Part shown: positions 1 through 64,000 of the stretch, one piece after another
Layout of the letters: every line of letters starts with the position of its first letter
How positions within the stretch are numbered: the first letter of the stretch is position 1
Notes under the pieces: generated by a model
Told to the model about the DNA's origin: nothing
The model's input: the letters and a program-made list of their open reading frames with translations, nothing else
The model's database searches: none
Position numbers and translations under genes: made by a program
DNA from: Nanoarchaeota archaeon SCGC AAA011-G17
GTDB lineage: Archaea; Nanobdellota; Nanobdellia; SCGC-AAA011-G17
Assembly (NCBI GenBank): GCA_000402515.1
Contig: AQRL01000035.1
Span: 36,006 to 100,005, forward strand
Reading direction: 5' to 3'
DNA length: 64,000 nucleotides

Positions 1-52
1 TGGATGTGTATCTGCAAGAGATGAGGCGATTTTCAGTGCTGCTGTTGGTTTT

Positions 53-1192
53 TCAGTTACAATCATTATTTTTGACATTTTTAGCGTACCATAAGTATTC
101 ATATACAAATTTTCTCTTTAATTTCTTATAATCTACTTTATTTTGTTTTTTTAGATTATTTAAATGATGTTGTATTGTTCTTTTGTCTCGTTTTAATATA
201 AACGCTATTTCCTTTACTGTTTTTAGATTTTGCTCTTTTAAAAAAGTGTATACTACATCCTTTGCACCATATCCATAAGTTTCTTTTGTTTCGGTAATTC
301 TTTTAATGAGACGATAATGCTTTTTTGGATGTATCAAATGAATTTGATTATAAAACTTTTTAAGGTTTGGTATTCCACTAATAGTAAAATAGTATGCTTG
401 TTTACCCTGCCAATTTAACTCTTTCTTTATTTCTGAACATTTTATTGGGAAATCTTTTTCAAGCATATTTTTAACATCTTCAACATAAGGTTCATATTTC
501 ATCTTTAGCCTCATTTGTCCTGTTTTATGGTGAACTGAGCCTTCATCATCAAAGACTGCCCTTAGATATGCTGATTTTATTTCTTTTGAAGAATTTTTTA
601 TTTGAAAGGGTATTTTGTTACTATAAATATCAAATTTGTGATATAGAAGTTTTCCTATAAAACAAGGGATTCTAATATTGATTGTTTTATTATCTTGACT
701 TATTCTAGTAGGAAATTCTATAAATCCAAATGTTTTAATAAAATTAGATTTAAATTCTCTAAGAAGTTCCTCACTTTGATTAATATATCCTGTTATAAAT
801 CCATTTTTAAATTCTATACATCCATCACAATAGAGATTTGCTATCAAAGAAGCCAATTCTGGTGTTAAGTTTATTTTTATGTTAGGATTTAAAATTAATT
901 GTGTTGTAGATTCTCCTTTAATCCCTTTTATTTGTGTTTCATCAAAATTTTTATTTAGATAATTTGATAACCAATAAATTATATCTAATCTTAATGTTTT
1001 TCTCTCTATCCATGATGACACTGTGGCTTGGCTTATCTTTGTATTTTTAAATGATTTTTTTAATTCTTTTGATAGAAGTCTTTGTGAGCCTGCTTTGTTT
1101 ATTGCATCATCTAAAATAGAATTTTTATAATTTTCTTCCAAATATAAAAATAACCTATTTGGTTCAAATTCTTTTAATAAATTAATTTCCAT
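53..1192 (-). CDS. Free-standing LAGLIDADG-family homing-endonuclease-like protein with C-terminal winged-helix
   Basis: Two LAGLIDADG-like motifs ('LIANLYCDGC', 'YLRAVFDDEGSV') about 100 aa apart. Basic C-terminal wHTH-like tail. No flanking extein context, so it is free-standing. Confidence 0.45.
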   Translation of the reverse strand: MEINLLKEFEPNRLFLYLEENYKNSILDDAINKAGSQRLLSKELKKSFKNTKISQATVSSWIERKTLRLDIIYWLSNYLNKNFDETQIKGIKGESTTQLILNPNIKINLTPELASLIANLYCDGCIEFKNGFITGYINQSEELLREFKSNFIKTFGFIEFPTRISQDNKTINIRIPCFIGKLLYHKFDIYSNKIPFQIKNSSKEIKSAYLRAVFDDEGSVHHKTGQMRLKMKYEPYVEDVKNMLEKDFPIKCSEIKKELNWQGKQAYYFTISGIPNLKKFYNQIHLIHPKKHYRLIKRITETKETYGYGAKDVVYTFLKEQNLKTVKEIAFILKRDKRTIQHHLNNLKKQNKVDYKKLKRKFVYEYLWYAKNVKNNDCN

Positions 1193-1195
1193 TTT

Positions 1196-1945
1196 TTATT
1201 TTTTAGCCATTGCCCAAATATTTTCAAAGTAGGCTTTCATCTCTTGAGATACTTTTCTGTTCTTTATTTCTATTGTGTTTGGTCTATCTTCAATAAAAAA
1301 GAAAACCACATATCCATCAAATATAATTGTTGTTGCATCAGAAGGCAAATCAATAAATCTATTATCCCCTAGCACAGAAAACTTTCTCATAAAATCATTC
1401 TTTCTAAACTGGGGGTCCCATAATCCCCTACATTTAACAACATTTTTGATATTGGCCCTTGACAATTCATTAATTAGTCTCTGGATTAAAATAGTTGAAC
1501 TTTTTGTGGTTATTTTTGGATTATTTCCCATCATATAAACAAATGTTAATTCTTTCTTCTTTGCAAGTTCGGATATTTTGCTGTCTATACCCAAGAAAGC
1601 ACTTTCAGAATCAACATGTTTAACAAATGTCTGCTCTTTTGATTCAAGGGTTTTAATTTTTGGGATTAAAGAGGTTAGTAATTCTTCTTTGCTCTTTACA
1701 ACACCCAAAATTTCAGTTATGTCTCTTGTGGAATAAATCATCTTATTCTTTTCTACAGATTTAGAAACAAACCCCTTAGTAATTAATCTTTCAAGCACAT
1801 CATAACATGTAGATTTGTATATCTTTGTCCCATTAGCTATCTGGTAGGCAGTTGTACTATTATTTTCGACCATAAATAAGAATACCTTAATCTCCTTATC
1901 TGAAAGACCATACTCTTTTAATATTATTGATATTTCTTCTTCCAT
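1196..1945 (-). CDS. TrmB-like transcriptional regulator (N-terminal wHTH)
   Basis: N-terminus 'YGLSDKEIKVFLFMVENNSTTAYQIANGTKIYKSTCYDVLERLITKGFV' is a typical TrmB/MarR-type wHTH. About 250 aa. Confidence 0.4.
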   Translation of the reverse strand: MEEEISIILKEYGLSDKEIKVFLFMVENNSTTAYQIANGTKIYKSTCYDVLERLITKGFVSKSVEKNKMIYSTRDITEILGVVKSKEELLTSLIPKIKTLESKEQTFVKHVDSESAFLGIDSKISELAKKKELTFVYMMGNNPKITTKSSTILIQRLINELSRANIKNVVKCRGLWDPQFRKNDFMRKFSVLGDNRFIDLPSDATTIIFDGYVVFFFIEDRPNTIEIKNRKVSQEMKAYFENIWAMAKK

Positions 1946-2063
1946 CTATCTATTTATGGATATATAACTTATAAATCTTTCTATTTGGTCGGAGAAAATG
2001 GACTATTTATATTTATAAGAGCATTGTTATCCTTAGATTGTAATAAAAATAAGAAGAAATCAA

Positions 2064-2603
2064 ATGTCAAAAACAATATACTTACCTAAAATAGAACCTT
2101 CAAGGGGACTTTATATAGATGAAATGCTAACTCTTGCAAATGAAGTTCCAATAAATAATTGGGAAATGGTTAGTCCCAAATACGCAGAAGAAATTGTTTT
2201 TGTTCAAAATACCACAAACAGAGAATTTACATACAAATACCATGTTACATCAAAAGACCTTGCTTTTTATCTTACTGATGATCTTGGTATTTTTAGAAGA
2301 AAAGGAGCTCTTAAAATACTCAAGAAAGATACACTTAAACAAGGTCTTTCTGTGGGATTACTTATGGAAGATATACTTAAGCAAGATACTCCTGTTGGAT
2401 ATTCTGGGAAAATCCTCTTAAGAAAATATCCAACCTTTAGGGATTTATGTGATAAGGTATTCAAATACCTGTGGATGAGCGAGAGAGAAAGATTAGATGC
2501 AGAATTCAAAGCTGAGGATTTAGAAGAGAGAAGAAAACTAAAAGAAGAAATAAAAGAAAGAAGGGAAGCAATTAAGGATATTAGAAAAAATTTATTAAAA
2601 TAA
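2064..2603 (+). CDS. hypothetical protein with charged coiled-coil C-terminus
   Basis: 179-aa ORF with coding-like composition. No recognisable motifs. Confidence 0.3.
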   Translation: MSKTIYLPKIEPSRGLYIDEMLTLANEVPINNWEMVSPKYAEEIVFVQNTTNREFTYKYHVTSKDLAFYLTDDLGIFRRKGALKILKKDTLKQGLSVGLLMEDILKQDTPVGYSGKILLRKYPTFRDLCDKVFKYLWMSERERLDAEFKAEDLEERRKLKEEIKERREAIKDIRKNLLK

Positions 2604-2611
2604 AGAAAGAG

Positions 2612-3214
2612 TCATATTTTAATAACTTTGCCTTTTCTTCCAACATTAATTACTCTTGTATTGCCTATTTTTTCCTCTATCCCTTCTGCCTCATGAATAT
2701 GGCTACAAAGCAAAATATCCGGCTTTAATGTTTTTATTGCTTTCTCAACACCTGAAGAGCCAGGAACAAAAGAAGAAAGATTTTCCATCAGTGTTCCTTT
2801 CGGATGAACATGGGTTACCATTATTTTTTTCTTTAGATTTTTTATATTTGAGAACCCCTTTTTAAGAATACTATAAATCTCTTTTTCAGACAACTGAAAT
2901 AATCCGATATTTGCAGAACCACAACCAAACAAACCAACATCATTTACTTTTATTGAATAGCCGTGAAGGTTTGTTGCACCGTACATCTCTGCAAGAAAAT
3001 CTGCTGTTGCAATGGTTTCATGATTACCTGGGATTAAAACAACTCTTTGATTTTTCTTGATAAATGGACCGATTATCCCTTTTGTTTCTGTGTCGTTATA
3101 AGTCAAGTCTCCACAAAGAACAACCAGATCAACCTTTTCTTTCTCTGCTTTTTCTGCCAGTTCATTTGCAAGTCTGGTATCCCCATGTATGTCTCCTGCT
3201 GCAAGTATCTTCAT
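2612..3214 (-). CDS. Calcineurin-like metallophosphoesterase (YfcE-like)
   Basis: 'AAGDIHGD' N-terminal motif, 'CGDL', 'GNHE', and 'VTHVHP' metal-ligand motifs. Confidence 0.75.
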   Translation of the reverse strand: MKILAAGDIHGDTRLANELAEKAEKEKVDLVVLCGDLTYNDTETKGIIGPFIKKNQRVVLIPGNHETIATADFLAEMYGATNLHGYSIKVNDVGLFGCGSANIGLFQLSEKEIYSILKKGFSNIKNLKKKIMVTHVHPKGTLMENLSSFVPGSSGVEKAIKTLKPDILLCSHIHEAEGIEEKIGNTRVINVGRKGKVIKI

Positions 3215-3459
3215 TTTTGTCTTTTTTCAAACTCTTTTAAACATTCAGAACAACAAAATTTATAGTTAAATCCTGCAAATTCTTCTTCAACACCTTCATC
3301 TTCTATCAACCCCTTGCAATGCGCACATTTTATAGCATTACTTTCTTTTTCATAACCTTTCATAAATCCTTCTTCTAATTCATCGTCCTCTTCTAAATCT
3401 TCTTCAATTTTTTCATGATAGTCATCTTCTAAATCTTCTTCAAAATCATCTTTTTTCAT
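3211..3459 (-). CDS. Small acidic protein with C-terminal zinc ribbon
   Basis: Asp/Glu-rich N-terminus, then C-x2-C ... C-x2-C ('CAHCKG...CCSEC'). Overlaps the neighbouring genes by 4 nt, consistent with an operon. Confidence 0.4.
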   Translation of the reverse strand: MKKDDFEEDLEDDYHEKIEEDLEEDDELEEGFMKGYEKESNAIKCAHCKGLIEDEGVEEEFAGFNYKFCCSECLKEFEKRQK

Positions 3460-4727
3460 TTTATCTCTTTAAGACCTCCCATATATTTTTGCAGTGCTTT
3501 TGGTATTTTTATTGTTCCATCTTTTTGCTGATGGTTTTCTAGTATCGCAACCATTGCACGTGATGTTGCAAGAACAGTATTGTTTAATGTATGCGCATAA
3601 TACTTTCCATTATCTCCCTGGATTTTTATTCCCAAGCGCCTTGCCTGGGCCTCTTCCATATTTGTTAAAGAACCAACCTCAAAATATTTATTCTGTCTTG
3701 GACTCCAAGCCTCTACATCACAGGACTTTGCTTTCAAATCTGCCAAATCCCCTGAACATATTTCTAAAATCCTTGTTGGAATTTCTAACTGCTTGAAAAT
3801 ATCAACTGTGAATTTCAGCATTTTATCATACCATTTGTAAGAATCTTTCGGCTCACAGATAACAATCATTTCCTGTTTGTGAAACTGGTGAACTCTGAAT
3901 AATCCCTTTTCATCTATACCATGCGAACCTATCTCTTTTCTAAAACAGGGAGAGAATCCAGTTATTTTTATCGGCAGTTCATCTTTTTTTAGTGTTTTAT
4001 TAATAAACATACCAATCATTGGGTGTTCTGATGTACCAATCAAATAAAGGTCTTCACCTTCTATCTTATACATCATGTTTTCCATTTCCTTGAAAGACAT
4101 TACTCCTTCAACAACTCTTTTTTTTATCATATAAGGAACATGGATATATTCAAATCCCTGTTTTAACATATAATCGCGTGCAAAATTAATCAAGGCCATA
4201 TCAAGCATGGCAAGCTTCCCTTTTAAGATATAAAATCCTTTACCGGAAATCTCTGCAGCAGAATCAAAATCAGCTAACCCTAATTTCTCAACAAGTTCTG
4301 CATGATTTTTAATTTCATAACTAAATTTTTTTGGCTTGCCTATTTTTTTTATTTCAACATTCTGTGAATCATCCCTCCCGATTGGGACAGATGGATGAAT
4401 TATATTTGGAATCAGCATTAAGTCTTTTTTTATTTCCTGATCTAATCTATCCTGCTTTTCTTCTAACTTTTTTATCTTTTCTGGGATTTCTTTTACCTGT
4501 TTTAATTCAGAAGAAGCGTCTTTGCTGTGTTTTTTTAACAGATTTATTTTTTCAGAAATTACATTTCTTTTGTGCCTTAGCTCTTCTGCCTCTTTTTTTA
4601 GTTCCAACCAAGAATCATAATTTTTTATTACCTTGTCTACAAGAGGAATTTTTTGTTCTTGAAACCTCTTTTTGATATTCTCTTTTATCCTTTCTGGATT
4701 GTCTTTTATAAATTTTATATCCAGCAT
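3456..4727 (-). CDS. serS: Seryl-tRNA synthetase (class II)
   Basis: N-terminal coiled-coil arm. Class-II motifs ('FRKE', 'GSHGIDEKGLFRVHQFHKQE'), C-terminal 'GS..N.....ARRL'. 423 aa. Confidence 0.9.
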   Translation of the reverse strand: MLDIKFIKDNPERIKENIKKRFQEQKIPLVDKVIKNYDSWLELKKEAEELRHKRNVISEKINLLKKHSKDASSELKQVKEIPEKIKKLEEKQDRLDQEIKKDLMLIPNIIHPSVPIGRDDSQNVEIKKIGKPKKFSYEIKNHAELVEKLGLADFDSAAEISGKGFYILKGKLAMLDMALINFARDYMLKQGFEYIHVPYMIKKRVVEGVMSFKEMENMMYKIEGEDLYLIGTSEHPMIGMFINKTLKKDELPIKITGFSPCFRKEIGSHGIDEKGLFRVHQFHKQEMIVICEPKDSYKWYDKMLKFTVDIFKQLEIPTRILEICSGDLADLKAKSCDVEAWSPRQNKYFEVGSLTNMEEAQARRLGIKIQGDNGKYYAHTLNNTVLATSRAMVAILENHQQKDGTIKIPKALQKYMGGLKEIK

Positions 4728-4770
4728 AAATTAAATGTTTTATTGTTATTTTTAAATATATTGGTCAAAT

Positions 4771-4800
4771 CCCTACCGATAGATATTTAAATATATACTA
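4771..4800. promoter_or_regulatory. Divergent promoter region with TATA-like box between serS and a wHTH gene
   Basis: 'tttaaatatata' archaeal TATA-like element in the 90-bp divergent intergenic spacer. Confidence 0.3.
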
Positions 4801-4818
4801 TAATATACCTCTTGTAAC

Positions 4819-5127
4819 GTGTATAAAAAGGGGGAATTTTTAGGGGGTTTAATTATGACAAAAAGCAATAATATGTTTGAGGTGTTTTTTAGAAAGAAAC
4901 CAGCTATGATTTTGGTAGCTTTAAAAAGGGACTCAAAAAACAAATACGGCAGTATTTTAGCAAAAGAAGTTGACTGTACTTATTCTCATACAGTAAAAAT
5001 TCTCCAAGAAATGGAAAAGGCAAAGCTAGTCAGCTTTGAGAAACAAGGCAGAATAAAGACAATAACCTTGACAGAGAATGGAACTAGAATTGCTGAAAAC
5101 ATTGAAAAAATAAGAAGTTTATTATAA
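4819..5127 (+). CDS. Small winged-helix transcriptional regulator
   Basis: About 100 aa. wHTH pattern 'YGSILAKEVDCTYSHTVKILQEMEKAKLVSFEKQGRIKTITLTENG'. Confidence 0.4.
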   Translation: MYKKGEFLGGLIMTKSNNMFEVFFRKKPAMILVALKRDSKNKYGSILAKEVDCTYSHTVKILQEMEKAKLVSFEKQGRIKTITLTENGTRIAENIEKIRSLL

Positions 5128-5177
5128 GGTTTAAAGAATAATAAACTATTTATATCTTCTTTTTCTTTTTTTCCTTT

Positions 5178-6305
5178 ATGGCAGGCGGGAAATTAAGATT
5201 ATTTGCTTGTAGAAGTGGAAAAGAATTTGCTTCTAAGGTTGCTGAGCATTTGAATAGAAAGTTAGAGGAAGAAAAAAGAATTCTAAATGAATCAACCCAC
5301 AACTGCAATCATGATTGTTACTTTTATTCCGAAGAAAGAGAAAGGCTGGGGAATGTTGTTGTTGAGAGTTATGGGTCTGAGGGCCTTGTGTTTAGAGAGT
5401 TTGCTAATGGTGAATATTATTACAAAATAAAAGACGAAGATAAATACAGTGTGCGGGGGGATAAGGCATATGTTATTCAGTTAACAGAAAAAGATCCTGT
5501 TTTAAGTTTATCAATACATGATAATATTTTTGAATTGATTGTTCTGTTGGATATGCTAAACAGGAGCGGTGTTGAAGAAACAAATCTTATAATACCCATA
5601 TTACCTTATTCAAGACAGGATGCCCAATCTGGAAGGGAGCCTGTTATGACAAGAAGGCTTGCTAAAATCTTCGAGACGAGCTTGATTAACTCCCTTATCA
5701 CAATTGATGTTCATTCCAAATCAGCTATTGATAATGCCTACGATATAAAAAAAGAATTACTATATGCGTCAAAGATAATTATTCCTGCATTGATGGAGGA
5801 GTTAAATGGAGATATTTCAAACCTTGTGCTTGTGTCTACTGATGCTGGGGGAGCCAAAAAAGTAAAATATTATGCAAAAGAAATTGGTGTTGACTCGGTT
5901 ATTTCATTCAAAGAAAGGATAAAAGCAAACCTAGTTGATAGTGTTTCAATAAAGGGAGATATAGAGGGGAAAGATGTTTGTTTTGTTGATGATATAATTG
6001 ATACTGGGGGCACAATAATAAAATCGATTGAAGAAGCTCATCTGAAGGGCGCAAGAAATATTTATATTATATGCACCCATCCCCTATTCAATGGAGATGC
6101 TGCAGAAAAATTTGAAGATTTATATTTAAGGGGGATGTTAAAAAAAGTAATTGGGACTGACACTGTAAATAAAAATAAAGAATTTTTAGAAAAGTATAAA
6201 TGGTTCAAACAGGTGGCTGTTTCTGAATTATTTGCAGACGTAATTTTTTGTTCATTTATGAAACGACCAGTAAGTTCTGTTTACAAGCCTGCAGAAAAAT
6301 TTTAA
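5178..6305 (+). CDS. prs: Ribose-phosphate pyrophosphokinase (PRPP synthetase)-like, with Cys/His-rich insertion
   Basis: N-terminus 'LRLFACRSGKEFASKVAEHL' and PRPP-binding loop 'VCFVDDIIDTGGT'. Extra 'NCNHDCYFYSEE' insert. Confidence 0.65.
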   Translation: MAGGKLRLFACRSGKEFASKVAEHLNRKLEEEKRILNESTHNCNHDCYFYSEERERLGNVVVESYGSEGLVFREFANGEYYYKIKDEDKYSVRGDKAYVIQLTEKDPVLSLSIHDNIFELIVLLDMLNRSGVEETNLIIPILPYSRQDAQSGREPVMTRRLAKIFETSLINSLITIDVHSKSAIDNAYDIKKELLYASKIIIPALMEELNGDISNLVLVSTDAGGAKKVKYYAKEIGVDSVISFKERIKANLVDSVSIKGDIEGKDVCFVDDIIDTGGTIIKSIEEAHLKGARNIYIICTHPLFNGDAAEKFEDLYLRGMLKKVIGTDTVNKNKEFLEKYKWFKQVAVSELFADVIFCSFMKRPVSSVYKPAEKF

Positions 6306-6636
6306 AAATAAAAAAAATAAAAAAAATAAAAAAAGAAAAGTTTATTTTCTCTTTTTTGCTTTCTTTTTTGCCATGTATTTTCACCTCTTTTTTTAATGAT
6401 AAATATTTTTTGTTAAATTATATATTATGTTTTTCTTTATATAGTTTTCTATTTTTTCCGAATATAAAACGAGAAAAAATTTTGGTGGAAATTATTTTTA
6501 ACTTACACAAGATTTAATTATTGCTTAAATTATTTATTATCGTATCTACAATTTATAGTAATTAATATATATTGTTTATGCGATAGGTAAAAAATAAAAT
6601 AAAAAGATTTAAATATTAGACTACCGTCGTAATTTT

Positions 6637-6930
6637 ATGGATTTGCAATCAATTATCAAAATTAAAAACTTGTTAAGGCTTCAAATTTTATCTGAATTAA
6701 AGAGAAAAAAATTGTGTGGTGATGAATTAGCAGATATCATTGGAGAAAATAAAAATGAAAAATTGAGCCCTGGAACAATTTATCCTGCTTTGAAATTTTT
6801 GAAGAAAAAAAAATTAATAATTCATAAACGAATTGGGAGGAAAAAAATTTATTCTCTAACAAAACAAGGGGAAAAAGAATTATTATCAGCAAAAAAAACT
6901 TTTAGAAAAATGTTTGAGAAGTTATTATAA
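6637..6930 (+). CDS. PadR-family transcriptional regulator
   Basis: 'ILSELKRKKLCGDELADIIGENKNEKLSPGTIYPALKFLKKKKLI' matches the PadR wHTH signature. Confidence 0.55.
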   Translation: MDLQSIIKIKNLLRLQILSELKRKKLCGDELADIIGENKNEKLSPGTIYPALKFLKKKKLIIHKRIGRKKIYSLTKQGEKELLSAKKTFRKMFEKLL

Positions 6931-7186
6931 AATAAAAAAATAAAAAAAAGTTAAGTTTATTTCTTTTTGGCTTTTTTCTTGGCTTTTCTTTTTCCACCAC
7001 GTGCCATCTTTGCTTCGCAGACATAATAGGTCTAAGAGAATTAACTCATTAGATTTCCTTTGCCATCGACGTAGTAAAGATAGCCTGGTTTTCTACTAAT
7101 AACATTTTTGGCTATAATTGTTCCCATTTTTCACCTCGTTTTTGTTTATTTTACCGACGATAGAAAAGCGCTTGAAGTATATAAAT

Positions 7187-8323
7187 TTATTGGTGCTCGA
7201 GGAGGGGATTATTAATGTGCCTTTCTATCTCATTGACGCACCTTATTGGGGATTTTTTAATATCTGACTCAAAGAATCTTAAAATTTTCCACCCTTTTTT
7301 ATTTATATACTTATCTTTTATTTTATCTCTATAAATGTTTATTTTTTGTCTTTCTCCTAATTTTTCCTTGTTGTATAAAGAAGGATTTCCATGCCAATAA
7401 TCCCCATCGCATTCGATTACTAATTTTGAAGAGGGTATTGCAAAATCACAAACAAACCTATTATCTATATTGAATTGGCTTATAAAGGATATATCCCCTT
7501 TGGTCATTTCTTCAGATAATTTTAATTCTATTTTTGTGTTAAAAAAGGGAAATTCATTATTACTTATCCTCCTTATTATTGCCTTTCTTGCCCTTACCGA
7601 AGCCTTCTTTCTTAATTCATAGGCTTTCTCTTTACCAAAAAAAATTTCCCAAGATTTCCCAAAATGGGAGTGGTTGGCTCCCTTTAAAGAAGAAATGTAT
7701 TGAAAATTTGGTCTTAAATTTATATCATATTCCTTAAAAAGATTAGATAATATAACTCGGTCATAACCTAATTTTTTCCCTATTTTTTCTAAGCTTAATC
7801 CTTCTATCCAATATAATTGGTTTAATAAATCTCGGAAAGTTTTATTAAATTTGAGTTCTATATTTTTTATTCTTTTTTGTTTTCTAATCCCCCAAATTAT
7901 TTTTAATTTATTGCTTATATTCTTTAAACGGGGGTCTTTTTCCTTTGATTTTCCTTTGGTCCATACAATATCCCATTTAAAACGCTCTTTATTGGCTTCT
8001 GATTTATCCCTTCTTTTTATCTTGTATTTATTAAAATAATATTCTATTGTTGTTTTACCAACATTTAGTTCTTTGGCAATTCTTCTTATAGAAATCTTAT
8101 TTATTAAATATAATTCTTCTAACTTTTTTTTATTAATTTCAAGGGGTAAATGCCTTCTTGCTTTGCAATAAAATTCTTTATCTTTTTTGAGGTTTAATTC
8201 ATAGGCCTTATTATTTATAGAACTTTCAGTTTTTTTAAGTTTATTAGCTAAGTCTTTATTCTTATTATTACAATATTCTTTTTTTAAATAGATAATCTCC
8301 TCTTTTTTCCAATGATTTCTCAT
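7187..8323 (-). CDS. DUF559/Vsr-like (PD-(D/E)xK) endonuclease with N-terminal repeated HTH DNA-binding modules; homing-endonuclease-like
   Basis: C-terminal 'VIECDGDYWHGN...GWKILRFFESD' is the DUF559/Vsr-type nuclease motif. Two sigma-70-region-4-like HTHs ('ISIRRIAKELNVGKTTIEYYF', 'LSLEKIGKKLGYDRVILSNLF'). Confidence 0.55.
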   Translation of the reverse strand: MRNHWKKEEIIYLKKEYCNNKNKDLANKLKKTESSINNKAYELNLKKDKEFYCKARRHLPLEINKKKLEELYLINKISIRRIAKELNVGKTTIEYYFNKYKIKRRDKSEANKERFKWDIVWTKGKSKEKDPRLKNISNKLKIIWGIRKQKRIKNIELKFNKTFRDLLNQLYWIEGLSLEKIGKKLGYDRVILSNLFKEYDINLRPNFQYISSLKGANHSHFGKSWEIFFGKEKAYELRKKASVRARKAIIRRISNNEFPFFNTKIELKLSEEMTKGDISFISQFNIDNRFVCDFAIPSSKLVIECDGDYWHGNPSLYNKEKLGERQKINIYRDKIKDKYINKKGWKILRFFESDIKKSPIRCVNEIERHINNPLLEHQ

Positions 8324-8359
8324 AAAAGATTACTAAGACACGCGCATATAAAAACATTT

Positions 8360-9181
8360 CTATGTGAGTGTATCCAATGGGTATTTTATTTTTTTTAATT
8401 GTTCTTTAGAAACATGAGTATAAATTTGGGTCGTACTAAGCGAGGAATGACCAAGACATTCTTGTATAAACCTTATATCAACACCCGAATCAAGGAGATG
8501 GGTAGCAAAAGAATGACGAAGCTTGTGGGGGTTTACTCTTTTTGCTATACATGCTTTTTCAGCTGATTTCTCCAACAGCTTCTGTATATTACGGGGAGAA
8601 AGAGTATTCTTCTTTCCTGGAAATAAGTATTCATTAGGGGTGTCTAGAGTAGAGATATGATTCTTAAGATCATCTATTATCAGCGGAGAGAGTGTGAAAA
8701 ACCTGTCTTTTGCTCCCTTCCCTCTTCTTACCCACCCTTCTTTCTCTTCCAGACTAAGGTCCTTCACCTTCAGATTAACAAGTTCTGATACTCTCAAACC
8801 AGTAGAATATAACAATTTTATGATCAAGCGTGTCTTGCTTGTTGGTGCTGCATCAATTAATTTCTTGATTTCTTCCCTGGATAAAACTTCTGGTATTTGC
8901 TTAGAAGTTTTAGGCGTCTTAATATTTACAATACCTTTCTTCATCATCTCATCATAAAGAAATTTTAATGCTGATTTTTTCAGAGAAACTGTCTTGCCTG
9001 AAAGTTTTTTTACTGCCATGAGATCTGCCATGTAATCCTTGACATCATCCTCTGTAACTTCTTCCGGCTGCTTTTTTAGTGCTTCCAGGAATAATTTGTT
9101 ATGCCTGACATAGGTGTCTACTGTTCTTTCTGAGAATCCCCTCAATTTTAATTCTGTTTCAAGTTTTTTCAGCATTTCCAT
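8360..9181 (-). CDS. Tyrosine site-specific recombinase (XerA/XerC-like integrase)
   Basis: Catalytic region 'HKLRHSFATHLLDSGVDIRFIQECLGHSSLSTTQIYTHV' (R..H..R..Y). About 270 aa with an N-terminal core-binding domain. Confidence 0.8.
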   Translation of the reverse strand: MEMLKKLETELKLRGFSERTVDTYVRHNKLFLEALKKQPEEVTEDDVKDYMADLMAVKKLSGKTVSLKKSALKFLYDEMMKKGIVNIKTPKTSKQIPEVLSREEIKKLIDAAPTSKTRLIIKLLYSTGLRVSELVNLKVKDLSLEEKEGWVRRGKGAKDRFFTLSPLIIDDLKNHISTLDTPNEYLFPGKKNTLSPRNIQKLLEKSAEKACIAKRVNPHKLRHSFATHLLDSGVDIRFIQECLGHSSLSTTQIYTHVSKEQLKKIKYPLDTLT

Positions 9182-9182
9182 T

Positions 9183-9563
9183 TTATTTCTTAAATATTTT
9201 CCTTTTTCTTTTTAATTCTTCCCATATTTCTCGAGAGATATCCTCTAAATTAAGCCCCAAATCACCCTTGTGCGGTTTAAAAGTTTCTTTAAACAGAGGA
9301 TCTATGCTGTAAACATTTGATAGCTCTTGCTTTGATAATACCTGATGCTCATGCTCACTTAGCACATGAAAACCCCTTTTTAGATCACTTAGATTATATG
9401 CCGAGAAGTATTGGTGAAAGACTGTAATATCTGCCTTAAAGGTAAAATTATCCGGGAAATAATAAAGAATAGTCTTAAGGTCATGAAAACTTACCTTATT
9501 TTTTATTTTTAATGTATCATTCATAGCAATATAAATAGGCAGGAAGTTATAAAGATTACGCAT
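9183..9563 (-). CDS. hypothetical protein (operonic with recombinase)
   Basis: 126-aa ORF. Its stop abuts the start of the XerA-like gene. Confidence 0.3.
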   Translation of the reverse strand: MRNLYNFLPIYIAMNDTLKIKNKVSFHDLKTILYYFPDNFTFKADITVFHQYFSAYNLSDLKRGFHVLSEHEHQVLSKQELSNVYSIDPLFKETFKPHKGDLGLNLEDISREIWEELKRKRKIFKK

Positions 9564-9624
9564 AATTCTGATTAATAAAAAGAATAAAAAAATACAAAAG
9601 AAAAAGTCTAGTTAATCTTTATTT

Positions 9625-9867
9625 TTACAATAATTGTACGTTTTTTGCTTGTTTTCCTCTATCGGTTTCAGTAGCTTCAAAGGATACTTTGTCATTTTCT
9701 TTCAAAAATGCACCTTGCGGCAAGGCTGAGTGATGTACAAAATAATCCTGCCCATCTTCTCCCTGGATAAACCCAAATCCTTTTCTTGAATTAAACCATT
9801 TTACAGTACCTTCCATTCTTGTACCGTCTGTAGTACCTTCTGTACCTTCCTCTTGTTCGTCTGTCAT
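9625..9867 (-). CDS. csp: Cold-shock protein (CspA family, S1-like OB fold)
   Basis: 'GTVKWFNSRKGFGFIQGEDGQDYFVHHSAL' RNP1/RNP2 motifs. Locally GC-richer than its surroundings. Confidence 0.85.
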   Translation of the reverse strand: MTDEQEEGTEGTTDGTRMEGTVKWFNSRKGFGFIQGEDGQDYFVHHSALPQGAFLKENDKVSFEATETDRGKQAKNVQLL

Positions 9868-9946
9868 TTACTTTTCCTCCAATCCTTTAGGATATAATTT
9901 TTGAGAATTTTGTTCTTTTTATAGTTTTGGATTTGAAAATAGATGC

Positions 9947-10513
9947 TTAGAGTGTGTCTAACGGATTCTTTATTCCCTTTAATTGTTTTAATCTATTATC
10001 CTTGAATTTTAAAAAGAGGTCCCAATTCGGTCCTTTTTTGAAGATAAACCATTGTATTTTCTTATTAAAAACGGGTGTTTCCCATGTATTTTCTCCCCTA
10101 GTTATTACCCATACTTCATCGGCTTTTGGTAAATAGTCCAATATTTTATCAATCCTGCATGAACAACATTCTACTACTATAATTCTATCTTCTTTTTCTG
10201 CAAAAATATCCGGTCTAGAACCCAAAAACATTCTCTCAAAATAAATCTCATTATCATTAAATCCTTGCTGGTGTAGAAGAGTTTTAGCTACATATTTCTC
10301 ATCTTTTTGTATTCCTTTGACAAGTAAAAGATCTTCTTTTTCTGGTTTGTTTATGCTTAAAATTTCCCTTTCCTCCAAATCAACCGTTTTATTAAAAATA
10401 AATGATGAGAGAATCATCTCGTCTTTAGGGTTATTATATCTAGAATCGCCTTGATTTAAGATATCATAGACTATCTCCATTGCTTCTTCTTGGGTTTTTG
10501 GGTCTATTCTCAT
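9947..10513 (-). CDS. hypothetical protein, possible PD-(D/E)xK nuclease fold
   Basis: 'GSRPDIFAEKEDRIIVVECCSCRIDK' resembles the D...E.K restriction-endonuclease-like/Hjc core. Weak. Confidence 0.3.
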   Translation of the reverse strand: MRIDPKTQEEAMEIVYDILNQGDSRYNNPKDEMILSSFIFNKTVDLEEREILSINKPEKEDLLLVKGIQKDEKYVAKTLLHQQGFNDNEIYFERMFLGSRPDIFAEKEDRIIVVECCSCRIDKILDYLPKADEVWVITRGENTWETPVFNKKIQWFIFKKGPNWDLFLKFKDNRLKQLKGIKNPLDTL

Positions 10514-11277
10514 TTAAATCCTGCGTTTATTAGCTTATTTTTTGCTTGATCAAATAACTGTTTGTCTATTATTGGTTCATGCTGACCTTCTGACTCCTGT
10601 TTTGCAAATTTGACCTTTCCTAAATAAGTAGTATTTTTGAGTAGTTTTTTTATGCCTGCGGTGGTCATACCATATTTTTTTGCTAGTTTTGTTAGAGATA
10701 TCTCTGAGTTTATAAATTCCTGGAAGATTTGTTTAACTTCTTCTGCTTGTTCTGTATGTGGAACTAGCTTTTTATTTACCATTTTATATCCCTTTGGTGC
10801 TTTTGTAATGAATCCCCCATCTTTTGCTTTTTTTTGCATGCCAAAAGTGGTTCTGTCCCCTATAATATTCCTTTCAAACTCTGCAAAAGCTCCGATTATC
10901 TGGAACATTAACTTTCCGCTTGCACTGGCTGTTTCAATTTTATCTTGCATGGAAATAAAATCAATCCTCCATTCTTTTAGTCTGTCAATAGTTAAAATCA
11001 AATCTTTAAGGCTTCTTGAGAATCTGTCCAGCTTGTAGATAAAAATTGCCTGAAACTTCCTTTCTTCAGCATCCCTAAGTAAATTTATCATCTCTGGGCG
11101 GTTCAGGTCTTTTGCGGATTTTCCCTCATCCCTATAAATTTTGAAAATTTCATAACCCAAGGCTTTTGCATAATTCTGCAGGGAATCTTCCTGGGCATCT
11201 AAAGAAAACCCGTGCTGGGCCTGGTCTTGAGTTGAGACTCTGATGTAAATTGCTGCTAAAGGCTTATTTTGGGTCAT
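10510..11277 (-). CDS. Serine recombinase (resolvase/invertase family)
   Basis: 'AAIYIRVSTQDQ...GFSLDAQ' catalytic Ser motif, 'YKLDRFSRS', C-terminal HTH. The start is probably the internal Met 'MTQNKP'. Confidence 0.8.
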   Translation of the reverse strand: MTQNKPLAAIYIRVSTQDQAQHGFSLDAQEDSLQNYAKALGYEIFKIYRDEGKSAKDLNRPEMINLLRDAEERKFQAIFIYKLDRFSRSLKDLILTIDRLKEWRIDFISMQDKIETASASGKLMFQIIGAFAEFERNIIGDRTTFGMQKKAKDGGFITKAPKGYKMVNKKLVPHTEQAEEVKQIFQEFINSEISLTKLAKKYGMTTAGIKKLLKNTTYLGKVKFAKQESEGQHEPIIDKQLFDQAKNKLINAGFK

Positions 11278-11287
11278 TTTTACTCTT

Positions 11288-11764
11288 TTAATATTTCTTT
11301 GGATATTCTTTAAAATCACTTATAATTTTAGGCATTCCAATCTCATCCACTTGTTTATGAATTTGCATCCAAGAGACCATATCTTTTAATCGTTTTTCTT
11401 TATCCTTGTGCCCGGGAATTTCATTTCTAAATTCTTTTAAGAGGAGGTTATAATTTGGAATTTTAGATAGATTAATTTCTTCTAATTTACATATGTCATA
11501 AAAACTATTTATTTCTAAGATAATATACTGGTTTAATACATCAGAAGGATTAAATCCTGCTTTTATTGAAATCTGATGGGCTTCTAACTTTAGTTCCTTT
11601 TTATGTTCATCTATCAATTCTTTGAAGTCTAATAAACTTAAAATAGTAGCATAAATGTATTTTAAACGAAATTTTGGATCTAGTTCTCCTTTTTTAGATT
11701 CAAGATAGTCCAAAACTTTTTTTGAAGATCCAGATTTTAATATTTCTCTAAATTCTTTATCCAT
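11288..11764 (-). CDS. hypothetical protein
   Basis: 158-aa ORF with coding-like composition. Confidence 0.3.
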   Translation of the reverse strand: MDKEFREILKSGSSKKVLDYLESKKGELDPKFRLKYIYATILSLLDFKELIDEHKKELKLEAHQISIKAGFNPSDVLNQYIILEINSFYDICKLEEINLSKIPNYNLLLKEFRNEIPGHKDKEKRLKDMVSWMQIHKQVDEIGMPKIISDFKEYPKKY

Positions 11765-11933
11765 TTCTCCTCTTTTTTGTGAACTTATGGACTATAATGG
11801 CTCGTCCACAGCAACTTAGGGTGCCCTAAGTATATAAATATTATGGTAAATTTGGGGGTTTAGAAGGCTTAAAATGCTTGTTGGTATTTTTGAATAACTT
11901 TTCGATGATTTTTTATGTTTTTGTATACTTGCT

Positions 11934-12269
11934 TTGATAATGAAAGAAAAAGTGTTTAGGTGCAAACAATGCGGTAAATGCTGCTTGACAACAGAATATG
12001 CTGATATTTCAAAGGAAGATATTGAATTGTGGAAAAAGATTGGCAGGTATGACTTATTTACTCCAGATATGTTGGTGGAATGGGATTATTTTGGTTCATC
12101 TGGATGGTTTAGAAACCAATTGTCTACTAGATGTCCTTTTTTAAGAAAAAAGAAGAATGAAGATACCTATTATTGTAAAATCCATAAAATTAAACCACTA
12201 TTTTGTAGGTCGTTTCCAAAGGACAAAGAACATGCTAAGAACTTTTGTGGTTGTGTTGGTTATCTGTGA
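11934..12269 (+). CDS. YkgJ/UPF0153-family Zn/Fe-S cluster protein (CxxCxxCC)
   Basis: 'CKQCGKCC' and downstream Cys residues. Confidence 0.5.
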   Translation: MIMKEKVFRCKQCGKCCLTTEYADISKEDIELWKKIGRYDLFTPDMLVEWDYFGSSGWFRNQLSTRCPFLRKKKNEDTYYCKIHKIKPLFCRSFPKDKEHAKNFCGCVGYL

Positions 12270-12566
12270 TTAAATTATTATCAAAAGATTTTATTGTTTG
12301 GGATGTGGTTTCTTGCTATACAAACGTTCTATAATCCACATATATATATTATGATTTTATCTGTTTCTTATTCTTCTAGTATGCCCTCTGACCCTTATTT
12401 CTCTATATCTTGGTCTTCTTGTTAAAAACCATAATATAAAAATTATGGCCAGGACCACCAACAAAAATGTTCCAAATCCCATAATAACACCTCTTACGGC
12501 ATATAGATATTTTGATATTTAAACTTTTCTAGAATATTTGTTGTTCAAATAAATGATTTTGTGTTT

Positions 12567-13334
12567 TTAAGATACTGGAATCAAACAAAGAACATCTACT
12601 ATTGGTCCTAATGTTCCACTACTACTTATAAATATAGTAGCTATACAAGCAACATTCCATAAATCTCCTATTTCGCTCTTTGGTTCAGCATATTTAACAC
12701 TACACTCAGTTCCTACTCTTTCTGCTTTTTCACATAAATCCAAAAAACCCTTTTCTTGTTCTACTCTTGAAGCTCCTTCACTTGTTTTAGCATCTATTAT
12801 TTCAATTTTTTTAGGATAAGATTGATGAATCGTGTTATCCCCCTTAACTATCAAAATATCCGGTTCTTTTAAGAAATAGGGGTCTATTTTTTTGTTTAAA
12901 TAATACTGGGTATTTTTTCCACCAATAAGAGTAAAATCTTCTATTTCAACATATCTATCACCAAAGTTTCCAGCTCTTGTTAATTCATCAATTGAGCTAA
13001 AAGAACGTTGTGCTTTCTGTGCATAATATTTCTGAACTGCTTTTTCCCAATCTGCTCCTTTCAGTCCATTATATTTTATTTTTTCTGTTGATGTTTTAAT
13101 TTCTTTCTTAGCCAAATCATCGGCTTCTTTAAAGGTTTTAGTTTCTTGTCTTGATATTTTTTGTGTATCATCAATGTTCTTTTTGACTACATTTCCAGTA
13201 ATCTTAGCCTCTTTAGATGATTTTACTCCCCCCTTGAATATATCACTTAACCAACCCCAACCAGCATTAACTGGTAGGGATATTACTAAAAATAACAAAA
13301 AACCCAAAAGAATAAATCTAATCCCCTTATTCAT
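12567..13334 (-). CDS. Secreted protein with N-terminal signal peptide and Cys-containing C-terminus
   Basis: 'MNKGIRFILLGFLLFLVISLPVNA' signal peptide. Confidence 0.4.
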   Translation of the reverse strand: MNKGIRFILLGFLLFLVISLPVNAGWGWLSDIFKGGVKSSKEAKITGNVVKKNIDDTQKISRQETKTFKEADDLAKKEIKTSTEKIKYNGLKGADWEKAVQKYYAQKAQRSFSSIDELTRAGNFGDRYVEIEDFTLIGGKNTQYYLNKKIDPYFLKEPDILIVKGDNTIHQSYPKKIEIIDAKTSEGASRVEQEKGFLDLCEKAERVGTECSVKYAEPKSEIGDLWNVACIATIFISSSGTLGPIVDVLCLIPVS

Positions 13335-13383
13335 AAATATTTAATATTTTTATTATTTTTAAGGGTTTTGGTGTTTAGAAATA

Positions 13384-14196
13384 TTATCCCCCATTGGTTC
13401 TAAAAAATCCTATAATTCTTTTAGCAAGTTCCACCATCCTTATTTCCTTCTTTTCTGGGTCGTCTGATGTATAAAATGAAACTTTTCCATTAATACTAAT
13501 CTTAAAACTAATGCCTCCCTGTTCTTTTCCTTTTACATAAAGAGGCTTTGAAATCGGGAGGAAACCCCTATCAATTAATCTTGTTTTTTTTAAATTTTTA
13601 TCTTTTTTATGTTCAGTACTAAATCCTGCAGTCTCCCCATACTTTCCATAATCCTCTATTATTTGTTTCATATATTTTGAGGGAAAATGGGGGTTGGGTT
13701 TTATTTTTCCAGGGTCTGTTATTTTTAATATAGAGACTGATTCTGCTTTGGTATAGAATTCCTTTAATAACTTATAATCAAATTCCTTAATCTCTTCTAT
13801 TTTTATTTTACCTGGAAATTTAGAAGATCCCAATGCATCTATTATCCTATTTTTTATTTCCATAAAACTACCTCTTCCAAATCCAAATCCCTCATAAGCA
13901 ATATATCCATCAGAAAAGATAATAACCATCTTTGATTCTGAATCTGTGTAGTTATCTTGTTGAAATCCACTATTTTCCTGATTAAGAAATTGACTTCTAG
14001 AGGGTAAATCTTTATAATAATTAAATGTTAAAAAGTCATTATCTTGTTTAAAATTAAGAAACCCCTTCCTGTTCCTCTTATAAGACCCCCTCATACCAAA
14101 GCTTTTTAAATCAGAGTAAAGAATTTTTATTAAATCTTCCTTTTTTGGAGGGGAACTTATGACCAATCTAGCAAAGCTAAGAGTCACGGATGCCAT
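13384..14196 (-). CDS. hypothetical protein
   Basis: 270-aa ORF. Confidence 0.3.
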   Translation of the reverse strand: MASVTLSFARLVISSPPKKEDLIKILYSDLKSFGMRGSYKRNRKGFLNFKQDNDFLTFNYYKDLPSRSQFLNQENSGFQQDNYTDSESKMVIIFSDGYIAYEGFGFGRGSFMEIKNRIIDALGSSKFPGKIKIEEIKEFDYKLLKEFYTKAESVSILKITDPGKIKPNPHFPSKYMKQIIEDYGKYGETAGFSTEHKKDKNLKKTRLIDRGFLPISKPLYVKGKEQGGISFKISINGKVSFYTSDDPEKKEIRMVELAKRIIGFFRTNGG

Positions 14197-14229
14197 AAAA
14201 TTAATATATCAACAAAGTATATAATCTTT

Positions 14230-14682
14230 ATGGTAAAAAAGAATCTTTTTTTGGAGAATATTGATTTATTTTTTTCAGGGCTCCTATTGATCTTTTTGAT
14301 ATTCTCAAATTACAGGGGGTGGGTTACTATTTTTTTTATCCCAGAACACATTTTTTTTCAAGGATACTTAATAGTATTTGGAGTTGTTCTTGCTGTATTA
14401 ACTATTTTTTTATCTTTGGATGAGAAACTATTTTATGTTTTAGACAAAAGAAATTTTAGAAAATTAACATTCAATATGTTTAAATTTCCCTTAATTGCTT
14501 CTGTTTTGGGATTCCTTCTAACCTTACTAAATCAGGGGGAGAAAAGTATCTGGTTTTTTTTCATAAATGTATCTATCCTTTTATATGTTATTTTATCTTG
14601 TTTTGAATTGTTTAAATTTATTTTTAACATCACTTATGGGATAAAAATAAAAAAAGCGGAAAAAGAATTAGAAAAAAATTAA
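14230..14682 (+). CDS. integral membrane protein (4 predicted TM helices)
   Basis: Hydrophobic helices throughout. Confidence 0.35.
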   Translation: MVKKNLFLENIDLFFSGLLLIFLIFSNYRGWVTIFFIPEHIFFQGYLIVFGVVLAVLTIFLSLDEKLFYVLDKRNFRKLTFNMFKFPLIASVLGFLLTLLNQGEKSIWFFFINVSILLYVILSCFELFKFIFNITYGIKIKKAEKELEKN

Positions 14683-14760
14683 AAAATCCTGAATAGTGGA
14701 ACTTTAGATAAGCTTAAAAGTTTTAAGATTTTATTAAAATTAAGGTGATGGGAGATAAAA

Positions 14761-15099
14761 ATGACTGAAAGAGGAAATAGAAAATATATCAAAAATAAAG
14801 TTTATGAAGATGGGAGATTACCTTCTATCTTGAATGATATAGAATTAGGAGACCTTGTTGAAATTGTTAGTGATGATGATAACAAAGAAGTTCAATTCCC
14901 CCCACTTAAAATGAGTGGATATGTCATAACCTTAGGTTCTATGCAAAGAGAAGAAAATGGTCCGCATTACTTGTGTATTGCACTGAGTGTATTTCACCCT
15001 TCAATGATAGAAGAGATAGGCAGGACACAAAAAGAATGGATGCCAAAGAATCCCCCTATTCCTGCAAAAGATATAGACAAGTATAGAGTTTTATCTTAA
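14761..15099 (+). CDS. hypothetical protein
   Basis: 112-aa ORF. Confidence 0.3.
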   Translation: MTERGNRKYIKNKVYEDGRLPSILNDIELGDLVEIVSDDDNKEVQFPPLKMSGYVITLGSMQREENGPHYLCIALSVFHPSMIEEIGRTQKEWMPKNPPIPAKDIDKYRVLS

Positions 15100-15147
15100 T
15101 TTTTTCTTTCTTTTTTCTCTGTCTAAAACTTTTAAGCAATGTTTAAA

Positions 15148-15675
15148 TTATTTATTTATTTTTTTATAGCCAACATAGATTAGAAGTATTAATGCAACCC
15201 CTGAAATTATGAATCTCAAGTAATCATCCATTGCTGACCAATATCTTATTACACCAACTAATATTGATAGTATCCCCCCAAATAAGAAGCCGTTAGCAAC
15301 TGCATCTACTGATATTACTGTAAGGCCTAAAATCAATGTTATAATGCCCAGGATAGTCAAAATTACAAAAACATTCCGGTCATATACCTCTTTTACTGCA
15401 GTGTATTCCTTATTGCATTTGTAGGTTACATCACAATAACCCATTATTACTGCACCGGTTGCTGTTGCTGTTTTTGGAACTTCTGGCCCTGAATAATGCC
15501 ATAAACCACCTGCATCTGTGCATTCTTTTTCTGTTTGAATATTTTTAGAATAAAGTGTTTCCGGACAGAATTGAGTATATTCTGGTGATTTGTAGAAGGT
15601 AAAAATCCCATAATTAAAAAAAACATTTAATAAAATTACAATCCCTATTGCCAAAGCTATTTGTTTGAATTTCAT
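15148..15675 (-). CDS. membrane protein with signal anchor and Cys-rich ectodomain
   Basis: N-terminal TM, 'CPETLYSKNIQTEKECTDAGG...CDVTYKCNKEY', C-terminal TM helices. Confidence 0.35.
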   Translation of the reverse strand: MKFKQIALAIGIVILLNVFFNYGIFTFYKSPEYTQFCPETLYSKNIQTEKECTDAGGLWHYSGPEVPKTATATGAVIMGYCDVTYKCNKEYTAVKEVYDRNVFVILTILGIITLILGLTVISVDAVANGFLFGGILSILVGVIRYWSAMDDYLRFIISGVALILLIYVGYKKINK

Positions 15676-15684
15676 TTTTTCCTC

Positions 15685-16272
15685 TTATTTTATTGATAAT
15701 AATCTTTTTTCTTTTTCTGTTAATCTTTTGGCTAACTTATGACCCTTATCTGTTAAATTTAAAATAATTTCCCTTCCTTTTCTACTCTTTTTTAATAGCC
15801 CCCATGTCGATAAAATATCTGTATAGTTTGAAACTAAAGATTTAATGTTTATATATTTTGTCCTTGGATAGAGTGTTTCTGCTAGCGCCCTCATTGGGAT
15901 CCATTCCCCACTTGATTCATTAAGAAGATTTACCATTCTCATCAAAAAAACCCCCTGTTGGTCAGTTATTAGGGTTTCAATATCTATTTCTTCATTTTTT
16001 AAAATCTCTTTTCTGGGTTCTTTGTAAGCTTCTTCTCTTTCATCTTCTTTTACTAAATAGCTTTCAAGCTTAGCTAATTTCATTTCTATATCTAATAATC
16101 TTCTATCAAAATTTTTAGAATTGTTTGTGTGGTGAGTATGGACCATATTTATCCGTTCATTTAATTTGCCCATATCACTTTTTATATTAATAAAGGAGTT
16201 CTGGACGGAATTATGAATATGATCTATTTTTTTATGTACGTCCTCTTTTTTTTTGAATAACCACCAAACCAT
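15685..16272 (-). CDS. Coiled-coil + C-terminal winged-helix DNA-binding protein (paralog of 16872..17486)
   Basis: Shares N-terminal 'V.NSFI..K' and coiled-coil with the downstream paralog. C-terminal wHTH 'IPMRALAETLYPRT...LTDKGHKLAKRL'. Confidence 0.45.
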   Translation of the reverse strand: MVWWLFKKKEDVHKKIDHIHNSVQNSFINIKSDMGKLNERINMVHTHHTNNSKNFDRRLLDIEMKLAKLESYLVKEDEREEAYKEPRKEILKNEEIDIETLITDQQGVFLMRMVNLLNESSGEWIPMRALAETLYPRTKYINIKSLVSNYTDILSTWGLLKKSRKGREIILNLTDKGHKLAKRLTEKEKRLLSIK

Positions 16273-16319
16273 TATATATATTAAAAAGTTTTTGTTTAAA
16301 TAGTTTTGGGTGTTCTCTT

Positions 16320-16660
16320 ATGAACTATATGAACGGTTCAGCAACGGTTCAGTGAATCCTGTGAACGTTCAGTGAACGTTCAGTGAACAGTAATTATAAT
16401 AAATTACATGTAAGTACTTACGTAAGTTACGTAAGATGTGTAAGTTACGGTTTATTTTTATATTTCACCGACGGTTTAAGTTGAAGTGTAAGTTACGTAA
16501 GTTACAGATCATGAAAGTGTAAGTGAACATTTGGTGACGTCATAGGAGTATTTTAGTGACGTCAGCGACGCTTTATTTTTAGTGAATATGAAGGAGAAAA
16601 ACGATAATTTATAGGCATCTGTGATGGTTAATCAGCGACGAGGAATAGATTAGTTCGCAC
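16320..16660. repeat. Iteron/palindrome-rich non-coding region (origin-like)
   Basis: Tandem 'AACGGTTCAG' x2. 'GTGAACGTTCA' x3 with a perfect palindrome TGAACGTTCA. 'GTAAGTTACG' family x5. Palindromic 'GTGACGTCA' x2. 'CAGCGACG' x2. Confidence 0.6.
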
Positions 16661-16764
16661 AATAGGGGTGTTTTGAGGAGATATATTAGGTTAATGTGAC
16701 TATATAGAGGAGAGAAAGAGTGAATAAATACGCAAAAAACAAGGGAATTAAGAGGGTTCTATTC

Positions 16765-16812
16765 ATGAATAGGATGTGCACAGACCAAATTAGATGTGTT
16801 TAGGATGTGCAT
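16765..16812. repeat. 46-bp direct repeat, copy 1 (TGAATAGGATGTGCACAGAC...GTGTTTAGGATGTGC)
   Basis: Near-identical to copy 2 at 17497..17541. The pair brackets the wHTH gene 16872..17486. Confidence 0.6.
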
Positions 16813-16871
16813 AAGTGAATAAGTGCATAGAATACAGGTTAAAATTACGTATAAAAATAGAGAAATGATAG

Positions 16872-17486
16872 CTAAAATAGTCTTTTCTGTCCTGGATCGG
16901 ACCCATAGTAAGCGGTGATTATTCTTTCCTTGTAGTTGAGGTTCCTAAAATCATCGAGTATCGAGAGAAAAACAGTCTTATTGTTGTGTTTTTTCTTAAT
17001 TATGGGAGCACCCTTTTGTATCAGAGAGCTTATGTAGGTTCTGATGCATCCTTCGGATAATCCCATCTTTTTTGAGACATCGATATAGGTTACATTGCTT
17101 TTCTGATCCTCCTCTAGCTGGTAGATTGTCAAAAAAGCCAGTAATTCCTGTTTTGTAAGGGTTTTAAGCAGGCTTTCAATGTTCTCAACTACTGTCTTTA
17201 ATCCTGATTTGTCATGTGAATAACTGTTGAATGAATGAATGAATGAATGAATAGACCCTATTTTTTCCTCTGGAACTATTGTGTTTTCTTCACTATTTGG
17301 CTTTGATTTTGTTATTTCCCCCCTTAAATCCTCTATTTTCTTTAGGAGGGTGTCTATTTGTTTGTTTTGCAGAGAAATAAGGTGTCTATTGTCTTCTATT
17401 TCTTTTTCAAGCTTGTCTGCGTGCTTTTTAGCCTCAATAAAGGAGTTTTTTACATTTTCTTTGAAAAAGGGGTCAATTTCTACCAT
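16872..17486 (-). CDS. Coiled-coil + winged-helix DNA-binding protein (iteron-binding/Rep-like candidate) containing a coding tetranucleotide SSR
   Basis: N-terminal coiled-coil. C-terminal wHTH 'TYIDVSKKMGLSEGCIRTYISSLIQKG'. Paralog of 15685..16272. Contains (TGAA)6. Confidence 0.45.
   Translation of the reverse strand: MVEIDPFFKENVKNSFIEAKKHADKLEKEIEDNRHLISLQNKQIDTLLKKIEDLRGEITKSKPNSEENTIVPEEKIGSIHSFIHSFNSYSHDKSGLKTVVENIESLLKTLTKQELLAFLTIYQLEEDQKSNVTYIDVSKKMGLSEGCIRTYISSLIQKGAPIIKKKHNNKTVFLSILDDFRNLNYKERIITAYYGSDPGQKRLF
17228..17251. repeat. (TGAA)6 tetranucleotide microsatellite inside a coding sequence
   Basis: Six perfect TGAA units, encoding 'IHSFIHSF' on the minus strand. Confidence 0.8.
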
Positions 17487-17496
17487 TTTTATCTGA

Positions 17497-17541
17497 ATAG
17501 GATGTGCACAGACAAATTTATATGTGTTTAGGATGTGCTTA
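17497..17541. repeat. 46-bp direct repeat, copy 2
   Basis: Matches 16765..16812 with a few mismatches. Confidence 0.6.
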
Positions 17542-17675
17542 ATATATGTTTAAGTGAATAATTGAATGAATAAATTGAATTCTTCAGAATTTGGGCATTA
17601 GAAGGCTATAAAACCATAAATTTTATAAATAAGCTAACTTTGTTTTTAAAATATAAACTAGTCGAGGTGAATAAT

Positions 17676-17843
17676 ATGACAGAATTATTGGTTGTAAGAA
17701 GCAAAATAAAAGAGTGCACAGATTTAAATGTTGCTGGAAACTTTGCAGATGCCTTAAGTGAAAAAGTAAGAGTTATGATTATGGATGCTGAGAAGAGAGC
17801 AAGAGGAAACGGAAGAAAAACATTAAAACCAGAAGATTTGTAA
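17676..17843 (+). CDS. small histone-fold-like protein (DUF1931-like)
   Basis: 'ELLVVRSKIKE...NVAGNFADALSEKVRVMIMDAEKRARGNGRKTLKPEDL' resembles small histone-fold DUF1931 proteins. This is a tentative call. Confidence 0.3.
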   Translation: MTELLVVRSKIKECTDLNVAGNFADALSEKVRVMIMDAEKRARGNGRKTLKPEDL

Positions 17844-17862
17844 ATTTTTTCTATTTCTTTTT

Positions 17863-18300
17863 TTATCCAATATACCCTTTAGCCTTATCTACATGGGGAT
17901 TTAGTGTTGGCATTGGCAAGTGAGGAGGCAAATTAACATCCTGAGAAAGATTCAATGCCTTAATATTACATTTTATCAAGGCTGTATTGAGCAATTGCGC
18001 CTTTAATGTTAATTCTATTTTTTTATCCTTTTTCCATCCATTTGCTATCTCCTTTATTTTAGCAGGAGTATCCAGATATAATAAGTGACCTTGTAATATT
18101 GTTGAACCGACGTCGGGATCATAGAACACACTATATTCAAAGGAAAGTTTTAGAACGTCTTGTTTTTTATCCTGACTTAAAGAAATTTCGTCTATAGATA
18201 TATCCTTAACTTCGATATTATTTCTAACTTTAATTCCCTTTTCTATTTTTCCTGTTCTCTCAACAGAAAACTTATCAAAATTAAAACCTACAACTGGCAT
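17863..18300 (-). CDS. hypothetical protein
   Basis: 145-aa ORF. Confidence 0.3.
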   Translation of the reverse strand: MPVVGFNFDKFSVERTGKIEKGIKVRNNIEVKDISIDEISLSQDKKQDVLKLSFEYSVFYDPDVGSTILQGHLLYLDTPAKIKEIANGWKKDKKIELTLKAQLLNTALIKCNIKALNLSQDVNLPPHLPMPTLNPHVDKAKGYIG

Positions 18301-18344
18301 GAATATTAGGTCTTGGGATAGTTTTTAAAGATTTTGGTTCTGAA

Positions 18345-20042
18345 TCACATCTCTTCTGGAGCCGTTATTGCCAAGAGATTTAACCCATTGCTTAGAACTT
18401 GTTTGGTTGCCTGCAGCAAGGATAAACGCGCCTGTTTTATCTTTTCCGGGGCTTGTAATACCTTGTGTTTATGATAGAATTCATTGGATAAATGGGATAG
18501 TTCGAGGAGATAATTTGCTATTAAATATGGTTTGTATTCTTCTGCTGCTTTCTTTATTACAGAAGGGAATAAGGACAGCTTTGTGATTAAATTAAACTCT
18601 TCTGACTGTTCTAATGCCTTGTAGTTTACATTCTTTGGTTTTTCTTTTCTTAAGATTGAAGAGATTCTTGCATAGGTATACTGAATATATGGGCCTGTAT
18701 CTCCCTCAAATTCCAAAGCTTTGTCTGGTGAAAAAATAATAACTTTTTCTGGTCCTTGTTTTAGAATATCAAACTTAATTGCCGAGGAGAAGATTGCCTG
18801 AACTGCTTTTTGTTTCTTCTCTGAAGACCAGGATTTATGGCGCTTTTTTACCTCTGATTCTAGTTTTGATAATAACTCTTTTTTAATCTCTGAATAGGTT
18901 ATTATCTTCCCCTTTCTAGAGGCCATTCTCCCTTCTGGCAGCATTACTAATTCATAAGACAAATGATAGCATTTTTTTGCCTGTTTAAACCCGTATAATT
19001 CCAAAATCTTGAATAGCTGCTGGAAATGTAATTTTTGTTCTGAACCTGTAATATAAATTAATTTATCCAGTTTATAGCTGTTTAAACGATCTATTGCCAT
19101 TGCAATATCTTTTGTTATGTATAAAGAGGTAGAATCACTCTTAAGGACCAGGGCCTTGTAAAGGTTATATCCCTCTAAATTAATTATAATTGCCCCTTCA
19201 CTATGCTCTGCTATCTTTTTCTTTAGCAATTCTGAAACAATTAATTTACCTTTGTTAATATAATCTGAATCAAAATAAGTTTTATCAAATTTCACGTCGA
19301 GATCTTTATAGATTTTATTAAAATAATCTAAGCTGTCTTTTACCCCCTGTTTCCATATCTTCAGATATTTTGGATCTTTTTCTTCTATCTTTTTATGAAT
19401 CTCCTGCTCTATGCCTGAATCCCCTAATTTTTCTGATGCTAAGGAATAAACATAACCAAGCCATTCTCCTCTATCTTTTGTTGGTTTTTCTTTTAGATGC
19501 TCTAGACCCCAGATACATTTGGATACATGGGTTCCTGTATCATTCAGATAGTTTACTGGAATCACCTTATATCCCTGAAATTTAAGAATTCTAACTAAAC
19601 TTTCTCCCAAAACAGTATTTCTTAAGTGACCTATGTGAAAGGCCTTGAAGGGATTAGGGCCTGAGAATTCAACCATTATTTTTTCTTTATTTAGTGATGA
19701 GCCATATTTGTCTTTTTTCTTTAGAATTTCCTGGATTGTTTGCTTTGTCAGCTCTGCCTTATTTATGTAAAAATTCAGATAAGGTCCTTGCGCCTGAATT
19801 GATTGTATAAACCCCTGCGGTTTTATTTTTAGCTCTAGATAATTTGCTATCTCATGTGGCGGCTTTTTGAATAGTTTTGATAGCTGAAAGCAAGGCAAGG
19901 CATAGTCTCCAAGTTCTGGATTTGGAGGAATTTCTAGTTTCAGGTCCTGCTTTGTCTCTTTTTTTAGAAGTTTTAGGATTTCTTTTTCAAAGTCCATTTG
20001 CAAAAAAAAGCTTAATTTGTATATAAATCTTGGGATTGTCAA
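18345..20042 (-). CDS. argS: Arginyl-tRNA synthetase (class I)
   Basis: 'FHIGHLRN' HIGH motif. C-terminal DALK-type anticodon-binding domain ('ANYLLELSHLSNEFY'). The start may be the internal Met 'MDFEKEIL'. Confidence 0.9.
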   Translation of the reverse strand: MTIPRFIYKLSFFLQMDFEKEILKLLKKETKQDLKLEIPPNPELGDYALPCFQLSKLFKKPPHEIANYLELKIKPQGFIQSIQAQGPYLNFYINKAELTKQTIQEILKKKDKYGSSLNKEKIMVEFSGPNPFKAFHIGHLRNTVLGESLVRILKFQGYKVIPVNYLNDTGTHVSKCIWGLEHLKEKPTKDRGEWLGYVYSLASEKLGDSGIEQEIHKKIEEKDPKYLKIWKQGVKDSLDYFNKIYKDLDVKFDKTYFDSDYINKGKLIVSELLKKKIAEHSEGAIIINLEGYNLYKALVLKSDSTSLYITKDIAMAIDRLNSYKLDKLIYITGSEQKLHFQQLFKILELYGFKQAKKCYHLSYELVMLPEGRMASRKGKIITYSEIKKELLSKLESEVKKRHKSWSSEKKQKAVQAIFSSAIKFDILKQGPEKVIIFSPDKALEFEGDTGPYIQYTYARISSILRKEKPKNVNYKALEQSEEFNLITKLSLFPSVIKKAAEEYKPYLIANYLLELSHLSNEFYHKHKVLQAPEKIKQARLSLLQATKQVLSNGLNLLAITAPEEM

Positions 20043-20084
20043 CCCATTATTTTAAACGGATGATAGGAATTCTTATATAGTATT

Positions 20085-20363
20085 TTGCATTTTAAGACCT
20101 TGATGAGCCTAATCTCTGATAATAAAAAAGAGAAGATAAGAATGGATATATTAAGATTTCTTTATGATGAATATCCTAAAATGCTTTATACCTATGAGGT
20201 TGCGGATGCACTTACAAGGAATGATGAGTTTATTTTGGGTTTATTAATAGAACTGAGAGATAAAAAAGCAGTACATTGGATTGAAGAGACTAAAGGAGGA
20301 AAGATTAAGAGGAAATGGGGAATGAATGAACTGATATTCAAAACCTATAAGGAATTACTTTAA
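20085..20363 (+). CDS. small winged-helix protein
   Basis: 92-aa ORF, '[40 protein letters not shown]'. Confidence 0.35.
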
Positions 20364-21710
20364 TAACTTTTTAAGAACCAATTCGTGCCCTTTCCAGACC
20401 AGAGCTTCTTTTAGAACATCCTGGATTGTTGATGCGGGAATAATTTTTATCTTTTCCTGATTTTCTTTGGATAATTTAACATCTTGAATATTTGATTGGG
20501 GGATTATAACCCTTGATATACCTGCTTCAATTGCTGCTTCTATTTTTGGAGTAACGCCCCCTACTGCCAATACCTCCCCCCTTATTGATAATGAACCAGT
20601 CATTGCTGTGTCTTGTCTTATTGGAATTCCTTTGAATGCTGAAATGATTGCTGTTGCTACTGCTATTGAAGCTGAATCTCCTTCTACCCCCTCTGAGGCG
20701 GTTTGCAAAAACTGAATAAAAATATCATGTTTAACATCCTCGCCAAAATGTTTTAAAATAATTGCTGAAACATTCTTTACTGCTTCCTTTGCAATTATCC
20801 CAAGCTTTCCTGTTGCTACAAATTCTGATTTTTTTCCGCCGGGGGTTACTTCTGATTCTATTGGCAAGACAATTCCGGAGAATGCAAAACCATCCCCTAT
20901 AACTGCCAGACCATTAACTCTCCCTACTCTTTGTCCTTTTGTTATTATTATATCATATTTTTTCTTGTCTTCTATATACCTGTCTGCCATTTGCTGCTCT
21001 AGTGTTCTTGCGAGTTTTTTTGCTTCAATTATCTGTTTTCTATCTACTACATTTAATCCCTGTTCTTTTGCTAAATCCCCTGCTGCTCTTATTAATCCGC
21101 CAAGCTCTCTTAATCTTAATGTTAATTTCTCGGATGTATTTGCCCTTCTTTTTGCCTCATTTATTATTTCCTGAACAGCTTCATGAGTAAATGGGGGTAT
21201 TTTTTTGTCCTTTGCTATTTCCTGTGCTACAAACAAGGTCAATTTATTCCTGTTTTCCTGCGTATCATCTATCTCTGAATTCATATAAATTTCATAACCA
21301 TAACCCCTTATTCTTGATCTTAATGCAGGATGCATTCTTTTTATTGTCTCAACGTTTCCTGCTGCTACTAAAATAAAGTCTGTTGGAACTGGTTCTGACA
21401 TTGTTGTTGAGCCAGATGAACGTTCGGATTGCCCCTTAATCGGATATTTTTTTTCCTGCATTGCTGTTAAAAGTTCTTGTTGTGATTCTGTTGTTAGTGT
21501 TGCAACCTCATCCATAAATAAAACTCCCCCACTTGACTTGTGAATCATCCCTGGTATTAGTCTCTCATAGGCAGGAGTACCCAGACCCCCTGAATTCTTC
21601 ACTAGAATTCCATTTACTATTAGATTGCCTGACTTTGTAGTTAAATTATACAAATAACCCCTGTAAGACACTTTTTCTATTTTCTTTATTTTTTCTGTTT
21701 TTAGTTCCAT
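20355..21710 (-). CDS. lonB: LonB protease, C-terminal part: intein C-segment (39 aa) + AAA+ remainder + Ser-Lys protease domain
   Basis: Begins '[39 protein letters not shown]' (intein blocks F/G), then '[29 protein letters not shown]' (LonB sensor region). Catalytic 'GDSASIA' and a downstream Lys. Confidence 0.85.
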
Positions 21711-22115
21711 TTTTCCAATGATTGTTGTGTTAGGATGAAATTTAATATATTATTATTTTACAAAAACTTCTTCCCCTTTTTTTAGTTTTGAGGCTTCTGT
21801 ATACTGCTTTTTTCCTTTGTTATTAACTGCTATTTTGTGCTCTGGTGTAACTAACAACGTTTTCCCTGACTCTGTTGTTATTTTATATAGATAGGGTTTG
21901 TCTGATTTGTATTTATTAACTGAAAGTACTTCTACAGGCTGGATTTTCCCATTCTTTTCTGCTAATATGTATAATTCATCTTTTTTAAGATATACTGCTA
22001 TGTATCCCTTTTTCTTAATTAATTCTTTTTCGTGCTTTTTTAGTATTTTATTTACTTCTGTTGAAATATTTACTTTTTTTCCATTTTTTATGAGTTTATT
22101 GTTACCACTAAATGA
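21594..22115 (-). other. Mini-intein in LonB interrupted by tandem in-frame TAA TAA stops (N-segment 120 aa, C-segment 39 aa)
   Basis: Block A 'SFSGNNKLIKNGKKVNI' and block B 'LLVTPEHKIAV' lie in the upstream ORF. Blocks F/G '[21 protein letters not shown]|S' lie in the downstream ORF. Both are in the same frame, separated by TAATAA + 13 codons + ATG. Confidence 0.75.
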
Positions 22116-22730
22116 TTGTAACGGGTCATGAAGTACATCACCAAGCAATGCCCCTATTCTCGCCCCTGTTGCATCTAAGAAGGGTGCCTTTGACTGCTTA
22201 GAGTTATCAATTAGTAATTTTGGTATTTGTATTTTTGAAAAATTTATTCTTTTTCCAATATTAATAAATAAAATAAATCCTGCTAAGAATATCATTGAGC
22301 CTATCAGTGATGCTGCGGCCATTATATCTCCATATTGCTTTCTTACTATCCATGGGGTAATTAGAGAGATTATTAACAAAACAAAGAAAAGTATATTCTG
22401 GTTTTTTGTTGAAGCAACTGCCTGAATTTTTAGTTTATCTACTATTTCCTTTCCTTTTCCCTTTGCAACTGTTTTTATTAATGGGGTGTTATCATCAATG
22501 GGATTTGGATAAGACAAAATATCTTGTAATTTTTCTTCTGGCAATAATTCTGCAAGACCCTGAGCAAGCATACTCTTACCTGTTCCCGGATCTCCAATAA
22601 GAAGGATGTTTCTTCTTTGTTTGGCTGCTTTCTTGATTAAATTTACTGCTTCATTCTGACCTATAATCTGGTCTACTAATTTCTCCGGTATTTTAAGTTC
22701 CTTAGTTGTTTTAAATTTTAGATTGGTCAT
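21753..22730 (-). CDS. lonB: LonB protease, N-terminal part: AAA+ Walker A + membrane anchor + intein N-segment
   Basis: 'GDPGTGKS' Walker A. Two TM helices inserted in the ATPase domain (the archaeal LonB hallmark). 'PFLDATGARIGALLGDVLHDPLQ', then the intein N-segment. Confidence 0.85.
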   Translation of the reverse strand: MTNLKFKTTKELKIPEKLVDQIIGQNEAVNLIKKAAKQRRNILLIGDPGTGKSMLAQGLAELLPEEKLQDILSYPNPIDDNTPLIKTVAKGKGKEIVDKLKIQAVASTKNQNILFFVLLIISLITPWIVRKQYGDIMAAASLIGSMIFLAGFILFINIGKRINFSKIQIPKLLIDNSKQSKAPFLDATGARIGALLGDVLHDPLQSFSGNNKLIKNGKKVNISTEVNKILKKHEKELIKKKGYIAVYLKKDELYILAEKNGKIQPVEVLSVNKYKSDKPYLYKITTESGKTLLVTPEHKIAVNNKGKKQYTEASKLKKGEEVFVK

Positions 22731-22759
22731 AATAAGAAAATAGTAAGATAAAAAAGCTT

Positions 22760-23023
22760 TTAAATTATATCTTCTTCGGCAACTACTACAAAGTCACCTA
22801 CTGCCATAACAGAACTAAAAGGTATTAGTAATTCTCCATTTGGTGTTCTTTCCAACTCAAGTCCCTCTGTGTACCCTGTTGGGTTTCTAAGAACTATTTG
22901 AAGTAGTTCACCTGTTCTTGTTTCAAATGTTATATCGGCAACTTCACCAAATCTTTTTCCTGTTTTGCTTACAACAATCTTACCCATTAGTTGTCTAGAA
23001 TACTTTTTTTCGTCTTCTGCCAT
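22760..23023 (-). CDS. PRC-barrel domain protein
   Basis: 'GKIVVSKTGKRFGEVADITFETRTGELLQIVL...LLIPFSSVMAVGDFVVV'. Confidence 0.5.
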   Translation of the reverse strand: MAEDEKKYSRQLMGKIVVSKTGKRFGEVADITFETRTGELLQIVLRNPTGYTEGLELERTPNGELLIPFSSVMAVGDFVVVAEEDII

Positions 23024-23099
23024 GACTTGTGTAGAATGTTAGGTTATTTATATACTTTTCTTTTATTTAATGCAGATTTTTGAGTTTATGTTGGATATA

Positions 23100-23459
23100 C
23101 CCACACACCTATATTTCGTATGGAGTAATGGAGATTATTATTTCTTATGAATAACTTTTATTTATTATTTATTAATTAGTTTCTTTTTTAGTTAATAAGC
23201 AAATGGTTAATTTCGATGATTTTGGGGTATGATAAAATGATAGTAGAAGGCTTGTATTAACTTATCTCTATTTCCCATTATAAATTTTTCTATGTTATAT
23301 TATATTATATACTATTATATATATTTTGTATTATACTTTTTAGAGTGTTATAACTAAAAAGTTCTATGAGAAACATAGGTGTTCTTGATGAGTGATTATA
23401 ACTGAAAAGATGGCTAAGTTTCAGCAATACAATCTCCATAGGCAATGATGGTGTGGGTG
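23100..23459. promoter_or_regulatory. Candidate chromosomal replication origin (oriC): inverted ORB-like repeats flanking an AT-rich unwinding region, directly upstream of orc1/cdc6
   Basis: 'CCCACACACC...TATGGAGTAATGGAGATT' at 23100..23136. Its inverted partner 'AATCTCCATAGGCAATGATGGTGTGGGTG' at 23431..23459. About 295 bp of (TA)n-rich DNA in between. Direct repeats 'T(G)ATTATAACT(A/G)AAAAG' x2 at about 23351 and 23391. Confidence 0.5.
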
Positions 23460-23509
23460 TTATTTCCTTTAAAGAAAATTCTTAAAAGCAAGCAGATGAT
23501 TTTAGTTAT

Positions 23510-24715
23510 ATGGTTAAGGTAGATTTAAACAATTTTTTTAAGGATTATCTCGATAAGAAACCCTTAATTCTAAATAAAAGATCATTACAAAATAATTATA
23601 CCCCAAGTGAGATTCCCCATAGGGATGAACAGATAAAGCAAATTGCTGGGATTCTTGCACCTAGTCTGAGAATGGAAAAACCATCTAATCTATTCATTTA
23701 CGGAAAAACGGGAACGGGCAAGACAGTTGTTACAAAATATGTCACTGAACAAATAATCAGCGCAAGCAAGGAAAAAAAGATACCACTAAAGGTATTTTAC
23801 TTAAATTGCAAGATGAAAAGAGTTGCTGATACTGAGTATAGAATAATTTCTCAATTGGCAAAGGCCTTTGGTGAAGAGGTTCCTGCCACTGGTTTGCCAA
23901 CAGATGAGGTTTATAGACTATTTTTAGATGCAATAGATAAGGAAAAACAGCTATTAATCTTAATTTTAGATGAAATTGATCAATTAGTCAAGAAAGCAGG
24001 CGATGAAATTCTTTATAATTTAACAAGATTAAGCTCTGAATTAAAAAATGTTGAGATTTGTATAATTGGAATAAGTAATGATTTATTATTCACAGAGAAT
24101 ATAGATCCTAGAGTAAAAAGTTCTTTAAGTGAAGAGGAATTGGTGTTTCCTCCATATAATGCCTTGCAATTACAGGATATTTTGAGAACAAGGGCAAATT
24201 TGGCATTTAGGCCAAATGTTTTGGCAGATGGTGTTATTGAAAAATGTGCGGCTTATGCTGCTAGAGAGCATGGGGATGCAAGAAGGGCCTTAGAATTGTT
24301 GAGAGTAGCTGGTGAATTAGCTGAAAGAAAGAACGAGGATAAAGTAGTTTTAGACCACTTGGATGAAGCAGAAGAGAAAATTGAGAAAGATAGAGTACTT
24401 GATGTTATTAATACACAGCCCAAACAATTCCAAATTACTTTACATTCTATTCTATCTTTGGATTTAGAGAATGAAAGTATTTTTACCGGAGATTTATATG
24501 ATGTTTATAAAACTAATTGCTTAACAATGGGATTAAAACCATTGACACAGAGAAGAGTTTCTGATATTATAGCTGAATTAGATATGTTAGGAATTATTCA
24601 TGCAAAGGTAATTTCCAAGGGAAGATATGGCAGAACCAGACAAATTTCCGTGGCAATCCCCCCCTCAACAATTCCAAATATAAAAAACAGTTTGAAAGAA
24701 AATTTAGGTTTATGA
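23510..24715 (+). CDS. cdc6: Orc1/Cdc6 replication initiator (AAA+ with C-terminal winged helix)
   Basis: 'YGKTGTGKT' Walker A. 'LILDEID' Walker B. The wHTH is at the C-terminus. 401 aa. Confidence 0.9.
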   Translation: MVKVDLNNFFKDYLDKKPLILNKRSLQNNYTPSEIPHRDEQIKQIAGILAPSLRMEKPSNLFIYGKTGTGKTVVTKYVTEQIISASKEKKIPLKVFYLNCKMKRVADTEYRIISQLAKAFGEEVPATGLPTDEVYRLFLDAIDKEKQLLILILDEIDQLVKKAGDEILYNLTRLSSELKNVEICIIGISNDLLFTENIDPRVKSSLSEEELVFPPYNALQLQDILRTRANLAFRPNVLADGVIEKCAAYAAREHGDARRALELLRVAGELAERKNEDKVVLDHLDEAEEKIEKDRVLDVINTQPKQFQITLHSILSLDLENESIFTGDLYDVYKTNCLTMGLKPLTQRRVSDIIAELDMLGIIHAKVISKGRYGRTRQISVAIPPSTIPNIKNSLKENLGL

Positions 24716-26364
24716 ACGAGAACATCAGTTATTTTTTGAAAAGGGGTTTTTTGGTATCTCCTGATTTTTTAGATAAATTGAATTCTATTGATAAATCTGA
24801 ATTTTTTAAATTAATAGAAGAAAAAATAAATAATAAGGAGAATCTTATTTTATTAAACAATGATTTGAGCTCGAATATCTTTAGCGGGAACAAGTTAACT
24901 CTTAACTGGCTGGAATTTGATAATTCAAGAGTACTTTTTGAAAAAAATAAAAATAGTGAATTGTATAAAACTTTTTTGGATATCTTGAGTTATGATTTAG
25001 ATTCAAACAAAAAAGAAGAATTAAATCATTTATTAGAAGAAGTGAAAATAGATGAAAAAAATTTAGGATTAGCAGAAGAAAATGGCGATGAAAACAATGT
25101 TATTATCCTAAAATCTTATAATGATGAGTCTAAAAAGAGGGATATTCAGGATTTTGTTGCCTATTTTAAAAACAGATATGAATTTTTGAAGGAGGTATTA
25201 TCAAACAGAAAAGAATTACAAAATGCGATTTCGATTAAAAGATTGTTAGGCAGAGATAAGAATGAGAAAGGGGCTGTTTCTTTAGTAGGATTAATTTATG
25301 ACAAAAATATTACAAAAAATGGAAATATAATATTAAAATTAGAGGATAAAACAAGCATAATACCCCTAATTATTACTAAAAATAACCCCGAGATTTTTAA
25401 TTTAGCAAATAATCTGGTTTTAGATGAGGTTATAGGTATTAATGGCTTTTGTGGGGATAATGTTGTTTTTGTAAATAGTATTTTTTTCCCGGATGTTCCA
25501 CTAACAAAAGAATTAAAGAAATGTAATGAAGAAGTTTATTGTGTTTTTACTTCCGACTTACATATTGGAAGTAAATTATTTTTAGAAGAGGATTTTAGCA
25601 GGTTTATAGATTGGTTGAATTGTAAGGATTGTAATGATGAAGAAAAGAAGATTGTTGAGAAGATTAATTATCTTTTCATAGTGGGAGACCTTATTGACGG
25701 CATTGGCATCTATCCAGGGCAAGAAGAGGATTTGATTATAAAAGACGTATATAAACAATATGAAAAATTTGTTTATTTTATAACTAAGATTCCAAAAAGA
25801 ATAAAAATAATTATTTGCGGAGGAAATCATGATGCACTAAGAATTTCTGAACCCCAGCCAATATTAGAAAAAAATTATGTTGGGTCCTTATATGAAAAAG
25901 ATAATATTTTTTTTGTTACAAACCCTTCATTAGTGAATATTCAATCTTCAAAGGATTTTTCTGGTTTTGATGTTTTGATGTATCATGGATATAGTTTCCC
26001 TTATTTTGCAGATCTTGTTGATGCTATAAGAATGGAAGGGGGGCAGAAGAGGGCCGATTTAATCATGAAATTTTTATTACAAAGAAGACATCTTGCTCCC
26101 ACACATACTTCAAATTTATACATACCAGATGCCAATCAAGACCCCTTACTTATTGATAAGATTCCTGATTTTTTTATCACAGGGCATATCCATAGAGTAA
26201 ATAGTATCAATTACAGAAATATAACCGGACTGAATTGTGGGTGTTGGGTTAGCCAGAGTGAAGAGCAGAAGAAGAGAGGATTGGTTCCAGACCCATCTAA
26301 GATTTTTTTGGTTAATTTACAAACTAGAGAGGTCAAAATAAGAGATTTTAGTAAAAATGAGTAA
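24712..26364 (+). CDS. DNA polymerase II (PolD) small subunit DP1, calcineurin-like phosphoesterase/exonuclease
   Basis: Metallophosphoesterase motifs 'FTSDLHIGS', 'VGDLIDG', 'CGGNHD', 'GHIH'. Overlaps cdc6 by 4 nt and DP2 by 8 nt. Confidence 0.85.
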   Translation: MNENISYFLKRGFLVSPDFLDKLNSIDKSEFFKLIEEKINNKENLILLNNDLSSNIFSGNKLTLNWLEFDNSRVLFEKNKNSELYKTFLDILSYDLDSNKKEELNHLLEEVKIDEKNLGLAEENGDENNVIILKSYNDESKKRDIQDFVAYFKNRYEFLKEVLSNRKELQNAISIKRLLGRDKNEKGAVSLVGLIYDKNITKNGNIILKLEDKTSIIPLIITKNNPEIFNLANNLVLDEVIGINGFCGDNVVFVNSIFFPDVPLTKELKKCNEEVYCVFTSDLHIGSKLFLEEDFSRFIDWLNCKDCNDEEKKIVEKINYLFIVGDLIDGIGIYPGQEEDLIIKDVYKQYEKFVYFITKIPKRIKIIICGGNHDALRISEPQPILEKNYVGSLYEKDNIFFVTNPSLVNIQSSKDFSGFDVLMYHGYSFPYFADLVDAIRMEGGQKRADLIMKFLLQRRHLAPTHTSNLYIPDANQDPLLIDKIPDFFITGHIHRVNSINYRNITGLNCGCWVSQSEEQKKRGLVPDPSKIFLVNLQTREVKIRDFSKNE

Positions 26365-29300
26365 GGAAGATAGTGAAAAATATTTTGATGAAATAAACAA
26401 AAAGATCAATGTAGCTTATGCTATAGCAAGTGAAGCTAGAAAAGAGGGCTATGACCCTGTTGATTCTGTTGAGATTCCAATTGCAAAGAATATGGCTGAA
26501 AGGGTTGTTGGATTAATAAGTTCTATTGTACCACAAATCAAGGATACTAATATTGTTGAGAGGATTCATGAATTAGAGAAAGAGTATGGAAGTCAAGACT
26601 GGAGAGTTGCTTTGAAAATTGCTGAAGAGGTAACAAAAGAAAAATTTTGTAAATTTAAAGATAAATTGGGAGCAATGGAAGTTGGAATCAGAGTTGGGAT
26701 AGCTTATGTAACTAATGGGGTTGTTGCTAGCCCTTTAGAGGGATTTACCGGAATCAAAATCAGAAAAAGAAGAGATGGAGGAGAATATTTTTCATTGTTT
26801 TTTTCTGGACCCATAAGGAGTGCAGGCGGAACAGGGGCTAGTGTTAGTGTTTTGATTGGCGATTATATCAGGAAAATTATGGGCTATCAGAAATATGATC
26901 CCGATGAGAAAGAAATTAGCCGGTTTGTTATTGAACTCAGAGATTATCATGAAAAAATTACTAATCTACAGTATTTTCCAAGCGAAGAAGAATTAAAATT
27001 TATGGTTGAAAACTTACCTGTGCAGATAGACGGAGATCCTTCTGAAAAATATGATGTCAGTAACTATAAGGGATTGGACAGAATGGACACCAACAAATTA
27101 AGAAATGGCGTCTGTTTGGTTTTGGGAGAAGGATTAACACAGAAAGCCCCAAAATTATGGGCGAAGATAAATACCTGGGGAAAGGAGTTTGGAATGGATG
27201 ACTGGTTTTTCTTAGATAAATTTTTGAAACTACAAAAAAGTATGAAGGCCAAAGAAAAAAAGAGCGATGCAGATTCTAATGTAAAAATAAAACCGGACTA
27301 TACCTACATAAATGATTTAGTTGCTGGAAGACCTGTTTTGGGGCATCCATTGAGAAATGGTGCATTTAGATTAAGATACGGTAGGGCAAGAAATAGCGGA
27401 TTAAGCGGAACTGCAATACATCCAGCTACAATGATTATACTAAATGAGTATATTGCCATTGGAACACAATTAAAGTGGGAGAGACCGGGCAAGGGAACTG
27501 TTGTTAGCTCATGTGATAGTATTGAGGGACCAATTGTAAAACTAAACAACGGATGTGTTTTGTTATTAGAAAATGTAGATGATGCCAGAAAGTATTCAAA
27601 GGACGTTGAGGAAATTATCTTTTTGGGAGATGCTCTGATTTCCTATGGTGATTTCAAGAATAGAGCACATCCTTTAGTTCCTTGCGGGTATAATGAGGAA
27701 TGGTGGAAATTAGAATTTGATAAAGCAATTAAAAACAAAGGGATTATTGAAATTACTCAAGAACTGGATGTTGATAAAGAATTTGTAAAGAATTTGTTTA
27801 AGGAGAGATATGTCAAGGTTAGTTTTGATAATGCACTTAAGATTTCTAAAAAATTGGATATACCCATGCATCCAAGATGGACATATCACTTTAAAAATAT
27901 AAATCAAGAGCAATTTCTTAGTTTAATGGATTGGCTTGAGAATGTGAGTGTTAAAAGAGATGAAAAATTCAAGATTATTTTACCCTTTATTTTTGATACG
28001 GCGAAATTAGTTGAGAAACCGGATCCAAAGAGAGTTTTAGAATTATTAGGAATACCTCATCTTGTTGTAAATAAAGAGTATGTTGTTATAGAAGGAGATG
28101 ATGCAAAAGCCTTTGCCTTTAGCCTTGGATTCTTAGAAAAAAATATTGATGAAGACTTATTAAAATTAATTGGAAAGAATTTGAGAGAAGATATTTTAGA
28201 GTTGATAAATAAGATTTCTGGAATTAAATTCAGGGATAAGAATGGAACGTTTATCGGTGCTAGGATGGGTAGACCAGAAAAAGCAAAGATAAGAAAAATG
28301 ACAGGCAGTCCGCATGTTTTATTTCCGGTTGGAGCAGAGGGGGGGAGATTAAGATGTTTTCAAGAAGCATTAGATAAAAAAAGTGTTACTGCAGACTTTC
28401 CTGTTTATTTGTGTGAAGGCTGCAGCCGAGAAACAATTTATCCCACATGTGAATATTGCCATAAAAAAACCAAGAAAAGATATTATTCTAATAAGACAAA
28501 AATGTTTTTAGATGAACCTCCGGAAAATATTACAAAAAGTAATTTTGGAGAATATCTTCCCCATAGAAAGAAAGCAGTGGATATAAATTATTTCTTTGAT
28601 AGAGCAATGCAAAAATTGAGAATCAGAACATGCCCAGATTTGATTAAGGGGGTAAGGGGAATGAGTAATGAGGAGCACATTCCTGAGAACCTTGCTAAGG
28701 GGATATTAAGAGCATTTCATGATATTCAGGTAAATAAAGATGGAACCATAAGATATGATATGACTGAATTGCCCATAACTCACTTTAAACCTAAGGAAAT
28801 AGGAACAAGTGTTGAGAGATTAAAAGAATTAGGCTATGAAAAAGATATAGAAGGAAAAGATTTAATAAATGACGAGCAAATTTTGGAGCTAAAAGTACAA
28901 GATGTTATTTTACCAAGTTGTGACGGTTCTTTTGAAAGGGGAGCAGATGAGATTTTATTTAGGGTAGGTAATTTTGTTGATGATTTATTAGTCAAATTTT
29001 ATGATATGGACTCATTTTATAATTTTAAAGAAAAGGGAGATTTAGTTGGTCATTTAGTTTTATGTCTGGCTCCACATATTTCTGCAGGGATGATTGGCAG
29101 AATAGTTGGATTTAGCAAGACGCAGGGATTTTATGCACATCCATATTTTCATTGTGCTGTCCGTAGAGATTGTTTTGATTATAATACCTTCATTACAATA
29201 AAAGAGAATGATATTTGGAAAAATTTGAAGATTGGTGATTTAGTAGAAAGATTAAATCCAGAGAAGGTCGTTGATAATTTTAATACAAAAGAGATTAAGG

Positions 29301-31330
29301 TTGAAAACTATAAAACCATTGGTGTTGTAAAAAAATTGAGGGAAGTTAATATTAATAATTTTACAAAACACAGTAGACAAATGATGTATAAACTTAGGAC
29401 CTCCTTAGGTAAGGAGGTGATTGTTACAGAAAATCATAAGTTCATTATTGATGGTAAAATTAAAAGAATGTGTGATTTGAATATTGGGGATAGGTTACCC
29501 TTGGCATATAAAATAAATATAAAATCAAAAGATAAAAGAGAAATTAACTTATTGAAATATCTGAAGGATGAGAATTTAATGGTTAGGGGAATTAGTAATA
29601 TTCTCTCTAAATTAAAACAAGATAAGATTATTAAAATTCTTGATGGATTAGAAATAAGTAAAAAACAGTTTATGAATTTTAGGTTGAGAGATAGTTACCC
29701 CCTTTCTTTTGTTTTGGGGTTGGATAAGAATATTCAAAATGAAATTTTTAATATCGGAAAAATTGCTGCGAAAAGAGATAATATAGAAACTCCAATAAAA
29801 ATAAATTTAGGTGATGATTTACTTGAAGTTATTGGTTTGTATATAGCTGAAGGTTATTCCAGAACAGTTAAGCCAAAGAAAGGTCTAAATCAGGTATATA
29901 TTGCATCAAATGATGTGGATATTAAAAATTTTATCAAGAAGGTTATTAAAAAATATTTTGGATTGATCCCTACAGAAAATAAAAATGATAGAGTTACCTT
30001 TTCTTCAAAAATATTTTATCTGTTCATCTCAAAAATTCTTGGCTGCGGTAATAATGCTAAAAATAAAAGAATACCTAGTCTGTTTTTAGATTTGCCTTGT
30101 GATAGATTGGCTTGTGTTTTGAGGGGATATTATGAAGGGGATGGAAGTGTTTCTTTGAGTGACAGGAGAGTTAGTTGTGATAGTGTAAGTGATGGTCTAC
30201 TTTATGATTTGGAATTTTGTTTAGGTCGATTTGGAATTTTTGTTAAGAGATATAAATATAAAAAACAGCCAGGTCCAAAGGTTAGACAGTTTTATATTAA
30301 CAAAAAAAGAGACATCCCTGAATTTGAGATAACTAAATTAATCATTGGTTCAAACTTTGTTGATAATTTTATGAAGATTGGATTTTTATCTGAAAGGAAA
30401 AAACGTATTTTAAGATTTCATAAAGATAAAAAATATTTGGGCATGAGGATTGATTATGATGAGAATTTTGTTTATGATCCTGTAATTTTAATAGATTATG
30501 TTGGTGAAAAAGAGAGTTACTGTTTAAATATTGATTCTGATAATCATTTAGTTTTAGCAAATTCAATTATTAGTAAACAATGCGATGGCGATGAGGCCGC
30601 GGTTATGCTGCTGATGGATGCTTTACTAAACTTTTCAAGGAAATATTTACCCGGGCATAGAGGTGCAAAGCAGGATGCCCCCTTGGTTCTAACCTCTTGC
30701 TTAATCCCCGGAGAGGTAGATGATATGGTTTTTGATATGGATATTGTCAATAGTTATGGTCTAGAATTTTATGAGGCTACCCAGGAATATAAACTTCCGG
30801 GAGATATAAAATTAGAGCTTATTAAAAATAGATTAGGAAAAGATGAACAGTATTTTAATTTTGGATTTACCCATGATACTACAGATATTAATCTGGGTGT
30901 TACAATAAGTGCTTACAAAAAGCTACCAACAATGATGGAAAAGGTTTTTGGACAGATGGATATTGCTGAAAAAATAAGGGCTGTTGATGAGGATGATGTT
31001 GCTAGATTAATTATTGAAAGGCATTTTATGAGAGATATTAAGGGTAATTTAAGAAAATTCAGCCAGCAGGAATTTAGGTGTGTTGCATGTAATGAGAAAT
31101 TCAGAAGACCTCCATTAACAGGCGTTTGTCTGAAATGTGGCGGAAAAATAATATTTACCATTGCTGAAGGAGGGATTACCAAATATATGGAGCCTGCTTT
31201 AAGCTTGGCTGAAAAATATGACCTGCCTGCTTATCTTAGGCAGGATTTGGAGCTGACACAGAAGAGAATTGAAAGTGTGTTTAGCAAAGACAAGGAGAAA
31301 CAGGAAGGATTGGGGAAGTGGTTTGGTTAG
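26357..31330 (+). CDS. DNA polymerase II (PolD) large subunit DP2, containing one 470-aa LAGLIDADG intein
   Basis: Extein is about 1187 aa. The catalytic motif is split: 'HPYFHCAVRRD' | intein | 'CDGDEAAVMLLMD'. C-terminal Zn finger 'CVACNEKF...CLKCGG'. Confidence 0.85.
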   Translation: MSKEDSEKYFDEINKKINVAYAIASEARKEGYDPVDSVEIPIAKNMAERVVGLISSIVPQIKDTNIVERIHELEKEYGSQDWRVALKIAEEVTKEKFCKFKDKLGAMEVGIRVGIAYVTNGVVASPLEGFTGIKIRKRRDGGEYFSLFFSGPIRSAGGTGASVSVLIGDYIRKIMGYQKYDPDEKEISRFVIELRDYHEKITNLQYFPSEEELKFMVENLPVQIDGDPSEKYDVSNYKGLDRMDTNKLRNGVCLVLGEGLTQKAPKLWAKINTWGKEFGMDDWFFLDKFLKLQKSMKAKEKKSDADSNVKIKPDYTYINDLVAGRPVLGHPLRNGAFRLRYGRARNSGLSGTAIHPATMIILNEYIAIGTQLKWERPGKGTVVSSCDSIEGPIVKLNNGCVLLLENVDDARKYSKDVEEIIFLGDALISYGDFKNRAHPLVPCGYNEEWWKLEFDKAIKNKGIIEITQELDVDKEFVKNLFKERYVKVSFDNALKISKKLDIPMHPRWTYHFKNINQEQFLSLMDWLENVSVKRDEKFKIILPFIFDTAKLVEKPDPKRVLELLGIPHLVVNKEYVVIEGDDAKAFAFSLGFLEKNIDEDLLKLIGKNLREDILELINKISGIKFRDKNGTFIGARMGRPEKAKIRKMTGSPHVLFPVGAEGGRLRCFQEALDKKSVTADFPVYLCEGCSRETIYPTCEYCHKKTKKRYYSNKTKMFLDEPPENITKSNFGEYLPHRKKAVDINYFFDRAMQKLRIRTCPDLIKGVRGMSNEEHIPENLAKGILRAFHDIQVNKDGTIRYDMTELPITHFKPKEIGTSVERLKELGYEKDIEGKDLINDEQILELKVQDVILPSCDGSFERGADEILFRVGNFVDDLLVKFYDMDSFYNFKEKGDLVGHLVLCLAPHISAGMIGRIVGFSKTQGFYAHPYFHCAVRRDCFDYNTFITIKENDIWKNLKIGDLVERLNPEKVVDNFNTKEIKVENYKTIGVVKKLREVNINNFTKHSRQMMYKLRTSLGKEVIVTENHKFIIDGKIKRMCDLNIGDRLPLAYKINIKSKDKREINLLKYLKDENLMVRGISNILSKLKQDKIIKILDGLEISKKQFMNFRLRDSYPLSFVLGLDKNIQNEIFNIGKIAAKRDNIETPIKINLGDDLLEVIGLYIAEGYSRTVKPKKGLNQVYIASNDVDIKNFIKKVIKKYFGLIPTENKNDRVTFSSKIFYLFISKILGCGNNAKNKRIPSLFLDLPCDRLACVLRGYYEGDGSVSLSDRRVSCDSVSDGLLYDLEFCLGRFGIFVKRYKYKKQPGPKVRQFYINKKRDIPEFEITKLIIGSNFVDNFMKIGFLSERKKRILRFHKDKKYLGMRIDYDENFVYDPVILIDYVGEKESYCLNIDSDNHLVLANSIISKQCDGDEAAVMLLMDALLNFSRKYLPGHRGAKQDAPLVLTSCLIPGEVDDMVFDMDIVNSYGLEFYEATQEYKLPGDIKLELIKNRLGKDEQYFNFGFTHDTTDINLGVTISAYKKLPTMMEKVFGQMDIAEKIRAVDEDDVARLIIERHFMRDIKGNLRKFSQQEFRCVACNEKFRRPPLTGVCLKCGGKIIFTIAEGGITKYMEPALSLAEKYDLPAYLRQDLELTQKRIESVFSKDKEKQEGLGKWFG
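29171..30580 (+). other. Intein in DP2 (Hint domain + LAGLIDADG homing endonuclease), Cys1 ... C-terminal Gln
   Basis: Starts 'CFDYNTFITIKENDIW'. LAGLIDADG motifs 'LLEVIGLYIAEGYS' and 'CVLRGYYEGDGSVS'. Ends 'YCLNIDSDNHLVLANSIISKQ' immediately before extein 'CDGDE'. Length is an exact multiple of 3 (1410 nt). Confidence 0.8.
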
Positions 31331-32529
31331 AGAAGAAAGTATAGTATAACGGGGATAATCAAACAGCCCATCATATGGTTTTTTGCAATTCCTAATAAAG
31401 ACGGAACAATACCAAATGCAGTTGAAATTAATAACACTAATAGTCCTAGAGGACCGGTTAGGATTATAACTATTGCAACAATAAAAATAATTATTCCAAT
31501 ACAGAGTTTTTGATAGTTTATTTTTGTTATTATAGAGGAAAAGATTCTTGCTATTCCTTTTGTTAGATAATATGCTATGAATGCACTAACTAATGTCGCT
31601 GCTAAAAAAATTATAAAATCAGAAAATGTTATTTTTTCCATTATTTTTGAGATGATAACTACTGAGCCATTTCTTGCTTTGTCTATTGTGTAGAGTGCGA
31701 TAAATGAGATTACCATGACGACTGTGTTTATTGCTCCCGTTAGCAACAAGAAATATTCTGAGGTTATTTTTTTGAATGGTGAAGAAGCAATTATTGCTGC
31801 CTCTGCCGGTCCTATTCCAGGGAGGAATCCGCACAGAGAGGAGGTTATCAATCCTGATGAGAGTACTTTTGCAGATTCTTTTTTTTCTAACTTTGGATTT
31901 GTAATTTTTTGGGGGGGTATTTTTGACTTTTCAGATAAACTCACAATTAAAATAGAAATACCAAATAAACCAGATAATAATGGAAGAAGCGGCTGTTTTA
32001 GTGTTGGCAGATTGAAGACTGCTATTCCTAACGTCCCTGATAATAAAAATATTATTAATGCTAATAATCTGGATTTATGCTCCTTGGATATTAAAAAGAT
32101 TGATGAGATAATTAAGATATAGGGGATGTAATCTTTGATTAAGGGATAAGTAAATTTTACAAAGGGTATCAATAAAGGGGTAATCATCAATGTCAGGATA
32201 ACTGCTGCTAATGAGCCAATTGCAGTCAGCATTACTGCCTCATACCCTCTTCCTTCTAAGAGCAATCTGTGCCCCGGAAGAACAGAAAGCACTTGGTCTG
32301 AATCTGGCGCCCCAAGGAAAATAGACGGAAGCGCATCCAAGAAAGTGTGGGTTATTGACATTGCAATTATAAACACTGAGATTGTTACTGGTGAAATAAA
32401 ATTCAATAAAAAGTATGAAGCTGAGAAGGTTAATACTGCCACCAGATTTATATGCAGACCCGGAGTTAAACCTGTTATTATCCCGGTAAAACATCCAAGA
32501 AGTATTGCAATCAACAGTTCAAGAATCAT
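31327..32529 (-). CDS. Polytopic membrane protein, TctA/DUF112-like
   Basis: At least 10 TM helices. 'GFLPGIGPAEAAII' resembles the TctA-family G.PG.G loop. Confidence 0.4.
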   Translation of the reverse strand: MILELLIAILLGCFTGIITGLTPGLHINLVAVLTFSASYFLLNFISPVTISVFIIAMSITHTFLDALPSIFLGAPDSDQVLSVLPGHRLLLEGRGYEAVMLTAIGSLAAVILTLMITPLLIPFVKFTYPLIKDYIPYILIISSIFLISKEHKSRLLALIIFLLSGTLGIAVFNLPTLKQPLLPLLSGLFGISILIVSLSEKSKIPPQKITNPKLEKKESAKVLSSGLITSSLCGFLPGIGPAEAAIIASSPFKKITSEYFLLLTGAINTVVMVISFIALYTIDKARNGSVVIISKIMEKITFSDFIIFLAATLVSAFIAYYLTKGIARIFSSIITKINYQKLCIGIIIFIVAIVIILTGPLGLLVLLISTAFGIVPSLLGIAKNHMMGCLIIPVILYFLL

Positions 32530-32875
32530 TTTTAATAGTTATCTCATCTGCTATTATTTCCAAGACATTGTTATATTCAGCTATCTTCCCTGTAACACTT
32601 ATATTTTCTCCCTTGGTCAGGTTAATCTGGAAATCCTTGAAGGCAACCACTGTCATTTTTGAAGTATTGTCTTTTAGGTCAAGAAGGAATAAACCTGGAA
32701 GATCTTTTGTTTTTGTTATTGTTCCCTCAATTTTTATCTGTGTGTCCAGCTGTTTGTCTGTTATATCATTTATTTGATAGTATTTTGGCTGGGAGAATTC
32801 TGCAATTGACAACAAGAGAAAAATACCTAGAATGGATATGACAAGGCAAATTTTCAGCAATCTTTTTTCATTCAT
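32519..32875 (-). CDS. Membrane-anchored OB-fold (tRNA_anti/BOF-like) nucleic-acid-binding protein
   Basis: N-terminal TM/signal anchor, then a short beta-rich OB-like domain 'IKIEGTITKTKDLPGLFLLDLKDNTSKMTVVAF'. Confidence 0.45.
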   Translation of the reverse strand: MNEKRLLKICLVISILGIFLLLSIAEFSQPKYYQINDITDKQLDTQIKIEGTITKTKDLPGLFLLDLKDNTSKMTVVAFKDFQINLTKGENISVTGKIAEYNNVLEIIADEITIKNDS

Positions 32876-32989
32876 CGGATTAGAGAAAGTTTTATATTAT
32901 AAATAAGTCTTTTGCTTTTGAAAAAATATCAGGACTCTACAACTTTAGTAGGGAAACATTTATAAAATTATACCAAAGTTAGACTGCTT

Positions 32990-33349
32990 ATGCATACTAA
33001 ACACCCCAAAAGATTTATTATATCCATATCTGTAATAATCTTTGTAGTATTGTTAATTACTATTTTCTATCTCTCTAAAACACTTTCCAATAGCTATAAT
33101 GAAACCATGCCTATTTGGGTACACAAGGGAACTATAATCCACAACACAGCTGAAGGAAAAGATTTTTGGGGATTGAAAATAAGCTTTTTGGATCGTCCAT
33201 TTGGTCCGAGAAAATTACGAATAAGCAATCTCTCCAATGATTTCCAATTAGATCAATTAAAAGTAAGAGTTAAATATGGAACAGCTGATGTAATAGGCAC
33301 TTCCGACTGGGATGTGATAGTTAAAATTATTGATATTCAAAAGATTTAG
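32990..33349 (+). CDS. membrane-anchored hypothetical protein
   Basis: N-terminal TM helix followed by a 90-aa domain. Confidence 0.3.
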   Translation: MHTKHPKRFIISISVIIFVVLLITIFYLSKTLSNSYNETMPIWVHKGTIIHNTAEGKDFWGLKISFLDRPFGPRKLRISNLSNDFQLDQLKVRVKYGTADVIGTSDWDVIVKIIDIQKI

Positions 33350-33374
33350 ATAGAGATTCTGATTAAGAATTTAA

Positions 33375-34691
33375 TTATATTTTTTCTAATATATTTTTGG
33401 TATACAGTCCTTTATCTGTTAATTCGTAGATTCCTCTCCTTATTTTTTGTACTGTCCCTTCATTTATTCTTTTTTTAACCCAGTTATAACATATTTTTTT
33501 AGGCATTAATTCTCTTATATGGTTTCCACAAAATATTGGATTGAGATTTTTGAAATGTTTTTGAGATTTATACCACCTATGATTTTTTAAATTCCATATT
33601 AGTTTTTGATGTTGTTTTTTGGAATCTTTTATTAAATCTGTTTCTATTAACTTTAATAATTTATCCCAGTTTAAGTAAATATTCAAAATGTATAGATTTT
33701 TATTTCCTTCTTTTCTGATTTTTCCATTTAATTCTAATTTTTCCAATAATCTTTTGTAATCTTCTATGTATTGTCTTTCTCTTTCAAAAAATCTAAGAAA
33801 GGAATGCAAACTTCCATGTTTGTCTTTAGCACAAGCAAAGTTTCCATCCCCATTGAATAGGCCCCTTAGAAATAATTTAGTTAATTTTTCACTTTCTTTA
33901 TCACAATTTTCTGATAAATAGTTTCTTGTTTTGTCCACCATATTAATAAATATATCTGTTAAGATACTACTACTTATCCATAATTTAATGCTGTAATTCC
34001 TAATTCTTTTAGCTTTGTTTATATAGAGATTTTCTTCTCTTATACCATATTTAATTAGTTTTTCTTTAACTTTTTCAATTCTATCTTTACTGAGTTTTTT
34101 ATTATAATAAATTGTTGTTTTTATTATTTTTATGTCTATAAGGTATTTTAACAGACCTATAAAATCTTTTATTATTTTTAACGAAGTATTAACAAAAGAA
34201 AATTCTCTTGCTCGTCTTTTAGCTAATTTGGGCTTTCCTCCTTCTGCTTGATAATATCCTAAACATTTTGCAAACTTGGAAGGCATATTTTTATTGATTA
34301 TTACTTCTTTAGAACCTCCATAATTCAGATACCAACATAATAATTTGTTTTTCTTTTCTAAAACTAAAATAGGATATCCTGATAATGTTTTTTCTGGAAT
34401 GAATGCTAAACTATTAAACTTGTTATTTTTGATTATCTCTTTTTCTCTTTTTATATTTTTTATTTCTTTTATATTAATTGTAATTATATCTTTAGGTTCT
34501 AAGTTTAGTTTCTTCCTTATATCCCTTGGTATGAAAAATCTTCTTTCTTTGTTAAGGTATTTTATAAATGAGAGTGATTTATTATTTTTTTGTATTTCTA
34601 CTTCAAAAAATTTATCTTTAAATTTATGATATTCTTCTTTGTGTAAATAGATTCTTCCATCTTTTAATATAGTCTCTTGTTCTGTTGACAT
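33375..34691 (-). CDS. Free-standing LAGLIDADG-family endonuclease-like protein with N-terminal AbrB-like and C-terminal wHTH regions
   Basis: 'CLGYYQAEGG' and 'FLRGLFNGDGNF' LAGLIDADG motifs. C-terminal 'IRRGIYELTDKGLY'. Confidence 0.45.
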   Translation of the reverse strand: MSTEQETILKDGRIYLHKEEYHKFKDKFFEVEIQKNNKSLSFIKYLNKERRFFIPRDIRKKLNLEPKDIITINIKEIKNIKREKEIIKNNKFNSLAFIPEKTLSGYPILVLEKKNKLLCWYLNYGGSKEVIINKNMPSKFAKCLGYYQAEGGKPKLAKRRAREFSFVNTSLKIIKDFIGLLKYLIDIKIIKTTIYYNKKLSKDRIEKVKEKLIKYGIREENLYINKAKRIRNYSIKLWISSSILTDIFINMVDKTRNYLSENCDKESEKLTKLFLRGLFNGDGNFACAKDKHGSLHSFLRFFERERQYIEDYKRLLEKLELNGKIRKEGNKNLYILNIYLNWDKLLKLIETDLIKDSKKQHQKLIWNLKNHRWYKSQKHFKNLNPIFCGNHIRELMPKKICYNWVKKRINEGTVQKIRRGIYELTDKGLYTKNILEKI

Positions 34692-34692
34692 T

Positions 34693-34884
34693 TTATTCTT
34701 TTTTAATTATTATTGTTAGCTCATCTCCGACTTTGAGTTCCCACTTTTTGACTATTCTTTTTGGTATTGTTATCACATAACCATTGCCTGTTTTCCATAA
34801 TTTTGTATCTACTTCTCTTCTCATTTTGTATTTATTTTGTAAATACTTTAGCCTATATAAATATTGTTGTTTTATAGAATACAT
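34693..34884 (-). CDS. AbrB/MazE/SpoVT-type swapped-hairpin DNA-binding protein
   Basis: 'GNGYVITIPKRIVKKWELKVGDELTIIIKKE'. Confidence 0.45.
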   Translation of the reverse strand: MYSIKQQYLYRLKYLQNKYKMRREVDTKLWKTGNGYVITIPKRIVKKWELKVGDELTIIIKKE

Positions 34885-34944
34885 TTGGGTATTGAAAGAA
34901 TAGTTAAATTTATATTATATACAGCATTTTTAACTTCTATGGGA

Positions 34945-35979
34945 ATGTCGTCATTTGAATTAATAAAGAGAAACACACAAGAGATTATTACTGAGCATGA
35001 ATTGAAGGATTTGTTAATGGAAAAAGCTCATCCAATTGCTTATATTGGTTACGCTACTACTAATTTATTACATATAGGGCATTTTTTACCTATTGTGAAA
35101 GTAGCGGATTTTTTAAAGGCGGGCTTTAATTTTAAGTTTTTACTTGCTAATTTACATGCACATCTAGATGATCAGAAGAGTCCCTGGAGTTTGTTGGACG
35201 CTAGAACTGCGGTTTATGAAGAATTAGTTAGAAATATGCTTAACTCTATTGGTGCTGATATAACAAGACTGAAATTTGTAAAGGGAAGTGATTTCCAGAC
35301 AGAGCAGCAGTATAGCATTGATGTTTTAAGAATGAGTGCTTTGACAACTTTGAGTAGGGTTAAGAGGGCTGCTTCTGAGGTGGTTAGGTTTGGTGATGAA
35401 CCAAAGATGGGTGGATTTATTTATCCTTTAATGCAGTGTGAGGATGTAGTTGCTTTAGAAGCAGATATTGCATTTGGCGGGATTGATCAGAGAGGAATTT
35501 ACATGCTTGGTAGAGAATTATTACCCGAGCTTGGATACAAGAAGCCATTATGTGTGTTTTCCCCATTATTACCTTCTTTTAGTGGCGGAAGGATGGGTGG
35601 AAAAATGAGCTCTTCTGAAAATAAGGGAAAGGTTGGTTTATTGGATGAGGAAGATGCAGTTAATAAGAAAGTAAATGATGCGTATTGCCCTGAAGGAATT
35701 ATCAAAGAGAATGGGGTTATGGCTTTTGTTGAATATATTATATTTCCATTAAAATATGACCAAGGCAAGAAACTTAAGATTGAGAGAAGTATTAAATTTG
35801 GAGGAGATGTTGAGTATACTAGCTATAAAGAACTTGAGAAAGACTTTGTTAAAAAAGAATTACATCCTATGGATTTGAAAAAAGCTATAAGCAGAGAGAT
35901 TAATATTTTATTAGAACCAATAAGGAAGAATTTCAGCAAGAAAAAAGATTTGTTAAGGGAAGCTTATCCTGAAAAATGA
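34945..35979 (+). CDS. tyrS: Tyrosyl-tRNA synthetase (archaeal type)
   Basis: Near-collinear with M. jannaschii TyrRS: 'FELIKRNTQEIITEHELKDLL', 'HIGH' ('LHIGHF'), 'KMSSSE' (KMSKS), 'ELHPMDLKKAI'. Confidence 0.9.
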   Translation: MSSFELIKRNTQEIITEHELKDLLMEKAHPIAYIGYATTNLLHIGHFLPIVKVADFLKAGFNFKFLLANLHAHLDDQKSPWSLLDARTAVYEELVRNMLNSIGADITRLKFVKGSDFQTEQQYSIDVLRMSALTTLSRVKRAASEVVRFGDEPKMGGFIYPLMQCEDVVALEADIAFGGIDQRGIYMLGRELLPELGYKKPLCVFSPLLPSFSGGRMGGKMSSSENKGKVGLLDEEDAVNKKVNDAYCPEGIIKENGVMAFVEYIIFPLKYDQGKKLKIERSIKFGGDVEYTSYKELEKDFVKKELHPMDLKKAISREINILLEPIRKNFSKKKDLLREAYPEK

Positions 35980-36437
35980 AGATTCTTGTTATATTTTATT
36001 CTAGAACCGGAACAACCAAAACGGTTGGAGAAAATATTGCAAATATTTTGAAATGTGATTCTGAGGAAATTTTTGATACAAAAGATAGAATGGGAGTAAT
36101 GGGCTATATGCAAGCAGGCAAGGATGCTATGTTAAAGAAACTTACAAAATTAAAAAAAATACAAAAAACTTCTGGATTGTATGATTTGGTTATAATTGGC
36201 GGTCCTGTCTGGGGATTTACAGTTTCTACTCCCATAAGAACTTACATTACAGAAAATAAATTCAAGAATGTTGCTTTTTTTTGCACCCAAGGGGGGAGTG
36301 GAGCAGAAAAGGCATTTAGTGAAATGGAAAGATTAACTGGAAAAAAGCCAAAGGCATTACTTGTCTTGAGAACAAAAGAGGTTTTAGATGGAAGCTATTC
36401 CAATAAAGTTAAAAATTTTGTTAAAGAAATTAAGTAA
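35976..36437 (+). CDS. Flavodoxin-like fold protein
   Basis: 'MKILVIFYSRTGTTK' flavodoxin phosphate-binding loop. About 150 aa. Confidence 0.55.
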   Translation: MKILVIFYSRTGTTKTVGENIANILKCDSEEIFDTKDRMGVMGYMQAGKDAMLKKLTKLKKIQKTSGLYDLVIIGGPVWGFTVSTPIRTYITENKFKNVAFFCTQGGSGAEKAFSEMERLTGKKPKALLVLRTKEVLDGSYSNKVKNFVKEIK

Positions 36438-38165
36438 TTATTCAATCTCCTTTATCATCCTTCCAATCTGATCAAATCCTTTCTGCCAGAATCTCTCATC
36501 ATCAATATCAAAACCAAGTTCTTTTACTAAATCCTTTGGCGATTTTGATGAACCTTCTGACAGCATTTGGATTAGTTTTTGTTTTGTATTTTTATTTTCT
36601 AAATATGCTGAATATACTGCCAATGATAAAAGATTTCCAAATGCATATGCATAACAATAGAAGGGAGTATTAAAGATATGGCGGATGTATAACCATTCAT
36701 ATTTGAAATAATTTGGAATATACATCTCTGGGCAAAAATGCTTTTTTATTCTATTAAGATACAAATCACTAATTTCATCTACTGTTGGGTTATTTTTTAT
36801 TATCTTATGGATTTCTTTTTCAAATTCTACAAATTCTATCTGCCTTGCTATAGTCCCATATAGTTGATCTAACTGCTGAAAGATTAATTCCTTTGCAATA
36901 GATGGATTTTCTTTTTTTAGTTTTTCAATTAAAATTAATTCTGAGAAGATAGATGCTGTTTCTGCTATTGGCAAGGCTGAATGGGCATTAAATATGTTCT
37001 GTTTTTTTGCCGATAAAATGAAATGTATAGCATGACCTAATTCATGCGCTAATGTTGTTGTACTTTCATAATTATCTGTGAAATTTATTAAGATATATGG
37101 ATAAATTTCTGGGATTGAACTGGAGCAAAATCCTCCCCCTCTTTTTCCCCTTTGGATTGTTGAATGAATATGCTTTTTATCCAGAATATTTCTTGCTTCA
37201 TTATAAAATATCTCTGAGAAATTTTTAAAAGAGGATAAAACTTTATCTGCTGCTTCTGAATAATTTATTTTTTCTTTTGATTTTTTTAAAGGAGCATAAA
37301 TATCTGTCCTGCTTATTTTTTTAATTTTTAATCTTTTGGCCTTTAGCTTGAAATATTTTTGAAATAATATTTGATTTTTTTGTGTAACTTTAATTAATGT
37401 CTCAATTGTTTTTTCAGATATATCCTGCGATTTGTTCCTTACAGATATTGGTGAAGGATATTTCCTCAAGAAGATGTTTTCATCATGCCAGTCTGATACT
37501 ACTGCCTTATAAATTTCTCCAATTATTTCTTTATGCTGAGAATAAGTGTTTATTAATGTTCTATATGCCAATTCACGAATTTTTGGACTTGGGTTTCTTA
37601 CTTCATTTACCAATTCTTCCTGCGTTACCTTCTTACCTTTAAAATCAAATAATAGATTAGATGATAGAATTTCATATATTCTGTCAATTATTTCTATTCC
37701 ATTTTTATCTTTAATATTTATTATCTTTTCTTCATTTTCTTTTAGTTTATACTTTTTATTTTTTACAATTTGCTCTAAATAATATTTAATGTGCGGGCAT
37801 GAGCCAATCAATCTTTTGATATCTTTTTCAGGAAAATCTACAAAATTTAAGCTAAACCAAAGAAGCCTATTGCTGATATCTGTGTCTATTTCATTTATTT
37901 TTGTTTCAAGTGCAATAGCCTTTTGATTTTTTGTATTTTCTGAGAACAAGAGAGCAGCGTATTGCTGTATCTTCGCTAAGCTTAAATGTAATTTTTCAAA
38001 ATTAGCTATAATTTCTCTGAACTTTTTTTCTGATATTTTATTATTAAATCTTGATTTATATGACTCTATCTTTTTTGTTATTAGCTCTACTTCAGATAAT
38101 AATCTTGGGATATCTTTTTCTGAAAGAATATCCTTTAAGTTCCATTCCTCTTTTTTGTAACCCAT
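36438..38165 (-). CDS. pepF: Oligoendopeptidase F (M3B family metallopeptidase)
   Basis: 'TLAHELGHAIH' HExxH zincin motif. About 575 aa. Confidence 0.8.
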   Translation of the reverse strand: MGYKKEEWNLKDILSEKDIPRLLSEVELITKKIESYKSRFNNKISEKKFREIIANFEKLHLSLAKIQQYAALLFSENTKNQKAIALETKINEIDTDISNRLLWFSLNFVDFPEKDIKRLIGSCPHIKYYLEQIVKNKKYKLKENEEKIINIKDKNGIEIIDRIYEILSSNLLFDFKGKKVTQEELVNEVRNPSPKIRELAYRTLINTYSQHKEIIGEIYKAVVSDWHDENIFLRKYPSPISVRNKSQDISEKTIETLIKVTQKNQILFQKYFKLKAKRLKIKKISRTDIYAPLKKSKEKINYSEAADKVLSSFKNFSEIFYNEARNILDKKHIHSTIQRGKRGGGFCSSSIPEIYPYILINFTDNYESTTTLAHELGHAIHFILSAKKQNIFNAHSALPIAETASIFSELILIEKLKKENPSIAKELIFQQLDQLYGTIARQIEFVEFEKEIHKIIKNNPTVDEISDLYLNRIKKHFCPEMYIPNYFKYEWLYIRHIFNTPFYCYAYAFGNLLSLAVYSAYLENKNTKQKLIQMLSEGSSKSPKDLVKELGFDIDDERFWQKGFDQIGRMIKEIE

Positions 38166-38174
38166 TTTAAGAAA

Positions 38175-39251
38175 TTAAATCAACCATTTGCCGTTTTTTT
38201 GAATGACTTTTCCATCTAAAATAATTTCCCCACCTTTTTTTAAATCTTTGACAATATCCCAGTGAATTGCTGAATCATTCGGCTGACCGCACTCTTTGTA
38301 AGCCATACCAAATGCCAAATGAATACTAAACATCTTTTTTTCATCAAATAAAAGTTCTTTTGTAAACCTATTAACTCTTGGATTCATTCCTATACCCAAC
38401 TCCCCGATATATCTTGAGCCTTTATCTGTATCAAGCATAGAATTCAAAAACCTTTCATTTTTGTCAGCTGTGGCCCTTACACATTTTCCATCTTTAAATT
38501 CGGCATAAATATTTGTAACCTCTACCCCTGATTTTATTGCTGGGTAGGTAAATCTTATATGTCCCTTTACAGATTTTGTAACTGGGGCGCAGAATATTTC
38601 ACCTCCTGGCATGTTTTCTTCTCCATAATCTGCAACAAAACTTTTATTGTATATCTCCATTTCTATATCTGTATCTTCACCAATTATCCTTACTTTTTTA
38701 CCTTTGTTTAACTGGTCTTTTAGATAACAGAACCTTTTTTTTAATTTTTCCCAGTCTTGTATCACTGAATTAAAAACAAAATCCTCAAATTCCTGGATAG
38801 ACATTTCTGCATCTTGTGCCAGGGCCTTGGTTGGATAACATGTTGTGCATCTTCTTATATTTGGCCTGCCATTTACTATATAATCCCCTACTGGTCTCAT
38901 AACTTTATTCCTTAAAGAAATAATCTTCGGATTAATATTCGTCAAATCCCTAGTATTACTCGGAGAGTTAATACTAAAATAGACTTGGACCTTTTTTAAT
39001 TCATTCATTCTTAGCTGCGGGAATTTACTAATTTGTTCTTCAGAGGCGTTTTTATAATAAATGTAGTTTAATTCAGGAAATTCAATATCTAATAAGGGAT
39101 ATGCCCCTTTTTTTAAAACTGCTTTGTAGAGTTCAAGAATTAAGGGCTTTGCTTCTGTTGTTCCCCTTATCTTTACATACTCCCCCTTTTTTACTTTCAT
39201 AGAATAATTAACAAGAATATTGGCAAGTTTTTCAACTCTTTTATCTACCAT
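38175..39251 (-). CDS. Aminopeptidase, M29 (AmpS/ApT)-like
   Basis: C-terminal 'GELGIGMN', 'SIHLAFG', 'SAIHWD' resemble M29 metal-binding motifs. Confidence 0.5.
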   Translation of the reverse strand: MVDKRVEKLANILVNYSMKVKKGEYVKIRGTTEAKPLILELYKAVLKKGAYPLLDIEFPELNYIYYKNASEEQISKFPQLRMNELKKVQVYFSINSPSNTRDLTNINPKIISLRNKVMRPVGDYIVNGRPNIRRCTTCYPTKALAQDAEMSIQEFEDFVFNSVIQDWEKLKKRFCYLKDQLNKGKKVRIIGEDTDIEMEIYNKSFVADYGEENMPGGEIFCAPVTKSVKGHIRFTYPAIKSGVEVTNIYAEFKDGKCVRATADKNERFLNSMLDTDKGSRYIGELGIGMNPRVNRFTKELLFDEKKMFSIHLAFGMAYKECGQPNDSAIHWDIVKDLKKGGEIILDGKVIQKNGKWLI

Positions 39252-39301
39252 AAATTAATAATCGCAATAAGATATTTAAGCCTTTTGAATTTAGTATATT
39301 T

Positions 39302-40042
39302 ATGAAAATTGTTAAGGTTAAGAGCAGTTTGGGGGGATTAGGAAAAAGCAATAGTGAAGATGCTCCTGATTTGGTTGTTAATCAGTTAAGGAATTATACC
39401 CAGAATTTTGAAGTTGATGAGATTAAGATTATTAAAGAAAACCTTGATGAGACCAACAAAAACATTTCTGAGAAAGAAGGGGATATTTTTATCGGTGGGG
39501 ATCATAGTATAACTTACTCTTGTTTTAAAAATTTCTGTAAGAAACATAAAAATCCCGGGCTGCTTGTTTTTGATGCACATGCTGACTGCATGGATAATTT
39601 CAAGATTACACACGAGGACTGGCTAAATGTCTTGGTTGAAGAAAAACTGGTCAAACCTGAGAATGTTATTTTGGTCGGACTAAGAAAAATTGAGAAACAG
39701 GAATTTGAATACCTTAATAAGAAGAAAATAAAATTTTTCGGAATGGATAAATTATTTGGCAATATTGAGGATATTTGTGACACGATTATGGAAGACTTAA
39801 GGAGTTGTGATGGTTTGTATATTTCTGTTGATATTGATGTTGTTGATCCTGCATTTGCTCCTGGAACGGGCTATCCTGAACCGGGCGGATTAAGCAGCCA
39901 GGAAATACTTTATTTTACTAGAAGACTGAAATTGTTGAAGAATCTTAAAAGAGTTGATTTAGTAGAAATTAATCCTAAGAAAGATATTAGTGAAATGACT
40001 GTTAAACTTGGAGCTAGAATCATTTGTGAATTTCTTAAGTAA
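39302..40042 (+). CDS. Ureohydrolase-family protein (arginase/agmatinase-like)
   Basis: 'GGDHSITY', 'LVFDAHADC', 'ISVDIDVVDPAFAPGTGYPEPGGLS' Mn-binding motifs. Confidence 0.7.
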   Translation: MKIVKVKSSLGGLGKSNSEDAPDLVVNQLRNYTQNFEVDEIKIIKENLDETNKNISEKEGDIFIGGDHSITYSCFKNFCKKHKNPGLLVFDAHADCMDNFKITHEDWLNVLVEEKLVKPENVILVGLRKIEKQEFEYLNKKKIKFFGMDKLFGNIEDICDTIMEDLRSCDGLYISVDIDVVDPAFAPGTGYPEPGGLSSQEILYFTRRLKLLKNLKRVDLVEINPKKDISEMTVKLGARIICEFLK

Positions 40043-40078
40043 TATTTAAATAGAAGTTGTATCTTTCTAAGTTTATTT

Positions 40079-40432
40079 ATGGAAACATTAGTTGAAGGGG
40101 TGGATATAGGGTTAGAACATCAACTTAAAGCTATTAATGACAAAATTTTAATTCTGGATAAGTCAGTTTCTTCATTAGAAAAAGGGTTAAAAGAGGCATC
40201 TTCAAAAGAAGTAAAAAAAGACGACCCAATTTGTTATGCGTCTACTCTTGTCATGTTGCTTGGTTATTATCAGGAATTGAAGGAGGAATTTATAAATTTA
40301 GGCAGAAATTGTATGGGTTTAAAAAATAAGTTTCCGGATTTATCAGATAGTTCTATTAACAGAGAATATAAAATTAAACAAAGATTAGATGGAATTCACC
40401 AGAAATTCAATTCTTTACTGTACTCTCCATGA
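40079..40432 (+). CDS. hypothetical protein
   Basis: 117-aa ORF. Confidence 0.25.
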   Translation: METLVEGVDIGLEHQLKAINDKILILDKSVSSLEKGLKEASSKEVKKDDPICYASTLVMLLGYYQELKEEFINLGRNCMGLKNKFPDLSDSSINREYKIKQRLDGIHQKFNSLLYSP

Positions 40433-40950
40433 CAATGAGATGTTTCATAGCAATTGACGTTCCTGAAGATATTTCTGATAAATTAAAAGAATTACAAAAA
40501 AAATTTGAAAATTTAGCCAGCATTACTTTTCCAAAAATATTCCACTTAACTTTAAAATTTTTAGGAGAGATTAGTGAAGAACAGATTGAAGAGGTTAGAA
40601 ACAGCTTAAGAAAAGTAAAATTTAAACCATTTAACTTGGAATTAACTGAAATTGGAAGCTTTCCAGATGATAAAAGGATCAATGTTTTATGGATTGGTGT
40701 GGAGCCAGCTGATAAGGTGATTGAATTACAAGAAGAGATTGAGCAGAATTTAAATGGATTTGCCAGGGATTTAAGATTTCACCCGCATATAACTATTGGC
40801 AGAGTCAAATTTGTTAAAGACAAAGAGGGAATAAAAAGATTATTAAAGAGGAAAGTAGAAGGCAAATTTAGGGCAGAAAACTTTAGGCTTATTAAAAGTG
40901 AATTAATGCCTGAAGGTCCAAAATATACTAATTTAGGGGTCTATTCATGA
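40429..40950 (+). CDS. 2H phosphoesterase (2'-5' RNA ligase LigT/ThpR-like)
   Basis: Two H-x-T/S-x motifs: 'FHLTLKFLGE' and 'HPHITIGRV'. Confidence 0.75.
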   Translation: MTMRCFIAIDVPEDISDKLKELQKKFENLASITFPKIFHLTLKFLGEISEEQIEEVRNSLRKVKFKPFNLELTEIGSFPDDKRINVLWIGVEPADKVIELQEEIEQNLNGFARDLRFHPHITIGRVKFVKDKEGIKRLLKRKVEGKFRAENFRLIKSELMPEGPKYTNLGVYS

Positions 40951-41066
40951 AATGCGAACTGTGTGGAAAAGAGCTAAAAGAGAAAGAAAAGAAATTATGT
41001 AAGAATTGTTTTAAAAGGATTAATAGCCATAAATTTTTTTAGTACAATAATGTATATAAATTAGTA

Positions 41067-41438
41067 ATGCTTCCTATTTTTTTTAGGATGACGAATATTC
41101 CTAAAGTTGAAGAGATTGTATCTTTTTTTTATGATTATGTTGTGGGATTAGGTAATAAGGCATTACACAGCAATCTGGTGAAGGGGGAGTATATCACTGT
41201 TGAAAATTTTTCTTTGCCTGATAATGTTTATTCCAGAAGACTTTTTTACTTTCCATATTATGTTTTTTTAGAACATAATCGAGACCATATTAAGAATCCT
41301 TGGAGATTAAATGAGGACCATTGTTGGTTGATTAATGGAAATTTTCCAGAGAAAAAGGTTTTTGTTAATGAAGTTTTAGCTAAATATAAGCCCAATTTAG
41401 AAGAGAACTTAAGACTTGCTTTTCAATCTGTTTCATAA
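41067..41438 (+). CDS. hypothetical protein
   Basis: 123-aa ORF. Confidence 0.25.
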   Translation: MLPIFFRMTNIPKVEEIVSFFYDYVVGLGNKALHSNLVKGEYITVENFSLPDNVYSRRLFYFPYYVFLEHNRDHIKNPWRLNEDHCWLINGNFPEKKVFVNEVLAKYKPNLEENLRLAFQSVS

Positions 41439-43627
41439 AACTCATTTAAAATTCTTATAATTTCTTCTGTTTTTTTAGGGCCCATTTTATCAACTTTCTG
41501 AATTTTTTCTGGCTCTGCATTAATTAAGCTTTTTACTGTTTTGAATTCCAATAATAATGATTTTGCCAGAGATGGTCCAATACCCGGAAGAGATTCAATG
41601 ATAAACTCCTGTTGCTCTTTTGTTGTAAGCGGTTTTTTTTCCAGCCTTACCCCGATATCTTTTGATTCTGCATCCTGCTCTCTCTTTGCTATGACTTTTA
41701 TTAGTTCGGCAGTGTCTAGCTGATTCTTTGTTCTTATTATAGGTATGCCAAAAGAGATTGCAATTGTTGCCAGCATCCCCCTAATTGCATTTGGATGAAT
41801 GTTTCTTACTGAATATATATCTTCTTCCCCCTCCAGAATAATCAGCGGATTAGAAAAATTTTCTTTAAGGTTTTTTATCTGTGAGAATAACCTTTTATCA
41901 ATTATTGAGTTTACAAAGTCTTTTACATCCTTTCTTTCTATTCCTACTCTTTCACTGATTATATAATCTGCCACATCCAGATTTTTTGTTTCTACGGACA
42001 ATCCCAAGTTAATAAGCTCTTTTAGAATTGTTGACCCCTTTTCCCTTGAATCAGCAAATACCTTTAATTTCTTTTCATCTGTAAATTCCTTTAATGTTGA
42101 TTGCAGTTTTTCTAATTTCCCCTGCAATCTTTCTTTTAATTTTGATAAAAGCTCATTCATTCTTTTTTCTTTGTGAAAAGAAACCCAATAATACATTTCG
42201 TCCCGTGTATTCTTGGTCATTAAAACAATCACTCTGCCTTTTTCTAAACGTGCAGTTCTTCCCCTCCTTTGTATACTTCTTATTGCTGAGGGGATTGGCT
42301 CATAGAAAATTACTAAATCCACCTGCGGAATATCGAGGCCTTCTTCTCCAACAGATGAGCTTACAATAACATTATAATTGTTATTAGTAAAGTCCTCTAT
42401 AATTTTTACCTGTTCCCTTTGGGTTAATCCAGTGTCTGCTTTTTTTGCCTGTCCTACAAACAGTTTTGCCTTTACATTTTCTATTTTATTCAATTCTTTT
42501 TCTATAAAGGATGCCGATTCCCTATAATGATTAAATACCATAATTTTTATATCTTGTTTTTTAGAAATCTCATGCTGGATTATCTTTTTTAGTTCTGTTA
42601 TTTTTGGATGTTCTATATTCTCTTTTATTAAATTCTGTGTTTTTATATATGCAGAATGGAAGTTTAGATCTGCTGCTAAATTTTTAGTTGCTTTTACTTT
42701 TGTGTTTTCTGCTTCGTGATATAAATTTTTTAGGTAAACATACAAGGGATAGGCTCCCTGTGTCTCTAATAATTCCAGTGCATGTTCTATCTTGATTATT
42801 TCTGCAATCACTGAAATTGCCCGCATCACCTGAAAATCTTTTTCTCCCCTGATTAATTTTCCCTGCAGCGCTGCCTGTAGATTTAGGAGGTCTTTTTTTG
42901 TTAGGTCTGTGTTATTTACAACCCCTAGTTCTTTTATTATTCCTAATTTTGTTTTTAATGCTTCTTTTAGAAAGTTTCTCGTTTCTTGGAATTCTTCAGG
43001 GAGGGATAGTTTTATTAAATCAATATCTAATTTTTGGATATATGGAGCAACATCGGGAGAATCTTCTGTCCTTATTTCAACATCTTCAATAAATAAATTT
43101 TTTGAAACATGCTCTATTTTTTCTAAAGTGTCTCCAGGGGAGGCTGTTAGCCCTATAATCCTTGGAAATCTTGCTTTTTTATGATACTGTTTTGATATCC
43201 AGGTATAGGCGTAATTTTGCACGGCTCTGTGACACTCATCAAATACCAGCAAAGAGACATCCTCAAGATTTATCCTTTCATTGACAATATCTGATTCTAT
43301 TGTCTGCGGTGTTGCTACAACTACATTTGCTGCTTCCCAAAGCTCTTTTCTTTTTAATGGAAGAACTGTACCTGTAAATAACTCTACATTCCCTATATTA
43401 CTATGGGTCTGAATTGTTTTTTGATGCTGAGAGCATAAGGGCTTAGTCGGCGCTAAAATTAAAACCTTGGATTTTTGGAAATTATTAAGGCGTGAAATTG
43501 CAGCTAAAAGAAAGATGATGCTTTTTCCCATTCCCGTGGGCAATACTATTAATGTGTTTTTTTTGATTATGGTTGCAAGAATTGTTTCCTGGTATAACCT
43601 TGGTTTTAAATCTTTAATTTCAAACAT
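41423..43627 (-). CDS. hef: Hef helicase-nuclease (archaeal XPF/FANCM homolog)
   Basis: 'VLPTGMGKS' Walker A and 'DECH' box. C-terminal XPF nuclease 'VGIERKDVKDFVNSI' (ERK motif). Terminal HhH2 'GIGPSLAKSLLLEF'. Confidence 0.85.
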   Translation of the reverse strand: MFEIKDLKPRLYQETILATIIKKNTLIVLPTGMGKSIIFLLAAISRLNNFQKSKVLILAPTKPLCSQHQKTIQTHSNIGNVELFTGTVLPLKRKELWEAANVVVATPQTIESDIVNERINLEDVSLLVFDECHRAVQNYAYTWISKQYHKKARFPRIIGLTASPGDTLEKIEHVSKNLFIEDVEIRTEDSPDVAPYIQKLDIDLIKLSLPEEFQETRNFLKEALKTKLGIIKELGVVNNTDLTKKDLLNLQAALQGKLIRGEKDFQVMRAISVIAEIIKIEHALELLETQGAYPLYVYLKNLYHEAENTKVKATKNLAADLNFHSAYIKTQNLIKENIEHPKITELKKIIQHEISKKQDIKIMVFNHYRESASFIEKELNKIENVKAKLFVGQAKKADTGLTQREQVKIIEDFTNNNYNVIVSSSVGEEGLDIPQVDLVIFYEPIPSAIRSIQRRGRTARLEKGRVIVLMTKNTRDEMYYWVSFHKEKRMNELLSKLKERLQGKLEKLQSTLKEFTDEKKLKVFADSREKGSTILKELINLGLSVETKNLDVADYIISERVGIERKDVKDFVNSIIDKRLFSQIKNLKENFSNPLIILEGEEDIYSVRNIHPNAIRGMLATIAISFGIPIIRTKNQLDTAELIKVIAKREQDAESKDIGVRLEKKPLTTKEQQEFIIESLPGIGPSLAKSLLLEFKTVKSLINAEPEKIQKVDKMGPKKTEEIIRILNEFYETD

Positions 43628-43668
43628 TTTCAGAAAGTTTTATTAAATTACCCCCTATCTTTTGATCA

Positions 43669-43935
43669 ATGATTGTTAACCTCTTCGGCATTATGGACTT
43701 TTTAGCAAGCATCGCTTTTGTGATGATTAGTTTTGGCTGGTTTAAAGGTTTTGCTATTTTTATGGCTCTTTATTTAATTATAAAAGGAATTATATTCTTT
43801 AGTGATATTGTCAGCTGGATTGATTTTGCCTGCGGTGTTTATTTATTATTAATTGTTATTGGGGTCAACCCCATTCTCAGTGTTTTATGTATTATCTGGC
43901 TGTTACAAAAAGCAATAATCAGTTTTTTTAGCTAA
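43669..43935 (+). CDS. small membrane protein (3 TM)
   Basis: Hydrophobic 88-aa ORF. Confidence 0.3.
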   Translation: MIVNLFGIMDFLASIAFVMISFGWFKGFAIFMALYLIIKGIIFFSDIVSWIDFACGVYLLLIVIGVNPILSVLCIIWLLQKAIISFFS

Positions 43936-43937
43936 AT

Positions 43938-44681
43938 TTATTGTGAATATTCTTTATAATAAAAATAAAAGGTTGTTAATATTACTGCTAAAACCCCTGC
44001 AAGGATTATTGAAAGTATTACCGGGAATAAATATAAAAAGCTTACAGATGCTACTATAAAACTAATGCTCAAAACATAAAATATTCTATTTCCAAAAAAT
44101 ATTTTACTTCCATTTAGGGGAGGCAAGGGAAGAATGTTTACTATTGCCATTGTTGCTGCAATATACATCCCCTTTTCAAAGAAAGGCAGGCCGGTTAAAC
44201 TAAGCAACTTAAATGCAATTACAAAAATTAGACTGACTATTGTTCCAGCAAATGCAATTTTTGCTTCTTCAAATTCTGTAAGCCTTGTAAATCTTCTTCC
44301 TGTTCTTTTTAATTGATCATCTTCTGTTGAAAAGCCACCAACCATTGGCAGGGCTAGTGAACCATTTGAAATTACTGAGAATACCAAAGGAACAATTATT
44401 CCCATATATATTTTAGTTTTAATAATGTGGGTTATGTACCTTGGCGCTTTTATTTTCCAAAGTGAGTAAAATACATTTACTCCCCACCTTTCTCCTATTA
44501 CCTTTTCTATGTACACCTGGGTGAGTAATATAATTGCAGAAAGAATTATTGCTCTTATTAAATTTTTTATCCCAATTATAAAATTAAAGCTTTCAATACC
44601 CCACTCATTAAATGAAAATATAAATCCTAGGATTAAAATTACTATTGTTAATTCGGCTGTTTCTTTTTTTGTGAATAGCAT
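43938..44681 (-). CDS. Membrane protein resembling site-2 protease (M50) but lacking HExxH
   Basis: 'NILPLPPLNGSKIF' matches the M50 'LLPxPPLDGG' motif. No HExxH is found. Confidence 0.35.
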   Translation of the reverse strand: MLFTKKETAELTIVILILGFIFSFNEWGIESFNFIIGIKNLIRAIILSAIILLTQVYIEKVIGERWGVNVFYSLWKIKAPRYITHIIKTKIYMGIIVPLVFSVISNGSLALPMVGGFSTEDDQLKRTGRRFTRLTEFEEAKIAFAGTIVSLIFVIAFKLLSLTGLPFFEKGMYIAATMAIVNILPLPPLNGSKIFFGNRIFYVLSISFIVASVSFLYLFPVILSIILAGVLAVILTTFYFYYKEYSQ

Positions 44682-45313
44682 TTTATTGTATTTATTATTC
44701 CCTCCTCATGCCCTGCTCCCAATACTGCCACTACTTTTTTATTTGCTGACATCAGGGAATATAATCTTTTTGCCATGAATACATCTCTTTCTTCAACCAG
44801 TACCTTATAGATTGAAGGATATCTTTTTTTCACTATTTTCAGCAATTTATTTATAATCTTTTTTTCTGGGACTCTTGTTAAGTCTATTTTTAATTCCTCT
44901 GACGGGATTAATGATGATTTTATTATATCATATATTATTTTTATCTTTTCTTTAAATGTTAATTGCTTTTTTAATCTTTTTAATGTAATTCTTATATCCT
45001 GGTCAATTAATGCAATCTGTATTTTATTTTTTTCGGCTAATTTTACTGCTTCTTTCATTTCAGCGCCCGGTGAGACGCCTACTTTTTCACCTAATTTTTT
45101 TTCTATATATGCACCTATTAAGTTGAGCAAGTTTATATTCTTTATGTTAAATTTTTCTTTTTTGTCAAAAATCAGCTTGTTAAATCTTAAGGGGTCTAAT
45201 TCCAGGGCAATAATATCAGGAGATTCATTTTTTATGACAGAATTAACCTCGTTTATGCTTTGTTTTGCAATGTGGGATGTTCCAATAATCACCAAGTTTT
45301 TATATTTTAACAT
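44648..45313 (-). CDS. TraB/PrgY/GumN-family protein
   Basis: 'VIIGTSHIAKQS...IIALELD' N-terminal signature. Confidence 0.5.
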   Translation of the reverse strand: MLKYKNLVIIGTSHIAKQSINEVNSVIKNESPDIIALELDPLRFNKLIFDKKEKFNIKNINLLNLIGAYIEKKLGEKVGVSPGAEMKEAVKLAEKNKIQIALIDQDIRITLKRLKKQLTFKEKIKIIYDIIKSSLIPSEELKIDLTRVPEKKIINKLLKIVKKRYPSIYKVLVEERDVFMAKRLYSLMSANKKVVAVLGAGHEEGIINTIKCYSQKKKQPN

Positions 45314-45389
45314 ATATTGCAGAAGGAAAATCTTTATATATATAAAATGTATCTTAAGAGGTTAAGAGCAAGACTAAAAGGAGGCTAAA

Positions 45390-45671
45390 ATGCTAAAAAC
45401 TAAAAAAATAAGTGATTCGATTGATATGCGCGTTTTTACAGACGTGGGTGAGTATTTCGGGGATGTTGAGGAATGCATACTTACATTAAATAAGATTTCT
45501 GGATGGAGAGTTAAAGCTACTAGAACATCAACTTTGAGTAAGTTATTGGGCGGAGCAAAAGGTGTCATTGTACCTCATCAGCTTGTTAAGGCTATGGGCG
45601 ATGTAATGATAATAAGCAAGGCTGCAATACCATCTTATACGGAAGAAGAAAAACAAGACGAAACTATTTAG
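45390..45671 (+). CDS. PRC-barrel-like small protein
   Basis: 'GEYFGDVEECILTLNKISGWRV...GVIVPHQLVKAMGDVMIISKA'. Confidence 0.4.
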   Translation: MLKTKKISDSIDMRVFTDVGEYFGDVEECILTLNKISGWRVKATRTSTLSKLLGGAKGVIVPHQLVKAMGDVMIISKAAIPSYTEEEKQDETI

Positions 45672-45711
45672 AAAGGAAACTTTTAAATAGGAAATCTACT
45701 AATCTTCTCTT

Positions 45712-46260
45712 ATGGCAGACAGTGCACTAGGGGTGACTATTGAATTTTTTAAGAGATTCGGCATCTTTGATGTAGTTCTTCCATTTTTACTTGTTTTTAC
45801 TGTTGTCTTTGCTATTTTACAGAAAAGCCAGATATTAGGCGAGAATAAGAAGAATCTGGATGCTACTGTTGCTTTTGTAGTTGCAATGCTTGTTGTTGCT
45901 GCTACCAGAATTGTTGGAGTTATAAATGAGGCCTTACCTGCAGTTGTTTTGCTTATAATTGTGTCTATGTCTTTTTTGTTGTTAGTTGGAATGTTTGTTA
46001 AACCAGGGGAGATTTTTAAGAATTTAGAGGGTCCATGGGTTAAATTTTTGATGATTTTACTTTTTATTGCAGTACTTTTAATATTCTTAGCAAATATAAG
46101 AATGGAAAATGGGGATAGCTGGCTGGAGTATACCCTGAGTTATGTTAGTGTTTATTGGAGCGGGGCAGTTGTCGGCTCTATTATTTTAGTTGTAATATTT
46201 ATAGCTGCAATTGTTTGGGTTACAATTGGTGAAAAAGATAAGAAGAAAAAGGAGGATTGA
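45712..46260 (+). CDS. Membrane protein, paralog 1 of tandem triad
   Basis: 'FDVVLPFLLVFTVVFAILQKSQILGENKKNLDATVAFVVAML', shared with the next two ORFs. 4 TM helices. Overlaps the next gene by 4 nt. Confidence 0.4.
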   Translation: MADSALGVTIEFFKRFGIFDVVLPFLLVFTVVFAILQKSQILGENKKNLDATVAFVVAMLVVAATRIVGVINEALPAVVLLIIVSMSFLLLVGMFVKPGEIFKNLEGPWVKFLMILLFIAVLLIFLANIRMENGDSWLEYTLSYVSVYWSGAVVGSIILVVIFIAAIVWVTIGEKDKKKKED

Positions 46261-46811
46261 TTATGGTTTTAGAGCAAGTTGATTTTGGCGGGATGTTTAA
46301 TTGGTTTGGAAGTATGGGGGGATTTGATGTTATTTTACCTTTCCTGTTAGTATTTACTCTTATTTTTGCTTTAATGGAGAAGGTTAAATTATTTGGGGAT
46401 AAAAAGAAAAATGTGCATGTTATAGTTGCTTTTGTTGCTGCTGCGTTTGTAGTTGCACAACCAGATATTGTTTTTTTAATCCGCGGGTTTATACCTAATG
46501 TTAGTATGTTTATTTTAATTATATTAATGGGTTTATTAGTTATGGGTATGTTTGGCTTAACTGGTGATACCAAATGGTCGTGGGGCTTTGCTGTTATTGT
46601 AGCTGTTGTGGCTATTTTGTGGAGTTTGAGCGCTGCTACTAGTGCCTATTACTGGCCATTTTATGACCTACTTACTTCGCAGGATATTGCATGGCTTATT
46701 GCAATTGGTGTTTTTATTTTAGTGATATGGCTTATTGTTAAAGAACCAGGAGATAAAAATAAACCAAATAAATTTTGGGATTGGGCTTCGGAAAAAATTC
46801 AGGGGAAATAA
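46257..46811 (+). CDS. Membrane protein, paralog 2 of tandem triad
   Basis: 'FDVILPFLLVFTLIFALMEKVKLFGDKKKNVHVIVAFVAAAF'. Confidence 0.4.
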   Translation: MIMVLEQVDFGGMFNWFGSMGGFDVILPFLLVFTLIFALMEKVKLFGDKKKNVHVIVAFVAAAFVVAQPDIVFLIRGFIPNVSMFILIILMGLLVMGMFGLTGDTKWSWGFAVIVAVVAILWSLSAATSAYYWPFYDLLTSQDIAWLIAIGVFILVIWLIVKEPGDKNKPNKFWDWASEKIQGK

Positions 46812-46814
46812 ATT

Positions 46815-47336
46815 ATGGCTAGTCTTTTAGATACGGGATTACTTGGATATGTTGCTCCAATCTTTTCTTTCTTATTGGTTTATGCTGTTATTTATGCTAT
46901 ACTCCTCAAGAGTAAAATTTTTGGAGAGAATAATTTAATAAATAGTGTAATTCCCTTGGCAGTTTCTGTTATGTTTTTATTAATGCCTGGTGCTGTTGAT
47001 TTTGTTAACTTTATAACTCCCTGGTTTGTTGTCTTGGTGATTGTTGGCTTTGCTGTTGCTCTGTTATTCTTGTTTTTGGGCGCTGAAAAAAGCACTGTTC
47101 AGGGATGGATGAGTAATCCGACTATTTACTGGACTGCATTGATTTTTGGGATGATAATTATTGTAGCTGGACTAACCCATGTCTTTGGAAATTTTTTTGG
47201 ACAGCCAGATACTGGCAGCGGTTCAATTGGTTCAGAGGTACAGTTTTCAATTTTTAATCCAAAAATTATTGCTACTATCTTTGTTTTGATAATTGCAACC
47301 TTTGCTATTAAATTTATATCAGAAGAAACCAAATAA
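46815..47336 (+). CDS. Membrane protein, paralog 3 of tandem triad
   Basis: 'VAPIFSFLLVYAVIYAILLKSKIFGENNLINSVIPLAVSVMF'. Confidence 0.4.
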   Translation: MASLLDTGLLGYVAPIFSFLLVYAVIYAILLKSKIFGENNLINSVIPLAVSVMFLLMPGAVDFVNFITPWFVVLVIVGFAVALLFLFLGAEKSTVQGWMSNPTIYWTALIFGMIIIVAGLTHVFGNFFGQPDTGSGSIGSEVQFSIFNPKIIATIFVLIIATFAIKFISEETK

Positions 47337-47975
47337 TTATTTCTTTTTCATTGCTTCAGTAATTCTTCCTAATTCCTTAACATTCATGGTTAAGGGCTCC
47401 ATTATTTTCTGGAATACCTGGTTTAGCGCTTTCATTTCTGCACTCACTCCACCTATATTTTTATTGTATTCATTTACTTTTCCAATTACTCCTACTTGTA
47501 GATTTTCAAAAGAATTTCTTAATCTTATTATTTCCTGTTTTATTGCTTCTATTTCTTCTATTGTTTTTTCTTTCCAGAGATTAATATCCCCAACATCTGC
47601 CATTAACTGATCCCATTTTTCGTTTATTATCTCTTCTGCTATCTCCTCTATTTGTTCTATATACTGTCTTTGTGATGGAATTTTTGTCGGCTCTGCATTA
47701 GGAAGCTTATACTTTTGCTGATAAGAAGATGGTTCTGCATATTCTTCAGGCTGGGTCATATAATCTTCCTGCCCTTCTTCCTGTTCTGGCTCACCTGGGC
47801 TTGGAGCCTCTAAACTAAAATCTTCAGAAGGGGGCTGTACGTTAAAATCTTCCATGCCCTGATAGATATCTTTGCTAGAATGCCCTTCTTGTTTTAAATT
47901 ACTAACTATAGATGGATCGGATATTCCTCTTGATTTCATAGTCTGTATTTTTTTCTTAATTATTTGCGGGGGCAT
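47337..47975 (-). CDS. Acidic coiled-coil protein (possible pilus/archaellum accessory)
   Basis: Glu/Pro-rich linker plus C-terminal coiled-coil. Divergent from the pilus ATPase. Confidence 0.3.
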   Translation of the reverse strand: MPPQIIKKKIQTMKSRGISDPSIVSNLKQEGHSSKDIYQGMEDFNVQPPSEDFSLEAPSPGEPEQEEGQEDYMTQPEEYAEPSSYQQKYKLPNAEPTKIPSQRQYIEQIEEIAEEIINEKWDQLMADVGDINLWKEKTIEEIEAIKQEIIRLRNSFENLQVGVIGKVNEYNKNIGGVSAEMKALNQVFQKIMEPLTMNVKELGRITEAMKKK

Positions 47976-48312
47976 TTCCTTTATCTTTTAAACTCTTATC
48001 AATTAGTAGTTTTACCTCTTTTTCTGTTGTAAAATGAAGGGGGTTCCACAGGTTAATATATCTTTCTAAAACTTTTAAGTCATCCTTTCTTGCAAAGGCC
48101 TCTACTTCTGTTATCATATGCCTAATTGTTTGTTTGACTTTTGTAAGGTCTGCTTTTATCCCTTTCATTTCATTATTGATATTTTTTAGTTGCAGGTTTA
48201 TACTTCTGTATTCTTCAATCATATTCTGGTCTGTTACAAATATTCTATCCCTAAGAATTACGACTTTATTTTCTATATCCCTTACTCTTCCAATTACATC
48301 CTCTTCAGGCAT
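47956..48312 (-). CDS. Coiled-coil protein
   Basis: 118-aa heptad-rich ORF overlapping the next gene. Confidence 0.3.
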   Translation of the reverse strand: MPEEDVIGRVRDIENKVVILRDRIFVTDQNMIEEYRSINLQLKNINNEMKGIKADLTKVKQTIRHMITEVEAFARKDDLKVLERYINLWNPLHFTTEKEVKLLIDKSLKDKGNAPANN

Positions 48313-48385
48313 TTTAAAGAATAATGTTTTCTTATATATTAATTTAATGGTTAGGTTTATATAATTCTGTTATAATTATTAATTT

Positions 48386-51300
48386 ATGGAAAAAGAGGAA
48401 ATAACTCCTGGCGGATATCAGATTATCAAACAAGGCAAAGAAGATGTTCTAAAAATAAATATGGAAAATGTGAGCTATCCTCCTTCTTTAGAAAATAGTT
48501 CCTTGTGTATGATGCAGACTATTTCCAAGCTTGCTCAGGTTCCAGGTGTTGGAAGGATTATTTTTTCTGACGGCAGAAATTATGAATATAACTATGAGCA
48601 GACACAAATACTTGTTGAGATTGCCGGAATTTATAACCATTTAATTAAACAAAAAAATACCTTAACCTTTGGGTTGGATGAAGGGGATAGCACAAGAAGA
48701 GAGATTATACAGAGCTTAATAATTAATTTATTGAGAAGTGACCCCATTGGATGTTATGTTGAATTAAAGAGGATTATCAGAGAAGAAAGAATAAGGGTGA
48801 GGGGGTTAACAAACGATACAGAGATAAGATTAACACAAATGTATGTTTCTTTATTGGATTATATTCTTGGGCTGCTTGACCGAACAAAGTTAGTACAAAG
48901 AGTCAGAGAGTCTTTAGACGGGCATATTGTTGGTGACAGGCTTGTGTATAAAAGAATTTTCAGCCCAATTATAACTCCTGACTTTATGTATACCAAATTA
49001 ATGTCCAGAATTCCTCTTAATGGCGAATTGGTGGATAGTTATAAAATTGACAGGGATACAGAGGTAAATATTTTTAGGATGCCGGGGCAAATAAAAAATC
49101 TGTATCATTTGAATCCTCCGGAATTTAAATTTGATGATGACAAGTTTGAGTTAATTCATTTAGCAAGAACTGTTTTAGCAGAGCATAAACCAAGAGAAGA
49201 GGAGTTTATTGATCCTGAAAGAATGAGAACTACTTTTTTTAATATCGGAAGGGATATGCTGCAGGAACTTGCAGACAGAAAGGGACTGAGGTTAAATTAT
49301 GCTGAGTTAAAGCAATTAACAAATGTTCTTGTCAGATATACTGTTGGATTTGGTTTGGTTGAAACTTTATTGAAAGATCAAAAAGTACAGGATATTACTA
49401 TAAATGGACCGATGGGCCAGACACCGATTTTTATAGTTCATGAGAATTTTGATGAGTGTGTTACCAATATTGTTCCATCTAGGGAGGATGCTTTAAGCTG
49501 GGCAACTAAATTCAGAATTTTAAGTGGCAGACCATTGGATGAGGCTAATCCTGTTTTGGATACTGAGCTTGTAATTCCAGAGGCAAGAGCAAGAGTTGCA
49601 ATTGTTTCTACTCCCTTAAGCCCATGGGGACTAGCTTATGCATTTAGAAGGCACAGAGACAAGCCGTGGACACTGCCTTTATTTGTTAATAACAAAATGA
49701 TTACACCTATGGCTGCAGGGCTATTGAGTTTTTTAATTGATGGTGCTAGGACATTAATTGTTGCTGGAACAAGAAGCTCGGGTAAGACTTCTTTATTGGG
49801 AGCAGGTTTGGTTGAAATTATGAGGAAATACAGAATATTAACTACTGAGGATACTTTAGAGCTGCCAACAGATGCACTTAGAAATCTTGGATATAATATA
49901 CAACCGATGAAAGTAAGAAGTGCTTTATCAAAAGGAGGAACAGAGGTTGCTGCTGATGAGGGAATCAGAACTGCATTAAGAATGGGAGATAGTGCATTAA
50001 TTGTAGGAGAAATTAGAAGTTCTATTAGAGGAAGTGAAAAAGTAGTTGTTGTAGATAATGGGGAAACAAAAAGAATTCCAATTGCAGACTTAGAAGGGAA
50101 AGATATAGAGAAAATGTATGTTCCTACTATAGATTTTGACTTACAGGTTAAATTGTCCAAGCTTAATGGGTTTGTTAAACATCCCAAAAGAAAAAAATTA
50201 TTAAAAGTCAAAACAAGAACTGGAAGAGAGGTTACTGTTACACCCGACCATAGTTTATTTACTTCTCATAATTTTAAAATATATCCAATAGAATGTAAGG
50301 ATTTGAAAGTTGGAAGTAAGATTGTTTTACCTTCTAAATTGCCTTGCGGGTATAATGATATAGGTCATTTAAATCTTTTAAATATTATTGGGGATGCTAG
50401 AGTTGAGAATTTTGAAGAACCGATTAGGCGGGTTATATCTAAAATAGGATGGAAGAAAGCCACTTCTCTTTGCAATATAAAATGTGGAGATATCTATAAT
50501 TATTATAGAGTAAATCAAAAGACCAATATCCCTATAAATTCTTTTAATAAATTAGTATCCCTTGCAGAAGAGAATAATAATCTAGAAAGTTTGTATATAA
50601 AGAATGGAACAAGTAATACTTTAAGTGCTTTATTCCCTATAAATGTAGATTTTTGTAGATTTTTAGGTTATTTTATTTCTGAAGGGTATTTCCATGATAC
50701 TTCTATTGTGATATCAAATGATAATGATAAAATAGTCTCAGATATTACTTCTTTATGTAAAACTCTCTTTAATCTTGAACCATATGTTAGAGAAACAAAA
50801 GGATTGGGGAGGTCTAAACAGATAGCGATCAGTAATTCTCCATTGGTAAAATTATTTGAAAAGATTGGATGCGGAAGAATTAGTAAAGAAAAAAGAATTC
50901 CTTCATTTATCTATGGTTTATCTGAATCTAAGATATACTCATTTTTAAGTGGATTATATGCTGGTGATGGAAGTTTCACATCATCAAAGTCTTCTGGTAA
51001 TTGTATTAGATATTTTACTATTTCAAAAGAACTTGCAGATGATTTGATGTATTTATTATTACATATAGGCATTGTTTCAAGAAAATTAATGAGGAAGAGC
51101 AATGGCTTATCAAACAATCCTATTTATATTGTTGAGTTTAAGGATAGGAATTTTGTAAGAAGATTTATAGATAATGTTGATTTTGTTAAATATAAACCAG
51201 TGATGACTGAAAAAAATGTTTCACACTCTCGTTTTAATAATGTAAGTTATGATATAAAAGAACTTGAGAACCATTTGAAATTAATTAGAAAATATAGGCA

Positions 51301-52150
51301 TTTGAGAAAATATAATTCATGCGGAAAAGAGTTTCTTAGAAAGATAGTTTTAGATAAAAATACTAATTCCGATTCTTCAATAAAAACATTTGTGAATGGT
51401 GAATTTTATTTAGACGAAGTCAAAGAAATAGAAGAAATAAATTTAGAGGAAGGAGAGTATGTTTATGATTTGTCTGTTGATCCAAGCCAGAATTTTATTG
51501 GGGGATTTGGAGGAATTTTATTACATAATACAGAAGCTTTAGCACTTTATGAGGCTATGAGAATTGGTGCATTGGCTAATGTTGTTGCCGGAACAATTCA
51601 TGGTGATAGTCCGTATGGTGTTTTTGACAGGGTTGTAAATGATTTGAAAGTTCCTAAGACTTCTTTCAAAGCCACAGATATAATTATTGTTGCTAATCCT
51701 ATAAAAAGTGCAGATGGATTACATAAATGGAGGAGGGTTACACAGATTACTGAGGTAAGAAAGAATTGGCAAGATGATCCATTAAGGGAGGGAGGATTTG
51801 TTGACTTAATGAAATATGACAGCAAAGAAGACAGATTAAAACCAACTGATGATCTGATTAATGGGAATAGCGAAATAATAAAAGGAATTGCTGCAAATGT
51901 AAAGGAGTGGGCTGGTGATTGGGATGCTGTTTGGAATAATATAGTATTAAGAGCAAAAATAAAAGAGGCTATAGTTAATTATTCAAGAGTTTTCAAAAAA
52001 CCAGAAATGTTAGAGGCTGAATTTGTTATCAAGGCTAATGATATGTTTCATATTACAAGCGGGAGTGTTCAGGAGAGAGAGGGGTGGCTGAATTCTGAAT
52101 TGATTTATACTGAATGGGAAGACTGGCTGAAAAAAGAAATTAATGGTTAG
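48386..52150 (+). CDS. Type IV pilus/archaellum-type assembly ATPase (GspE/VirB11/FlaI superfamily) containing a ~503-aa LAGLIDADG intein
   Basis: 'DITINGP', Walker A 'GTRSSGKTS', 'LIVGEIRS'|intein|'TEALALYEAMRIG', 'GTIHGDS'. About 470-aa N-terminal extension before Walker A. Confidence 0.8.
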   Translation: MEKEEITPGGYQIIKQGKEDVLKINMENVSYPPSLENSSLCMMQTISKLAQVPGVGRIIFSDGRNYEYNYEQTQILVEIAGIYNHLIKQKNTLTFGLDEGDSTRREIIQSLIINLLRSDPIGCYVELKRIIREERIRVRGLTNDTEIRLTQMYVSLLDYILGLLDRTKLVQRVRESLDGHIVGDRLVYKRIFSPIITPDFMYTKLMSRIPLNGELVDSYKIDRDTEVNIFRMPGQIKNLYHLNPPEFKFDDDKFELIHLARTVLAEHKPREEEFIDPERMRTTFFNIGRDMLQELADRKGLRLNYAELKQLTNVLVRYTVGFGLVETLLKDQKVQDITINGPMGQTPIFIVHENFDECVTNIVPSREDALSWATKFRILSGRPLDEANPVLDTELVIPEARARVAIVSTPLSPWGLAYAFRRHRDKPWTLPLFVNNKMITPMAAGLLSFLIDGARTLIVAGTRSSGKTSLLGAGLVEIMRKYRILTTEDTLELPTDALRNLGYNIQPMKVRSALSKGGTEVAADEGIRTALRMGDSALIVGEIRSSIRGSEKVVVVDNGETKRIPIADLEGKDIEKMYVPTIDFDLQVKLSKLNGFVKHPKRKKLLKVKTRTGREVTVTPDHSLFTSHNFKIYPIECKDLKVGSKIVLPSKLPCGYNDIGHLNLLNIIGDARVENFEEPIRRVISKIGWKKATSLCNIKCGDIYNYYRVNQKTNIPINSFNKLVSLAEENNNLESLYIKNGTSNTLSALFPINVDFCRFLGYFISEGYFHDTSIVISNDNDKIVSDITSLCKTLFNLEPYVRETKGLGRSKQIAISNSPLVKLFEKIGCGRISKEKRIPSFIYGLSESKIYSFLSGLYAGDGSFTSSKSSGNCIRYFTISKELADDLMYLLLHIGIVSRKLMRKSNGLSNNPIYIVEFKDRNFVRRFIDNVDFVKYKPVMTEKNVSHSRFNNVSYDIKELENHLKLIRKYRHLRKYNSCGKEFLRKIVLDKNTNSDSSIKTFVNGEFYLDEVKEIEEINLEEGEYVYDLSVDPSQNFIGGFGGILLHNTEALALYEAMRIGALANVVAGTIHGDSPYGVFDRVVNDLKVPKTSFKATDIIIVANPIKSADGLHKWRRVTQITEVRKNWQDDPLREGGFVDLMKYDSKEDRLKPTDDLINGNSEIIKGIAANVKEWAGDWDAVWNNIVLRAKIKEAIVNYSRVFKKPEMLEAEFVIKANDMFHITSGSVQEREGWLNSELIYTEWEDWLKKEING
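50021..51529 (+). other. Intein in pilus ATPase (Hint + LAGLIDADG endonuclease)
   Basis: Block A 'SIRGSEKVVVVDNGETKRIPIADL'. Block B 'VTPDHSLF'. LAGLIDADG 'FLGYFISEGY' and 'FLSGLYAGDGSF'. Blocks F/G 'YVYDLSVDPSQNFIGGFGGILLHN|T'. The N-terminal boundary is uncertain by about 4 codons. Confidence 0.75.
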
Positions 52151-52181
52151 ATTTATATAATTCTTTCTTGTAGTTTAAATA

Positions 52182-54335
52182 ATGAGTAAAAAAGAGGTAG
52201 AGGATATTCTAGAGAAATACAGGAAGAAACTAAAAGAAGAGGTTAGTCCAGATCTTAACCAGGGTGCATTTTCCAGAGAATATTCAAAATTTAAAACTGA
52301 GGTAATTGGGAAAGAACTTACATTATATGAAAAACTTTGTAATTTATCTGAGAGAATATTAAGAATAGGAACAAGTTCTGAAAAAAGACAAAAATTAGAG
52401 GAGAGCATTTATCATACTGAATTAAATATCAGCCCTGAAGGGGCTATGAGTTTTGCCACCTTATTTGGTTTTTTTCTTATTATTTTGTCCTTTGTAATTG
52501 GCGGGATATGGTATTTATTTAGTGGCTTAACTGCTGGAGTATCTTTTTCTGTTATACTAATAATTCTTATTGGACTAGTCAGTATGAGAGTTTTAGCTGA
52601 AGTTCCAAACAGAAAGGCAATGATGTGGAGGATAAAGGCCAGTGACCAGATGGTTTTGTGCATTCTGTATATTGTTATGTACATGAGACATACTTCTAAT
52701 CTAGAGCATGCTATTAAATTTGCAGCGCAGCATCTTGATGATCCATTATCTGCTGATTTGAAAAAAGTTTTCTGGAATTTGGAAACAGGGAAGGCCAAGA
52801 CGGTTAGTGAGAGCCTTGATATTTATTTAGAGGGATGGAGAAAATATAATATGGAATTTATCAATTCTGTCCATCTTATTGAGAGCTCATTATATGAGCC
52901 AACTGAGAAGAGAAGATTAGAGATTTTGGACAGAGCATTGGAGGTTATTTTAAACGGAACTTATGAAAGGATGATGAACTATGCGCATGATATAAAAAAT
53001 CCAATCACTACTTTGTATATGCTTGGTGTAATACTTCCGATACTGGCATTGATTATTCTTCCTCTGATGGGGGCATTTTTGGGAGTGAAGTGGTACTGGC
53101 TTGCATTCCTATATAATATATTACTTCCATTATTTGTTTATTTCAAGGGAAATGATATTTTGAATAAGAGACCGGGTGGAAGCAGTGAGAGTACTTTATT
53201 GCAGGGAAAGGATTATGAAGATTATAAGAGAATAGAATTTTTGGGAATACAGATGGATCCTTTAGTTCTTGGCTTGCCTATTTTATTTTTGGTTTTAATA
53301 GTTGGATTAAGCCCCTTGATATTACACTCTTTATTTCCTGCAAGCCTTTTCTTGAATGCTGAAGGTGTTTTTGGTTATTTTAGTGATAATGGGCTTTGTA
53401 CTGGAAAGAATTGTATGGGTCCTTATGGAATCTTGGCACTTTATCTGAGTTTGTTGATTCCTCTTAGCTGGACTTTGGGAATTGGATTGTATTACAGATT
53501 AAAGACGAGAAAATTAATAAAAATAAAGGATGATACTACAAGATTAGAAAAAGAATTTTCAAGCAGTTTATTCCAATTAGGAAACAGAATTGGAGATGGA
53601 TTACCGGCTGAGATTGCAGTTGAGAAAGTGGCTGAGAATATGAGGGGAACTGCAACTGGTGATTTCTTCAGGATGATTGCAATCAATATCAGAAATTTAG
53701 GGATGGATCTGAATGAGGCTATTTTTAATAAATCAAGAGGGGGAATTATTTACTATCCTTCAAATGTTATCCAGAGCTCGATGAGAGTACTTGTTCAGAG
53801 TGTTCAGAAAGGCCCTGCAATAGCTGCCAGTGCAATGATCAGCATTTCTAATTATTTGGATAATATAAATAAAATAAATGAGAGACTTAAAGATTTATTG
53901 TCTGATATTACCAGCAGTATGAAGGGGCAGATAAATTTTCTAACTCCTCTTATTGCCGGAATTGTTATTGGTATTGGGGCTATGATAACAAGCATTATTG
54001 TCAAGCTTGGTCCATTATTAGCAATGACTGGGGGAGATAAGGTTGAGGGATTTGGTGTTGACCTGAGCATTATTGCAGACATCTTTCCGCTTGACAAGGT
54101 AATTCCCCCATATTTCTTCCAGTTGGTTGTTGGGATTTATATTTTACAACTTGTTATTATTTTAACTAAACTAAAAAGTGGGATTGAATTTGGTGTTGAC
54201 AGATTAAGAGAGGAGAATGAAATGGGTGGAAATTTATTTAAGGGAGTGGGGCTTTATGTTATTGTATGCATAGTTGTTGTATTCATATTAACTATGCTAT
54301 CGGAAGGAGTAATGTTAACAACAGGTGGACTATGA
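52182..54335 (+). CDS. Polytopic membrane platform protein (FlaJ/TadC/GspF-like)
   Basis: 717 aa. Two blocks of TM helices separated by cytoplasmic domains. Immediately downstream of the ATPase. Confidence 0.6.
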   Translation: MSKKEVEDILEKYRKKLKEEVSPDLNQGAFSREYSKFKTEVIGKELTLYEKLCNLSERILRIGTSSEKRQKLEESIYHTELNISPEGAMSFATLFGFFLIILSFVIGGIWYLFSGLTAGVSFSVILIILIGLVSMRVLAEVPNRKAMMWRIKASDQMVLCILYIVMYMRHTSNLEHAIKFAAQHLDDPLSADLKKVFWNLETGKAKTVSESLDIYLEGWRKYNMEFINSVHLIESSLYEPTEKRRLEILDRALEVILNGTYERMMNYAHDIKNPITTLYMLGVILPILALIILPLMGAFLGVKWYWLAFLYNILLPLFVYFKGNDILNKRPGGSSESTLLQGKDYEDYKRIEFLGIQMDPLVLGLPILFLVLIVGLSPLILHSLFPASLFLNAEGVFGYFSDNGLCTGKNCMGPYGILALYLSLLIPLSWTLGIGLYYRLKTRKLIKIKDDTTRLEKEFSSSLFQLGNRIGDGLPAEIAVEKVAENMRGTATGDFFRMIAINIRNLGMDLNEAIFNKSRGGIIYYPSNVIQSSMRVLVQSVQKGPAIAASAMISISNYLDNINKINERLKDLLSDITSSMKGQINFLTPLIAGIVIGIGAMITSIIVKLGPLLAMTGGDKVEGFGVDLSIIADIFPLDKVIPPYFFQLVVGIYILQLVIILTKLKSGIEFGVDRLREENEMGGNLFKGVGLYVIVCIVVVFILTMLSEGVMLTTGGL

Positions 54336-54439
54336 ACAAAAAAGGTATTGCTGATAAAACTATGATTGTAATTGGTATTTTAATACTCGCTGTTATTTTG
54401 ATTTTAATCTTGAGGGGGATTATTAACAATGTATTCTAA
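54332..54439 (+). CDS. 35-aa prepilin-like micro-protein (class III signal peptide + TM only)
   Basis: 'MNKKGIADKTMIVIGILILAVILILILRG'. ATG overlaps the TGA of the previous gene (ATGA). Confidence 0.4.
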   Translation: MNKKGIADKTMIVIGILILAVILILILRGIINNVF

Positions 54440-55187
54440 AAAAGGAATCGCTAAGCTTACAGTTTTTCTTATTGTTGGTTTACTAGGAGCGATTGCTCTT
54501 TTTTCTGTTTGGGGAGGTATTTTTCCAGCTTCTAGAGATATTGTTATGCATAAGGTGTGCACTTGGAGTATAAACTTTAAAGACAAGCTCATTATAGGAA
54601 CTAATTTGTGTTATACTGATGACAAGGAAGTAAGTGAAAAAGATAAGGAAGCTGTAATGAAAGATATTGCAGACAAGATGGTTGAATGCTGGAAGAGAAT
54701 GGATGAGGGAAGAACTCCAATTGATACAAATTGGTTTGTTGGGGGATATAAATGCTTTAAGTGTTATAGAATAAAAATTACAGGACTAAAAGATAAAATT
54801 AGTTATGAAGATTTTTTTAAATTTTTAACTGAAAATCCTATTAAGGGAAAGGAAGAAAGCTATAATACTTTCTTTAAGAAATATGATGAGGATAATGCGA
54901 TTGTTCTTCTTGGAAAAAGTGGCACTATTAAAGAGGCGTTTATTGATCCAAAACAATATGAATATTATACTGTGGCTTTTAAGGGCTATACTCCTGCTGG
55001 GAAGGGAAGTGTTGCTGCTACAGCATATAGCTCTGTAAAATTAGCCCCATTTACTGGAGGATGGTCTCTTCTAGCAGGTGCCACAGCCCTGACTACTGGA
55101 GGTGTTCGTTACTGGATTAGTGAAAACTCAATAATTGTTGCATCTTATGATAAATTGGAGGAAGAGTGTTCATCAACTTTAAGATGA
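54429..55187 (+). CDS. Prepilin-like protein (class III signal peptide)
   Basis: 'MYSKKG|IAKLTVFLIVGLLGAIALFSVW' followed by a 220-aa domain. Confidence 0.55.
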   Translation: MYSKKGIAKLTVFLIVGLLGAIALFSVWGGIFPASRDIVMHKVCTWSINFKDKLIIGTNLCYTDDKEVSEKDKEAVMKDIADKMVECWKRMDEGRTPIDTNWFVGGYKCFKCYRIKITGLKDKISYEDFFKFLTENPIKGKEESYNTFFKKYDEDNAIVLLGKSGTIKEAFIDPKQYEYYTVAFKGYTPAGKGSVAATAYSSVKLAPFTGGWSLLAGATALTTGGVRYWISENSIIVASYDKLEEECSSTLR

Positions 55188-55327
55188 AAAAGGGACAGAC
55201 AGTTATGGATACAACAAGAGAGTTAATTTGGGTATTATTAATACTGCTCGCTTTGGTTTTTTTTGTTTATTTTTTGAAGGATAAAATAACTCATTTCTTT
55301 GAGGTGATGTTTGATGCTCTCAAATAG
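55184..55327 (+). CDS. 47-aa prepilin-like micro-protein
   Basis: 'MKKGQTVMDTTRELIWVLLILLALVFFVYFL'. ATGA overlap with the upstream gene. Confidence 0.4.
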   Translation: MKKGQTVMDTTRELIWVLLILLALVFFVYFLKDKITHFFEVMFDALK

Positions 55328-55985
55328 GAAGGGGAATGAAGGAATGTGGTGGACAATTGCTGGTGCAGGGATTGCACTCATTATTTTAATTATCTTAATT
55401 TTTGCTTTTCTTTCTGAAGGAGGTATTTGGGGAAAAACAAAAGTAGCTATTACTAAATTTTTTGAAAAGGGTGAAGAGGGGATTAAGCTATATAAGGAAT
55501 ATTTTGGAGATAATCCCAGCAAACAGGTAATAAAGGCAGGGCTAATAAAAGATTTTATTATAACTAATCTTAGCCGGATTGAGAATAAGGACTGCATAGG
55601 TTATCTTGATTTGTCTGGCATAAATGAAGATATTGATGGCTATTCTGTTTATTTTAAGAAAACAGATGAGGGAACTGATTTTTATGTGTATAGTGGGGGG
55701 AAGAAAGATTATGGTGAGATATTAAAAGACCATCTTGCTTATGGTCATGTCAGTACTAATCTATTTGGGTATAATCCTGTCTTTAAAGAAGAATATAGTG
55801 AATTTTGGCTTCTTAATGGGATGACAAGTATCATTTTTCCAGTTGGTGTAAGCTATCCACTTTTATATTCCTCTTCAAAAGCTAATAATCCTTATTACTT
55901 AAATTACAAAGACAAGAGATTGCGTTTTGTTGTATTACCTGATGAACTTTCCAAAATAAATAATCCAAGTATAAATAAATGTTAG
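55314..55985 (+). CDS. Prepilin-like protein
   Basis: 'MLSNRKGNEGMWWTIAGAGIALIILIILIFAFL'. Confidence 0.5.
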   Translation: MLSNRKGNEGMWWTIAGAGIALIILIILIFAFLSEGGIWGKTKVAITKFFEKGEEGIKLYKEYFGDNPSKQVIKAGLIKDFIITNLSRIENKDCIGYLDLSGINEDIDGYSVYFKKTDEGTDFYVYSGGKKDYGEILKDHLAYGHVSTNLFGYNPVFKEEYSEFWLLNGMTSIIFPVGVSYPLLYSSSKANNPYYLNYKDKRLRFVVLPDELSKINNPSINKC

Positions 55986-56044
55986 ACGAAACATTTAAAT
56001 AGAAAATAAAAGAATTTATATATAAGTATATATTGAGAGGTGTT

Positions 56045-56497
56045 ATGAAAATGAATAAAAGAGGTCAAGGTGGACTTTCTATGGATACTATTATTATAGC
56101 TGTAATTGCTATAATTGTTTTGTTATTGATTGTTACTTTCTTTACAGGCGGAATGGCTAATGTTTTCGGCAAGATAAGGAATGTATTCTCGACTGGGACA
56201 GCAGGAACAGATATTGATCTTGCAAAGAAAAGCTGTGAAAGTTATTGTGAAAGAGCACAGGGATTAGCAACAGAAGGTGAAAGAAAGGTATCAACTTATT
56301 GCACTTATGAATTTAAAATAGATACAGATAGTAGTGGGAAAGTTGATAAGGCTGATGGGGATGGATGTACTAAAAATAGAAGAGATAGTAATGGTAATTC
56401 TGTAACTGCAAAATCTGATTGTTCTGTTGGGGTTGTTTATTGTGATAAATCTCCAATTGTAATCAGTTGTCCAGGAGTAACTTGTGCTACAGTTTAG
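56045..56497 (+). CDS. Cys-rich prepilin-like protein (candidate major pilin)
   Basis: 'MKMNKRGQGGLSMDTIIIAVIAIIVLLLIVTFF', then a 110-aa domain with 12 Cys. Confidence 0.55.
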   Translation: MKMNKRGQGGLSMDTIIIAVIAIIVLLLIVTFFTGGMANVFGKIRNVFSTGTAGTDIDLAKKSCESYCERAQGLATEGERKVSTYCTYEFKIDTDSSGKVDKADGDGCTKNRRDSNGNSVTAKSDCSVGVVYCDKSPIVISCPGVTCATV

Positions 56498-56520
56498 TAA
56501 TTTTTTTTCTTTTTATTAAA

Positions 56521-56748
56521 ATGAACAAAAAAGGGGATTTGAACTGGGAAGTAATTGTTACTGGTATTATAGTTGTAATTGTTTTGGTTGTTCTTGTAAT
56601 ATTTTTCAGACAGCAGATAATGGATGTTGCTAAGGGTTTTAAAAGTATTGTTGAAGGGGGAACAGCTGGTGTTGATGAGATAGATGTCAATAAAATGGCT
56701 GGAGAGGGAAGCAAGACATTTAGCAGAAATTTTATATATACCTCCTGA
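56521..56748 (+). CDS. Prepilin-like protein (75 aa)
   Basis: 'MNKKGDLNWEVIVTGIIVVIVLVVLVIFF'. Confidence 0.5.
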   Translation: MNKKGDLNWEVIVTGIIVVIVLVVLVIFFRQQIMDVAKGFKSIVEGGTAGVDEIDVNKMAGEGSKTFSRNFIYTS

Positions 56749-56760
56749 TTAGCTATTGTT

Positions 56761-57321
56761 ATGTTAAATAAAAAAGGGGATGAAACAGTATGGCAATATA
56801 CCATTGGCTTATTTATTATGTTTTTTGTTCTTTTTGGTTTGACCAGCTGTGGTTATAAAATACTCAATCCTAATTGCGATCCTGCTTCTGTTGAGGCTTT
56901 TAATGAATTTGTTAAATATTATGAAGAATGTACCGGCAAGAATGGAGACTGTGGGAAGTTTAATTATTCCAAGTTGGACAAGCTGGATAATATAGTTGTT
57001 GAGCCAACAGGCAATAAATTAGAGAGTACAAGCATTAATCTGAGATGCAATGGAAAAACTTCATTCAGAAACAGCAGAAAAATTGATGTTAAATTATGCT
57101 TTAAATACGGAGAAAATGTCAGATTAGCAAATAGCGGTGATTCTGTGAATATTTATCCTGATGAAGGGAATGATCTTGAATATTTTTTAAATAATAATTT
57201 GAACTTATACAACATAAATCAGGATAATGTTTGTTTTGTTATGATTGGGAAAACTATGGAAGAATATACTAAGGAAGAAGCAAGAAAACAATTTATGGAT
57301 AAAGATTATATGTCTAAGTAA
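56761..57321 (+). CDS. Prepilin-like protein with Cys-containing domain
   Basis: 'MLNKKGDETVWQYTIGLFIMFFVLFGL'. Confidence 0.5.
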   Translation: MLNKKGDETVWQYTIGLFIMFFVLFGLTSCGYKILNPNCDPASVEAFNEFVKYYEECTGKNGDCGKFNYSKLDKLDNIVVEPTGNKLESTSINLRCNGKTSFRNSRKIDVKLCFKYGENVRLANSGDSVNIYPDEGNDLEYFLNNNLNLYNINQDNVCFVMIGKTMEEYTKEEARKQFMDKDYMSK

Positions 57322-57326
57322 GTGGA

Positions 57327-57713
57327 TTGATTAAAATGAATAAAAAAGGCCAGGATTTACCGACTGTAACAACTGTTGAACTTTTTATTTTATTATTAAT
57401 ATTTGGAATGCTTGCTTATGTAACTTTTAATGCAAATATCAGCAATGATGTCAATAATATAAGGGCAAAGGATTTGGGATTGGCAATAAGCCTAATCAGC
57501 TCTTTTGACAAGAATGTTAAATTCAGCTATAATCTTGAGGATGAAAAAAAAATTAATTTTATAGATAATAATGTTGAAATTTCCAATAAAGACGGAAGCC
57601 ATTTTGAGAAAAGCAAATTTAATCTTAATAAAAAAAATACATTTAACGGGAAAGACGGCAATTATCAATCATTAAGCATAAAAAAATCAGGAGATAGTGT
57701 TGAGGCAAAATGA
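57327..57713 (+). CDS. Prepilin-like protein
   Basis: 'MIKMNKKGQDLPTVTTVELFILLLIFGML'. Confidence 0.5.
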   Translation: MIKMNKKGQDLPTVTTVELFILLLIFGMLAYVTFNANISNDVNNIRAKDLGLAISLISSFDKNVKFSYNLEDEKKINFIDNNVEISNKDGSHFEKSKFNLNKKNTFNGKDGNYQSLSIKKSGDSVEAK

Positions 57714-58117
57714 ATAAAAAAGGCGGGGGAGAGATATTATCAGGAAAAACAGGGTATTATATTGTTTATATTTTTATTTTTGCAATAAGCATTGCTATTG
57801 CTGCAGCTTATATTAATAATAAAGTTACAGTGAATGTTGATTTTTCTGTACTGGAAAGGGATGTTGTCAGCAGCATGGTTTTTGACTGTTTGAAGGGCAG
57901 TGAATTTGGAATTATTGATTATAACAAATTCAAGAGTGAAAATCTGAAAGAGTGCTTTGATGAAAATACATATTATGTCAAGGTCAAATTGAGAGAGAGC
58001 GGAGAGATAAGGAATTTTGATTTCAGCAGTGATAATCGTGTTGAATATTATGTTCTTGTTGACAAGGGAGAATTACAAAGAGATTTTTTATCTCTGGAGT
58101 TTGAAAATGTTGCCTGA
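57710..58117 (+). CDS. Prepilin-like protein
   Basis: 'MNKKGGGEILSGKTGYYIVYIFIFAISIAIAAAY'. ATGA overlap. Confidence 0.5.
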   Translation: MNKKGGGEILSGKTGYYIVYIFIFAISIAIAAAYINNKVTVNVDFSVLERDVVSSMVFDCLKGSEFGIIDYNKFKSENLKECFDENTYYVKVKLRESGEIRNFDFSSDNRVEYYVLVDKGELQRDFLSLEFENVA

Positions 58118-58586
58118 TGATGTTAGTGATTTGATTATTGCAATGATTCTTCTAGTCTTGCTTGCTTCTGTTGTCTGGGCTTTGCAGAGCCCCATTGGAA
58201 AAACCCTTGCTGGTGAGGGATTAAACAGAGAGGCTAAAATAACTGCAGATATCCACAATTACAATTTTGAGGAGAATATATTTTTAGTTAATTATCTAAG
58301 GACACCAATTGCCAAACTTACAGTGGCTGATTATATTTTGATGTGCGATAATGAAGAGAAATTTGGGAATTTAAAAAAAGAGACAGACAAGATTTTGAGA
58401 GAGTATGGTAAGAAAATAAATATTATTGTCAGCTGCAAGGATGAGAAAAAGATTGTTGCTGGATATTTGATTGATGAAAGTGAAAGCAGGACTGGCTTAT
58501 TTTTTAATGGTGAGAAGGGGGTTGAGATTAATTTCAGCCCAGAATTCAAACAAAATTATTATTATGGATTACCCTATGTACACTAA
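58107..58586 (+). CDS. Pilin-like/membrane-anchored protein
   Basis: 'MLPDDVSDLIIAMILLVLLASVVWAL'. It overlaps the stop of the previous gene. Confidence 0.4.
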   Translation: MLPDDVSDLIIAMILLVLLASVVWALQSPIGKTLAGEGLNREAKITADIHNYNFEENIFLVNYLRTPIAKLTVADYILMCDNEEKFGNLKKETDKILREYGKKINIIVSCKDEKKIVAGYLIDESESRTGLFFNGEKGVEINFSPEFKQNYYYGLPYVH

Positions 58587-58587
58587 A

Positions 58588-59562
58588 ATGAACAAGAAGG
58601 GAATGGTATTTGCAACATTCACAGTAATGATTGTATTCCTCTTTATCATAAGCAACATTATCTACAAGATGCATACAGAGAATAAGAGCAAACTAAAAGA
58701 TGTCGGCTTGGGAACTGTAGACTTGATTAGGCAGAGAAGTGATTTTGAATTTGACAATCTGATTAGTGAGAAAGAGGTTGAGCTTAAAGTAAATAATGCA
58801 CTTGTAAAATTTGCTAATGGCGAGGGGAAGAATTATCTTAATGATAACAAATTTAATGAGATGTTTTTTCAGTATCTGAAGAAAGACAGCAATTTCATAT
58901 ATGATTATGATTTTAATTTAATTGGAAATATAATTGAATTCAGTGTTAAAGAAACAGCTGCAGGAGAGATGATTAAAAAAACAAGCATTGGAAAGACTGA
59001 GGAGTGCAAAAAAAAAGTGGTTGAATTGGCTGAAAAGCAGCTTGGTTGCAAATATGTATTGGGTGCGAAGGGACCGTGCGGGAGTGCATTTGACTGTTCC
59101 GGACTTATTAAGTGGGTTTATATTAATGCAGGTGTTGGTGTAAATTATTTCCCAGATGGAAGCTGGATACAGGCTGATTGGGGAAGGAGAAGCAATCTTG
59201 AGGTCAGCAATGATATTGGAAAAGATGCTAAATTAGAGGTTGATAAATTAGAGCCAGGAGATATTGTTTTTTTTAAGGGTAGCCTGCCTACTGATGGTTA
59301 TGGGGCTGAAGAACTGGATATAAGGCATGTTGGAATTTATATTGGTGATGGAAAGATTATTGAAGCAGCTGGAAAGGATTCTGGGGTTATTGAGTCTGAT
59401 ATCAGCAATAAAAGGAATTATAGGGGGGCTATAAGGGTCTGCTCTGAAAACTTTGTGGAAAATGAAGGTGTTTTTAGCTTGGATTCTAAATACGAATATA
59501 AAATTGAGCTGAATAAGAGGGATTTTATCACTCCAGACGGCATTAAGAGCATTAATATTTGA
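58588..59562 (+). CDS. Prepilin-like N-terminus fused to NlpC/P60 cysteine peptidase (cell-wall hydrolase) domain
   Basis: 'MNKKGMVFATFTVMIVFLFIISNIIY'. C-terminal 'GAKGPCGSAFDCSGLIKWVY' (catalytic Cys), 'PGDIVFFKG', 'RHVGIYIGDGKIIEA' (catalytic His). Confidence 0.65.
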   Translation: MNKKGMVFATFTVMIVFLFIISNIIYKMHTENKSKLKDVGLGTVDLIRQRSDFEFDNLISEKEVELKVNNALVKFANGEGKNYLNDNKFNEMFFQYLKKDSNFIYDYDFNLIGNIIEFSVKETAAGEMIKKTSIGKTEECKKKVVELAEKQLGCKYVLGAKGPCGSAFDCSGLIKWVYINAGVGVNYFPDGSWIQADWGRRSNLEVSNDIGKDAKLEVDKLEPGDIVFFKGSLPTDGYGAEELDIRHVGIYIGDGKIIEAAGKDSGVIESDISNKRNYRGAIRVCSENFVENEGVFSLDSKYEYKIELNKRDFITPDGIKSINI

Positions 59563-59619
59563 AATAACTAATTAAGTATAATCAACTATATAAACTAACT
59601 AAGATTTTTTGTTTCTAAT

Positions 59620-60624
59620 ATGATTAAAATAAGCTATGATGATATAATCAGAAAAATAAAAGAGGAAAAAAAGATAAGTGATGAAGAGATTAATTCTAAA
59701 ATAGAAAAGAAGATTGAGCAATTAGCCGGCCTTATTTCCAGAGAAGGGGCTGCACATATTGTAGCACATGAATATGGGGTTAAGGTCTTTAAAGAGGGGG
59801 CTATGAAGATCAGTGAGATTCTAAGCGGGATGAGAGAGGTTGAAATAAACGCCAAGGTTCTTACTGTCTTTGGAGTTGTCAGCTTCAAAAAAGAAAGCAG
59901 AGAGGGAAAGGTTGCAAGCTTTTTAGTCGGAGATGACAGCGGTAAAATAAGAATTGTTTTGTGGGATAATTCACATATTTCTTTTATTGAAAACGGGCAG
60001 ATAAGAGAAGGCAGTGTAATCAAAATTAAGAATGCATATGTCAAGGATAACCAAAATGGGCTTAAAGAATTACATTTAGGAGAGAAATCTGAGTTAATCT
60101 TAAATCCTGATAATGTTGAAATCAAAGAAATCAGCTCGGTAAATAATGCTGTATTTTCCAATTTAACTGTAAAAAAAATAAATGAATTAACTGAAAATGA
60201 CAGGAGTGTTGCTATCAGAGGGGCTGTTGTGCAGGTTTTTGAGCCAAGGTTTTATGAAATGTGCAGCGAATGCAACAGGAAGGTTGTTTTAGAGGATGGA
60301 CAGCATAAATGCAGTGTACATGGAGCTGTTAATCTCAGATATGGAATTGTCAGCAACTTTGTTTTGGATGACAGCACTAATACTATAAGAATTGTTGCTT
60401 TCAGGGAGGCTGCTGAGAAATTTTTTCATTTAAATAATGATGAGTTAATGGCAATAAGAACAAATCCTGGGAAATTTGAGGAGATAAAAGAGAATTTATT
60501 CGGAAGACTGGTTGAAGTGAAAGGGAGAGTTATTAAGAATATTATTTTTGACAGACTGGAGTTCAATGCAAATAATATTGAAGATTTAAAAGCGGAAGTT
60601 CTTTTGAAAGAATTAGAGAGATAG
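59620..60624 (+). CDS. rpa: Replication protein A-like ssDNA-binding protein (OB folds + zinc ribbon)
   Basis: Two OB-fold-like segments ('VNAKVLTVFGVVSFKK..GKVASFLVGDDSGKIRIVLWD'; 'RGAVVQVFEP'). 'CSECNRKV...CSVHG' Zn ribbon. Confidence 0.55.
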   Translation: MIKISYDDIIRKIKEEKKISDEEINSKIEKKIEQLAGLISREGAAHIVAHEYGVKVFKEGAMKISEILSGMREVEINAKVLTVFGVVSFKKESREGKVASFLVGDDSGKIRIVLWDNSHISFIENGQIREGSVIKIKNAYVKDNQNGLKELHLGEKSELILNPDNVEIKEISSVNNAVFSNLTVKKINELTENDRSVAIRGAVVQVFEPRFYEMCSECNRKVVLEDGQHKCSVHGAVNLRYGIVSNFVLDDSTNTIRIVAFREAAEKFFHLNNDELMAIRTNPGKFEEIKENLFGRLVEVKGRVIKNIIFDRLEFNANNIEDLKAEVLLKELER

Positions 60625-60698
60625 ATATTTAATTATTATTGAACATCACATTTGTAAAAGATAATAAAAAGGTTTTTATATAATATTTATTATTAAAT

Positions 60699-61235
60699 TT
60701 GAATATGAGAGATAAAATAAGACAATTTCTAAAAAACAAGAAACAACCTATTTTGTTATTGAAGCATAAGGGCAATACCAATCCTCTTTATGAATGGAGT
60801 AAGATTAGAAATCCCCTAAGAACAGCCTTTAATGCGTTTATTATAAATATTTGTAAAATTTTACCCTTAGGAATGAAAGTTTCTTTTTTAAGATTTTTTT
60901 TGGGAATTAAAATTGGAAAAAATGTAGGAATTGCTCCTAGCACAGAAATCGACCCATATTATCCCGAATTAATCTCAATAGGTGATAATGTGACTATAGG
61001 ATGGAAAGTTAATATACTTTGTCATGAGTTTACACAAGCCCGCATTAGGTTTGGTAGGGTAAATATTGGAAAAAATGTTTTAATTGGTGCATTTAGTTTA
61101 ATACGTTCGGGAGTTAGTATTGGGGATAATTCTGTTATAGCAATGGATAGCTTTGTAAATAAAGATATACCTCCGAGTGAGTTGTGGGGGGGAGTTCCAG
61201 CTAGAAGAATTAGAAAATTAAAAGAGGCCATATAA
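60699..61235 (+). CDS. Hexapeptide-repeat (LbH) acetyltransferase
   Basis: Repeated [LIV]G.N..I hexapeptides ('IGDNVTIGWKVNI', 'IGKNVLIGAFSLI', 'IGDNSVIAMDSFV') and C-terminal 'GVPARRIRKL'. Confidence 0.6.
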   Translation: MNMRDKIRQFLKNKKQPILLLKHKGNTNPLYEWSKIRNPLRTAFNAFIINICKILPLGMKVSFLRFFLGIKIGKNVGIAPSTEIDPYYPELISIGDNVTIGWKVNILCHEFTQARIRFGRVNIGKNVLIGAFSLIRSGVSIGDNSVIAMDSFVNKDIPPSELWGGVPARRIRKLKEAI

Positions 61236-61271
61236 CCAAAAACATTTAAACCAATAAGTATTTCTTGTTTT

Positions 61272-61829
61272 ATGAAAAAAGAGCTGAATATATTACTTCT
61301 TGTCAGCGCCTTCTTTATGCTTGCCGGGGGATTATTCGGGCCAATCTATGCTATCTTTGTTGAGAAGATTGGCGGGGATTTGATTACAGCAGGAACTGCT
61401 TACAGCATTTATTATATATTTGCAGGCATTCTGATATATATTGTTTCTAAATTTGAAGACAAGATGAAGAATCAGGAATTTTTAATTGTAATTGGCTATT
61501 TTATCAACTGCATTGGTTATCTTGGTTATCTGTATATTTCAGAGCCATTGCATCTTTATATTGTCCAGATAATATTCGGCATTGGGGCTGCAATCAATGT
61601 ACCGGCCTTTAAAGGAGTTTTCAGCCATAATCTTGACAGAGGGAAATTTGATTCTGAGTGGGGATTGTGGGATGGAATGTCTTATTTCTTCTGGGGGATA
61701 AGCGCTTTTGTTGGCGGCTATGTTGCTAAGATTTATGGATTTGAAATATTATTTTTCATAATGCTTTGTCTGTCTGCTATTGGCTTGATAATATCTACTA
61801 GGTTATTTTTTATAAAGAAAAGAAAATGA
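61272..61829 (+). CDS. integral membrane protein
   Basis: 5-6 TM helices. Confidence 0.3.
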   Translation: MKKELNILLLVSAFFMLAGGLFGPIYAIFVEKIGGDLITAGTAYSIYYIFAGILIYIVSKFEDKMKNQEFLIVIGYFINCIGYLGYLYISEPLHLYIVQIIFGIGAAINVPAFKGVFSHNLDRGKFDSEWGLWDGMSYFFWGISAFVGGYVAKIYGFEILFFIMLCLSAIGLIISTRLFFIKKRK

Positions 61830-62293
61830 TGTTCAGAACGCATCTGGCTTTTGCACTTCTTGTTGGTTTGCTTACAATGAATTTATTTGATTTTAATAAG
61901 TATTTATTTATTAGTTTGGTTTTATTTTCCGGGATAGTTCCTGATATTGATTATCCAAGATCAAAGATAGGGAAGAAGCTGAGAACAATAAGCATTCCTA
62001 TCAAGTTTCTTTTTGGGCACAGGGGATTATTTCACAGCGTGTTTATGGCTGGAATTATTTCTTTAGTTATATGGTGGTTTTTTGACAGATTATGGATTCC
62101 TGTTTTTATCGGCTATTGCTCACACTTGATTATTGACGGCTTTACAAAGTTAGGTGTTAATTTTATCCATCCATTTAGTCAATTACATTTATCCGGATTT
62201 ATAGAAACAAACGGGTTTATTGAGAAATTATTATTTTATATCTTAGTTGGATGTAATGTTTTAATCATAATAAAGAATATAAACCTGTTTTAA
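61826..62293 (+). CDS. Membrane-bound metal-dependent hydrolase (DUF457/YdjM-like)
   Basis: 'THLAFALLVG...PDIDYP...HRGLFHS...HLIIDGFT' His/Asp pattern. Confidence 0.45.
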   Translation: MMFRTHLAFALLVGLLTMNLFDFNKYLFISLVLFSGIVPDIDYPRSKIGKKLRTISIPIKFLFGHRGLFHSVFMAGIISLVIWWFFDRLWIPVFIGYCSHLIIDGFTKLGVNFIHPFSQLHLSGFIETNGFIEKLLFYILVGCNVLIIIKNINLF

Positions 62294-62968
62294 TATTTTT
62301 TAGGCATGAAAGAGGGATTAGAAGAGATTTTCGATACTGATTTGCTAAAAGAAAGCGAGGATGATTTTGAATTTGATGAAGAGCTGAATGAACTGATAAT
62401 GAGCAAAACTTTCAGAAGACTATATGTTGCAAGTTAAAAATGAACTTAGAAGATAGAGCAGATAAAAAAGGAAAATTTAGTTTGACAGAAGCAATATTGA
62501 ACTATCCTTTTTTTGATACTAACTATAGACCTGTAGAGTTGTTTAAGGAAACGGAAAGAACAAGAAGATGGAGAGCAGAATCTTCTTATTCCAACTTAAG
62601 GATTGGCTAACTAATAATAAAAAATGACAGAAGAAAACTTAGAAAAACAATTAGGGCTAGGGAGGGAAGTAACTACAGAAGAATTATTATATAAAATAAA
62701 CAACCCACGAAGTTCCCTCTTGGTGTATCAGAACTTTGACCTTAAAGAAAGACTAGAATCTTTAAAAAGATGGAGAGATTTATCTAGCCGTTCACAGCTT
62801 CTTGTTGGGTATAGTTAATTGTAATAAGAAATGAGTTTAGAAGAGAAAACTATTGAAAGAGAAGATTTTAAGAGGGCATCTTCCAATTGTTGTTTTTCAA
62901 GCTTTTTATTCTTGGTCTAATGTTCTTTTTAGGGAAAAAAGAGAAATTTTATTAGTTTAAATATAGAA

Positions 62969-63430
62969 TTATTCTCTAATCTTTTTAGCTAATTCTGCCA
63001 AATCCTTATCTTCTGCCCTTTTATGGTCGTGAGATGAAATATATCCTTCATAAGTTTCAAAATACTTATCTACGTTGGATTTTATCGGTTTCCATTCTTT
63101 CATTTTTGTGCCATGCATTGGAAATAATTTGGCGTGTACATGATCTACACCAAACCCCTCAAAGATCAGTCCAGTTCTTCCAACAGTTTCTAATTTTGAA
63201 TCTATTAATCTAGCAACCTTTTTAGCTGCAATTATTAGATCTTTTAAAACGTGGTCCGATAAGTCAAAAGCATAACTGGGATAGTGCTCTTTTGGAATCA
63301 ATACAGAAAAACCTTTTGTGTTTGGGAAGATACTTAGAAAAGCTAAATGTTTTTCATCTTCCCAGATTTTATGACAAGGAACCTCTCCCCTGACAATCTT
63401 ACAAAAAAGGCAGTTTTCTTGTGTTTTCAT
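62969..63430 (-). CDS. HIT-family (histidine triad) nucleotide hydrolase/transferase
   Basis: 'CLFCKIV' N-terminus. 'GVDHVHAKLFPM' H-x-H-x-H-xx motif. Confidence 0.7.
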   Translation of the reverse strand: MKTQENCLFCKIVRGEVPCHKIWEDEKHLAFLSIFPNTKGFSVLIPKEHYPSYAFDLSDHVLKDLIIAAKKVARLIDSKLETVGRTGLIFEGFGVDHVHAKLFPMHGTKMKEWKPIKSNVDKYFETYEGYISSHDHKRAEDKDLAELAKKIRE

Positions 63431-63472
63431 AATTTTATTTTACCCCTTATTATTTAAAAATGTATCTAAGAG

Positions 63473-64000
63473 TTATTTTAAATCATACTTTTCAATTAAA
63501 CTCCTTAGATTTTCACTTCCATAATCATTTAGCCCCATATTCTCTGGTGTAATTATTTTTCTATCAGGGTAACGTGGCCATGGTTTTGTTAATCTTATAT
63601 GGTCTAAACCCAATAATCCATATAATATTCTTTCTGGAGCAGCACCAATCCCACCATGAGGGGGCATTCCATTTTCTCTTAAAGCAATATAATTCCAATA
63701 ATGTCTAACATTATGTTTTTGCCCCTTTTCTATAAGATTTTGGATAATCTCCTCAGGATCTGTGATTTTCTCAGCTACTCCCACCATCTCTCCCGCGCCA
63801 TGCGGAGCAATTAAATCGCAGGTCATTGACAATCTGCGATCTTCAGGAAGCCTTCTATAAGGAAATCCTTCAGAGACAAAAGGAGGAAAATCTACCCAAA
63901 CATATCTATCACCAAAATAATCAGTTAATATTATCTCATCTCTTCTTTTAAGACCCTCCCCCCATTCAGTAGTAGATCCTTTTCTTTGTGTTAAGATTAA
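63473..64000 (-). CDS. Class-II AsnRS/AspRS-like catalytic domain protein (asparaginyl-tRNA synthetase or archaeal AsnA), N-terminus beyond window edge
   Basis: 'CDLIAPHGAGEMVGVAEKI', 'YWNYIALRENGMPPHGGIGAAPERIL', 'KPWPRYPD' match class-II motif 3 and the AsnRS C-terminus. The frame stays open to position 64000. Confidence 0.55.
   Translation of the reverse strand, partial: LILTQRKGSTTEWGEGLKRRDEIILTDYFGDRYVWVDFPPFVSEGFPYRRLPEDRRLSMTCDLIAPHGAGEMVGVAEKITDPEEIIQNLIEKGQKHNVRHYWNYIALRENGMPPHGGIGAAPERILYGLLGLDHIRLTKPWPRYPDRKIITPENMGLNDYGSENLRSLIEKYDLK

Follow-up and report, generated by a model that had tools for sequence, protein, structure and literature searches.

The DNA between positions 7187 and 17600 of the analysed window (64,000 nucleotides of contig AQRL01000035.1 of Nanoarchaeota archaeon SCGC AAA011-G17) is a conserved stretch of chromosome beside the candidate replication origin; compared with close relatives, only a variable 5-kb island and the insertion of one nuclease gene set it apart. 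An earlier note had read this block as one integrated mobile element; the genes that it listed are present, but their grouping into a single element fails. In about 60 related Woesearchaeota and Pacearchaeota genomes the two ends of the block are found again, adjoining the genes for ArgRS, Lon, Cdc6 and PolD, with XerA and its coupled partner on one side and two winged-helix genes with a repeat region on the other. Table 1 lists the features of the block and its surroundings.

Table 1. Features within and around the block, in window coordinates
Position	Strand	Feature	Basis or context
7041..7127	-	Small conserved ORF, 28 aa (~50 aa in relatives)	Conserved DNA block
7187..8323	-	Free-standing nuclease gene: N-terminal HTH modules, C-terminal DUF559/Vsr-fold domain	Pfam
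8360..9181	-	XerA tyrosine recombinase, chromosomal core	NCBIfam NF040815 and Pfam
9183..9563	-	126-aa ORF, no assigned function	1 nt upstream of XerA
9625..9867	-	Cold-shock-domain protein, native gene	Pfam CSD, 75 bits
9942..15095	.	Hypervariable chromosomal island, 5.15 kb	Comparison with L197
9947..10513	-	188-aa recombinase-coupled protein, PD-(D/E)xK-like	Family alignment
10510..11277	-	Short serine recombinase, 255 aa	Pfam Resolvase 141 bits, Recombinase 35 bits
11288..11764	-	158-aa ORF, no assigned function	Between promoter/site block and serine recombinase
11782..11839	-	Conserved promoter and putative recombinase-site block	Alignment A3
11940..12269	+	CxxCxxCC (YkgJ-type) small metal-binding protein, island cargo	Pfam PF03692, 40 bits
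12567..13334	-	255-aa protein, N-terminal signal or anchor, island cargo	Translation
13384..14196	-	270-aa protein, no assigned function, island cargo	48.5% identical to L197 counterpart
14230-14682	+	150-aa multi-pass membrane protein, island cargo	Translation; 59% identical in L197
14761-15099	+	112-aa ORF, island cargo	Translation
15148..15675	-	175-aa membrane protein, marks right flank of island	77% identical in L003, 95% in L197
15685..16272	-	Coiled-coil and winged-helix protein, wHTH195 family	50/64 loci, beside wHTH204
16273..16871	.	Putative operator-rich intergenic region, ~600 bp	Palindromes, spacer, 49-nt box
16872..17486	-	Coiled-coil and winged-helix protein, wHTH204 family	Single-copy, conserved in Woesearchaeota and Pacearchaeota
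17494..17542	.	Second 49-nt CACATCCTA box, 92% identical	Repeat D1, directly upstream of wHTH204 start codon
23099..23460	.	Candidate chromosomal replication origin	ORB-like inverted repeats I1 and I7; outside block

A conserved neighbourhood beside the origin

The core layout shared among relatives lies 6-15 kb from a candidate Cdc6-linked ORB-type origin and consists of a 145-aa gene, the winged-helix pair and, further on, a site-specific recombinase that is usually XerA; PadR, SerRS and other genes come next, and the neighbourhood also adjoins Lon, PRC, Cdc6 and PolD. Across 64 related loci, the 145-aa gene was found in 56, wHTH195 in 50, XerA and ArgRS in 45 each and PRC in 42, and the loci designated L003 and L005 have the same gene frame as the window. 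XerA is syntenic, lying 1.3-7 kb downstream in 42 of the 48 informative loci, all 42 being XerA-only; four have only the serine recombinase, the absence of XerA being judged within 10 kb of the locus, and two have neither. In the window itself, sequence pattern and gene context point to a candidate classical ORB-type origin at 23.1-23.5 kb, where ORB-like inverted repeats stand on either side of an AT-rich (TATAT)n stretch, immediately upstream of cdc6-polD. Cdc6, DP1 and DP2 were identified by Pfam, and the sign of the GC skew switches near 23 kb.

The tyrosine recombinase had been correctly recognised as XerA-like and coupled to a neighbouring ORF. It scores 263 bits against a cut-off of 220 for the NCBIfam XerA equivalog, matches Pfam Phage_integrase and SAM_4, and is separated by a single nucleotide from the 126-aa ORF, a homologue of which stands directly upstream of XerA in L003 and L004. 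We infer that this XerA is the housekeeping chromosome-dimer resolvase; no dif-like site was found near it within the window. The closely related locus L197 is 93.6% identical over the stretch that holds XerA, the 126-aa ORF and the cold-shock gene (97%, 86% and 98.8% identical, respectively). Although the cold-shock protein is present as noted earlier, its codons are not foreign-looking: GC3, at 0.259, matches the window mean (0.262), the codon-usage z-score is +0.6, and the gene's GC content of 0.383 arises from codon positions 1 and 2. The protein probably starts at Met18, near 9816; its closest representative, which begins MEGTVKWFN, is encoded among housekeeping genes.

Just outside the block, the small ORF at 7041..7127 belongs to a DNA block, about 80% identical in six related loci, that reads MGKIIAKNVVTRKPGYLYYVDGKGN and has a ribosome-binding site, GGAGGTGA, at its end. 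The ORF normally lies directly behind XerA or the serine recombinase.

Variable DNA: an inserted nuclease gene and an island

Part of the block does change fast, and to that extent the earlier note was right: the DUF559 gene and the segment 9942-15095 both vary. The nuclease gene is a clean 1.16-kb insertion (~7203-8359) relative to L003 and separates the XerA stop codon from the following gene; sequence homologous to L003 extends from PadR to window position 7202, the base after the L003 XerA stop. Pfam confirms the C-terminal DUF559/Vsr-type domain (32.2 bits against a cut-off of 20.6), and the N-terminal part has homing-endonuclease-type matches in PHROG and PADLOC, its HTH modules resembling those of phage homing endonucleases. 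Homologues adjoin XerA in only three related loci, and the gene appears to behave like a homing-type selfish gene.

The island is bounded by sharp breakpoints in the comparison with L197, where DNA identity stands at 93.6% as far as 9941 and at 92.7% from 15096 onwards, and between which the L197 genes are unrelated or 48-59% identical. It occupies a slot between a membrane-protein gene, itself conserved in close relatives, and the cold-shock gene, and contains the serine recombinase operon at its left edge. Close relatives have either other DNA in its place or a strongly diverged version; in L003 different genes fill the slot. Its genes occur in 0-4 of the 64 related loci, from which all except the recombinase and the 188-aa gene are absent. 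The secreted and membrane proteins listed for the block are visible in translations, as a signal-peptide protein and membrane proteins. The YkgJ-type gene was not found in related loci, the protein at 12567..13334 has no family, phage or plasmid matches, and the one at 13384..14196 has none in family libraries or metagenome contigs. Since no repeats mark the breakpoints, which fall in ordinary intergenic DNA, the island probably turns over when its conserved flanks undergo homologous exchange. It is also conceivable that the island genes descend from an element that has decayed and lost its ends to erosion.

The serine recombinase and its palindromic site

The serine recombinase, which probably starts at 11277 rather than at the GTG at 11319, has catalytic and Recombinase domains and no zinc-ribbon or coiled-coil domain; its best PDB match is the catalytic domain of TP901-1 integrase (E 1.5e-31). 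It belongs to a large, highly conserved and slowly evolving DPANN family of more than 120 clusters (75-84% identity, all about 250 aa, on contigs of up to 692 kb), and has the same origin-proximal context in six related loci. It had been described as coupled to a PD-(D/E)xK-like protein, and the 4-nt overlap with the 188-aa ORF and the motif (E93, D102, E115, K123) are indeed there; for an AF2 model with a pLDDT of 92.5, Foldseek gives only weak matches to nucleases of that class, namely HincII, Hjc and cap-snatching endonucleases (E at least 0.08). The family alignment shows invariant QGDSRY, E93, D102 and E115-CCSC, and the C-terminal tail, LKxIKxPLDTL, copies the XerA C-terminus; none of the other 1222 locus proteins has this tail motif. 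The 188-aa gene is coupled downstream of the serine recombinase in two related loci and of tyrosine recombinases in four.

Upstream of the operon, the site block contains, in order, TTTATATA, a palindrome ACTTAGGG-CA-CCCTAAGT (11814-11831), about 24 nt, and a half-site CCATAAGTT. This 18-bp palindrome with its 2-bp centre is fused to a TATA box directly upstream of each serine recombinase gene, occurs once per serine-recombinase locus, and has no second copy in the 64 kb (chance expectation 0). About 21 low-GC metagenomic contigs carry the TATA box and palindrome, each with a recombinase homologue starting 50-120 nt downstream. In four related loci the site block directly abuts the recombinase start codon; only in this genome does the 158-aa ORF intervene, for which neither a family match nor a homologue in related loci was found.

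A possible alternative, to which we give a rather low probability, is that the island, or the operon at 9947-11850 alone, is an integrated or decayed element brought by the serine recombinase, which would target the origin-proximal slot. The island is missing or replaced in the closest relatives, the nearest matches of the recombinase catalytic domain are phage large serine integrases, and in one related locus a restriction/Fic/PD-(D/E)xK gene cluster lies next to the recombinase. The recombinase is also about 80% identical to Pacearchaeota copies, far above replication-protein similarity (81% where Cdc6 is 58% and PolD 38-46%), and is absent from the locus in the two closest relatives, L003 and L197; the operon may thus have arrived horizontally. 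The coupled 188-aa gene, however, has diverged to 53%, which argues for constraint rather than recent transfer of the operon. Further against an element, the single site copy in the 64 kb is a perfect palindrome, not a hybrid attL/attR, large serine integrases recognise att through a zinc-ribbon/coiled-coil domain, which this recombinase does not have, no cargo is common to different loci, the L197 breakpoints are free of repeats, and there are no viral or plasmid relatives. The serine recombinase looks unlike the integrase of an element.

Winged-helix genes, their probable operators and the nature of the block

The two winged-helix genes at the other end of the block are paralogous, as proposed, at the profile level only (hhalign 97.2%, E 4e-11; pairwise BLASTP E 0.11). 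wHTH204, with 105 homologues in 61 species loci, is modelled by AF2 as a long helix (6-61), a disordered segment (64-88) and a C-terminal winged helix, its best fold matches being MarR/ArsR regulators. Identity to L197 drops to 39% in wHTH195, whose allele is hypervariable, against 93-97% in the flanks. The region between them, previously called origin-like and iteron-bearing, is indeed rich in repeats; these are palindromes of 8-10 bp, centred on ACGT and recurring every 9 or 11 bp, not direct iterons of 17-22 bp. Seven such palindromes lie at 16363-16564 (TGACGTCA twice, TTACGTAA three times, GAACGTTC twice), followed by a spacer that is pyrimidine-rich on the gene strand and by one copy of a 49-nt box of CACATCCTA motifs at 16766-16814. 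The palindromes number seven in 400 nt here against two in the other 63.6 kb, and across 58 loci their density upstream of wHTH195 genes reaches 3.50 per kb, compared with 0.079 per kb, a 44-fold enrichment. The intergenic layout is the same in L003, whose wHTH204 orthologue has the same 49-nt boxes upstream, and in other genomes it is built from different repeat units. Protein and sites vary together from genome to genome. An Rfam search of 16273..16871 gave no match. By position, symmetry and analogy, the palindromes and CACATCCTA boxes most likely serve as operators that would let the two winged-helix dimers control their own genes.

That the pair and its arrays form a replication or segregation module, either a second, captured origin that has a WhiP-like initiator or a centromere-like site to which a coiled-coil DNA-binding protein binds, seems improbable, even though the pair is conserved and origin-proximal, the arrays are spaced one helical turn apart and the hypervariable wHTH195 allele fits specificity or incompatibility determinants. 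Some genomes even carry arrays inside the protein's own gene, and in some bacteria parS sites lie within parB genes. No partition ATPase or helicase-loader gene is linked to the pair, however, a complete ORB-type origin already stands beside cdc6, the fold is a generic MarR/ArsR winged helix, and the palindromes lie 20-300 nt upstream of the start codon, where operators are expected.

Least probable is that the whole block is an integrated provirus, integrative plasmid or ICE-like element with its own Xer-like integrase, serine recombinase, nuclease, cargo, and an iteron origin served by Rep-like winged-helix proteins. In favour of this, one strand does carry two recombinases, a nuclease and numerous ORFans, two paralogous DNA-binding genes bracket a repeat-rich region and wHTH204 has a weak DnaD_N match, but the ends are conserved core in about 60 species, always adjoining ArgRS, Lon and Cdc6, XerA matches the housekeeping equivalog, and the winged helices resemble MarR/ArsR regulators, not Rep proteins. 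The comparisons that the earlier note itself had proposed largely speak against it: both block ends are syntenic in relatives, GC and tetranucleotide composition along the window is uniform, the block being like its flanks, and its ORFs have no viral, plasmid or defence homologues. As the note had reported, no tRNA and no att-like direct repeats were found.

Rather than one integrated element, the region is probably a patchwork, in the chromosome of a low-GC DPANN archaeon, of core and variable DNA. Within it, the serine recombinase has the layout of resolvase/res modules, in which the gene has a palindromic site overlapping its promoter; by the same reasoning from position, symmetry and analogy, it would bind the 18-bp palindrome and repress its own promoter, and may recombine two copies of the site on one molecule, thereby resolving multimers. 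In most relatives, the origin-proximal slot holds either this recombinase or XerA, not both (XerA checked within 10 kb).

Composition and synteny of the block

The earlier note read positions 7187-17600 as a single integrated mobile element, an interpretation that the comparative data do not support. The region combines conserved chromosomal core near the origin with a hypervariable island of 5.15 kb, a nuclease gene that has been inserted and a resolvase-like serine recombinase module. A profile scan with the 204-aa winged-helix protein (wHTH204), which has more than 100 homologues, found 61 loci at one genome per species, all in Woesearchaeota or Nanoarchaeota MAGs; together with three metagenomic contigs these gave the 64 loci in which neighbouring genes were counted. 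Because neighbour synteny is kept in these related loci (42-56 of the 64), both ends of the block are assigned to the chromosomal core, and only the island and the nuclease-bearing segment vary. XerA lies 1.3-7 kb downstream of the winged-helix pair in 42 of the 48 loci with sufficient sequence. The genes for ArgRS, Lon and a PRC-barrel protein, then cdc6-polD (DP1, DP2), follow to the right of the block. At a greater distance in the neighbourhood, genes for PadR, a winged-helix protein of 90 aa, SerRS, TRASH and Metallophos are found in 7-20 of the 64 loci. The cold-shock gene, the 158-, 255-, 270-, 150- and 112-aa ORFs and a CxxCxxCC gene were found in none of the 64.

Composition argues against a foreign block as well. 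GC content is about 31% throughout the window, and tetranucleotide distance across 7-18 kb stays between -0.8 and +0.7 SD of the window mean. Codon usage is mildly atypical only in XerA and wHTH204, both of them core genes. The cold-shock gene, thought to be foreign on account of its GC-richer codons, has typical codon usage and a GC3 of 0.259 against a window mean of 0.262; its GC content of 0.383 arises at codon positions 1 and 2. Its product belongs to the CSD family (PF00313, 75 bits against a cut-off of 27), and the closest representative (76% identical), which has POR and SecDF genes around it in a different MAG, shows an equal GC offset from its own contig.

Homologues in phage records, plasmid records and viral contigs, which a mobile element might be expected to have, did not appear: tblastn with eight island proteins gave no match in the phage and plasmid records, no relative of the serine recombinase turned up in a viral-contig scan, and none of the 270-aa protein in a metagenome scan. 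PADLOC detected no defence system, and PHROGs matches were limited to the recombinase and the nuclease. Other parts of the original description stand. The membrane proteins and the signal-peptide protein are present in the translations, and the edges do lack a tRNA or att repeats: ARAGORN detected no tRNA, and a repeat search over 6300-17900 returned only A-rich low-complexity repeats. No repeats occur at either breakpoint against L197, a 7.7-kb groundwater contig from a close relative used as comparator, and Rfam gave no match, either across the whole window at the gathering threshold or, with E values of up to 1, in 16100-18000. A-rich blocks of similar sequence (AAAATAAAAAAATAAAAAAAAGTTAAGTTTATTT) mark three gene ends; they are probably bidirectional terminator/promoter spacers and not att sites.

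Coordinates of the features discussed, with the number of related loci (of 64) in which a gene is a neighbour
Feature	Position in window	Strand	Related loci	Description
LAGLIDADG/HTH protein	53-1192			free-standing, 379 aa
A-rich blocks	6305-6365; 6929-6980; 9580-9631			at gene ends
ORF in other frame	6902-7024			40 aa
Small conserved ORF	7041-7127			28 aa
Conserved 90-nt block	7053-7143
DUF559 nuclease gene	7187-8323	-	3-4	DUF559 at residues 276-370
Variable nuclease segment	7203-8359			1.16 kb
XerA	8360-9181	-	45	273 aa; tail motif at 8360-8400
Cold-shock gene	9625-9867	-	0
Hypervariable island	9942-15095			5.15 kb
188-aa gene	9947-10513	-	3-4	tail motif at 9947-9990
Serine recombinase	10510-11277	-	3-4	255 aa
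Predicted recombinase site block	11782-11839	-		18-bp palindrome at 11814-11831
wHTH195	15685-16272	-	50	195 aa
Repeat region	16273-16871
ACGT-centred palindromes	16363-16564			seven, 8 bp: TGACGTCA x2, TTACGTAA x3, GAACGTTC x2
49-nt box	16766-16814	gene strand		CACATCCTA motifs
wHTH204	16872-17486	-		204 aa; linker coded at 17215-17260
Second 49-nt box	17494-17542			just upstream of wHTH204 start
145-aa gene			56
ArgRS			45
Lon, two ORFs	20355-22730		37	325 aa; 451 aa
PRC-barrel gene			42
ORB-type repeats	23099-23460			in 486-bp gap upstream of cdc6
Cdc6			33
PolD DP2	26357-31330			1657 aa

The likely origin and the winged-helix gene pair

The chromosomal origin most likely lies at 23.1-23.5 kb, 6 kb from the region that had been called origin-like, because ORB-type repeats upstream of cdc6 coincide there with a switch in the sign of GC skew. 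In the gap directly upstream of cdc6, 27-nt ORB-type inverted repeats (consensus CTCCATAnGAAAnATAGGTGTGnGGGT) and one more copy of the repeat flank a (TATAT)n core; ORB-like repeats and an AT-rich stretch beside a cdc6-DP1-DP2 operon are the archaeal oriC pattern. Between this site and the block, Lon appears as two ORFs, one with Mg_chelatase and weak intein matches and another with the LonB lid and Lon_C. In L003, a more distant relative, Lon is a single protein of 621 aa; the two ORFs may be what is left of an intein, the halves of a split gene or the product of an assembly error.

The origin-like region itself is a gap of 600 bp, rich in repeats, that separates two DNA-binding genes described previously as paralogous. 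A BLASTP comparison of the two products does not detect the relation (E 0.11); their profiles, built from about 55 orthologues each, align at 97.2% probability (E 4e-11, 155 columns), so the description holds. The gap contains, on the gene strand, a 49-nt box separated by a pyrimidine-rich spacer from an array of seven palindromes, and a second box is 92% identical to the first. Where TTACGTAA and (T)GAACGTTC(A) units stand in tandem, their one-base spacing gives periods of 9 or 11, and the repeat region of L003 has an equal layout with TCACGTGA units. Across 58 loci such palindromes reach a density of 3.50 per kb over the 400 nt that precede wHTH195 genes, as against 0.079 per kb elsewhere; in the window seven lie there, as against two in its other 63.6 kb. 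Where the wHTH195 gene is inverted (L063, L064, L065, L010 and L022 among the related loci), arrays of GGACACGTGTCC lie within the coding region and encode a TRVQTGVQ linker repeat.

In the model of wHTH204 a long N-terminal helix is joined by a disordered linker to a winged helix, and the best structural matches are MarR/ArsR regulators. The linker, GVYSFIHSFN, is conserved yet disordered; its coding DNA (positions 10225-10290 in L003), TTCATTCA or CACATCCTA-like, is similar to the flanking boxes. The simplest reading of these sequences is that the pair are dimeric regulators with co-evolving palindromic operators. wHTH195 is only 39% identical to its counterpart in L197 (27-581), where neighbouring genes are 93-97% identical, a difference that looks like allelic replacement of a DNA-binding protein. 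Nothing specific points to the rival assignment of a replication or centromere-like role. The short repeats clustered between and next to winged-helix DNA-binding genes do recall iteron plasmid origins. The units, however, are 8-10-bp palindromes of several types with a period of 9 or 11, not direct iterons of 17-22 bp, and unlike the Rep initiators of iteron plasmids the proteins combine one MarR/ArsR-like winged helix with a coiled coil. An iteron or captured plasmid origin is rejected in view of the repeat type, the protein fold and the chromosomal conservation of the locus.

The hypervariable island and the nuclease gene

The comparison with L197 places the boundaries of the variable segment at base level. 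To its left, window positions 8760-9941 are 93.6% identical at the DNA level, and the encoded proteins agree at 97% (XerA), 86% (126-aa ORF) and 98.8% (cold-shock gene) of amino acids; to its right, 15096-15691 is 92.7% identical and the 175-aa membrane protein 95%. Between these flanks identity falls to 48.5% for the 270-aa protein and to 59% for the 150-aa membrane protein, and L197 has no counterpart of the serine recombinase operon, the CxxCxxCC gene or the 255-aa gene. The left breakpoint falls 6 nt beyond the stop of the 188-aa gene and the right one at convergent gene ends after the membrane-protein gene. In L003 the same slot holds MazG and MazE/ParE genes and unknowns. The sharp drop in identity against L197, together with the different genes in L003, identifies the segment as a hypervariable island of native composition.

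Hypervariable or replacement genomic islands occur in free-living microbes. Like them, this island has near-identical flanks with an abrupt shift to unrelated or strongly diverged genes, native composition and no integrase-defined ends; unlike them, it spans only 5 kb, has an origin-proximal position flanked by a regulator pair and XerA, and includes a recombinase operon among its variants. The missing defined ends would be best explained by exchange via the conserved flanks.

The second variable segment is a single gene. Its product was assigned to the DUF559/Vsr-fold endonucleases, correctly so for DUF559 (Pfam, 32.2 bits against 20.6); against the Vsr subfamily model it scores 30.7, far under the cut-off of 97.9. 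Homology to L003 spans PadR and a small ORF up to window position 7202, which matches the base after the L003 XerA stop, and the gene thus fills a clean indel. Only three other loci have a DUF559 homologue beside XerA, in two arrangements, a sporadic distribution (4 of about 48 loci), and the N-terminal HTH modules of the protein resemble those of phage HNH/homing endonucleases. These features fit a homing-type selfish gene: like free-standing homing endonuclease genes it is an intergenic single-gene indel with HTH modules and a patchy distribution, although its nuclease domain has the DUF559/Vsr fold and is not LAGLIDADG, GIY-YIG or HNH.

Beside this gene, the small conserved ORF (MGKIIAKNVVTRKPGYLYYVDGKGN...) encodes about 50 aa in relatives and is cut short by a stop codon here, with a further ORF in another frame following it; the truncation could reflect frameshift or decay. 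The conserved 90-nt block that overlaps it had been a candidate for a non-coding RNA or dif site and was rejected as such, being a protein-coding ORF with a ribosome-binding site. Elsewhere, the left end of the window encodes a free-standing LAGLIDADG/HTH protein, and PolD DP2 carries an intein that includes a LAGLIDADG domain. Homing-type elements occur commonly in the genome.

Two recombinases at one chromosomal position

The serine recombinase combines the catalytic domain (PF00239, 141 bits; YIRVSTQDQ motif) with the Recombinase domain of large serine recombinases (PF07508, 35 bits). Its catalytic domain is closest to the TP901-1 integrase (E 1.5e-31), and it matches PHROG integrase family 95 at E 2.6e-76 over only positions 85-355 of a 651-position profile. 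Against integrase and Ccr profiles the first half alone was covered, with the zinc-ribbon/coiled-coil half absent. The protein thus resembles large serine recombinases such as TP901-1 and CcrB in its two domains, and differs from them in its 255-aa length and in having no zinc ribbon or coiled coil, no attL/attR pair and no phage genes around it. Homologues number more than 1470 at E below 1e-20; more than 120 clusters at 75-84% identity, all of about 250 aa, occur on DPANN contigs of up to 692 kb. Because the family clusters are all of this size (248-275 aa among close members), the protein is not a truncated integrase.

In L067, L069, L097, L115 and other loci the recombinase occupies the same origin-proximal neighbourhood: Cdc6, PRC, the 145-aa gene and the winged-helix pair all lie upstream of it, and XerA is absent from the surrounding 10 kb. 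Four Woesearchaeota loci likewise have XerA replaced by the serine recombinase; L071, L161 and the window have both. Recent transfer of the recombinase operon might account for the close similarity to L069, where the recombinase is 81% identical, Cdc6 58% and PolD 38-46%. The co-transcribed 188-aa gene, however, is only 53% identical to its L071 counterpart, and the two observations together favour strong constraint on the recombinase over such a transfer. In Pacearchaeota-type loci (L069 at 12433-12852, and L097, L115 and L122) a second ORF of about 139 aa, 1.3-2 kb downstream of the full-length recombinase, resembles the Recombinase domain only and is 43-47% identical to the window protein residues.

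Directly upstream of the recombinase at every locus, TTTATATA is fused to ACTTAGGG-CA-CCCTAAGT, with a further CCCTAAGTT half-site about 33 nt downstream. The 18-bp palindrome occurs once in the window, where none is expected by chance, and once per recombinase locus. TATA box, palindrome and half-site lie directly upstream in the window, L051, L067, L069 and L071, and a metagenome scan found about 21 low-GC contigs with TATA box and palindrome, in each of which a recombinase homologue starts 50-120 nt downstream; the 158-aa ORF between site block and recombinase is found in the window alone. CCCTAAG half-sites are not enriched (13 found, 18 expected), and an integron-like cassette array spreading from this site was rejected.

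Judged by its sequence, the site block has the layout of a resolvase with a res site overlapping its own promoter, and the recombinase would autoregulate and recombine site by site. Resolvase/res modules serve Tn3/gamma-delta and plasmid multimer resolution (Sin, beta). Shared with these are a gene directly behind a predicted binding site that overlaps its own promoter, a short inverted repeat with a 2-bp centre and an extra half-site, and one copy per replicon region. The present protein differs from resolvases in belonging to the large-serine-recombinase lineage and having no C-terminal HTH, and the predicted system differs from Tn3 and plasmid res systems in being chromosomal, archaeal and origin-proximal.

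XerA itself proved to be what it had been called. It scores 263.2 bits against the NF040815 equivalog (cut-off 220), its translation contains the catalytic pattern R..K..HxxR..H..Y (TGLRVSEL, GKGAKDR, HKLRHSF, LGHSS, IYTHV), and its proposed coupling to another gene is borne out by a 126-aa ORF ending 1 nt upstream. In model score and catalytic pattern it resembles archaeal XerA/dif chromosome-dimer resolution (PMC2958812). The location of xerA with respect to oriC is variable in Thermococcales, where dif is found in the terminus region, far from the gene (Cortez et al. 2010, PMC2958812); here, by contrast, a distance of 8-15 kb between xerA and the cdc6 origin region is kept across an order, and dif-like sites lie within 1 kb upstream of it in 9 of 40 relatives. 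These sites are 11-6-11 inverted repeats (nnTTCGYATAA-N6-TTATRCGAAnn) located 46-814 nt upstream (L008, L013, L021, L046, L048, L049, L052, L055 and L058), such as CCTTCGTATAA-TGTACC-TTATACGAAGG and CACGCATATAA-TGTGTG-TTATATGCGTG; upstream of nine control genes they occur in 1 of 301 regions. The 64-kb window contains none at up to 3 mismatches to the relatives' consensus, and no convincing 11-(6-8)-11 inverted repeat. Since dif-like sites accompany xerA in some relatives and the palindrome accompanies the serine recombinase, the sequences suggest that the slot holds recombinase-plus-site cassettes of two kinds.

The proposed coupling of the 188-aa protein to the serine recombinase is confirmed by a 4-nt overlap, while its likeness to PD-(D/E)xK nucleases is less secure: the model is well defined (pLDDT 92.5), and Foldseek matches, mostly PD-(D/E)xK (HincII, Hjc) and cap-snatching nucleases, are weak (E 0.08-0.5). 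The alignment has invariant QGDSRY, E93, D102 (RPD) and E115-CCSC, with K123 displaced. Members of this family of about 47 clusters lie downstream, with a 4-nt overlap, of a serine recombinase (window, L071, L072) or a tyrosine recombinase (L073, L074), or directly adjoin XerA (L025, L047, L045). The C-terminus, ELKKIKSPLDxL, equals the tail after the catalytic tyrosine in XerA proteins; LKxIKxPLDTL ends both proteins in the window, and the motif is kept across the 188-aa family and XerA orthologues and found in 0 of 1222 other locus proteins. The XerA C-terminal helix is described as controlling recombination (PMC3646895), for which reason a tail mimic could dock on XerA. We treat such mimicry as no more than a lead.

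We infer functions for the palindromes, for the recombinase site and for the tail mimic. A further model, which we consider unlikely, is that the origin-proximal slot of Woesearchaeota and Pacearchaeota carries interchangeable cassettes, either XerA with an upstream dif-like site or a serine recombinase of about 250 aa with a promoter-fused 18-bp palindrome. The serine recombinase would then be a domesticated dimer resolvase that replaces XerA in many Pacearchaeota, a few genomes, including that of the window, having both, and the 188-aa protein would dock on XerA and modulate it.

These comparisons define a conserved origin-proximal neighbourhood in a poorly studied archaeal group, place its likely origin and give base-level boundaries to a compact hypervariable island. 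In the annotation of DPANN genomes it would be wrong to mask XerA, the cold-shock gene or the winged-helix pair as prophage or island DNA. The comparisons also uncover a very large, slowly evolving and uncharacterised family of short serine recombinases in DPANN archaea, each member tied to a conserved palindrome, which in most genomes that carry it occupies the place of XerA at one chromosomal position. To our knowledge, chromosome-dimer resolution systems all use tyrosine recombinases. Recombinase and site are short enough for direct testing, and if it is true that a serine recombinase resolves dimers in some archaea, a universal problem would there be solved in a new way.

Follow-up and report, generated by a model that had tools for sequence, protein, structure and literature searches.

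A probable autoregulatory operator bank upstream of a winged-helix gene close to the replication origin of a nanoarchaeon

Introduction

In the ParR-parC system of plasmid R1, in TubR-tubC and in the omega system with its heptads, the DNA repeats lie directly upstream of the operon that encodes their binding protein. Immunity regions of lambdoid phages are mosaics of repressor/operator specificity cassettes. The repeats of the AspA site on pNOB8 and of the SegB sites are also placed upstream of the operon for the binder (PMC5120986). DPANN archaea are uncultivated and their transcription factors are almost unknown.

Here we describe a repeat-bearing spacer in a 64,000-nucleotide stretch of DNA from Nanoarchaeota archaeon SCGC AAA011-G17 (contig AQRL01000035.1; hereafter the window). 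The spacer is flanked by two genes, A and B, for winged helix-turn-helix (wHTH) proteins, and a first-pass annotation had read it as a plasmid- or virus-type origin, a partition site or a control region. Comparison of sequences leads us to the last of these readings. Positions 16320-16570 are probably an autoregulatory operator bank upstream of B rather than an origin of replication.

Results

A repeat and CG outlier in the A-B spacer

Positions 16320-16570 are the strongest outlier of the window for both internal repeats and CG dinucleotides. The best 350-bp segment has an internal 8-mer repeat score of 60, compared with a maximum of 18 in the rest of the window; 60 simulations of the full window under a first-order Markov model reached 17 at most. 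CG dinucleotides reach 17-18 per 350 bp at the array (mean, 3.05; maximum elsewhere, 10; simulated maximum, 12), in a genome that is CpG-depleted (observed/expected 0.35), and the 599-bp A-B spacer holds 8 of the 36 ACGT tetramers. No exact array motif was found elsewhere in the 64 kb, and no other part of the window has a comparable motif density, so we take the feature to be real. With one mismatch allowed, no single motif has a significant count across the window by itself; the significance of the array is in its clustering, which is far beyond chance.

All of the motifs in the first-pass annotation are present where it had placed them, and one count needs correction. AACGGTTCAG occurs in two exact copies, at 16332 and 16343. 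GTGAACGTTCA, first listed in three copies, is present as two full units plus one partial, with exact TGAACGTTCA at 16362 and 16373 and a truncated third unit, GTGAACAG, at 16383. Four exact copies of GTAAGTTAC (16422, 16440, 16488 and 16497) are accompanied by three degenerate GTAAGT units (16410, 16431 and 16519), and both GTGACGTCA (16534 and 16556) and (T)CAGCGACG (16562 and 16632) are found twice without mismatch. TRF reports an 11-bp unit in 5.5 copies across 16330-16388 and a 9-bp unit in 3.6 and 2.0 copies in the GTAAGTTAC region. With periods of 9 bp and 11 bp, the units are in many cases palindromes that overlap one another and not plain direct repeats.

The promoter-proximal, T1-like array (16320-16390) is built on an 11-bp period from alternating half-sites TGAAC (16321, 16330, 16362, 16373 and 16384, with TGAAT at 16353) and GTTCA (16336, 16347, 16367 and 16378), and comprises the two AACGGTTCAG copies and the two perfect TGAACGTTCA palindromes. 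A short AT-rich inverted repeat, GTAATTATAATAAATTAC (16389-16409), separates it from the distal arrays. The first of these, T3a (16410-16449), consists of the 9-bp units GTAAGTACT, TACGTAAGT, TACGTAAGA and GTAAGTTAC with overlapping TTACGTAA palindromes. A spacer at 16447-16483, in which ACGGTTTA occurs at 16447 and 16471, leads to T3b (16484-16528), which has AAGTGTAAGT at 16484 and 16515 and GTAAGTTACGTAAGTTAC at 16488-16505. In T2 (16530-16570), TTTGGTGACGTCA and TTTAGTGACGTCA are followed by CAGCGACG, and the palindrome TGACGTCA recurs with a 22-bp spacing at 16535 and 16557. The next stretch (16571-16763) is repeat-poor apart from the second TCAGCGACG at 16632-16640; it gives no coding signal and no RNA signal, and its identity to close relatives is about as high as that of the flanks. 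The repeat-bearing spacer exceeds the bounds first given to it (16320-16660), because a pair of TAGGATGTGC boxes is found at 16770 and 16801.

The region was rightly called non-coding. The A-B spacer has no ORF of at least 40 aa, and its small ORFs are not conserved in relatives. One of them, whose product begins MHILFMNRTLL, is shared with relative L072 only where the DNA is near-identical, after which the two diverge in frame, and it is absent from L003; we do not regard it as coding. A tRNA/tmRNA scan found none, and Rfam returned no match at gathering thresholds over the whole window; at E ≤ 1, a search of 16200-16950 gave only a chance match to rli45. The annotation's exclusion of CRISPR also stands, since the units are 9-11 bp long and head-to-tail, compared with repeats of 24-48 bp and unique spacers in CRISPR arrays. 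We also considered a XerA dif site and rejected it, because the arrays are not one 28-bp site and track B, not xerA.

Palindromes may act as nucleic-acid structures, and the array region does fold better than its shuffles (RNA z = -4.0; DNA z = -3.4 for the proximal block). In addition, a degenerate copy of the A promoter is located upstream (16764-16815). However, palindromes produce such folds automatically and folding is therefore uninformative here. The array has no Rfam match and lies upstream of the TATA box and predicted transcription start site of B, and the relatives keep tandem identical units of wholly different sequence, with no conserved stems that show compensatory changes. A single array repeats the same unit three to six times, which is expected of protein sites and not of an RNA stem. 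The absence of the units elsewhere in the 64 kb, together with a 17-mer metagenome search in which a single true relative stood among chance-level matches, argues against a dispersed mobile repeat. We therefore regard transcript hairpins (attenuator or sRNA), cruciforms and decayed MITE-like mobile repeats as very unlikely explanations of the array.

The array abuts the core promoter of gene B

Gene A (16872-17486; 204 aa) and gene B (15685-16272; 195 aa) do flank the array, but both are on the minus strand, and the array is therefore upstream of B and downstream of A. The description of the two genes as paralogues holds at the family level (hhalign probability 97%, E = 8.8e-11); a pairwise BLAST of the A and B proteins is not significant. 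In the AF2 models of both proteins, a long helix is joined by a disordered linker to a winged helix (wHTH pLDDT 85-94), and an N-terminal NSFxxxKxD coiled-coil segment is common to the two. B (model pLDDT 81) begins with a hydrophobic-basic tip, MVWWLFKKK, and has a long helix (residues 3-80), an acidic disordered linker (80-94) and a C-terminal winged helix (98-194). In A, a helix (6-60) is followed by a disordered linker (62-95) with a conserved YSFIHSF motif and by a near-invariant winged helix (LTKQEFLTFLTIYQLEED...LSEGCIRTY).

Foldseek matched both models to MarR/ArsR chains (probability 1.0, E ~1e-3), and the nearest solved structures are DNA-bound regulators of the MarR/ArsR type. For B, AspA, TubR and F-93 were returned beside MarR/ArsR-type regulators at E ~1e-3, and AspA is the best PDB sequence match of its winged helix (E 0.007-0.011). 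Neither protein reaches the gathering scores of Pfam MarR, HTH_5 or HTH_20, and each is therefore better said to work like such a regulator than to be a member of the family. B belongs to no Pfam family at threshold, searches with PADLOC and NCBIfam gave sub-threshold noise only, and no further paralogues of A or B were found in the 64-kb window. An ESCRT-III/CdvB-like identity for B, considered for its MxxxLFKK tip and winged helix, was rejected because the protein has a single helix of ~75 residues, which is not the ESCRT-III core.

Following the BRE/TATA geometry of archaeal promoters, we place the core promoter of B at 16294-16311 on the minus strand, with the TATA element CTATTTAAAC at 16294-16303 and the BRE-like element ACCCAAAA at 16304-16311. 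The centre of the TATA element is ~26 nt from the ATG, and the B mRNA is therefore predicted to be leaderless or near-leaderless. The proximal array ends 9 bp from this BRE/TATA, so that its occupancy would control the access of TFB/TBP. The arrangement recurs in relatives, where a TATA-like hexamer starts 25-34 nt before the B ATG in 31 of 41 loci (and at -45 in one more) and the last array CG of the 41 loci usually lies at -37 to -63 relative to that ATG. The control-region reading in the annotation is thus supported, with the array abutting the BRE/TATA of the downstream wHTH gene here and across dozens of relatives. Gene C (15148-15675, minus strand), which encodes a predicted membrane protein of 175 aa with a Cys-rich loop, starts 10 bp past the B stop codon and is probably co-transcribed with B. 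C is conserved behind B in the closest clade alone (6 loci).

Gene A has boxes of its own. In its promoter/operator (17487-17545, minus strand), the TATA element ATATAAAT (17517-17524) is flanked by TAGGATGTGC boxes at 17498 and 17529, 31 bp apart, and L003 has the same layout. The copy of this pair at 16764-16815 (minus strand), ~60 bp downstream of the A stop codon, repeats the 31-bp distance between boxes, and the TATA that it encloses is degenerate. The spacers of L003, L006, L071, L072 and L073 each retain one or more of these boxes. There are exactly four TAGGATGTGC boxes in the window, and all are at the A promoter or its copy. The recognition region of A is nearly invariant while the arrays vary among relatives, and A probably reads this constant box, which is distinct from the array units.

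The module neighbours a separate chromosomal origin

At 23.1-24.7 kb of the window, 6.5 kb from the array, lies a canonical oriC that comprises ORB-like boxes and an AT-rich core together with orc1/cdc6 and PolD. The ORB-like boxes (CTCCATA..TAGGTGTG.GG, 23.1-23.46 kb) are unlike the array units in sequence, and their pattern matches the window only at 23125(-), 23362(+) and 23434(+), with none in 16273-16871. They flank an AT-rich segment (23130-23340), cdc6 is at 23510, and the cumulative GC skew has its minimum at ~22-23 kb. The array itself belongs to a conserved block, oriC-Lon-ArgRS-p145-A-[gap]-B-XerA, which is present in about 50-60 of 68 loci from Woesearchaeota genomes, and the A-B part is located 5-7 kb from oriC in every locus with cdc6 in range.

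These findings bear on the first-pass proposal of a plasmid- or virus-type origin, in which a wHTH protein would be a Rep-like initiator acting on iterons of an integrated element or of a second chromosomal origin. The proposal draws on the several 9-11 bp repeat families beside winged-helix genes, on recombinase genes within 5-8 kb of the array and on weak matches of A to DnaD_N (23.4 bits, cut-off 27, E 7e-5), HTH_36 (16 bits, cut-off 25, E 0.011) and TIGR04548 (E 7e-4). However, the matches of A are below curated cut-offs and its fold search leads to MarR/ArsR regulators, and neither A nor B reaches a Rep-family threshold in Pfam. The module is core chromosomal synteny, with a separate oriC. 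It has no helicase or primase gene, and no Pfam domain of a partition NTPase (ParA/SegA, ParM or TubZ) was found among the neighbours here or in relatives.

The virus and plasmid collections searched likewise gave no counterpart. Relatives of A were not found in IMG/VR (profile search), PLSDB or INPHARED (both tblastn), nor were relatives of B in PLSDB (tblastn). As an exact word, GTAAGTTACGTAAGTTAC has no viral match, while GTGAACGTTCAGTGAAC has three viral and 88 metagenome matches, which by a rough estimate is about the chance level for a 17-mer in so large a collection; only L078 encodes a B relative, and none of the three viral contigs encodes a relative of A or B. The AT-rich stretches in the spacer, as read from the sequence, are only ~20 bp long (16389-16409 and 16450-16465), and the former, whose AT content does not exceed that of the genome (69%), appears too short for an unwinding element. 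Moreover, the array of most relatives is a block of just 60-100 bp that abuts the TATA box. A plasmid or virus replication origin is therefore not supported, and an iteron-type origin of any kind appears highly improbable.

Array units change together with the winged helix of B

Relatives in the Woesearchaeota carry a CG-rich palindrome array with a 9-12 bp period directly upstream of the B TATA box. Across 38 loci, the median CG count in the 120 bp upstream of the B core promoter is 8, compared with a background of 0.95, and in 28 of the 38 no more than 1% of background windows reach the count. Arrays are CG-poor or not obvious in L059, L012, L016 and L021. Where B is located far from A (L050, L053, L030 and L023), the array stays beside B, not A.

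Two relatives share both the proximal array type and the winged-helix type of the window. In L078, the proximal array is 100% identical, B is 95% identical and the distal blocks are ~95% conserved; this locus also has extra array blocks of 23 and 67 bp, absent from the window, inserted in the 16571-16763 stretch. L071 is the nearest relative whose B has the window's wHTH type, and its proximal TGAACGTTCA array is nearly identical while B as a whole is 63% and its wHTH 73% identical to the window. In L072 and L073, the N-termini of B are 64% and 51% identical to the window but the winged helices only 33% and 24%, and the proximal array is of the TGACGTCA type instead of T1. TGACGTCA arrays are also found in L031-L049, and the recognition helix VRSM(M/I/L)S(D/E)Y is common to these loci and L072/L073 (VRSMLSDY type). 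A similar exchange separates L003 from L006, where B is 87% identical in the N-terminus and 47% in the winged helix, and GTGACTCAC gives way to GTAACTTAC as the unit; the B winged helix of L006 is of the RPMLSTF type.

Sliding nucleotide identity between L003 and L006 is 93-100% in A, 82-98% in the B N-terminus and 91-97% in C, but falls to 42-69% in the array and 54-66% in the B winged helix. Between the window and L072, housekeeping flanks are 82-97% identical (mostly 85-97%), compared with 32-57% for the arrays and 29-57% for the B winged helix. The two divergent segments are non-contiguous, and therefore hitch-hiking alone does not explain their joint change. The best predictor of array 7-mer similarity is identity of the B wHTH (partial rho 0.27, permutation p 0.001), followed by identity of A (0.15, p 0.014) and of the B N-terminus (0.14); co-inheritance of the parts makes all three correlations positive. 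Together, these comparisons suggest, in the form of a correlation, that the array unit tracks the B recognition helix by lineage.

The same correlation is our reason for naming B as the probable reader of the array, in preference to A, to an A-B heterodimer or to some third factor. If one of the latter were the reader, B would merely be the regulated gene. Heterodimers are conceivable given the coiled-coil segment that A and B have in common, A is always adjacent, the array correlates weakly with A identity, and A-boxes are found at the distal end of the spacer. Yet the winged helix of A is nearly invariant across lineages with unrelated arrays, the array changes with the winged helix of B and not with A in both pairs of loci compared above, and it follows B when the two genes lie far apart. 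We consider a reader other than B unlikely.

The distal GTAAGTTAC (16410-16528) and TGACGTCA (16530-16570) blocks are of types that occupy the promoter-proximal position in sister genomes, where the winged helix of B is different. T3a can be aligned with the GTAACTTAC/GTGACTCAC arrays of L003-L008, and a two-block T3 layout with an A/T-rich spacer is also seen in L003 and L006. T2 retains the TGACGTCA..TAGGAG.. sub-structure of the full T2 arrays in L031/35/42/44/49 and L072/L073. By this resemblance, the distal blocks are most likely remnants of earlier cassettes, although B-type paralogues from other parts of the genome could instead be their readers. Their palindromes are perfect in a CpG-depleted genome and ~95% kept in L078, and they may therefore be functional rather than relics.

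Discussion

We propose that B forms a coiled coil, presumably as a dimer, and carries two MarR/ArsR-like winged helices on flexible acidic linkers. Each winged helix would contact one 9-12 bp unit, and several B dimers would cooperatively fill the promoter-proximal block, whose occupancy would in turn autoregulate the predicted leaderless B-C operon. Repression through occlusion of the BRE is slightly favoured. Inverted half-sites 5-6 bp apart and same-orientation repeats 9-12 bp apart do not fit a rigid MarR-type dimer; this counts against the model, which has to assume a flexible tether. The array unit and the B winged helix would constitute a specificity pair, both members of which are exchanged or diversify jointly from lineage to lineage. 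Such fast co-diversification of a regulator and its operator would be unusual for a housekeeping autoregulator; one would sooner expect it of immunity or incompatibility determinants.

Two further observations run against the operator reading. The array is always origin-proximal, and the winged helix of B weakly resembles those of the centromere-binding proteins AspA and TubR. The repeats could accordingly form a centromere or organisation site without an NTPase, where B (possibly with A) coats the repeat bank and tethers or segregates the origin region, the sites doubling as operator as they do in ParR/parC or AspA. Attachment to the membrane might then involve the MVWWLFKKK tip of B and the membrane protein C, which would be a partner of B in some clades, and co-replacement would reflect selection for self-specific recognition and avoidance of incompatibility instead of routine gene control. 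Repeats directly upstream of the binder's operon are the layout of ParR/parC, TubR/tubC, omega, AspA and SegB; the block keeps to 5-7 kb from oriC wherever cdc6 is in range; AspA is the top PDB winged-helix sequence match and, with TubR, among the top structural matches; and protein and site diversify quickly together, as they do in incompatibility determinants. The likeness to AspA and TubR, however, is no closer than any small winged helix would give (E ~1e-3), and MarR/ArsR proteins score equally. No gene for a ParA, ParM, TubZ or SegA-type NTPase is found in or beside the module here or in relatives, the array is mostly only 60-100 bp long and tight against the TATA box, C is restricted to one clade, and membrane binding by the B tip is conjecture. 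On balance we judge a centromere or tether quite unlikely and prefer the autoregulatory operator.

The A-array-B module emerges as a conserved neighbour of oriC in Woesearchaeota. It changes much more quickly than the housekeeping flanks and undergoes recombination independently of these, a pattern that suggests a role shaped by conflict or by pressure for self-recognition. At least five repeat-unit types, each with a distinct recognition helix, are set in a conserved protein and promoter frame. With these natural specificity swaps, synthetic proteins and oligonucleotides could be used to test directly for a recognition code of the winged helix. For annotation, the locus is a warning that iteron-like arrays beside winged-helix genes are insufficient for an origin call, and the same analysis places the real oriC of this genome at 23.1-24.7 kb.

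Among described systems, archaeal oriC regions (ORB/mini-ORB with Orc1/Cdc6) share with this locus repeated putative protein-binding boxes in a long intergenic spacer, but the ORB-like boxes of this genome differ in sequence from the array units and sit beside orc1/cdc6. Iteron plasmid origins (Rep/iteron) likewise have direct repeats of about one helical turn beside a winged-helix gene; unlike them, the present locus has no Rep-family member, no sizeable unwinding element evident from the sequence and no plasmid or virus context, and its array abuts a TATA box. Partition centromeres also have short repeats or palindromes upstream of the binder operon, lineage-specific specificity and a small wHTH binder that the B protein weakly resembles in the cases of AspA and TubR (PMC5120986). 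They differ in that the module described here has no NTPase or adaptor gene, is chromosomal and has a putative binder with a coiled coil.

MarR/ArsR autoregulators (MarR, ST1710, SmtB/CzrA) have in common with A and B the winged-helix fold, palindromes at their own core promoter and presumed dimers. Their operators number one or two, in contrast to the 3-6 overlapping palindromes that recur every 9-12 bp in the present arrays, and A and B are two paralogues in tandem that remain below Pfam/NCBIfam thresholds. A and B would dimerise via a long N-terminal coiled coil and a disordered tether rather than the helical interface of MarR. Finally, although there is no phage context here and the proteins are unrelated, an analogy for the evolution of the module may be drawn with lambdoid immunity, in which a specificity domain and its operators diversify and are exchanged jointly while the flanking parts recombine freely.

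Results

The repeat array occupies part of a non-coding spacer of 599 bp (16273-16871), which separates two minus-strand genes, A (16872-17486; 204 aa) and B (15685-16272; 195 aa). No other part of the window is as extreme as this spacer in internal repeats or in CG count. The internal-repeat score of the spacer, 60, exceeds both the best simulated value (17, over 60 Markov simulations) and the highest score in the remainder of the real window (18). The spacer also contains 17-18 CG dinucleotides per 350 bp (mean 3.05, simulated maximum 12, elsewhere 10) in a genome that is strongly CpG-depleted (observed/expected 0.35), and every palindrome (TGAACGTTCA, TTACGTAA, TGACGTCA) has a CG or ACGT core. 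The motifs listed in the first-pass annotation are all present, with two copy counts corrected: GTGAACGTTCA, reported three times, occurs as two full copies and one truncated copy, and GTAAGTTAC, reported at least five times, as four exact copies and three degenerate GTAAGT units. A word search found the exact motifs nowhere else in the 64 kb; with the outlier status of the spacer, this shows that the array is real. Scans of the spacer revealed no tRNA or Rfam family, and none of its small ORFs is conserved in relatives.

Neither A nor B reached a Pfam or NCBIfam threshold in profile searches. In profile-profile alignment (hhalign probability 97%, E 8.8e-11), the two families are homologous across both the N-terminal and the winged helix, which bears out the earlier description of the genes as paralogous. 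'Nanoarchaeota/Woesearchaeota' metagenome bins supply over 100 members of the A family, which has a nearly invariant winged-helix region; the B family is much more divergent. AlphaFold models of both proteins contain one long helix (residues 6-60 in A, 3-80 in B), a disordered linker and a C-terminal winged helix; the N-terminus of B has a hydrophobic-basic tip (MVWWLFKKK) that is kept in kind throughout its family. Structure searches with the models matched both winged helices to DNA-bound MarR/ArsR-type regulators, and that of B also, at an equally modest level, to AspA, TubR and F-93, small winged-helix proteins of archaea and plasmids.

The array had been proposed to be an origin or partition site of plasmid or virus type, or a control region. 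However, a textbook-like archaeal origin lies ~6.5 kb away, upstream of orc1/cdc6 (23510-24715) and the PolD DP1/DP2 genes that follow it (24712-31330). At 23098-23461, three ORB-like boxes (CTCCATAnGnAAnaTAGGTGTGnGG; 23125 on the minus strand, 23362 and 23434) are inverted around an AT-rich core (23130-23340). The pattern has no further match in the 64-kb window, the cumulative GC-skew minimum falls nearby at ~22-23 kb, and the related locus L003 has the same arrangement. This region is the probable chromosomal oriC, and the chromosomal origin is thus accounted for, distinct from the array. For comparison, we retrieved 61 genome loci and several metagenome loci, all carrying A. The conserved block is cdc6 <- oriC -> PRC-Lon-(86 aa)-ArgRS-p145-A-[gap]-B...XerA, and within 5-kb flanks we found the neighbor gene p145 in 60 of 68 loci, B in 55, ArgRS in 49 and XerA in 43. 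B homologues found independently with a B profile occur in this context as well, and together with the synteny this indicates that the module is core and chromosomal. Relatives of A were not detected in IMG/VR, PLSDB or INPHARED, nor relatives of B in PLSDB. Given the separate oriC, this synteny and the MarR/ArsR-like folds of two proteins that reach no family-profile threshold, an iteron origin of a plasmid or virus element is highly improbable, and the earlier proposal of a plasmid or virus origin or partition site lacks support.

Between B and its downstream neighbor C, which encodes a predicted membrane protein, and the XerA-like tyrosine recombinase (8360-9181), the window carries hypothetical ORFs and a serine recombinase (10510-11319). 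XerA lies only 1-3 kb from B in most relatives, and the 9183-15100 stretch is probably an inserted or variable island. The Lon protease (20355-22730) is divided between two ORFs that bear Hint/intein signatures, PolD DP2 (26357-31330) contains an intein with a LAGLIDADG domain, and further free-standing LAGLIDADG ORFs occupy 53-1192 and 33375-34691.

The gap preceding B in most loci contains 60-100 bp of CG-rich sequence in which palindromes overlap and units repeat in tandem. This cluster lies directly upstream of a TATA-like box, which in 31 of 41 loci begins 25-34 nt before the B ATG. For the 120 bp preceding the B core promoter, the median is 8 CG dinucleotides (background 0.95), and in 28 of 38 loci no more than 1% of background windows match the count of the locus. 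Where B is distant from A (L050, L053, L030, L023), the array stays with B. Because the array adjoins the core promoter of B in the window as in most related loci, the proposal of a control region was right. The unit varies by lineage, yet a few types recur: T1, GAAC(C)GTTCG with central TAGACGTCT (12 loci); T2, TGACGTCA / TGACGCGTCA (seven loci); T3, GTAACTTACG(CG)TAAGTTAC (four loci, including L006) or GTGACTCAC (L003); T4, CACCGAACCGTTCGGTGACGTCACC (six loci); and T5, the CG-poor TTGTTTAGTTA / GTTAACTG (five loci). A structured RNA or a mobile repeat is very unlikely, since the array lies upstream of the predicted B transcription start, relatives retain tandem identical units of differing sequence, and the units are not dispersed across the 64 kb.

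A CTCTCACTTTT / CGAACTCTCACTTT motif directly follows the A stop codon in the spacers of more than eight loci, often two to three times per spacer. The window shows this motif weakly or not at all, and the motif could represent a T-tract terminator or a further protein site. A B-like gene is convergent to A in some lineages, and the linker of its product is encoded by five copies of a 12-bp DNA repeat, GGACACGTGTTT (CACGTG palindromes), giving TRVQTGVQTRVQT (L068 5540-5640; similar in L066, L067 and L069), which places operator-like repeats inside coding sequence.

Read along minus-strand transcription, the window spacer runs from the A stop codon (16872) through a minus-strand pair of TAGGATGTGC boxes, a repeat-poor stretch, a T2 block (16570-16530), a bipartite T3 block (16528-16484 and 16449-16410), a short AT-rich inverted repeat and a promoter-proximal T1-like block (16390-16320) to the minus-strand BRE/TATA (16311-16294) and ATG (16272) of B. 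Three operator types that each occur singly in other genomes are therefore stacked here, and the proximal type is the one that L071 and L078 combine with B winged helices of the window type. L078 is a near-identical strain (B 95% identical) with a proximal block 100% identical to that of the window. Its distal region (1180-1300, versus window 16587-16630) has an extra 23 + 67 bp of array blocks (GTCACGTGACTCA...) that are missing in the window and homologous to the distal arrays of L072. Distal operator blocks are thus gained or lost whole, by indels between near-identical genomes.

The window has exactly four TAGGATGTGC boxes, arranged in two pairs with 31-bp spacing. One pair (17498, 17529) flanks the TATA box of A, and the other (16770, 16801) lies within a ~55-bp duplicate of the A promoter, just downstream of the A stop codon. 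The A winged helix hardly varies, and A probably reads this constant box. In L003, a related sequence also lies inside the A coding region. The disordered linker of A is encoded by a tetranucleotide microsatellite: (TGAA)6 at 17228-17252, which is (TTCA)n on the coding strand and gives SFIHSF, and (ATAC)n in the L003 clade, giving HTYIHT (counterparts at L003 8235-8260 and L009 8235-8275). Its synonymous sites are fixed (Ser = TCA, 16/16; Phe = TTC, 13/14) and usage is mixed elsewhere in A, which suggests constraint at the DNA level through slipped-strand phase variation or an internal operator.

The predicted recognition helix of B has a signature particular to each array type: (V/I)RST(I/L)S(E/Q)Y with T1, VRSM(M/I/L)S(D/E)Y with T2, (V/I)RP(M/L)xS with T3, IRSTITQF with T4, and (K/R)SL(V/L/M)S(N/S)Y with the TGAAC(C)GTTCA-type arrays of the window, L071, L025 and L012. 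L018 is an exception, with a TGAAC(C)GTTCA-type array but SM at those helix positions (IRSMISTY). For this sequence-level pairing, close relatives are the decisive cases. In L071, B is 63% identical to that of the window and its winged helix 73%, and the proximal array is essentially the same. In L072 and L073, identity to the window's B is 64% and 51% at the N-terminus but drops to 33% and 24% in the winged helix, and TGACGTCA arrays adjoin the promoter. Between L003 and L006, identity falls from 87% in the B N-terminus to 47% in the winged helix, and the unit changes from GTGACTCAC to GTAACTTAC.

Sliding nucleotide identity for L003 versus L006 and for the window versus L072 revealed a mosaic. 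Values for the two pairs, respectively, were ~70% and 82-97% (mostly 85-97%) in the housekeeping flanks, 93-100% (including the first 200 bp of the gap) and 60-84% in A, 42-69% and 32-57% in the array, 82-98% and 72-79% in the B N-terminus, 54-66% and 29-57% in the B winged helix, and 91-97% and 43-79% in C. The A-B-C module therefore recombines independently of its flanks, and two non-adjacent segments within it, the array and the B winged helix, change together. The module is near-identical between L003 (7735-10190) and L006 despite ~70% identical housekeeping genes, and that of the window (15300-17450) is strongly diverged from L072 despite ~90% identical ones. This decoupling implies that the module has undergone horizontal exchange or gene conversion. 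A partial Mantel-type test on 39 loci agrees modestly with the co-variation: array 7-mer similarity was more closely related to identity in the B winged helix (partial rho 0.27, p 0.001) than to that in the B N-terminus (0.14) or A (0.15). Together, these comparisons provide clear evidence that putative protein/DNA specificity cassettes have been co-swapped between lineages.

Discussion

The most economical reading, and the one we favor with some reserve, is that the array is an autoregulatory operator bank of B. In this model, B would form coiled-coil dimers whose winged helices, on flexible tethers, fill the proximal units (9-12-bp period), perhaps cooperatively, and so gate the neighboring BRE/TATA of the B-C operon, which is predicted to be leaderless. 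The repeat statistics, promoter position, conservation and synteny, fold class, co-variation and mosaicism are shown by the comparisons and models above; the role of B as binder, cooperative binding, the sign of regulation and the relic status of the distal blocks are inferred. These blocks are probably left over from earlier specificity cassettes, or else may serve paralogues encoded at other places in the genome.

Fast co-diversification of a protein and its site is typical of incompatibility determinants. The array and B show it, and the array is always origin-proximal, as might be expected of a centromere or tether near oriC. We nevertheless consider such a role unlikely, because the similarity of B to AspA and TubR is generic and no partition NTPase is encoded nearby, here or in relatives. 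The array shares its layout with ParR/parC, AspA and SegB sites (for AspA and SegB, PMC5120986), and differs from them in this missing NTPase. Read as a set of operators for a winged-helix autoregulator, the array stands out in four respects: an uncharacterised, DPANN-specific two-paralogue module kept beside oriC, an unusual tethered coiled-coil protein architecture, a composite bank made of several array types, and co-swapped protein/DNA specificity cassettes.

Follow-up and report, generated by a model that had tools for sequence, protein, structure and literature searches.

Microsatellites in coding sequence with a period that is not a multiple of three usually meet one of two fates: they are purged, or they serve bacteria as on/off switches. 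The closest described examples are loci of Haemophilus influenzae and Neisseria such as lic1 (CAAT), lgtC (GACA) and mod (AGTC), in which a perfect tetranucleotide tract lies in the coding sequence and a frameshift of one unit truncates the product. A different use of short repeats is found in iteron plasmids, where a box for the host initiator lies beside the iterons, and where autoregulated winged-helix proteins go together with iteron or operator arrays. As to archaea, a 2025 review names them only as a future direction for phase-variation surveys, and according to a 2025 preprint, contingency loci are on record for archaea.

The archaeal initiator Orc1/Cdc6 has its own recognition sequences, the origin recognition boxes (ORBs), for which the published euryarchaeal consensus is GTTCCAGTGGAAAC-AAA----GGGGG (PMC1868953). 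In Pyrococcus a cluster of ORBs lies inside the coding sequence of dp1 (PMC1904270), so that ORBs within genes have a precedent. Orc1 distorts the DNA 3' of its AAA+ contact (PMC3089459), and some Haloferax ORBs are followed by 'long GT-stretches'. The ingredients of the locus described here, an ORB-like motif, iteron-like repeats and a coding microsatellite, are therefore known ones. What appears to be new is their fusion within the codons of a protein linker, the reading of the element in two frames, and its co-variation with the promoter; no report of such an arrangement of box and array was found in searches of the literature on archaeal ORBs, on DPANN origins, or on archaeal microsatellites and phase variation.

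The gene occupies positions 16872..17486 on the minus strand of the window (the 64-kb stretch of DNA that was analysed), and encodes a 204-residue protein with an N-terminal helix, a linker and a C-terminal winged helix-turn-helix. The window was assigned to contig AQYW01000081.1 of assembly GCA_000380905.1. Read on the plus strand, its coding sequence holds six TGAA units at 17228–17251 with no mismatches (6.2 copies across 17228–17252 according to TRF). On the gene strand this is (TTCA)6 or, in an equivalent phasing, (ATTC)6 at 17229–17252, and the sequence TCT (ATTC)6 AAC is translated as S-IHSF-IHSF-N, residues 82–91, with the array itself coding for IHSFIHSF. It is the only tetranucleotide tract of more than three units in the window. 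From base composition, some 6e-6 tracts of at least six units are expected in 64 kb, and none appeared in 300 third-order Markov simulations, so that the perfect coding repeat pointed out in the preliminary description is real and far beyond chance. The same description held that gain or loss of a single unit would remove the C-terminal DNA-binding domain, and this too is correct: five units give a protein of 94 residues and seven a protein of 92, both of which stop before the winged-helix domain, while three or nine units preserve the reading frame. The tract is thus a perfect short-unit coding repeat with a period not divisible by three, as simple-sequence contingency loci are. An internal promoter or start downstream of the array was considered and rejected, there being no suitable in-frame start codon before residue 140.

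The protein has 105 homologs, most of them around 200 residues long, and every named one belongs to a Nanoarchaeota or Woesearchaeota genome. In an AlphaFold model, for which 61 sequences were used, a long helix (residues 6–60) is followed by a segment with pLDDT below 50 (residues 62–95) and a winged helix-turn-helix (residues 96–195). The array and the box that precedes it (discussed below) encode residues 71–90, within the segment of low pLDDT, and the IHSFIHSF peptide is predicted to sit in a disordered linker. The best Foldseek matches of the C-terminal domain are MarR, SmtB, CzrA and the C-domain of CodY; as modelled, its fold is that of a generic MarR/ArsR-type winged helix. The likeness to the MarR and ArsR/SmtB regulators lies in these C-terminal 100 residues, predicted to fold as a winged helix-turn-helix. 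Unlike them, the protein is predicted to dimerise through its 55-residue N-terminal helix, joined by the disordered linker, and not through the MarR dimer interface.

Sequence searches gave little more. No Pfam model reached its threshold for the 204-residue protein, the score for DnaD_N being 23.4 bits where 27 is required, and those for HTH_11 and HTH_36 also lying below their cutoffs; a PDB sequence-profile search returned no match below E = 0.03; and an Rfam search of positions 15500–18500 at a permissive threshold returned zero matches. No HUH, Rep_3/WH1-WH2 or primase-helicase domain, and no above-threshold similarity to DnaD, was detected in the protein. The label 'Rep-like', which the preliminary description had attached to the gene, is therefore unsupported, since all three Pfam matches are sub-threshold, and the fold matches are to MarR/ArsR regulators.

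A further 131 loci were gathered from genomes and metagenomes, so that about 130 relatives (Woesearchaeota and Nanoarchaeota), 96 of them non-redundant, could be compared. The sequence GGG TCT (ATTC)6 AAC is identical in the window and in four other lineages, one of them at 97% protein identity and three at 64–66%. The 97%-identical ortholog is from a groundwater relative. Metagenomes in which orthologs occur are ERZ1292627, ERZ1292643, SRR26786797, SRR22387859, SRR22387870 and SRR18077956. Across residues 71–91 in the window's clade, all 16 of the 16 codons with an invariant amino acid are invariant also in nucleotide sequence, compared with 44 of 104 in the rest of the gene. The sister clade carries (ATAC)5, translated as IHTYIHTL, in the place of the window's (ATTC)6. 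Every unit has changed alike, from ATTC to ATAC, which implies concerted evolution by slippage.

It is of interest that a tetranucleotide array is found just upstream of the winged-helix domain in almost every lineage, with a unit that differs from one lineage to another. The units seen include ATTC, ATAC, AATC, AAAC, ACTC, AAGC, ACAT, ACAG, ACGC, AGCG and TCAC, in 3–12 copies (L133, L054 and L024 are among the lineages with 8–12), and in the wider family the same position codes for unrelated repeats such as QSIN, KQTN, KQAS, HSLT and ASER. Among the 96 non-redundant loci, the 32 kb of linker DNA contain 55 runs of five or more units, as against one in 461 kb elsewhere, an enrichment of tetranucleotide runs over the flanks of approximately 800-fold. 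These genomes therefore do not form microsatellites as a general habit. Runs with a period of 3, 5 or 6 number zero in the linker DNA of the same loci, and it is at this single site, with a period of 4 alone, that microsatellites do form. Not all the arrays are intact: 17 of the 96 loci have no run of three units or more, and many lineages have interrupted arrays that appear to be decaying. Orthologs that encode the same peptide with non-repetitive DNA, which the preliminary description had named as an outcome that would tell against it, were not seen; the repeat is kept in the orthologs and throughout the family. The tract in the window is one instance of an ancient array that is conserved as DNA. 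Over evolutionary time, slippage has built and homogenised this array, and selection keeps it in frame.

The array has a constant neighbour. Directly 5' of it lies a motif, (A)GTTCCAnnGGAAATGAAGGGGTC with the consensus GTTCCAnnGGAAATGAAGGGGT, which is conserved at the nucleotide level across the family, and in 69 of 88 loci the G-string of the motif is followed, at no more than 12 nt, by the start of a run of three or more units. In the window the motif is GTTCCAGAGGAAAAAATAGGGTCT at 17253..17276 on the minus strand, consisting of the dyad TTCCAnnGGAA and a short G-string, and read as VPEEKIGS in frame B. This copy is degenerate (GGAAAAAATAGGG), in that the dyad is kept but the G-string is a weak GGG and the spacer is A-rich. 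The conservation was examined by means of a codon test, anchored on the peptide pattern xSxGxxGx alone, which 76 of the 96 loci match. The serine is encoded by TCC in 75 of 76 (background 11%), the first glycine by GGA in 76 of 76 (28%), the second glycine by GGG in 76 of 76 (20%), and the asparagine by AAT in 71 of 71 (63%). An equally invariant glycine in the C-terminal domain, used as a control, has all four codons in use (19/14/14/12). In addition, eight non-redundant loci, the window among them, read the box in the other frame, as VPxExxGS and not as SSxGNEGV. The fixed codons and the two reading frames indicate that the constraint is on the DNA or RNA and not on the peptide.

The consensus of the box fits the euryarchaeal ORB consensus quoted above, and the family box agrees with the P. 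furiosus ORB1 oligonucleotide at 17 of 17 positions (PMC1904270). It also resembles the inverted ORBs at the oriC of this genome. What it has in common with archaeal ORBs and mini-ORBs is the dyad TTCCAnnGGAA, followed by AAT/C, 3 nt and a G-string, together with the neighbourhood of an origin. On the strength of these sequence matches, the box is probably an origin-recognition-box-like motif, a putative site for Orc1/Cdc6. Unlike known ORBs, the putative in-gene box is a single copy, lies 6–8 kb from oriC and has no partner across an unwinding element. It is further set apart by being embedded, in all lineages, in one and the same gene family, by its reading in two frames and by the tetranucleotide array directly 3' of it. 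The box occurs 114 times in 676 kb of family loci, always inside the gene family and never in the flanks. A second origin was tested for in the same 676 kb by looking for further ORBs in the 3 kb to the left and right of the gene, and there were none. Thus the arrangement typical of an origin, with several and often inverted copies around an AT-rich unwinding element beside orc1/cdc6, is not seen here, and the box is solitary. It was found also in 17 viral contigs, with longer G-strings and without any microsatellite. The idea that the box automatically causes a microsatellite is weakened by these 17 viral boxes and by those at oriC, none of which has one adjacent, so that the box alone is insufficient to account for the array. 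That the array itself serves as an AT-rich unwinding element is ruled out by the GC-rich units AGCG, ACGC and AAGC.

The probable chromosomal oriC lies at 23100..23459 in the window, where two inverted ORBs, CTCCATACGAAATATAGGTGTGTGGG (23100–23125, minus strand) and CTCCATAGGCAATGATGGTGTGGGTG (23434–23459, plus strand), flank an AT-rich repeat region. It adjoins cdc6/orc1 (23510–24715) and the PolD genes, and the GC skew flips sign there. The gene is about 6 kb from oriC in the window, and the in-gene boxes are 6–8 kb from it. The order PolD-cdc6-oriC...gene is kept in relatives at 58% and at 43% identity. In a third relative this neighbourhood is not kept and the gene is not near cdc6.

The DNA upstream of the gene provides further clues as to what the array may be. 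A putative promoter module, 8–56 nt upstream of the ATG (17494..17542, minus strand), contains two copies of GCACATCCTA around a TATA-like ATATAAAT at 17516–17523 on the same strand. The module is copy 1 of a 49-nt direct repeat. The second copy, 92% identical and accompanied by TTATTCAC and TATGCAC motifs, is at 16760..16834 on the minus strand, 40–110 nt 3' of the stop codon. Upstream of the module, at 17552..17582 on the minus strand, are the ATTCA repeats, GAATTCAATTTATTCATTCAATTATTCACTT, which agree with the in-gene array in unit and in strand; the piece here that matches the array is ATTCAATTTATTCATTCAATTATTCAC. On the other side of the array, the segment ACAGTTATTCACATGACA (17210..17227, minus strand) contains TTATTCACAT, which follows the array directly and resembles TTATTCAC and GCACAT, motifs that occur in the promoter of the gene. 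The sister lineages carry, at this post-array position, 16–21 nt identical to promoter sequence.

Similar relationships hold across the family. In a unit-by-unit table with a strong diagonal, 7-mers of the unit recur in the flanks of each gene's own locus and not in those of other lineages, mostly 20–70 nt upstream of the open reading frame and on the same strand as the array. For 73 loci, the 200 nt upstream were compared with each of several segments, and a locus was counted when the longest exact match was at least 12 nt. The promoter matched its own linker in 40 of the 73, as compared with nine for the linker of a random other locus, two for the N-terminal coding DNA, none for the C-terminal coding DNA and one for the reverse complement of its own linker; these counts ignore kinship, and unit types largely coincide with clades. 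Examples of the shared strings are AAGCAAGCAGTTAAGCACATAA in locus L034 and CTTATACACATCCTAAACACA in L060, and the promoter of L024 contains TTAAGCAAGCA three times. The self-similarity of the promoters (positions −130 to −10) peaks at a lag of 11, with a value of 0.380 against 0.310 in the control, and there are further peaks at lags 4, 8 and 19. Lags of 11, 4 and 8 are what would be expected from phased binding sites with a doubled 4-nt core. The promoter repeats are thus phased at approximately one helical turn, and the repeat co-varies with its cognate gene, which are the properties by which an operator array is recognised. Since the unit is the core of these 11-nt-phased promoter repeats, the array can be regarded as an expanded intragenic copy of them. 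Variants of the recognition helix also go with the type of unit. Each type, however, corresponds essentially to a single clade, and for this reason their co-variation is confounded with phylogeny and is not independent evidence.

The locus therefore resembles the iteron and operator arrays mentioned at the outset in having lineage-specific promoter repeats spaced at about one helical turn, a co-evolving winged-helix gene, and an initiator-like box beside the array. It differs from iteron systems in that it is chromosomal, that one of the arrays lies inside a coding sequence, where its period is 4 and not 11 nt, and that no Rep-type domains were detected.

The preliminary description had proposed that the tract is a phase-variation switch. 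The material available for comparison consists of consensus assemblies of uncultured organisms, in which minority alleles are hidden. There are 19 clusters of near-identical loci, around eight of which have diverged flanks, and in these, with tracts of 5–9 units, the consensus assemblies show no change in unit number and point substitutions alone. Between closer and more distant orthologs the number is again constant, with six units in the window and in all four orthologous lineages. The two halves of the protein are in different frames in only two of about 130 loci, L048 and L045. L048 was rejected as an OFF allele because its frameshift is a 1-nt deletion in the spacer of the box, and its (ATTC)5 is the same as in its nearest relative. 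The linker of L045 is open in both frames throughout, so that its frameshift cannot be localised. A third candidate, P0095/L159 (114 residues), had the appearance of a split gene, but the repeat in its contig is interrupted by an N10 scaffold gap. Slip-type OFF alleles produced by gain or loss of a unit thus number zero in the 96 non-redundant lineages, for which the assemblies report the majority allele.

In the sequences compared, the pattern is the opposite of that in classical contingency genes, and there is no sign of unit gain or loss acting as an on/off switch. With six units fixed down to 64–66% identity, zero changes in unit number and no slip-type OFF allele, the proposed switch is unsupported, although switching at low frequency could still occur, since assemblies show the majority allele. 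The family has in common with the Haemophilus and Neisseria loci the perfect coding tetranucleotide tract with its truncating one-unit frameshift, and some of its arrays even share their units (CAAT, GCAA, GACA). Unlike those loci, it has the tract in mid-gene, in a linker, and not near the 5' end; its close relatives agree in unit number, and essentially all alleles keep the frame; and it has deep nucleotide conservation, an abutting Orc1-box-like motif, co-variation with the promoter and a DPANN host.

The adjacency of the Orc1/Cdc6-box-like motif and the co-variation with the promoter together indicate a role at the level of DNA, and it is against this background that the possible explanations have to be weighed. 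A contingency locus, in which slipped-strand mispairing toggles the full-length regulator and the tract is kept for its useful mutability, seems to us quite improbable. It would account for the truncation before the winged-helix domain, for the tract being a unique outlier in its genome, and for the presence family-wide at one site of an array that is tetranucleotide and never trinucleotide, has up to 12 copies and shows the enrichment noted above. The whole-array replacement of ATTC by ATAC shows that slippage does act over time, and the reading of box and array in two frames across clades implies at least one past compensated frameshift. It is hard to reconcile with the constancy of exactly six units at 64–66% protein identity, with the diverged-flank clusters, which have point changes and no unit-number change, and with the frame-split loci, of which L048 has no slip, L045 is not localisable and P0095/L159 reflects a scaffold gap. 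Six units are also short for a high slippage rate, judging by the Haemophilus mod and lic tracts. Alternatively, the array might be a non-functional by-product, which arose once in a linker tolerant of any sequence and persists by slippage and concerted evolution, with its similarity to the promoter due to gene conversion or to a shared local mutational process. The segment encoded is predicted to be disordered; a tetranucleotide repeat yields one and the same peptide in all three frames, which makes the peptide robust; the units are linked to each other by one or two substitutions, as would fit descent from one ancestral array; and the interrupted, decaying arrays and the 17 loci without a run are readily understood. 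We nevertheless regard this explanation as unlikely. The 461 kb of flanking DNA contain essentially no microsatellites, even in intergenic regions where they would be neutral, and the tract has zero synonymous change in a gene that is otherwise saturated. In the promoter the copies recur with an 11-nt phase, which is what protein-binding sites would show, and the fixed place of the array right after a nucleotide-invariant motif is left without explanation.

Two further explanations assign the function elsewhere. One is a direct role in replication, whether as a site of secondary initiation or helicase loading, in titration of the initiator, or through distortion by Orc1 or fork stalling that generates the repeat. 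The motif is identical to ORBs, the synteny with PolD, cdc6 and oriC extends down to 43% identity, and the in-gene box has the same orientation as the oriC box on its side; the distortion of DNA 3' of the AAA+ contact of Orc1 (PMC3089459) and the GT-stretches after some Haloferax ORBs suggest how a repeat might arise at such a place. Even so, this role must be considered very improbable, given a single box that has no inverted partner in the 3 kb to its left or right, over 676 kb of loci, GC-rich arrays that do not amount to a generic AT-rich unwinding element, and boxes at oriC and in viruses that have no microsatellite adjacent; moreover, in the window, forks from oriC reach the dyad side before the array side. 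The other is that the peptide itself is functional, for example in metal or partner binding by a His/aromatic repeat, and the DNA repeat is merely codon choice. I83, H84 and H91 are indeed invariant in the 22 closest homologs. The wider family, though, has unrelated peptide repeats at this position, the flanking motif is read in two frames, synonymous codons are unused, and pLDDT is below 50. A function at the peptide level appears to be largely refuted already by these comparative data, and we give it almost no credence.

On the basis of these observations, we hypothesise that the linker-coding DNA near oriC contains a cis element, made up of the putative Orc1 box and the intragenic array, and we would put the chance of this at about even. 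In the orientation of the gene, the composite would run from the ORB-like motif through the tetranucleotide array to the operator-like motif, and would be ancient. Judging from the sequence, Orc1/Cdc6 would bind the in-gene box, and the promoter repeats and the array within the gene would share a sequence-specific binding factor, for which the winged-helix protein encoded here is the simplest candidate. How strongly this origin-proximal gene is expressed might thereby be tied to occupancy by the initiator, and the DNA signal would carry the IHSFIHSF peptide along as a passenger. Several observations do not sit easily with such a cis element. The in-gene box is solitary, lies 6–8 kb from oriC and flanks no unwinding element; in one lineage it is away from cdc6, and the window's own copy is degenerate. 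A period of 4 nt is too short for independent protein sites, and the true oriC and viral boxes do without a microsatellite. Gene conversion could produce the similarity of promoter and linker without any shared binding factor, and the co-variation of recognition helix and unit type is confounded with phylogeny, as noted above.

A more far-reaching form of the proposal is that the chromosomes of Woesearchaeal (DPANN) archaea carry, near oriC, an unrecognised control module linked to replication, in which an Orc1/Cdc6 box is fused to a co-evolving array in the disordered-linker codons of a coiled-coil/winged-helix gene. Occupancy by the initiator and the product of the gene would thus converge on a single stretch of 60 bp, and slippage in the array could tune the site or, in rare cells, turn the factor off. 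This is a speculative suggestion, and we think it rather doubtful.

It is clear in any case that an archaeal gene family has kept, for a very long time and without visible switching, a coding microsatellite of the kind that is normally purged or used as a switch, and has kept it beside an initiator-box-like motif. Should length variants exist in sequencing reads, the family would stand as an archaeal contingency locus that is well documented and backed by comparisons across deep divergence. No experimental origin data for DPANN archaea were found in the literature, and if the box and array are bound as proposed they would offer a testable handle on the control of replication in this group. They would also be an example of regulatory DNA hidden in the codons of a disordered linker, and would imply that 'conserved peptide motifs' such as IHSFIHSF can be the shadows of DNA signals. 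If the suggestion of a control module were true, this would be the first dual-use microsatellite of such a kind, serving both as protein and as DNA signal, and a candidate archaeal contingency element.

The interval 23100-23459 of the window is the probable chromosomal oriC. It contains inverted ORBs (CTCCATACGAAATATAGGTGTGTGGG on the minus strand and CTCCATAGGCAATGATGGTGTGGGTG on the plus strand), with AT-rich tandem repeats of around 300 bp lying between them, and the sign of the GC skew flips here. The cdc6 gene (23510-24715) adjoins this interval, as do the PolD DP1/DP2 genes, and a PRC-barrel gene at the same site is divergently transcribed.

PolD DP2, which lies beyond 24.7 kb, contains an intein with a LAGLIDADG domain. 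The gene calls divide LonB (about 20355-22730) into two, of 325 and 451 aa, and it appears to be interrupted by an intein: there are weak Intein_splicing matches, and an intein-like C-terminus is found at the start of the downstream ORF. All four of the long loci examined (L001, which is the window locus, L139, L140 and L141) have a tyrosine recombinase (XerA-like, around 272 aa) on the downstream side of the family gene, at a distance of 2.4-7.7 kb. In the window this region corresponds to L001 16210-19127, or about 8.3-11.3 kb, and a serine recombinase adjoins the tyrosine recombinase.

The family gene itself is flanked by a 49-nt direct repeat, 92% identical, with copies at 16766-16814 and 17494-17542. 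In each copy a TATA-like sequence is flanked by two occurrences of GCACATCCTA. The downstream copy (16766-16814) is not followed by any ORF of 40 aa or longer; its candidate roles are as a second promoter, a looping partner or a small RNA.

In L159, a metagenome scaffold, an N10 gap at about 1575-1584 falls exactly within the tetranucleotide region of the family member, which shows that these arrays break assemblies; such breaks could hide heterogeneity in array length. Long family variants (L025, L086 and L096; proteins P0019, P0025 and similar, of 281-354 aa) retain both the N-terminal helix and the C-terminal winged helix, together with the ORB-like box and the array, and carry an insertion of 100-200 additional residues of low-complexity linker following the array. 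Four viral contigs from IMG/VR (L142, L151, L153 and L156) have the ORB motif in common, in the conserved and apparently coding context GATGTTCCAGAGGAAATCAAGGGGT..ATAGAAGA, and may represent a further example of a gene-embedded Orc1 box.

A second coiled-coil/winged-helix gene is found at 15685-16272 on the minus strand. Upstream of it, 16330-16640 is densely occupied by palindrome arrays with an ACGT or CG core, comprising TGAACGTTCAG (5.5 copies), TTACGTAAG (3.6 copies) and GTGACGTCA (2 copies). At the equivalent position, the relatives L007, L060, L061, L024, L077 and L118 have other, lineage-specific palindrome arrays. This suggests another co-evolving protein/site pair.
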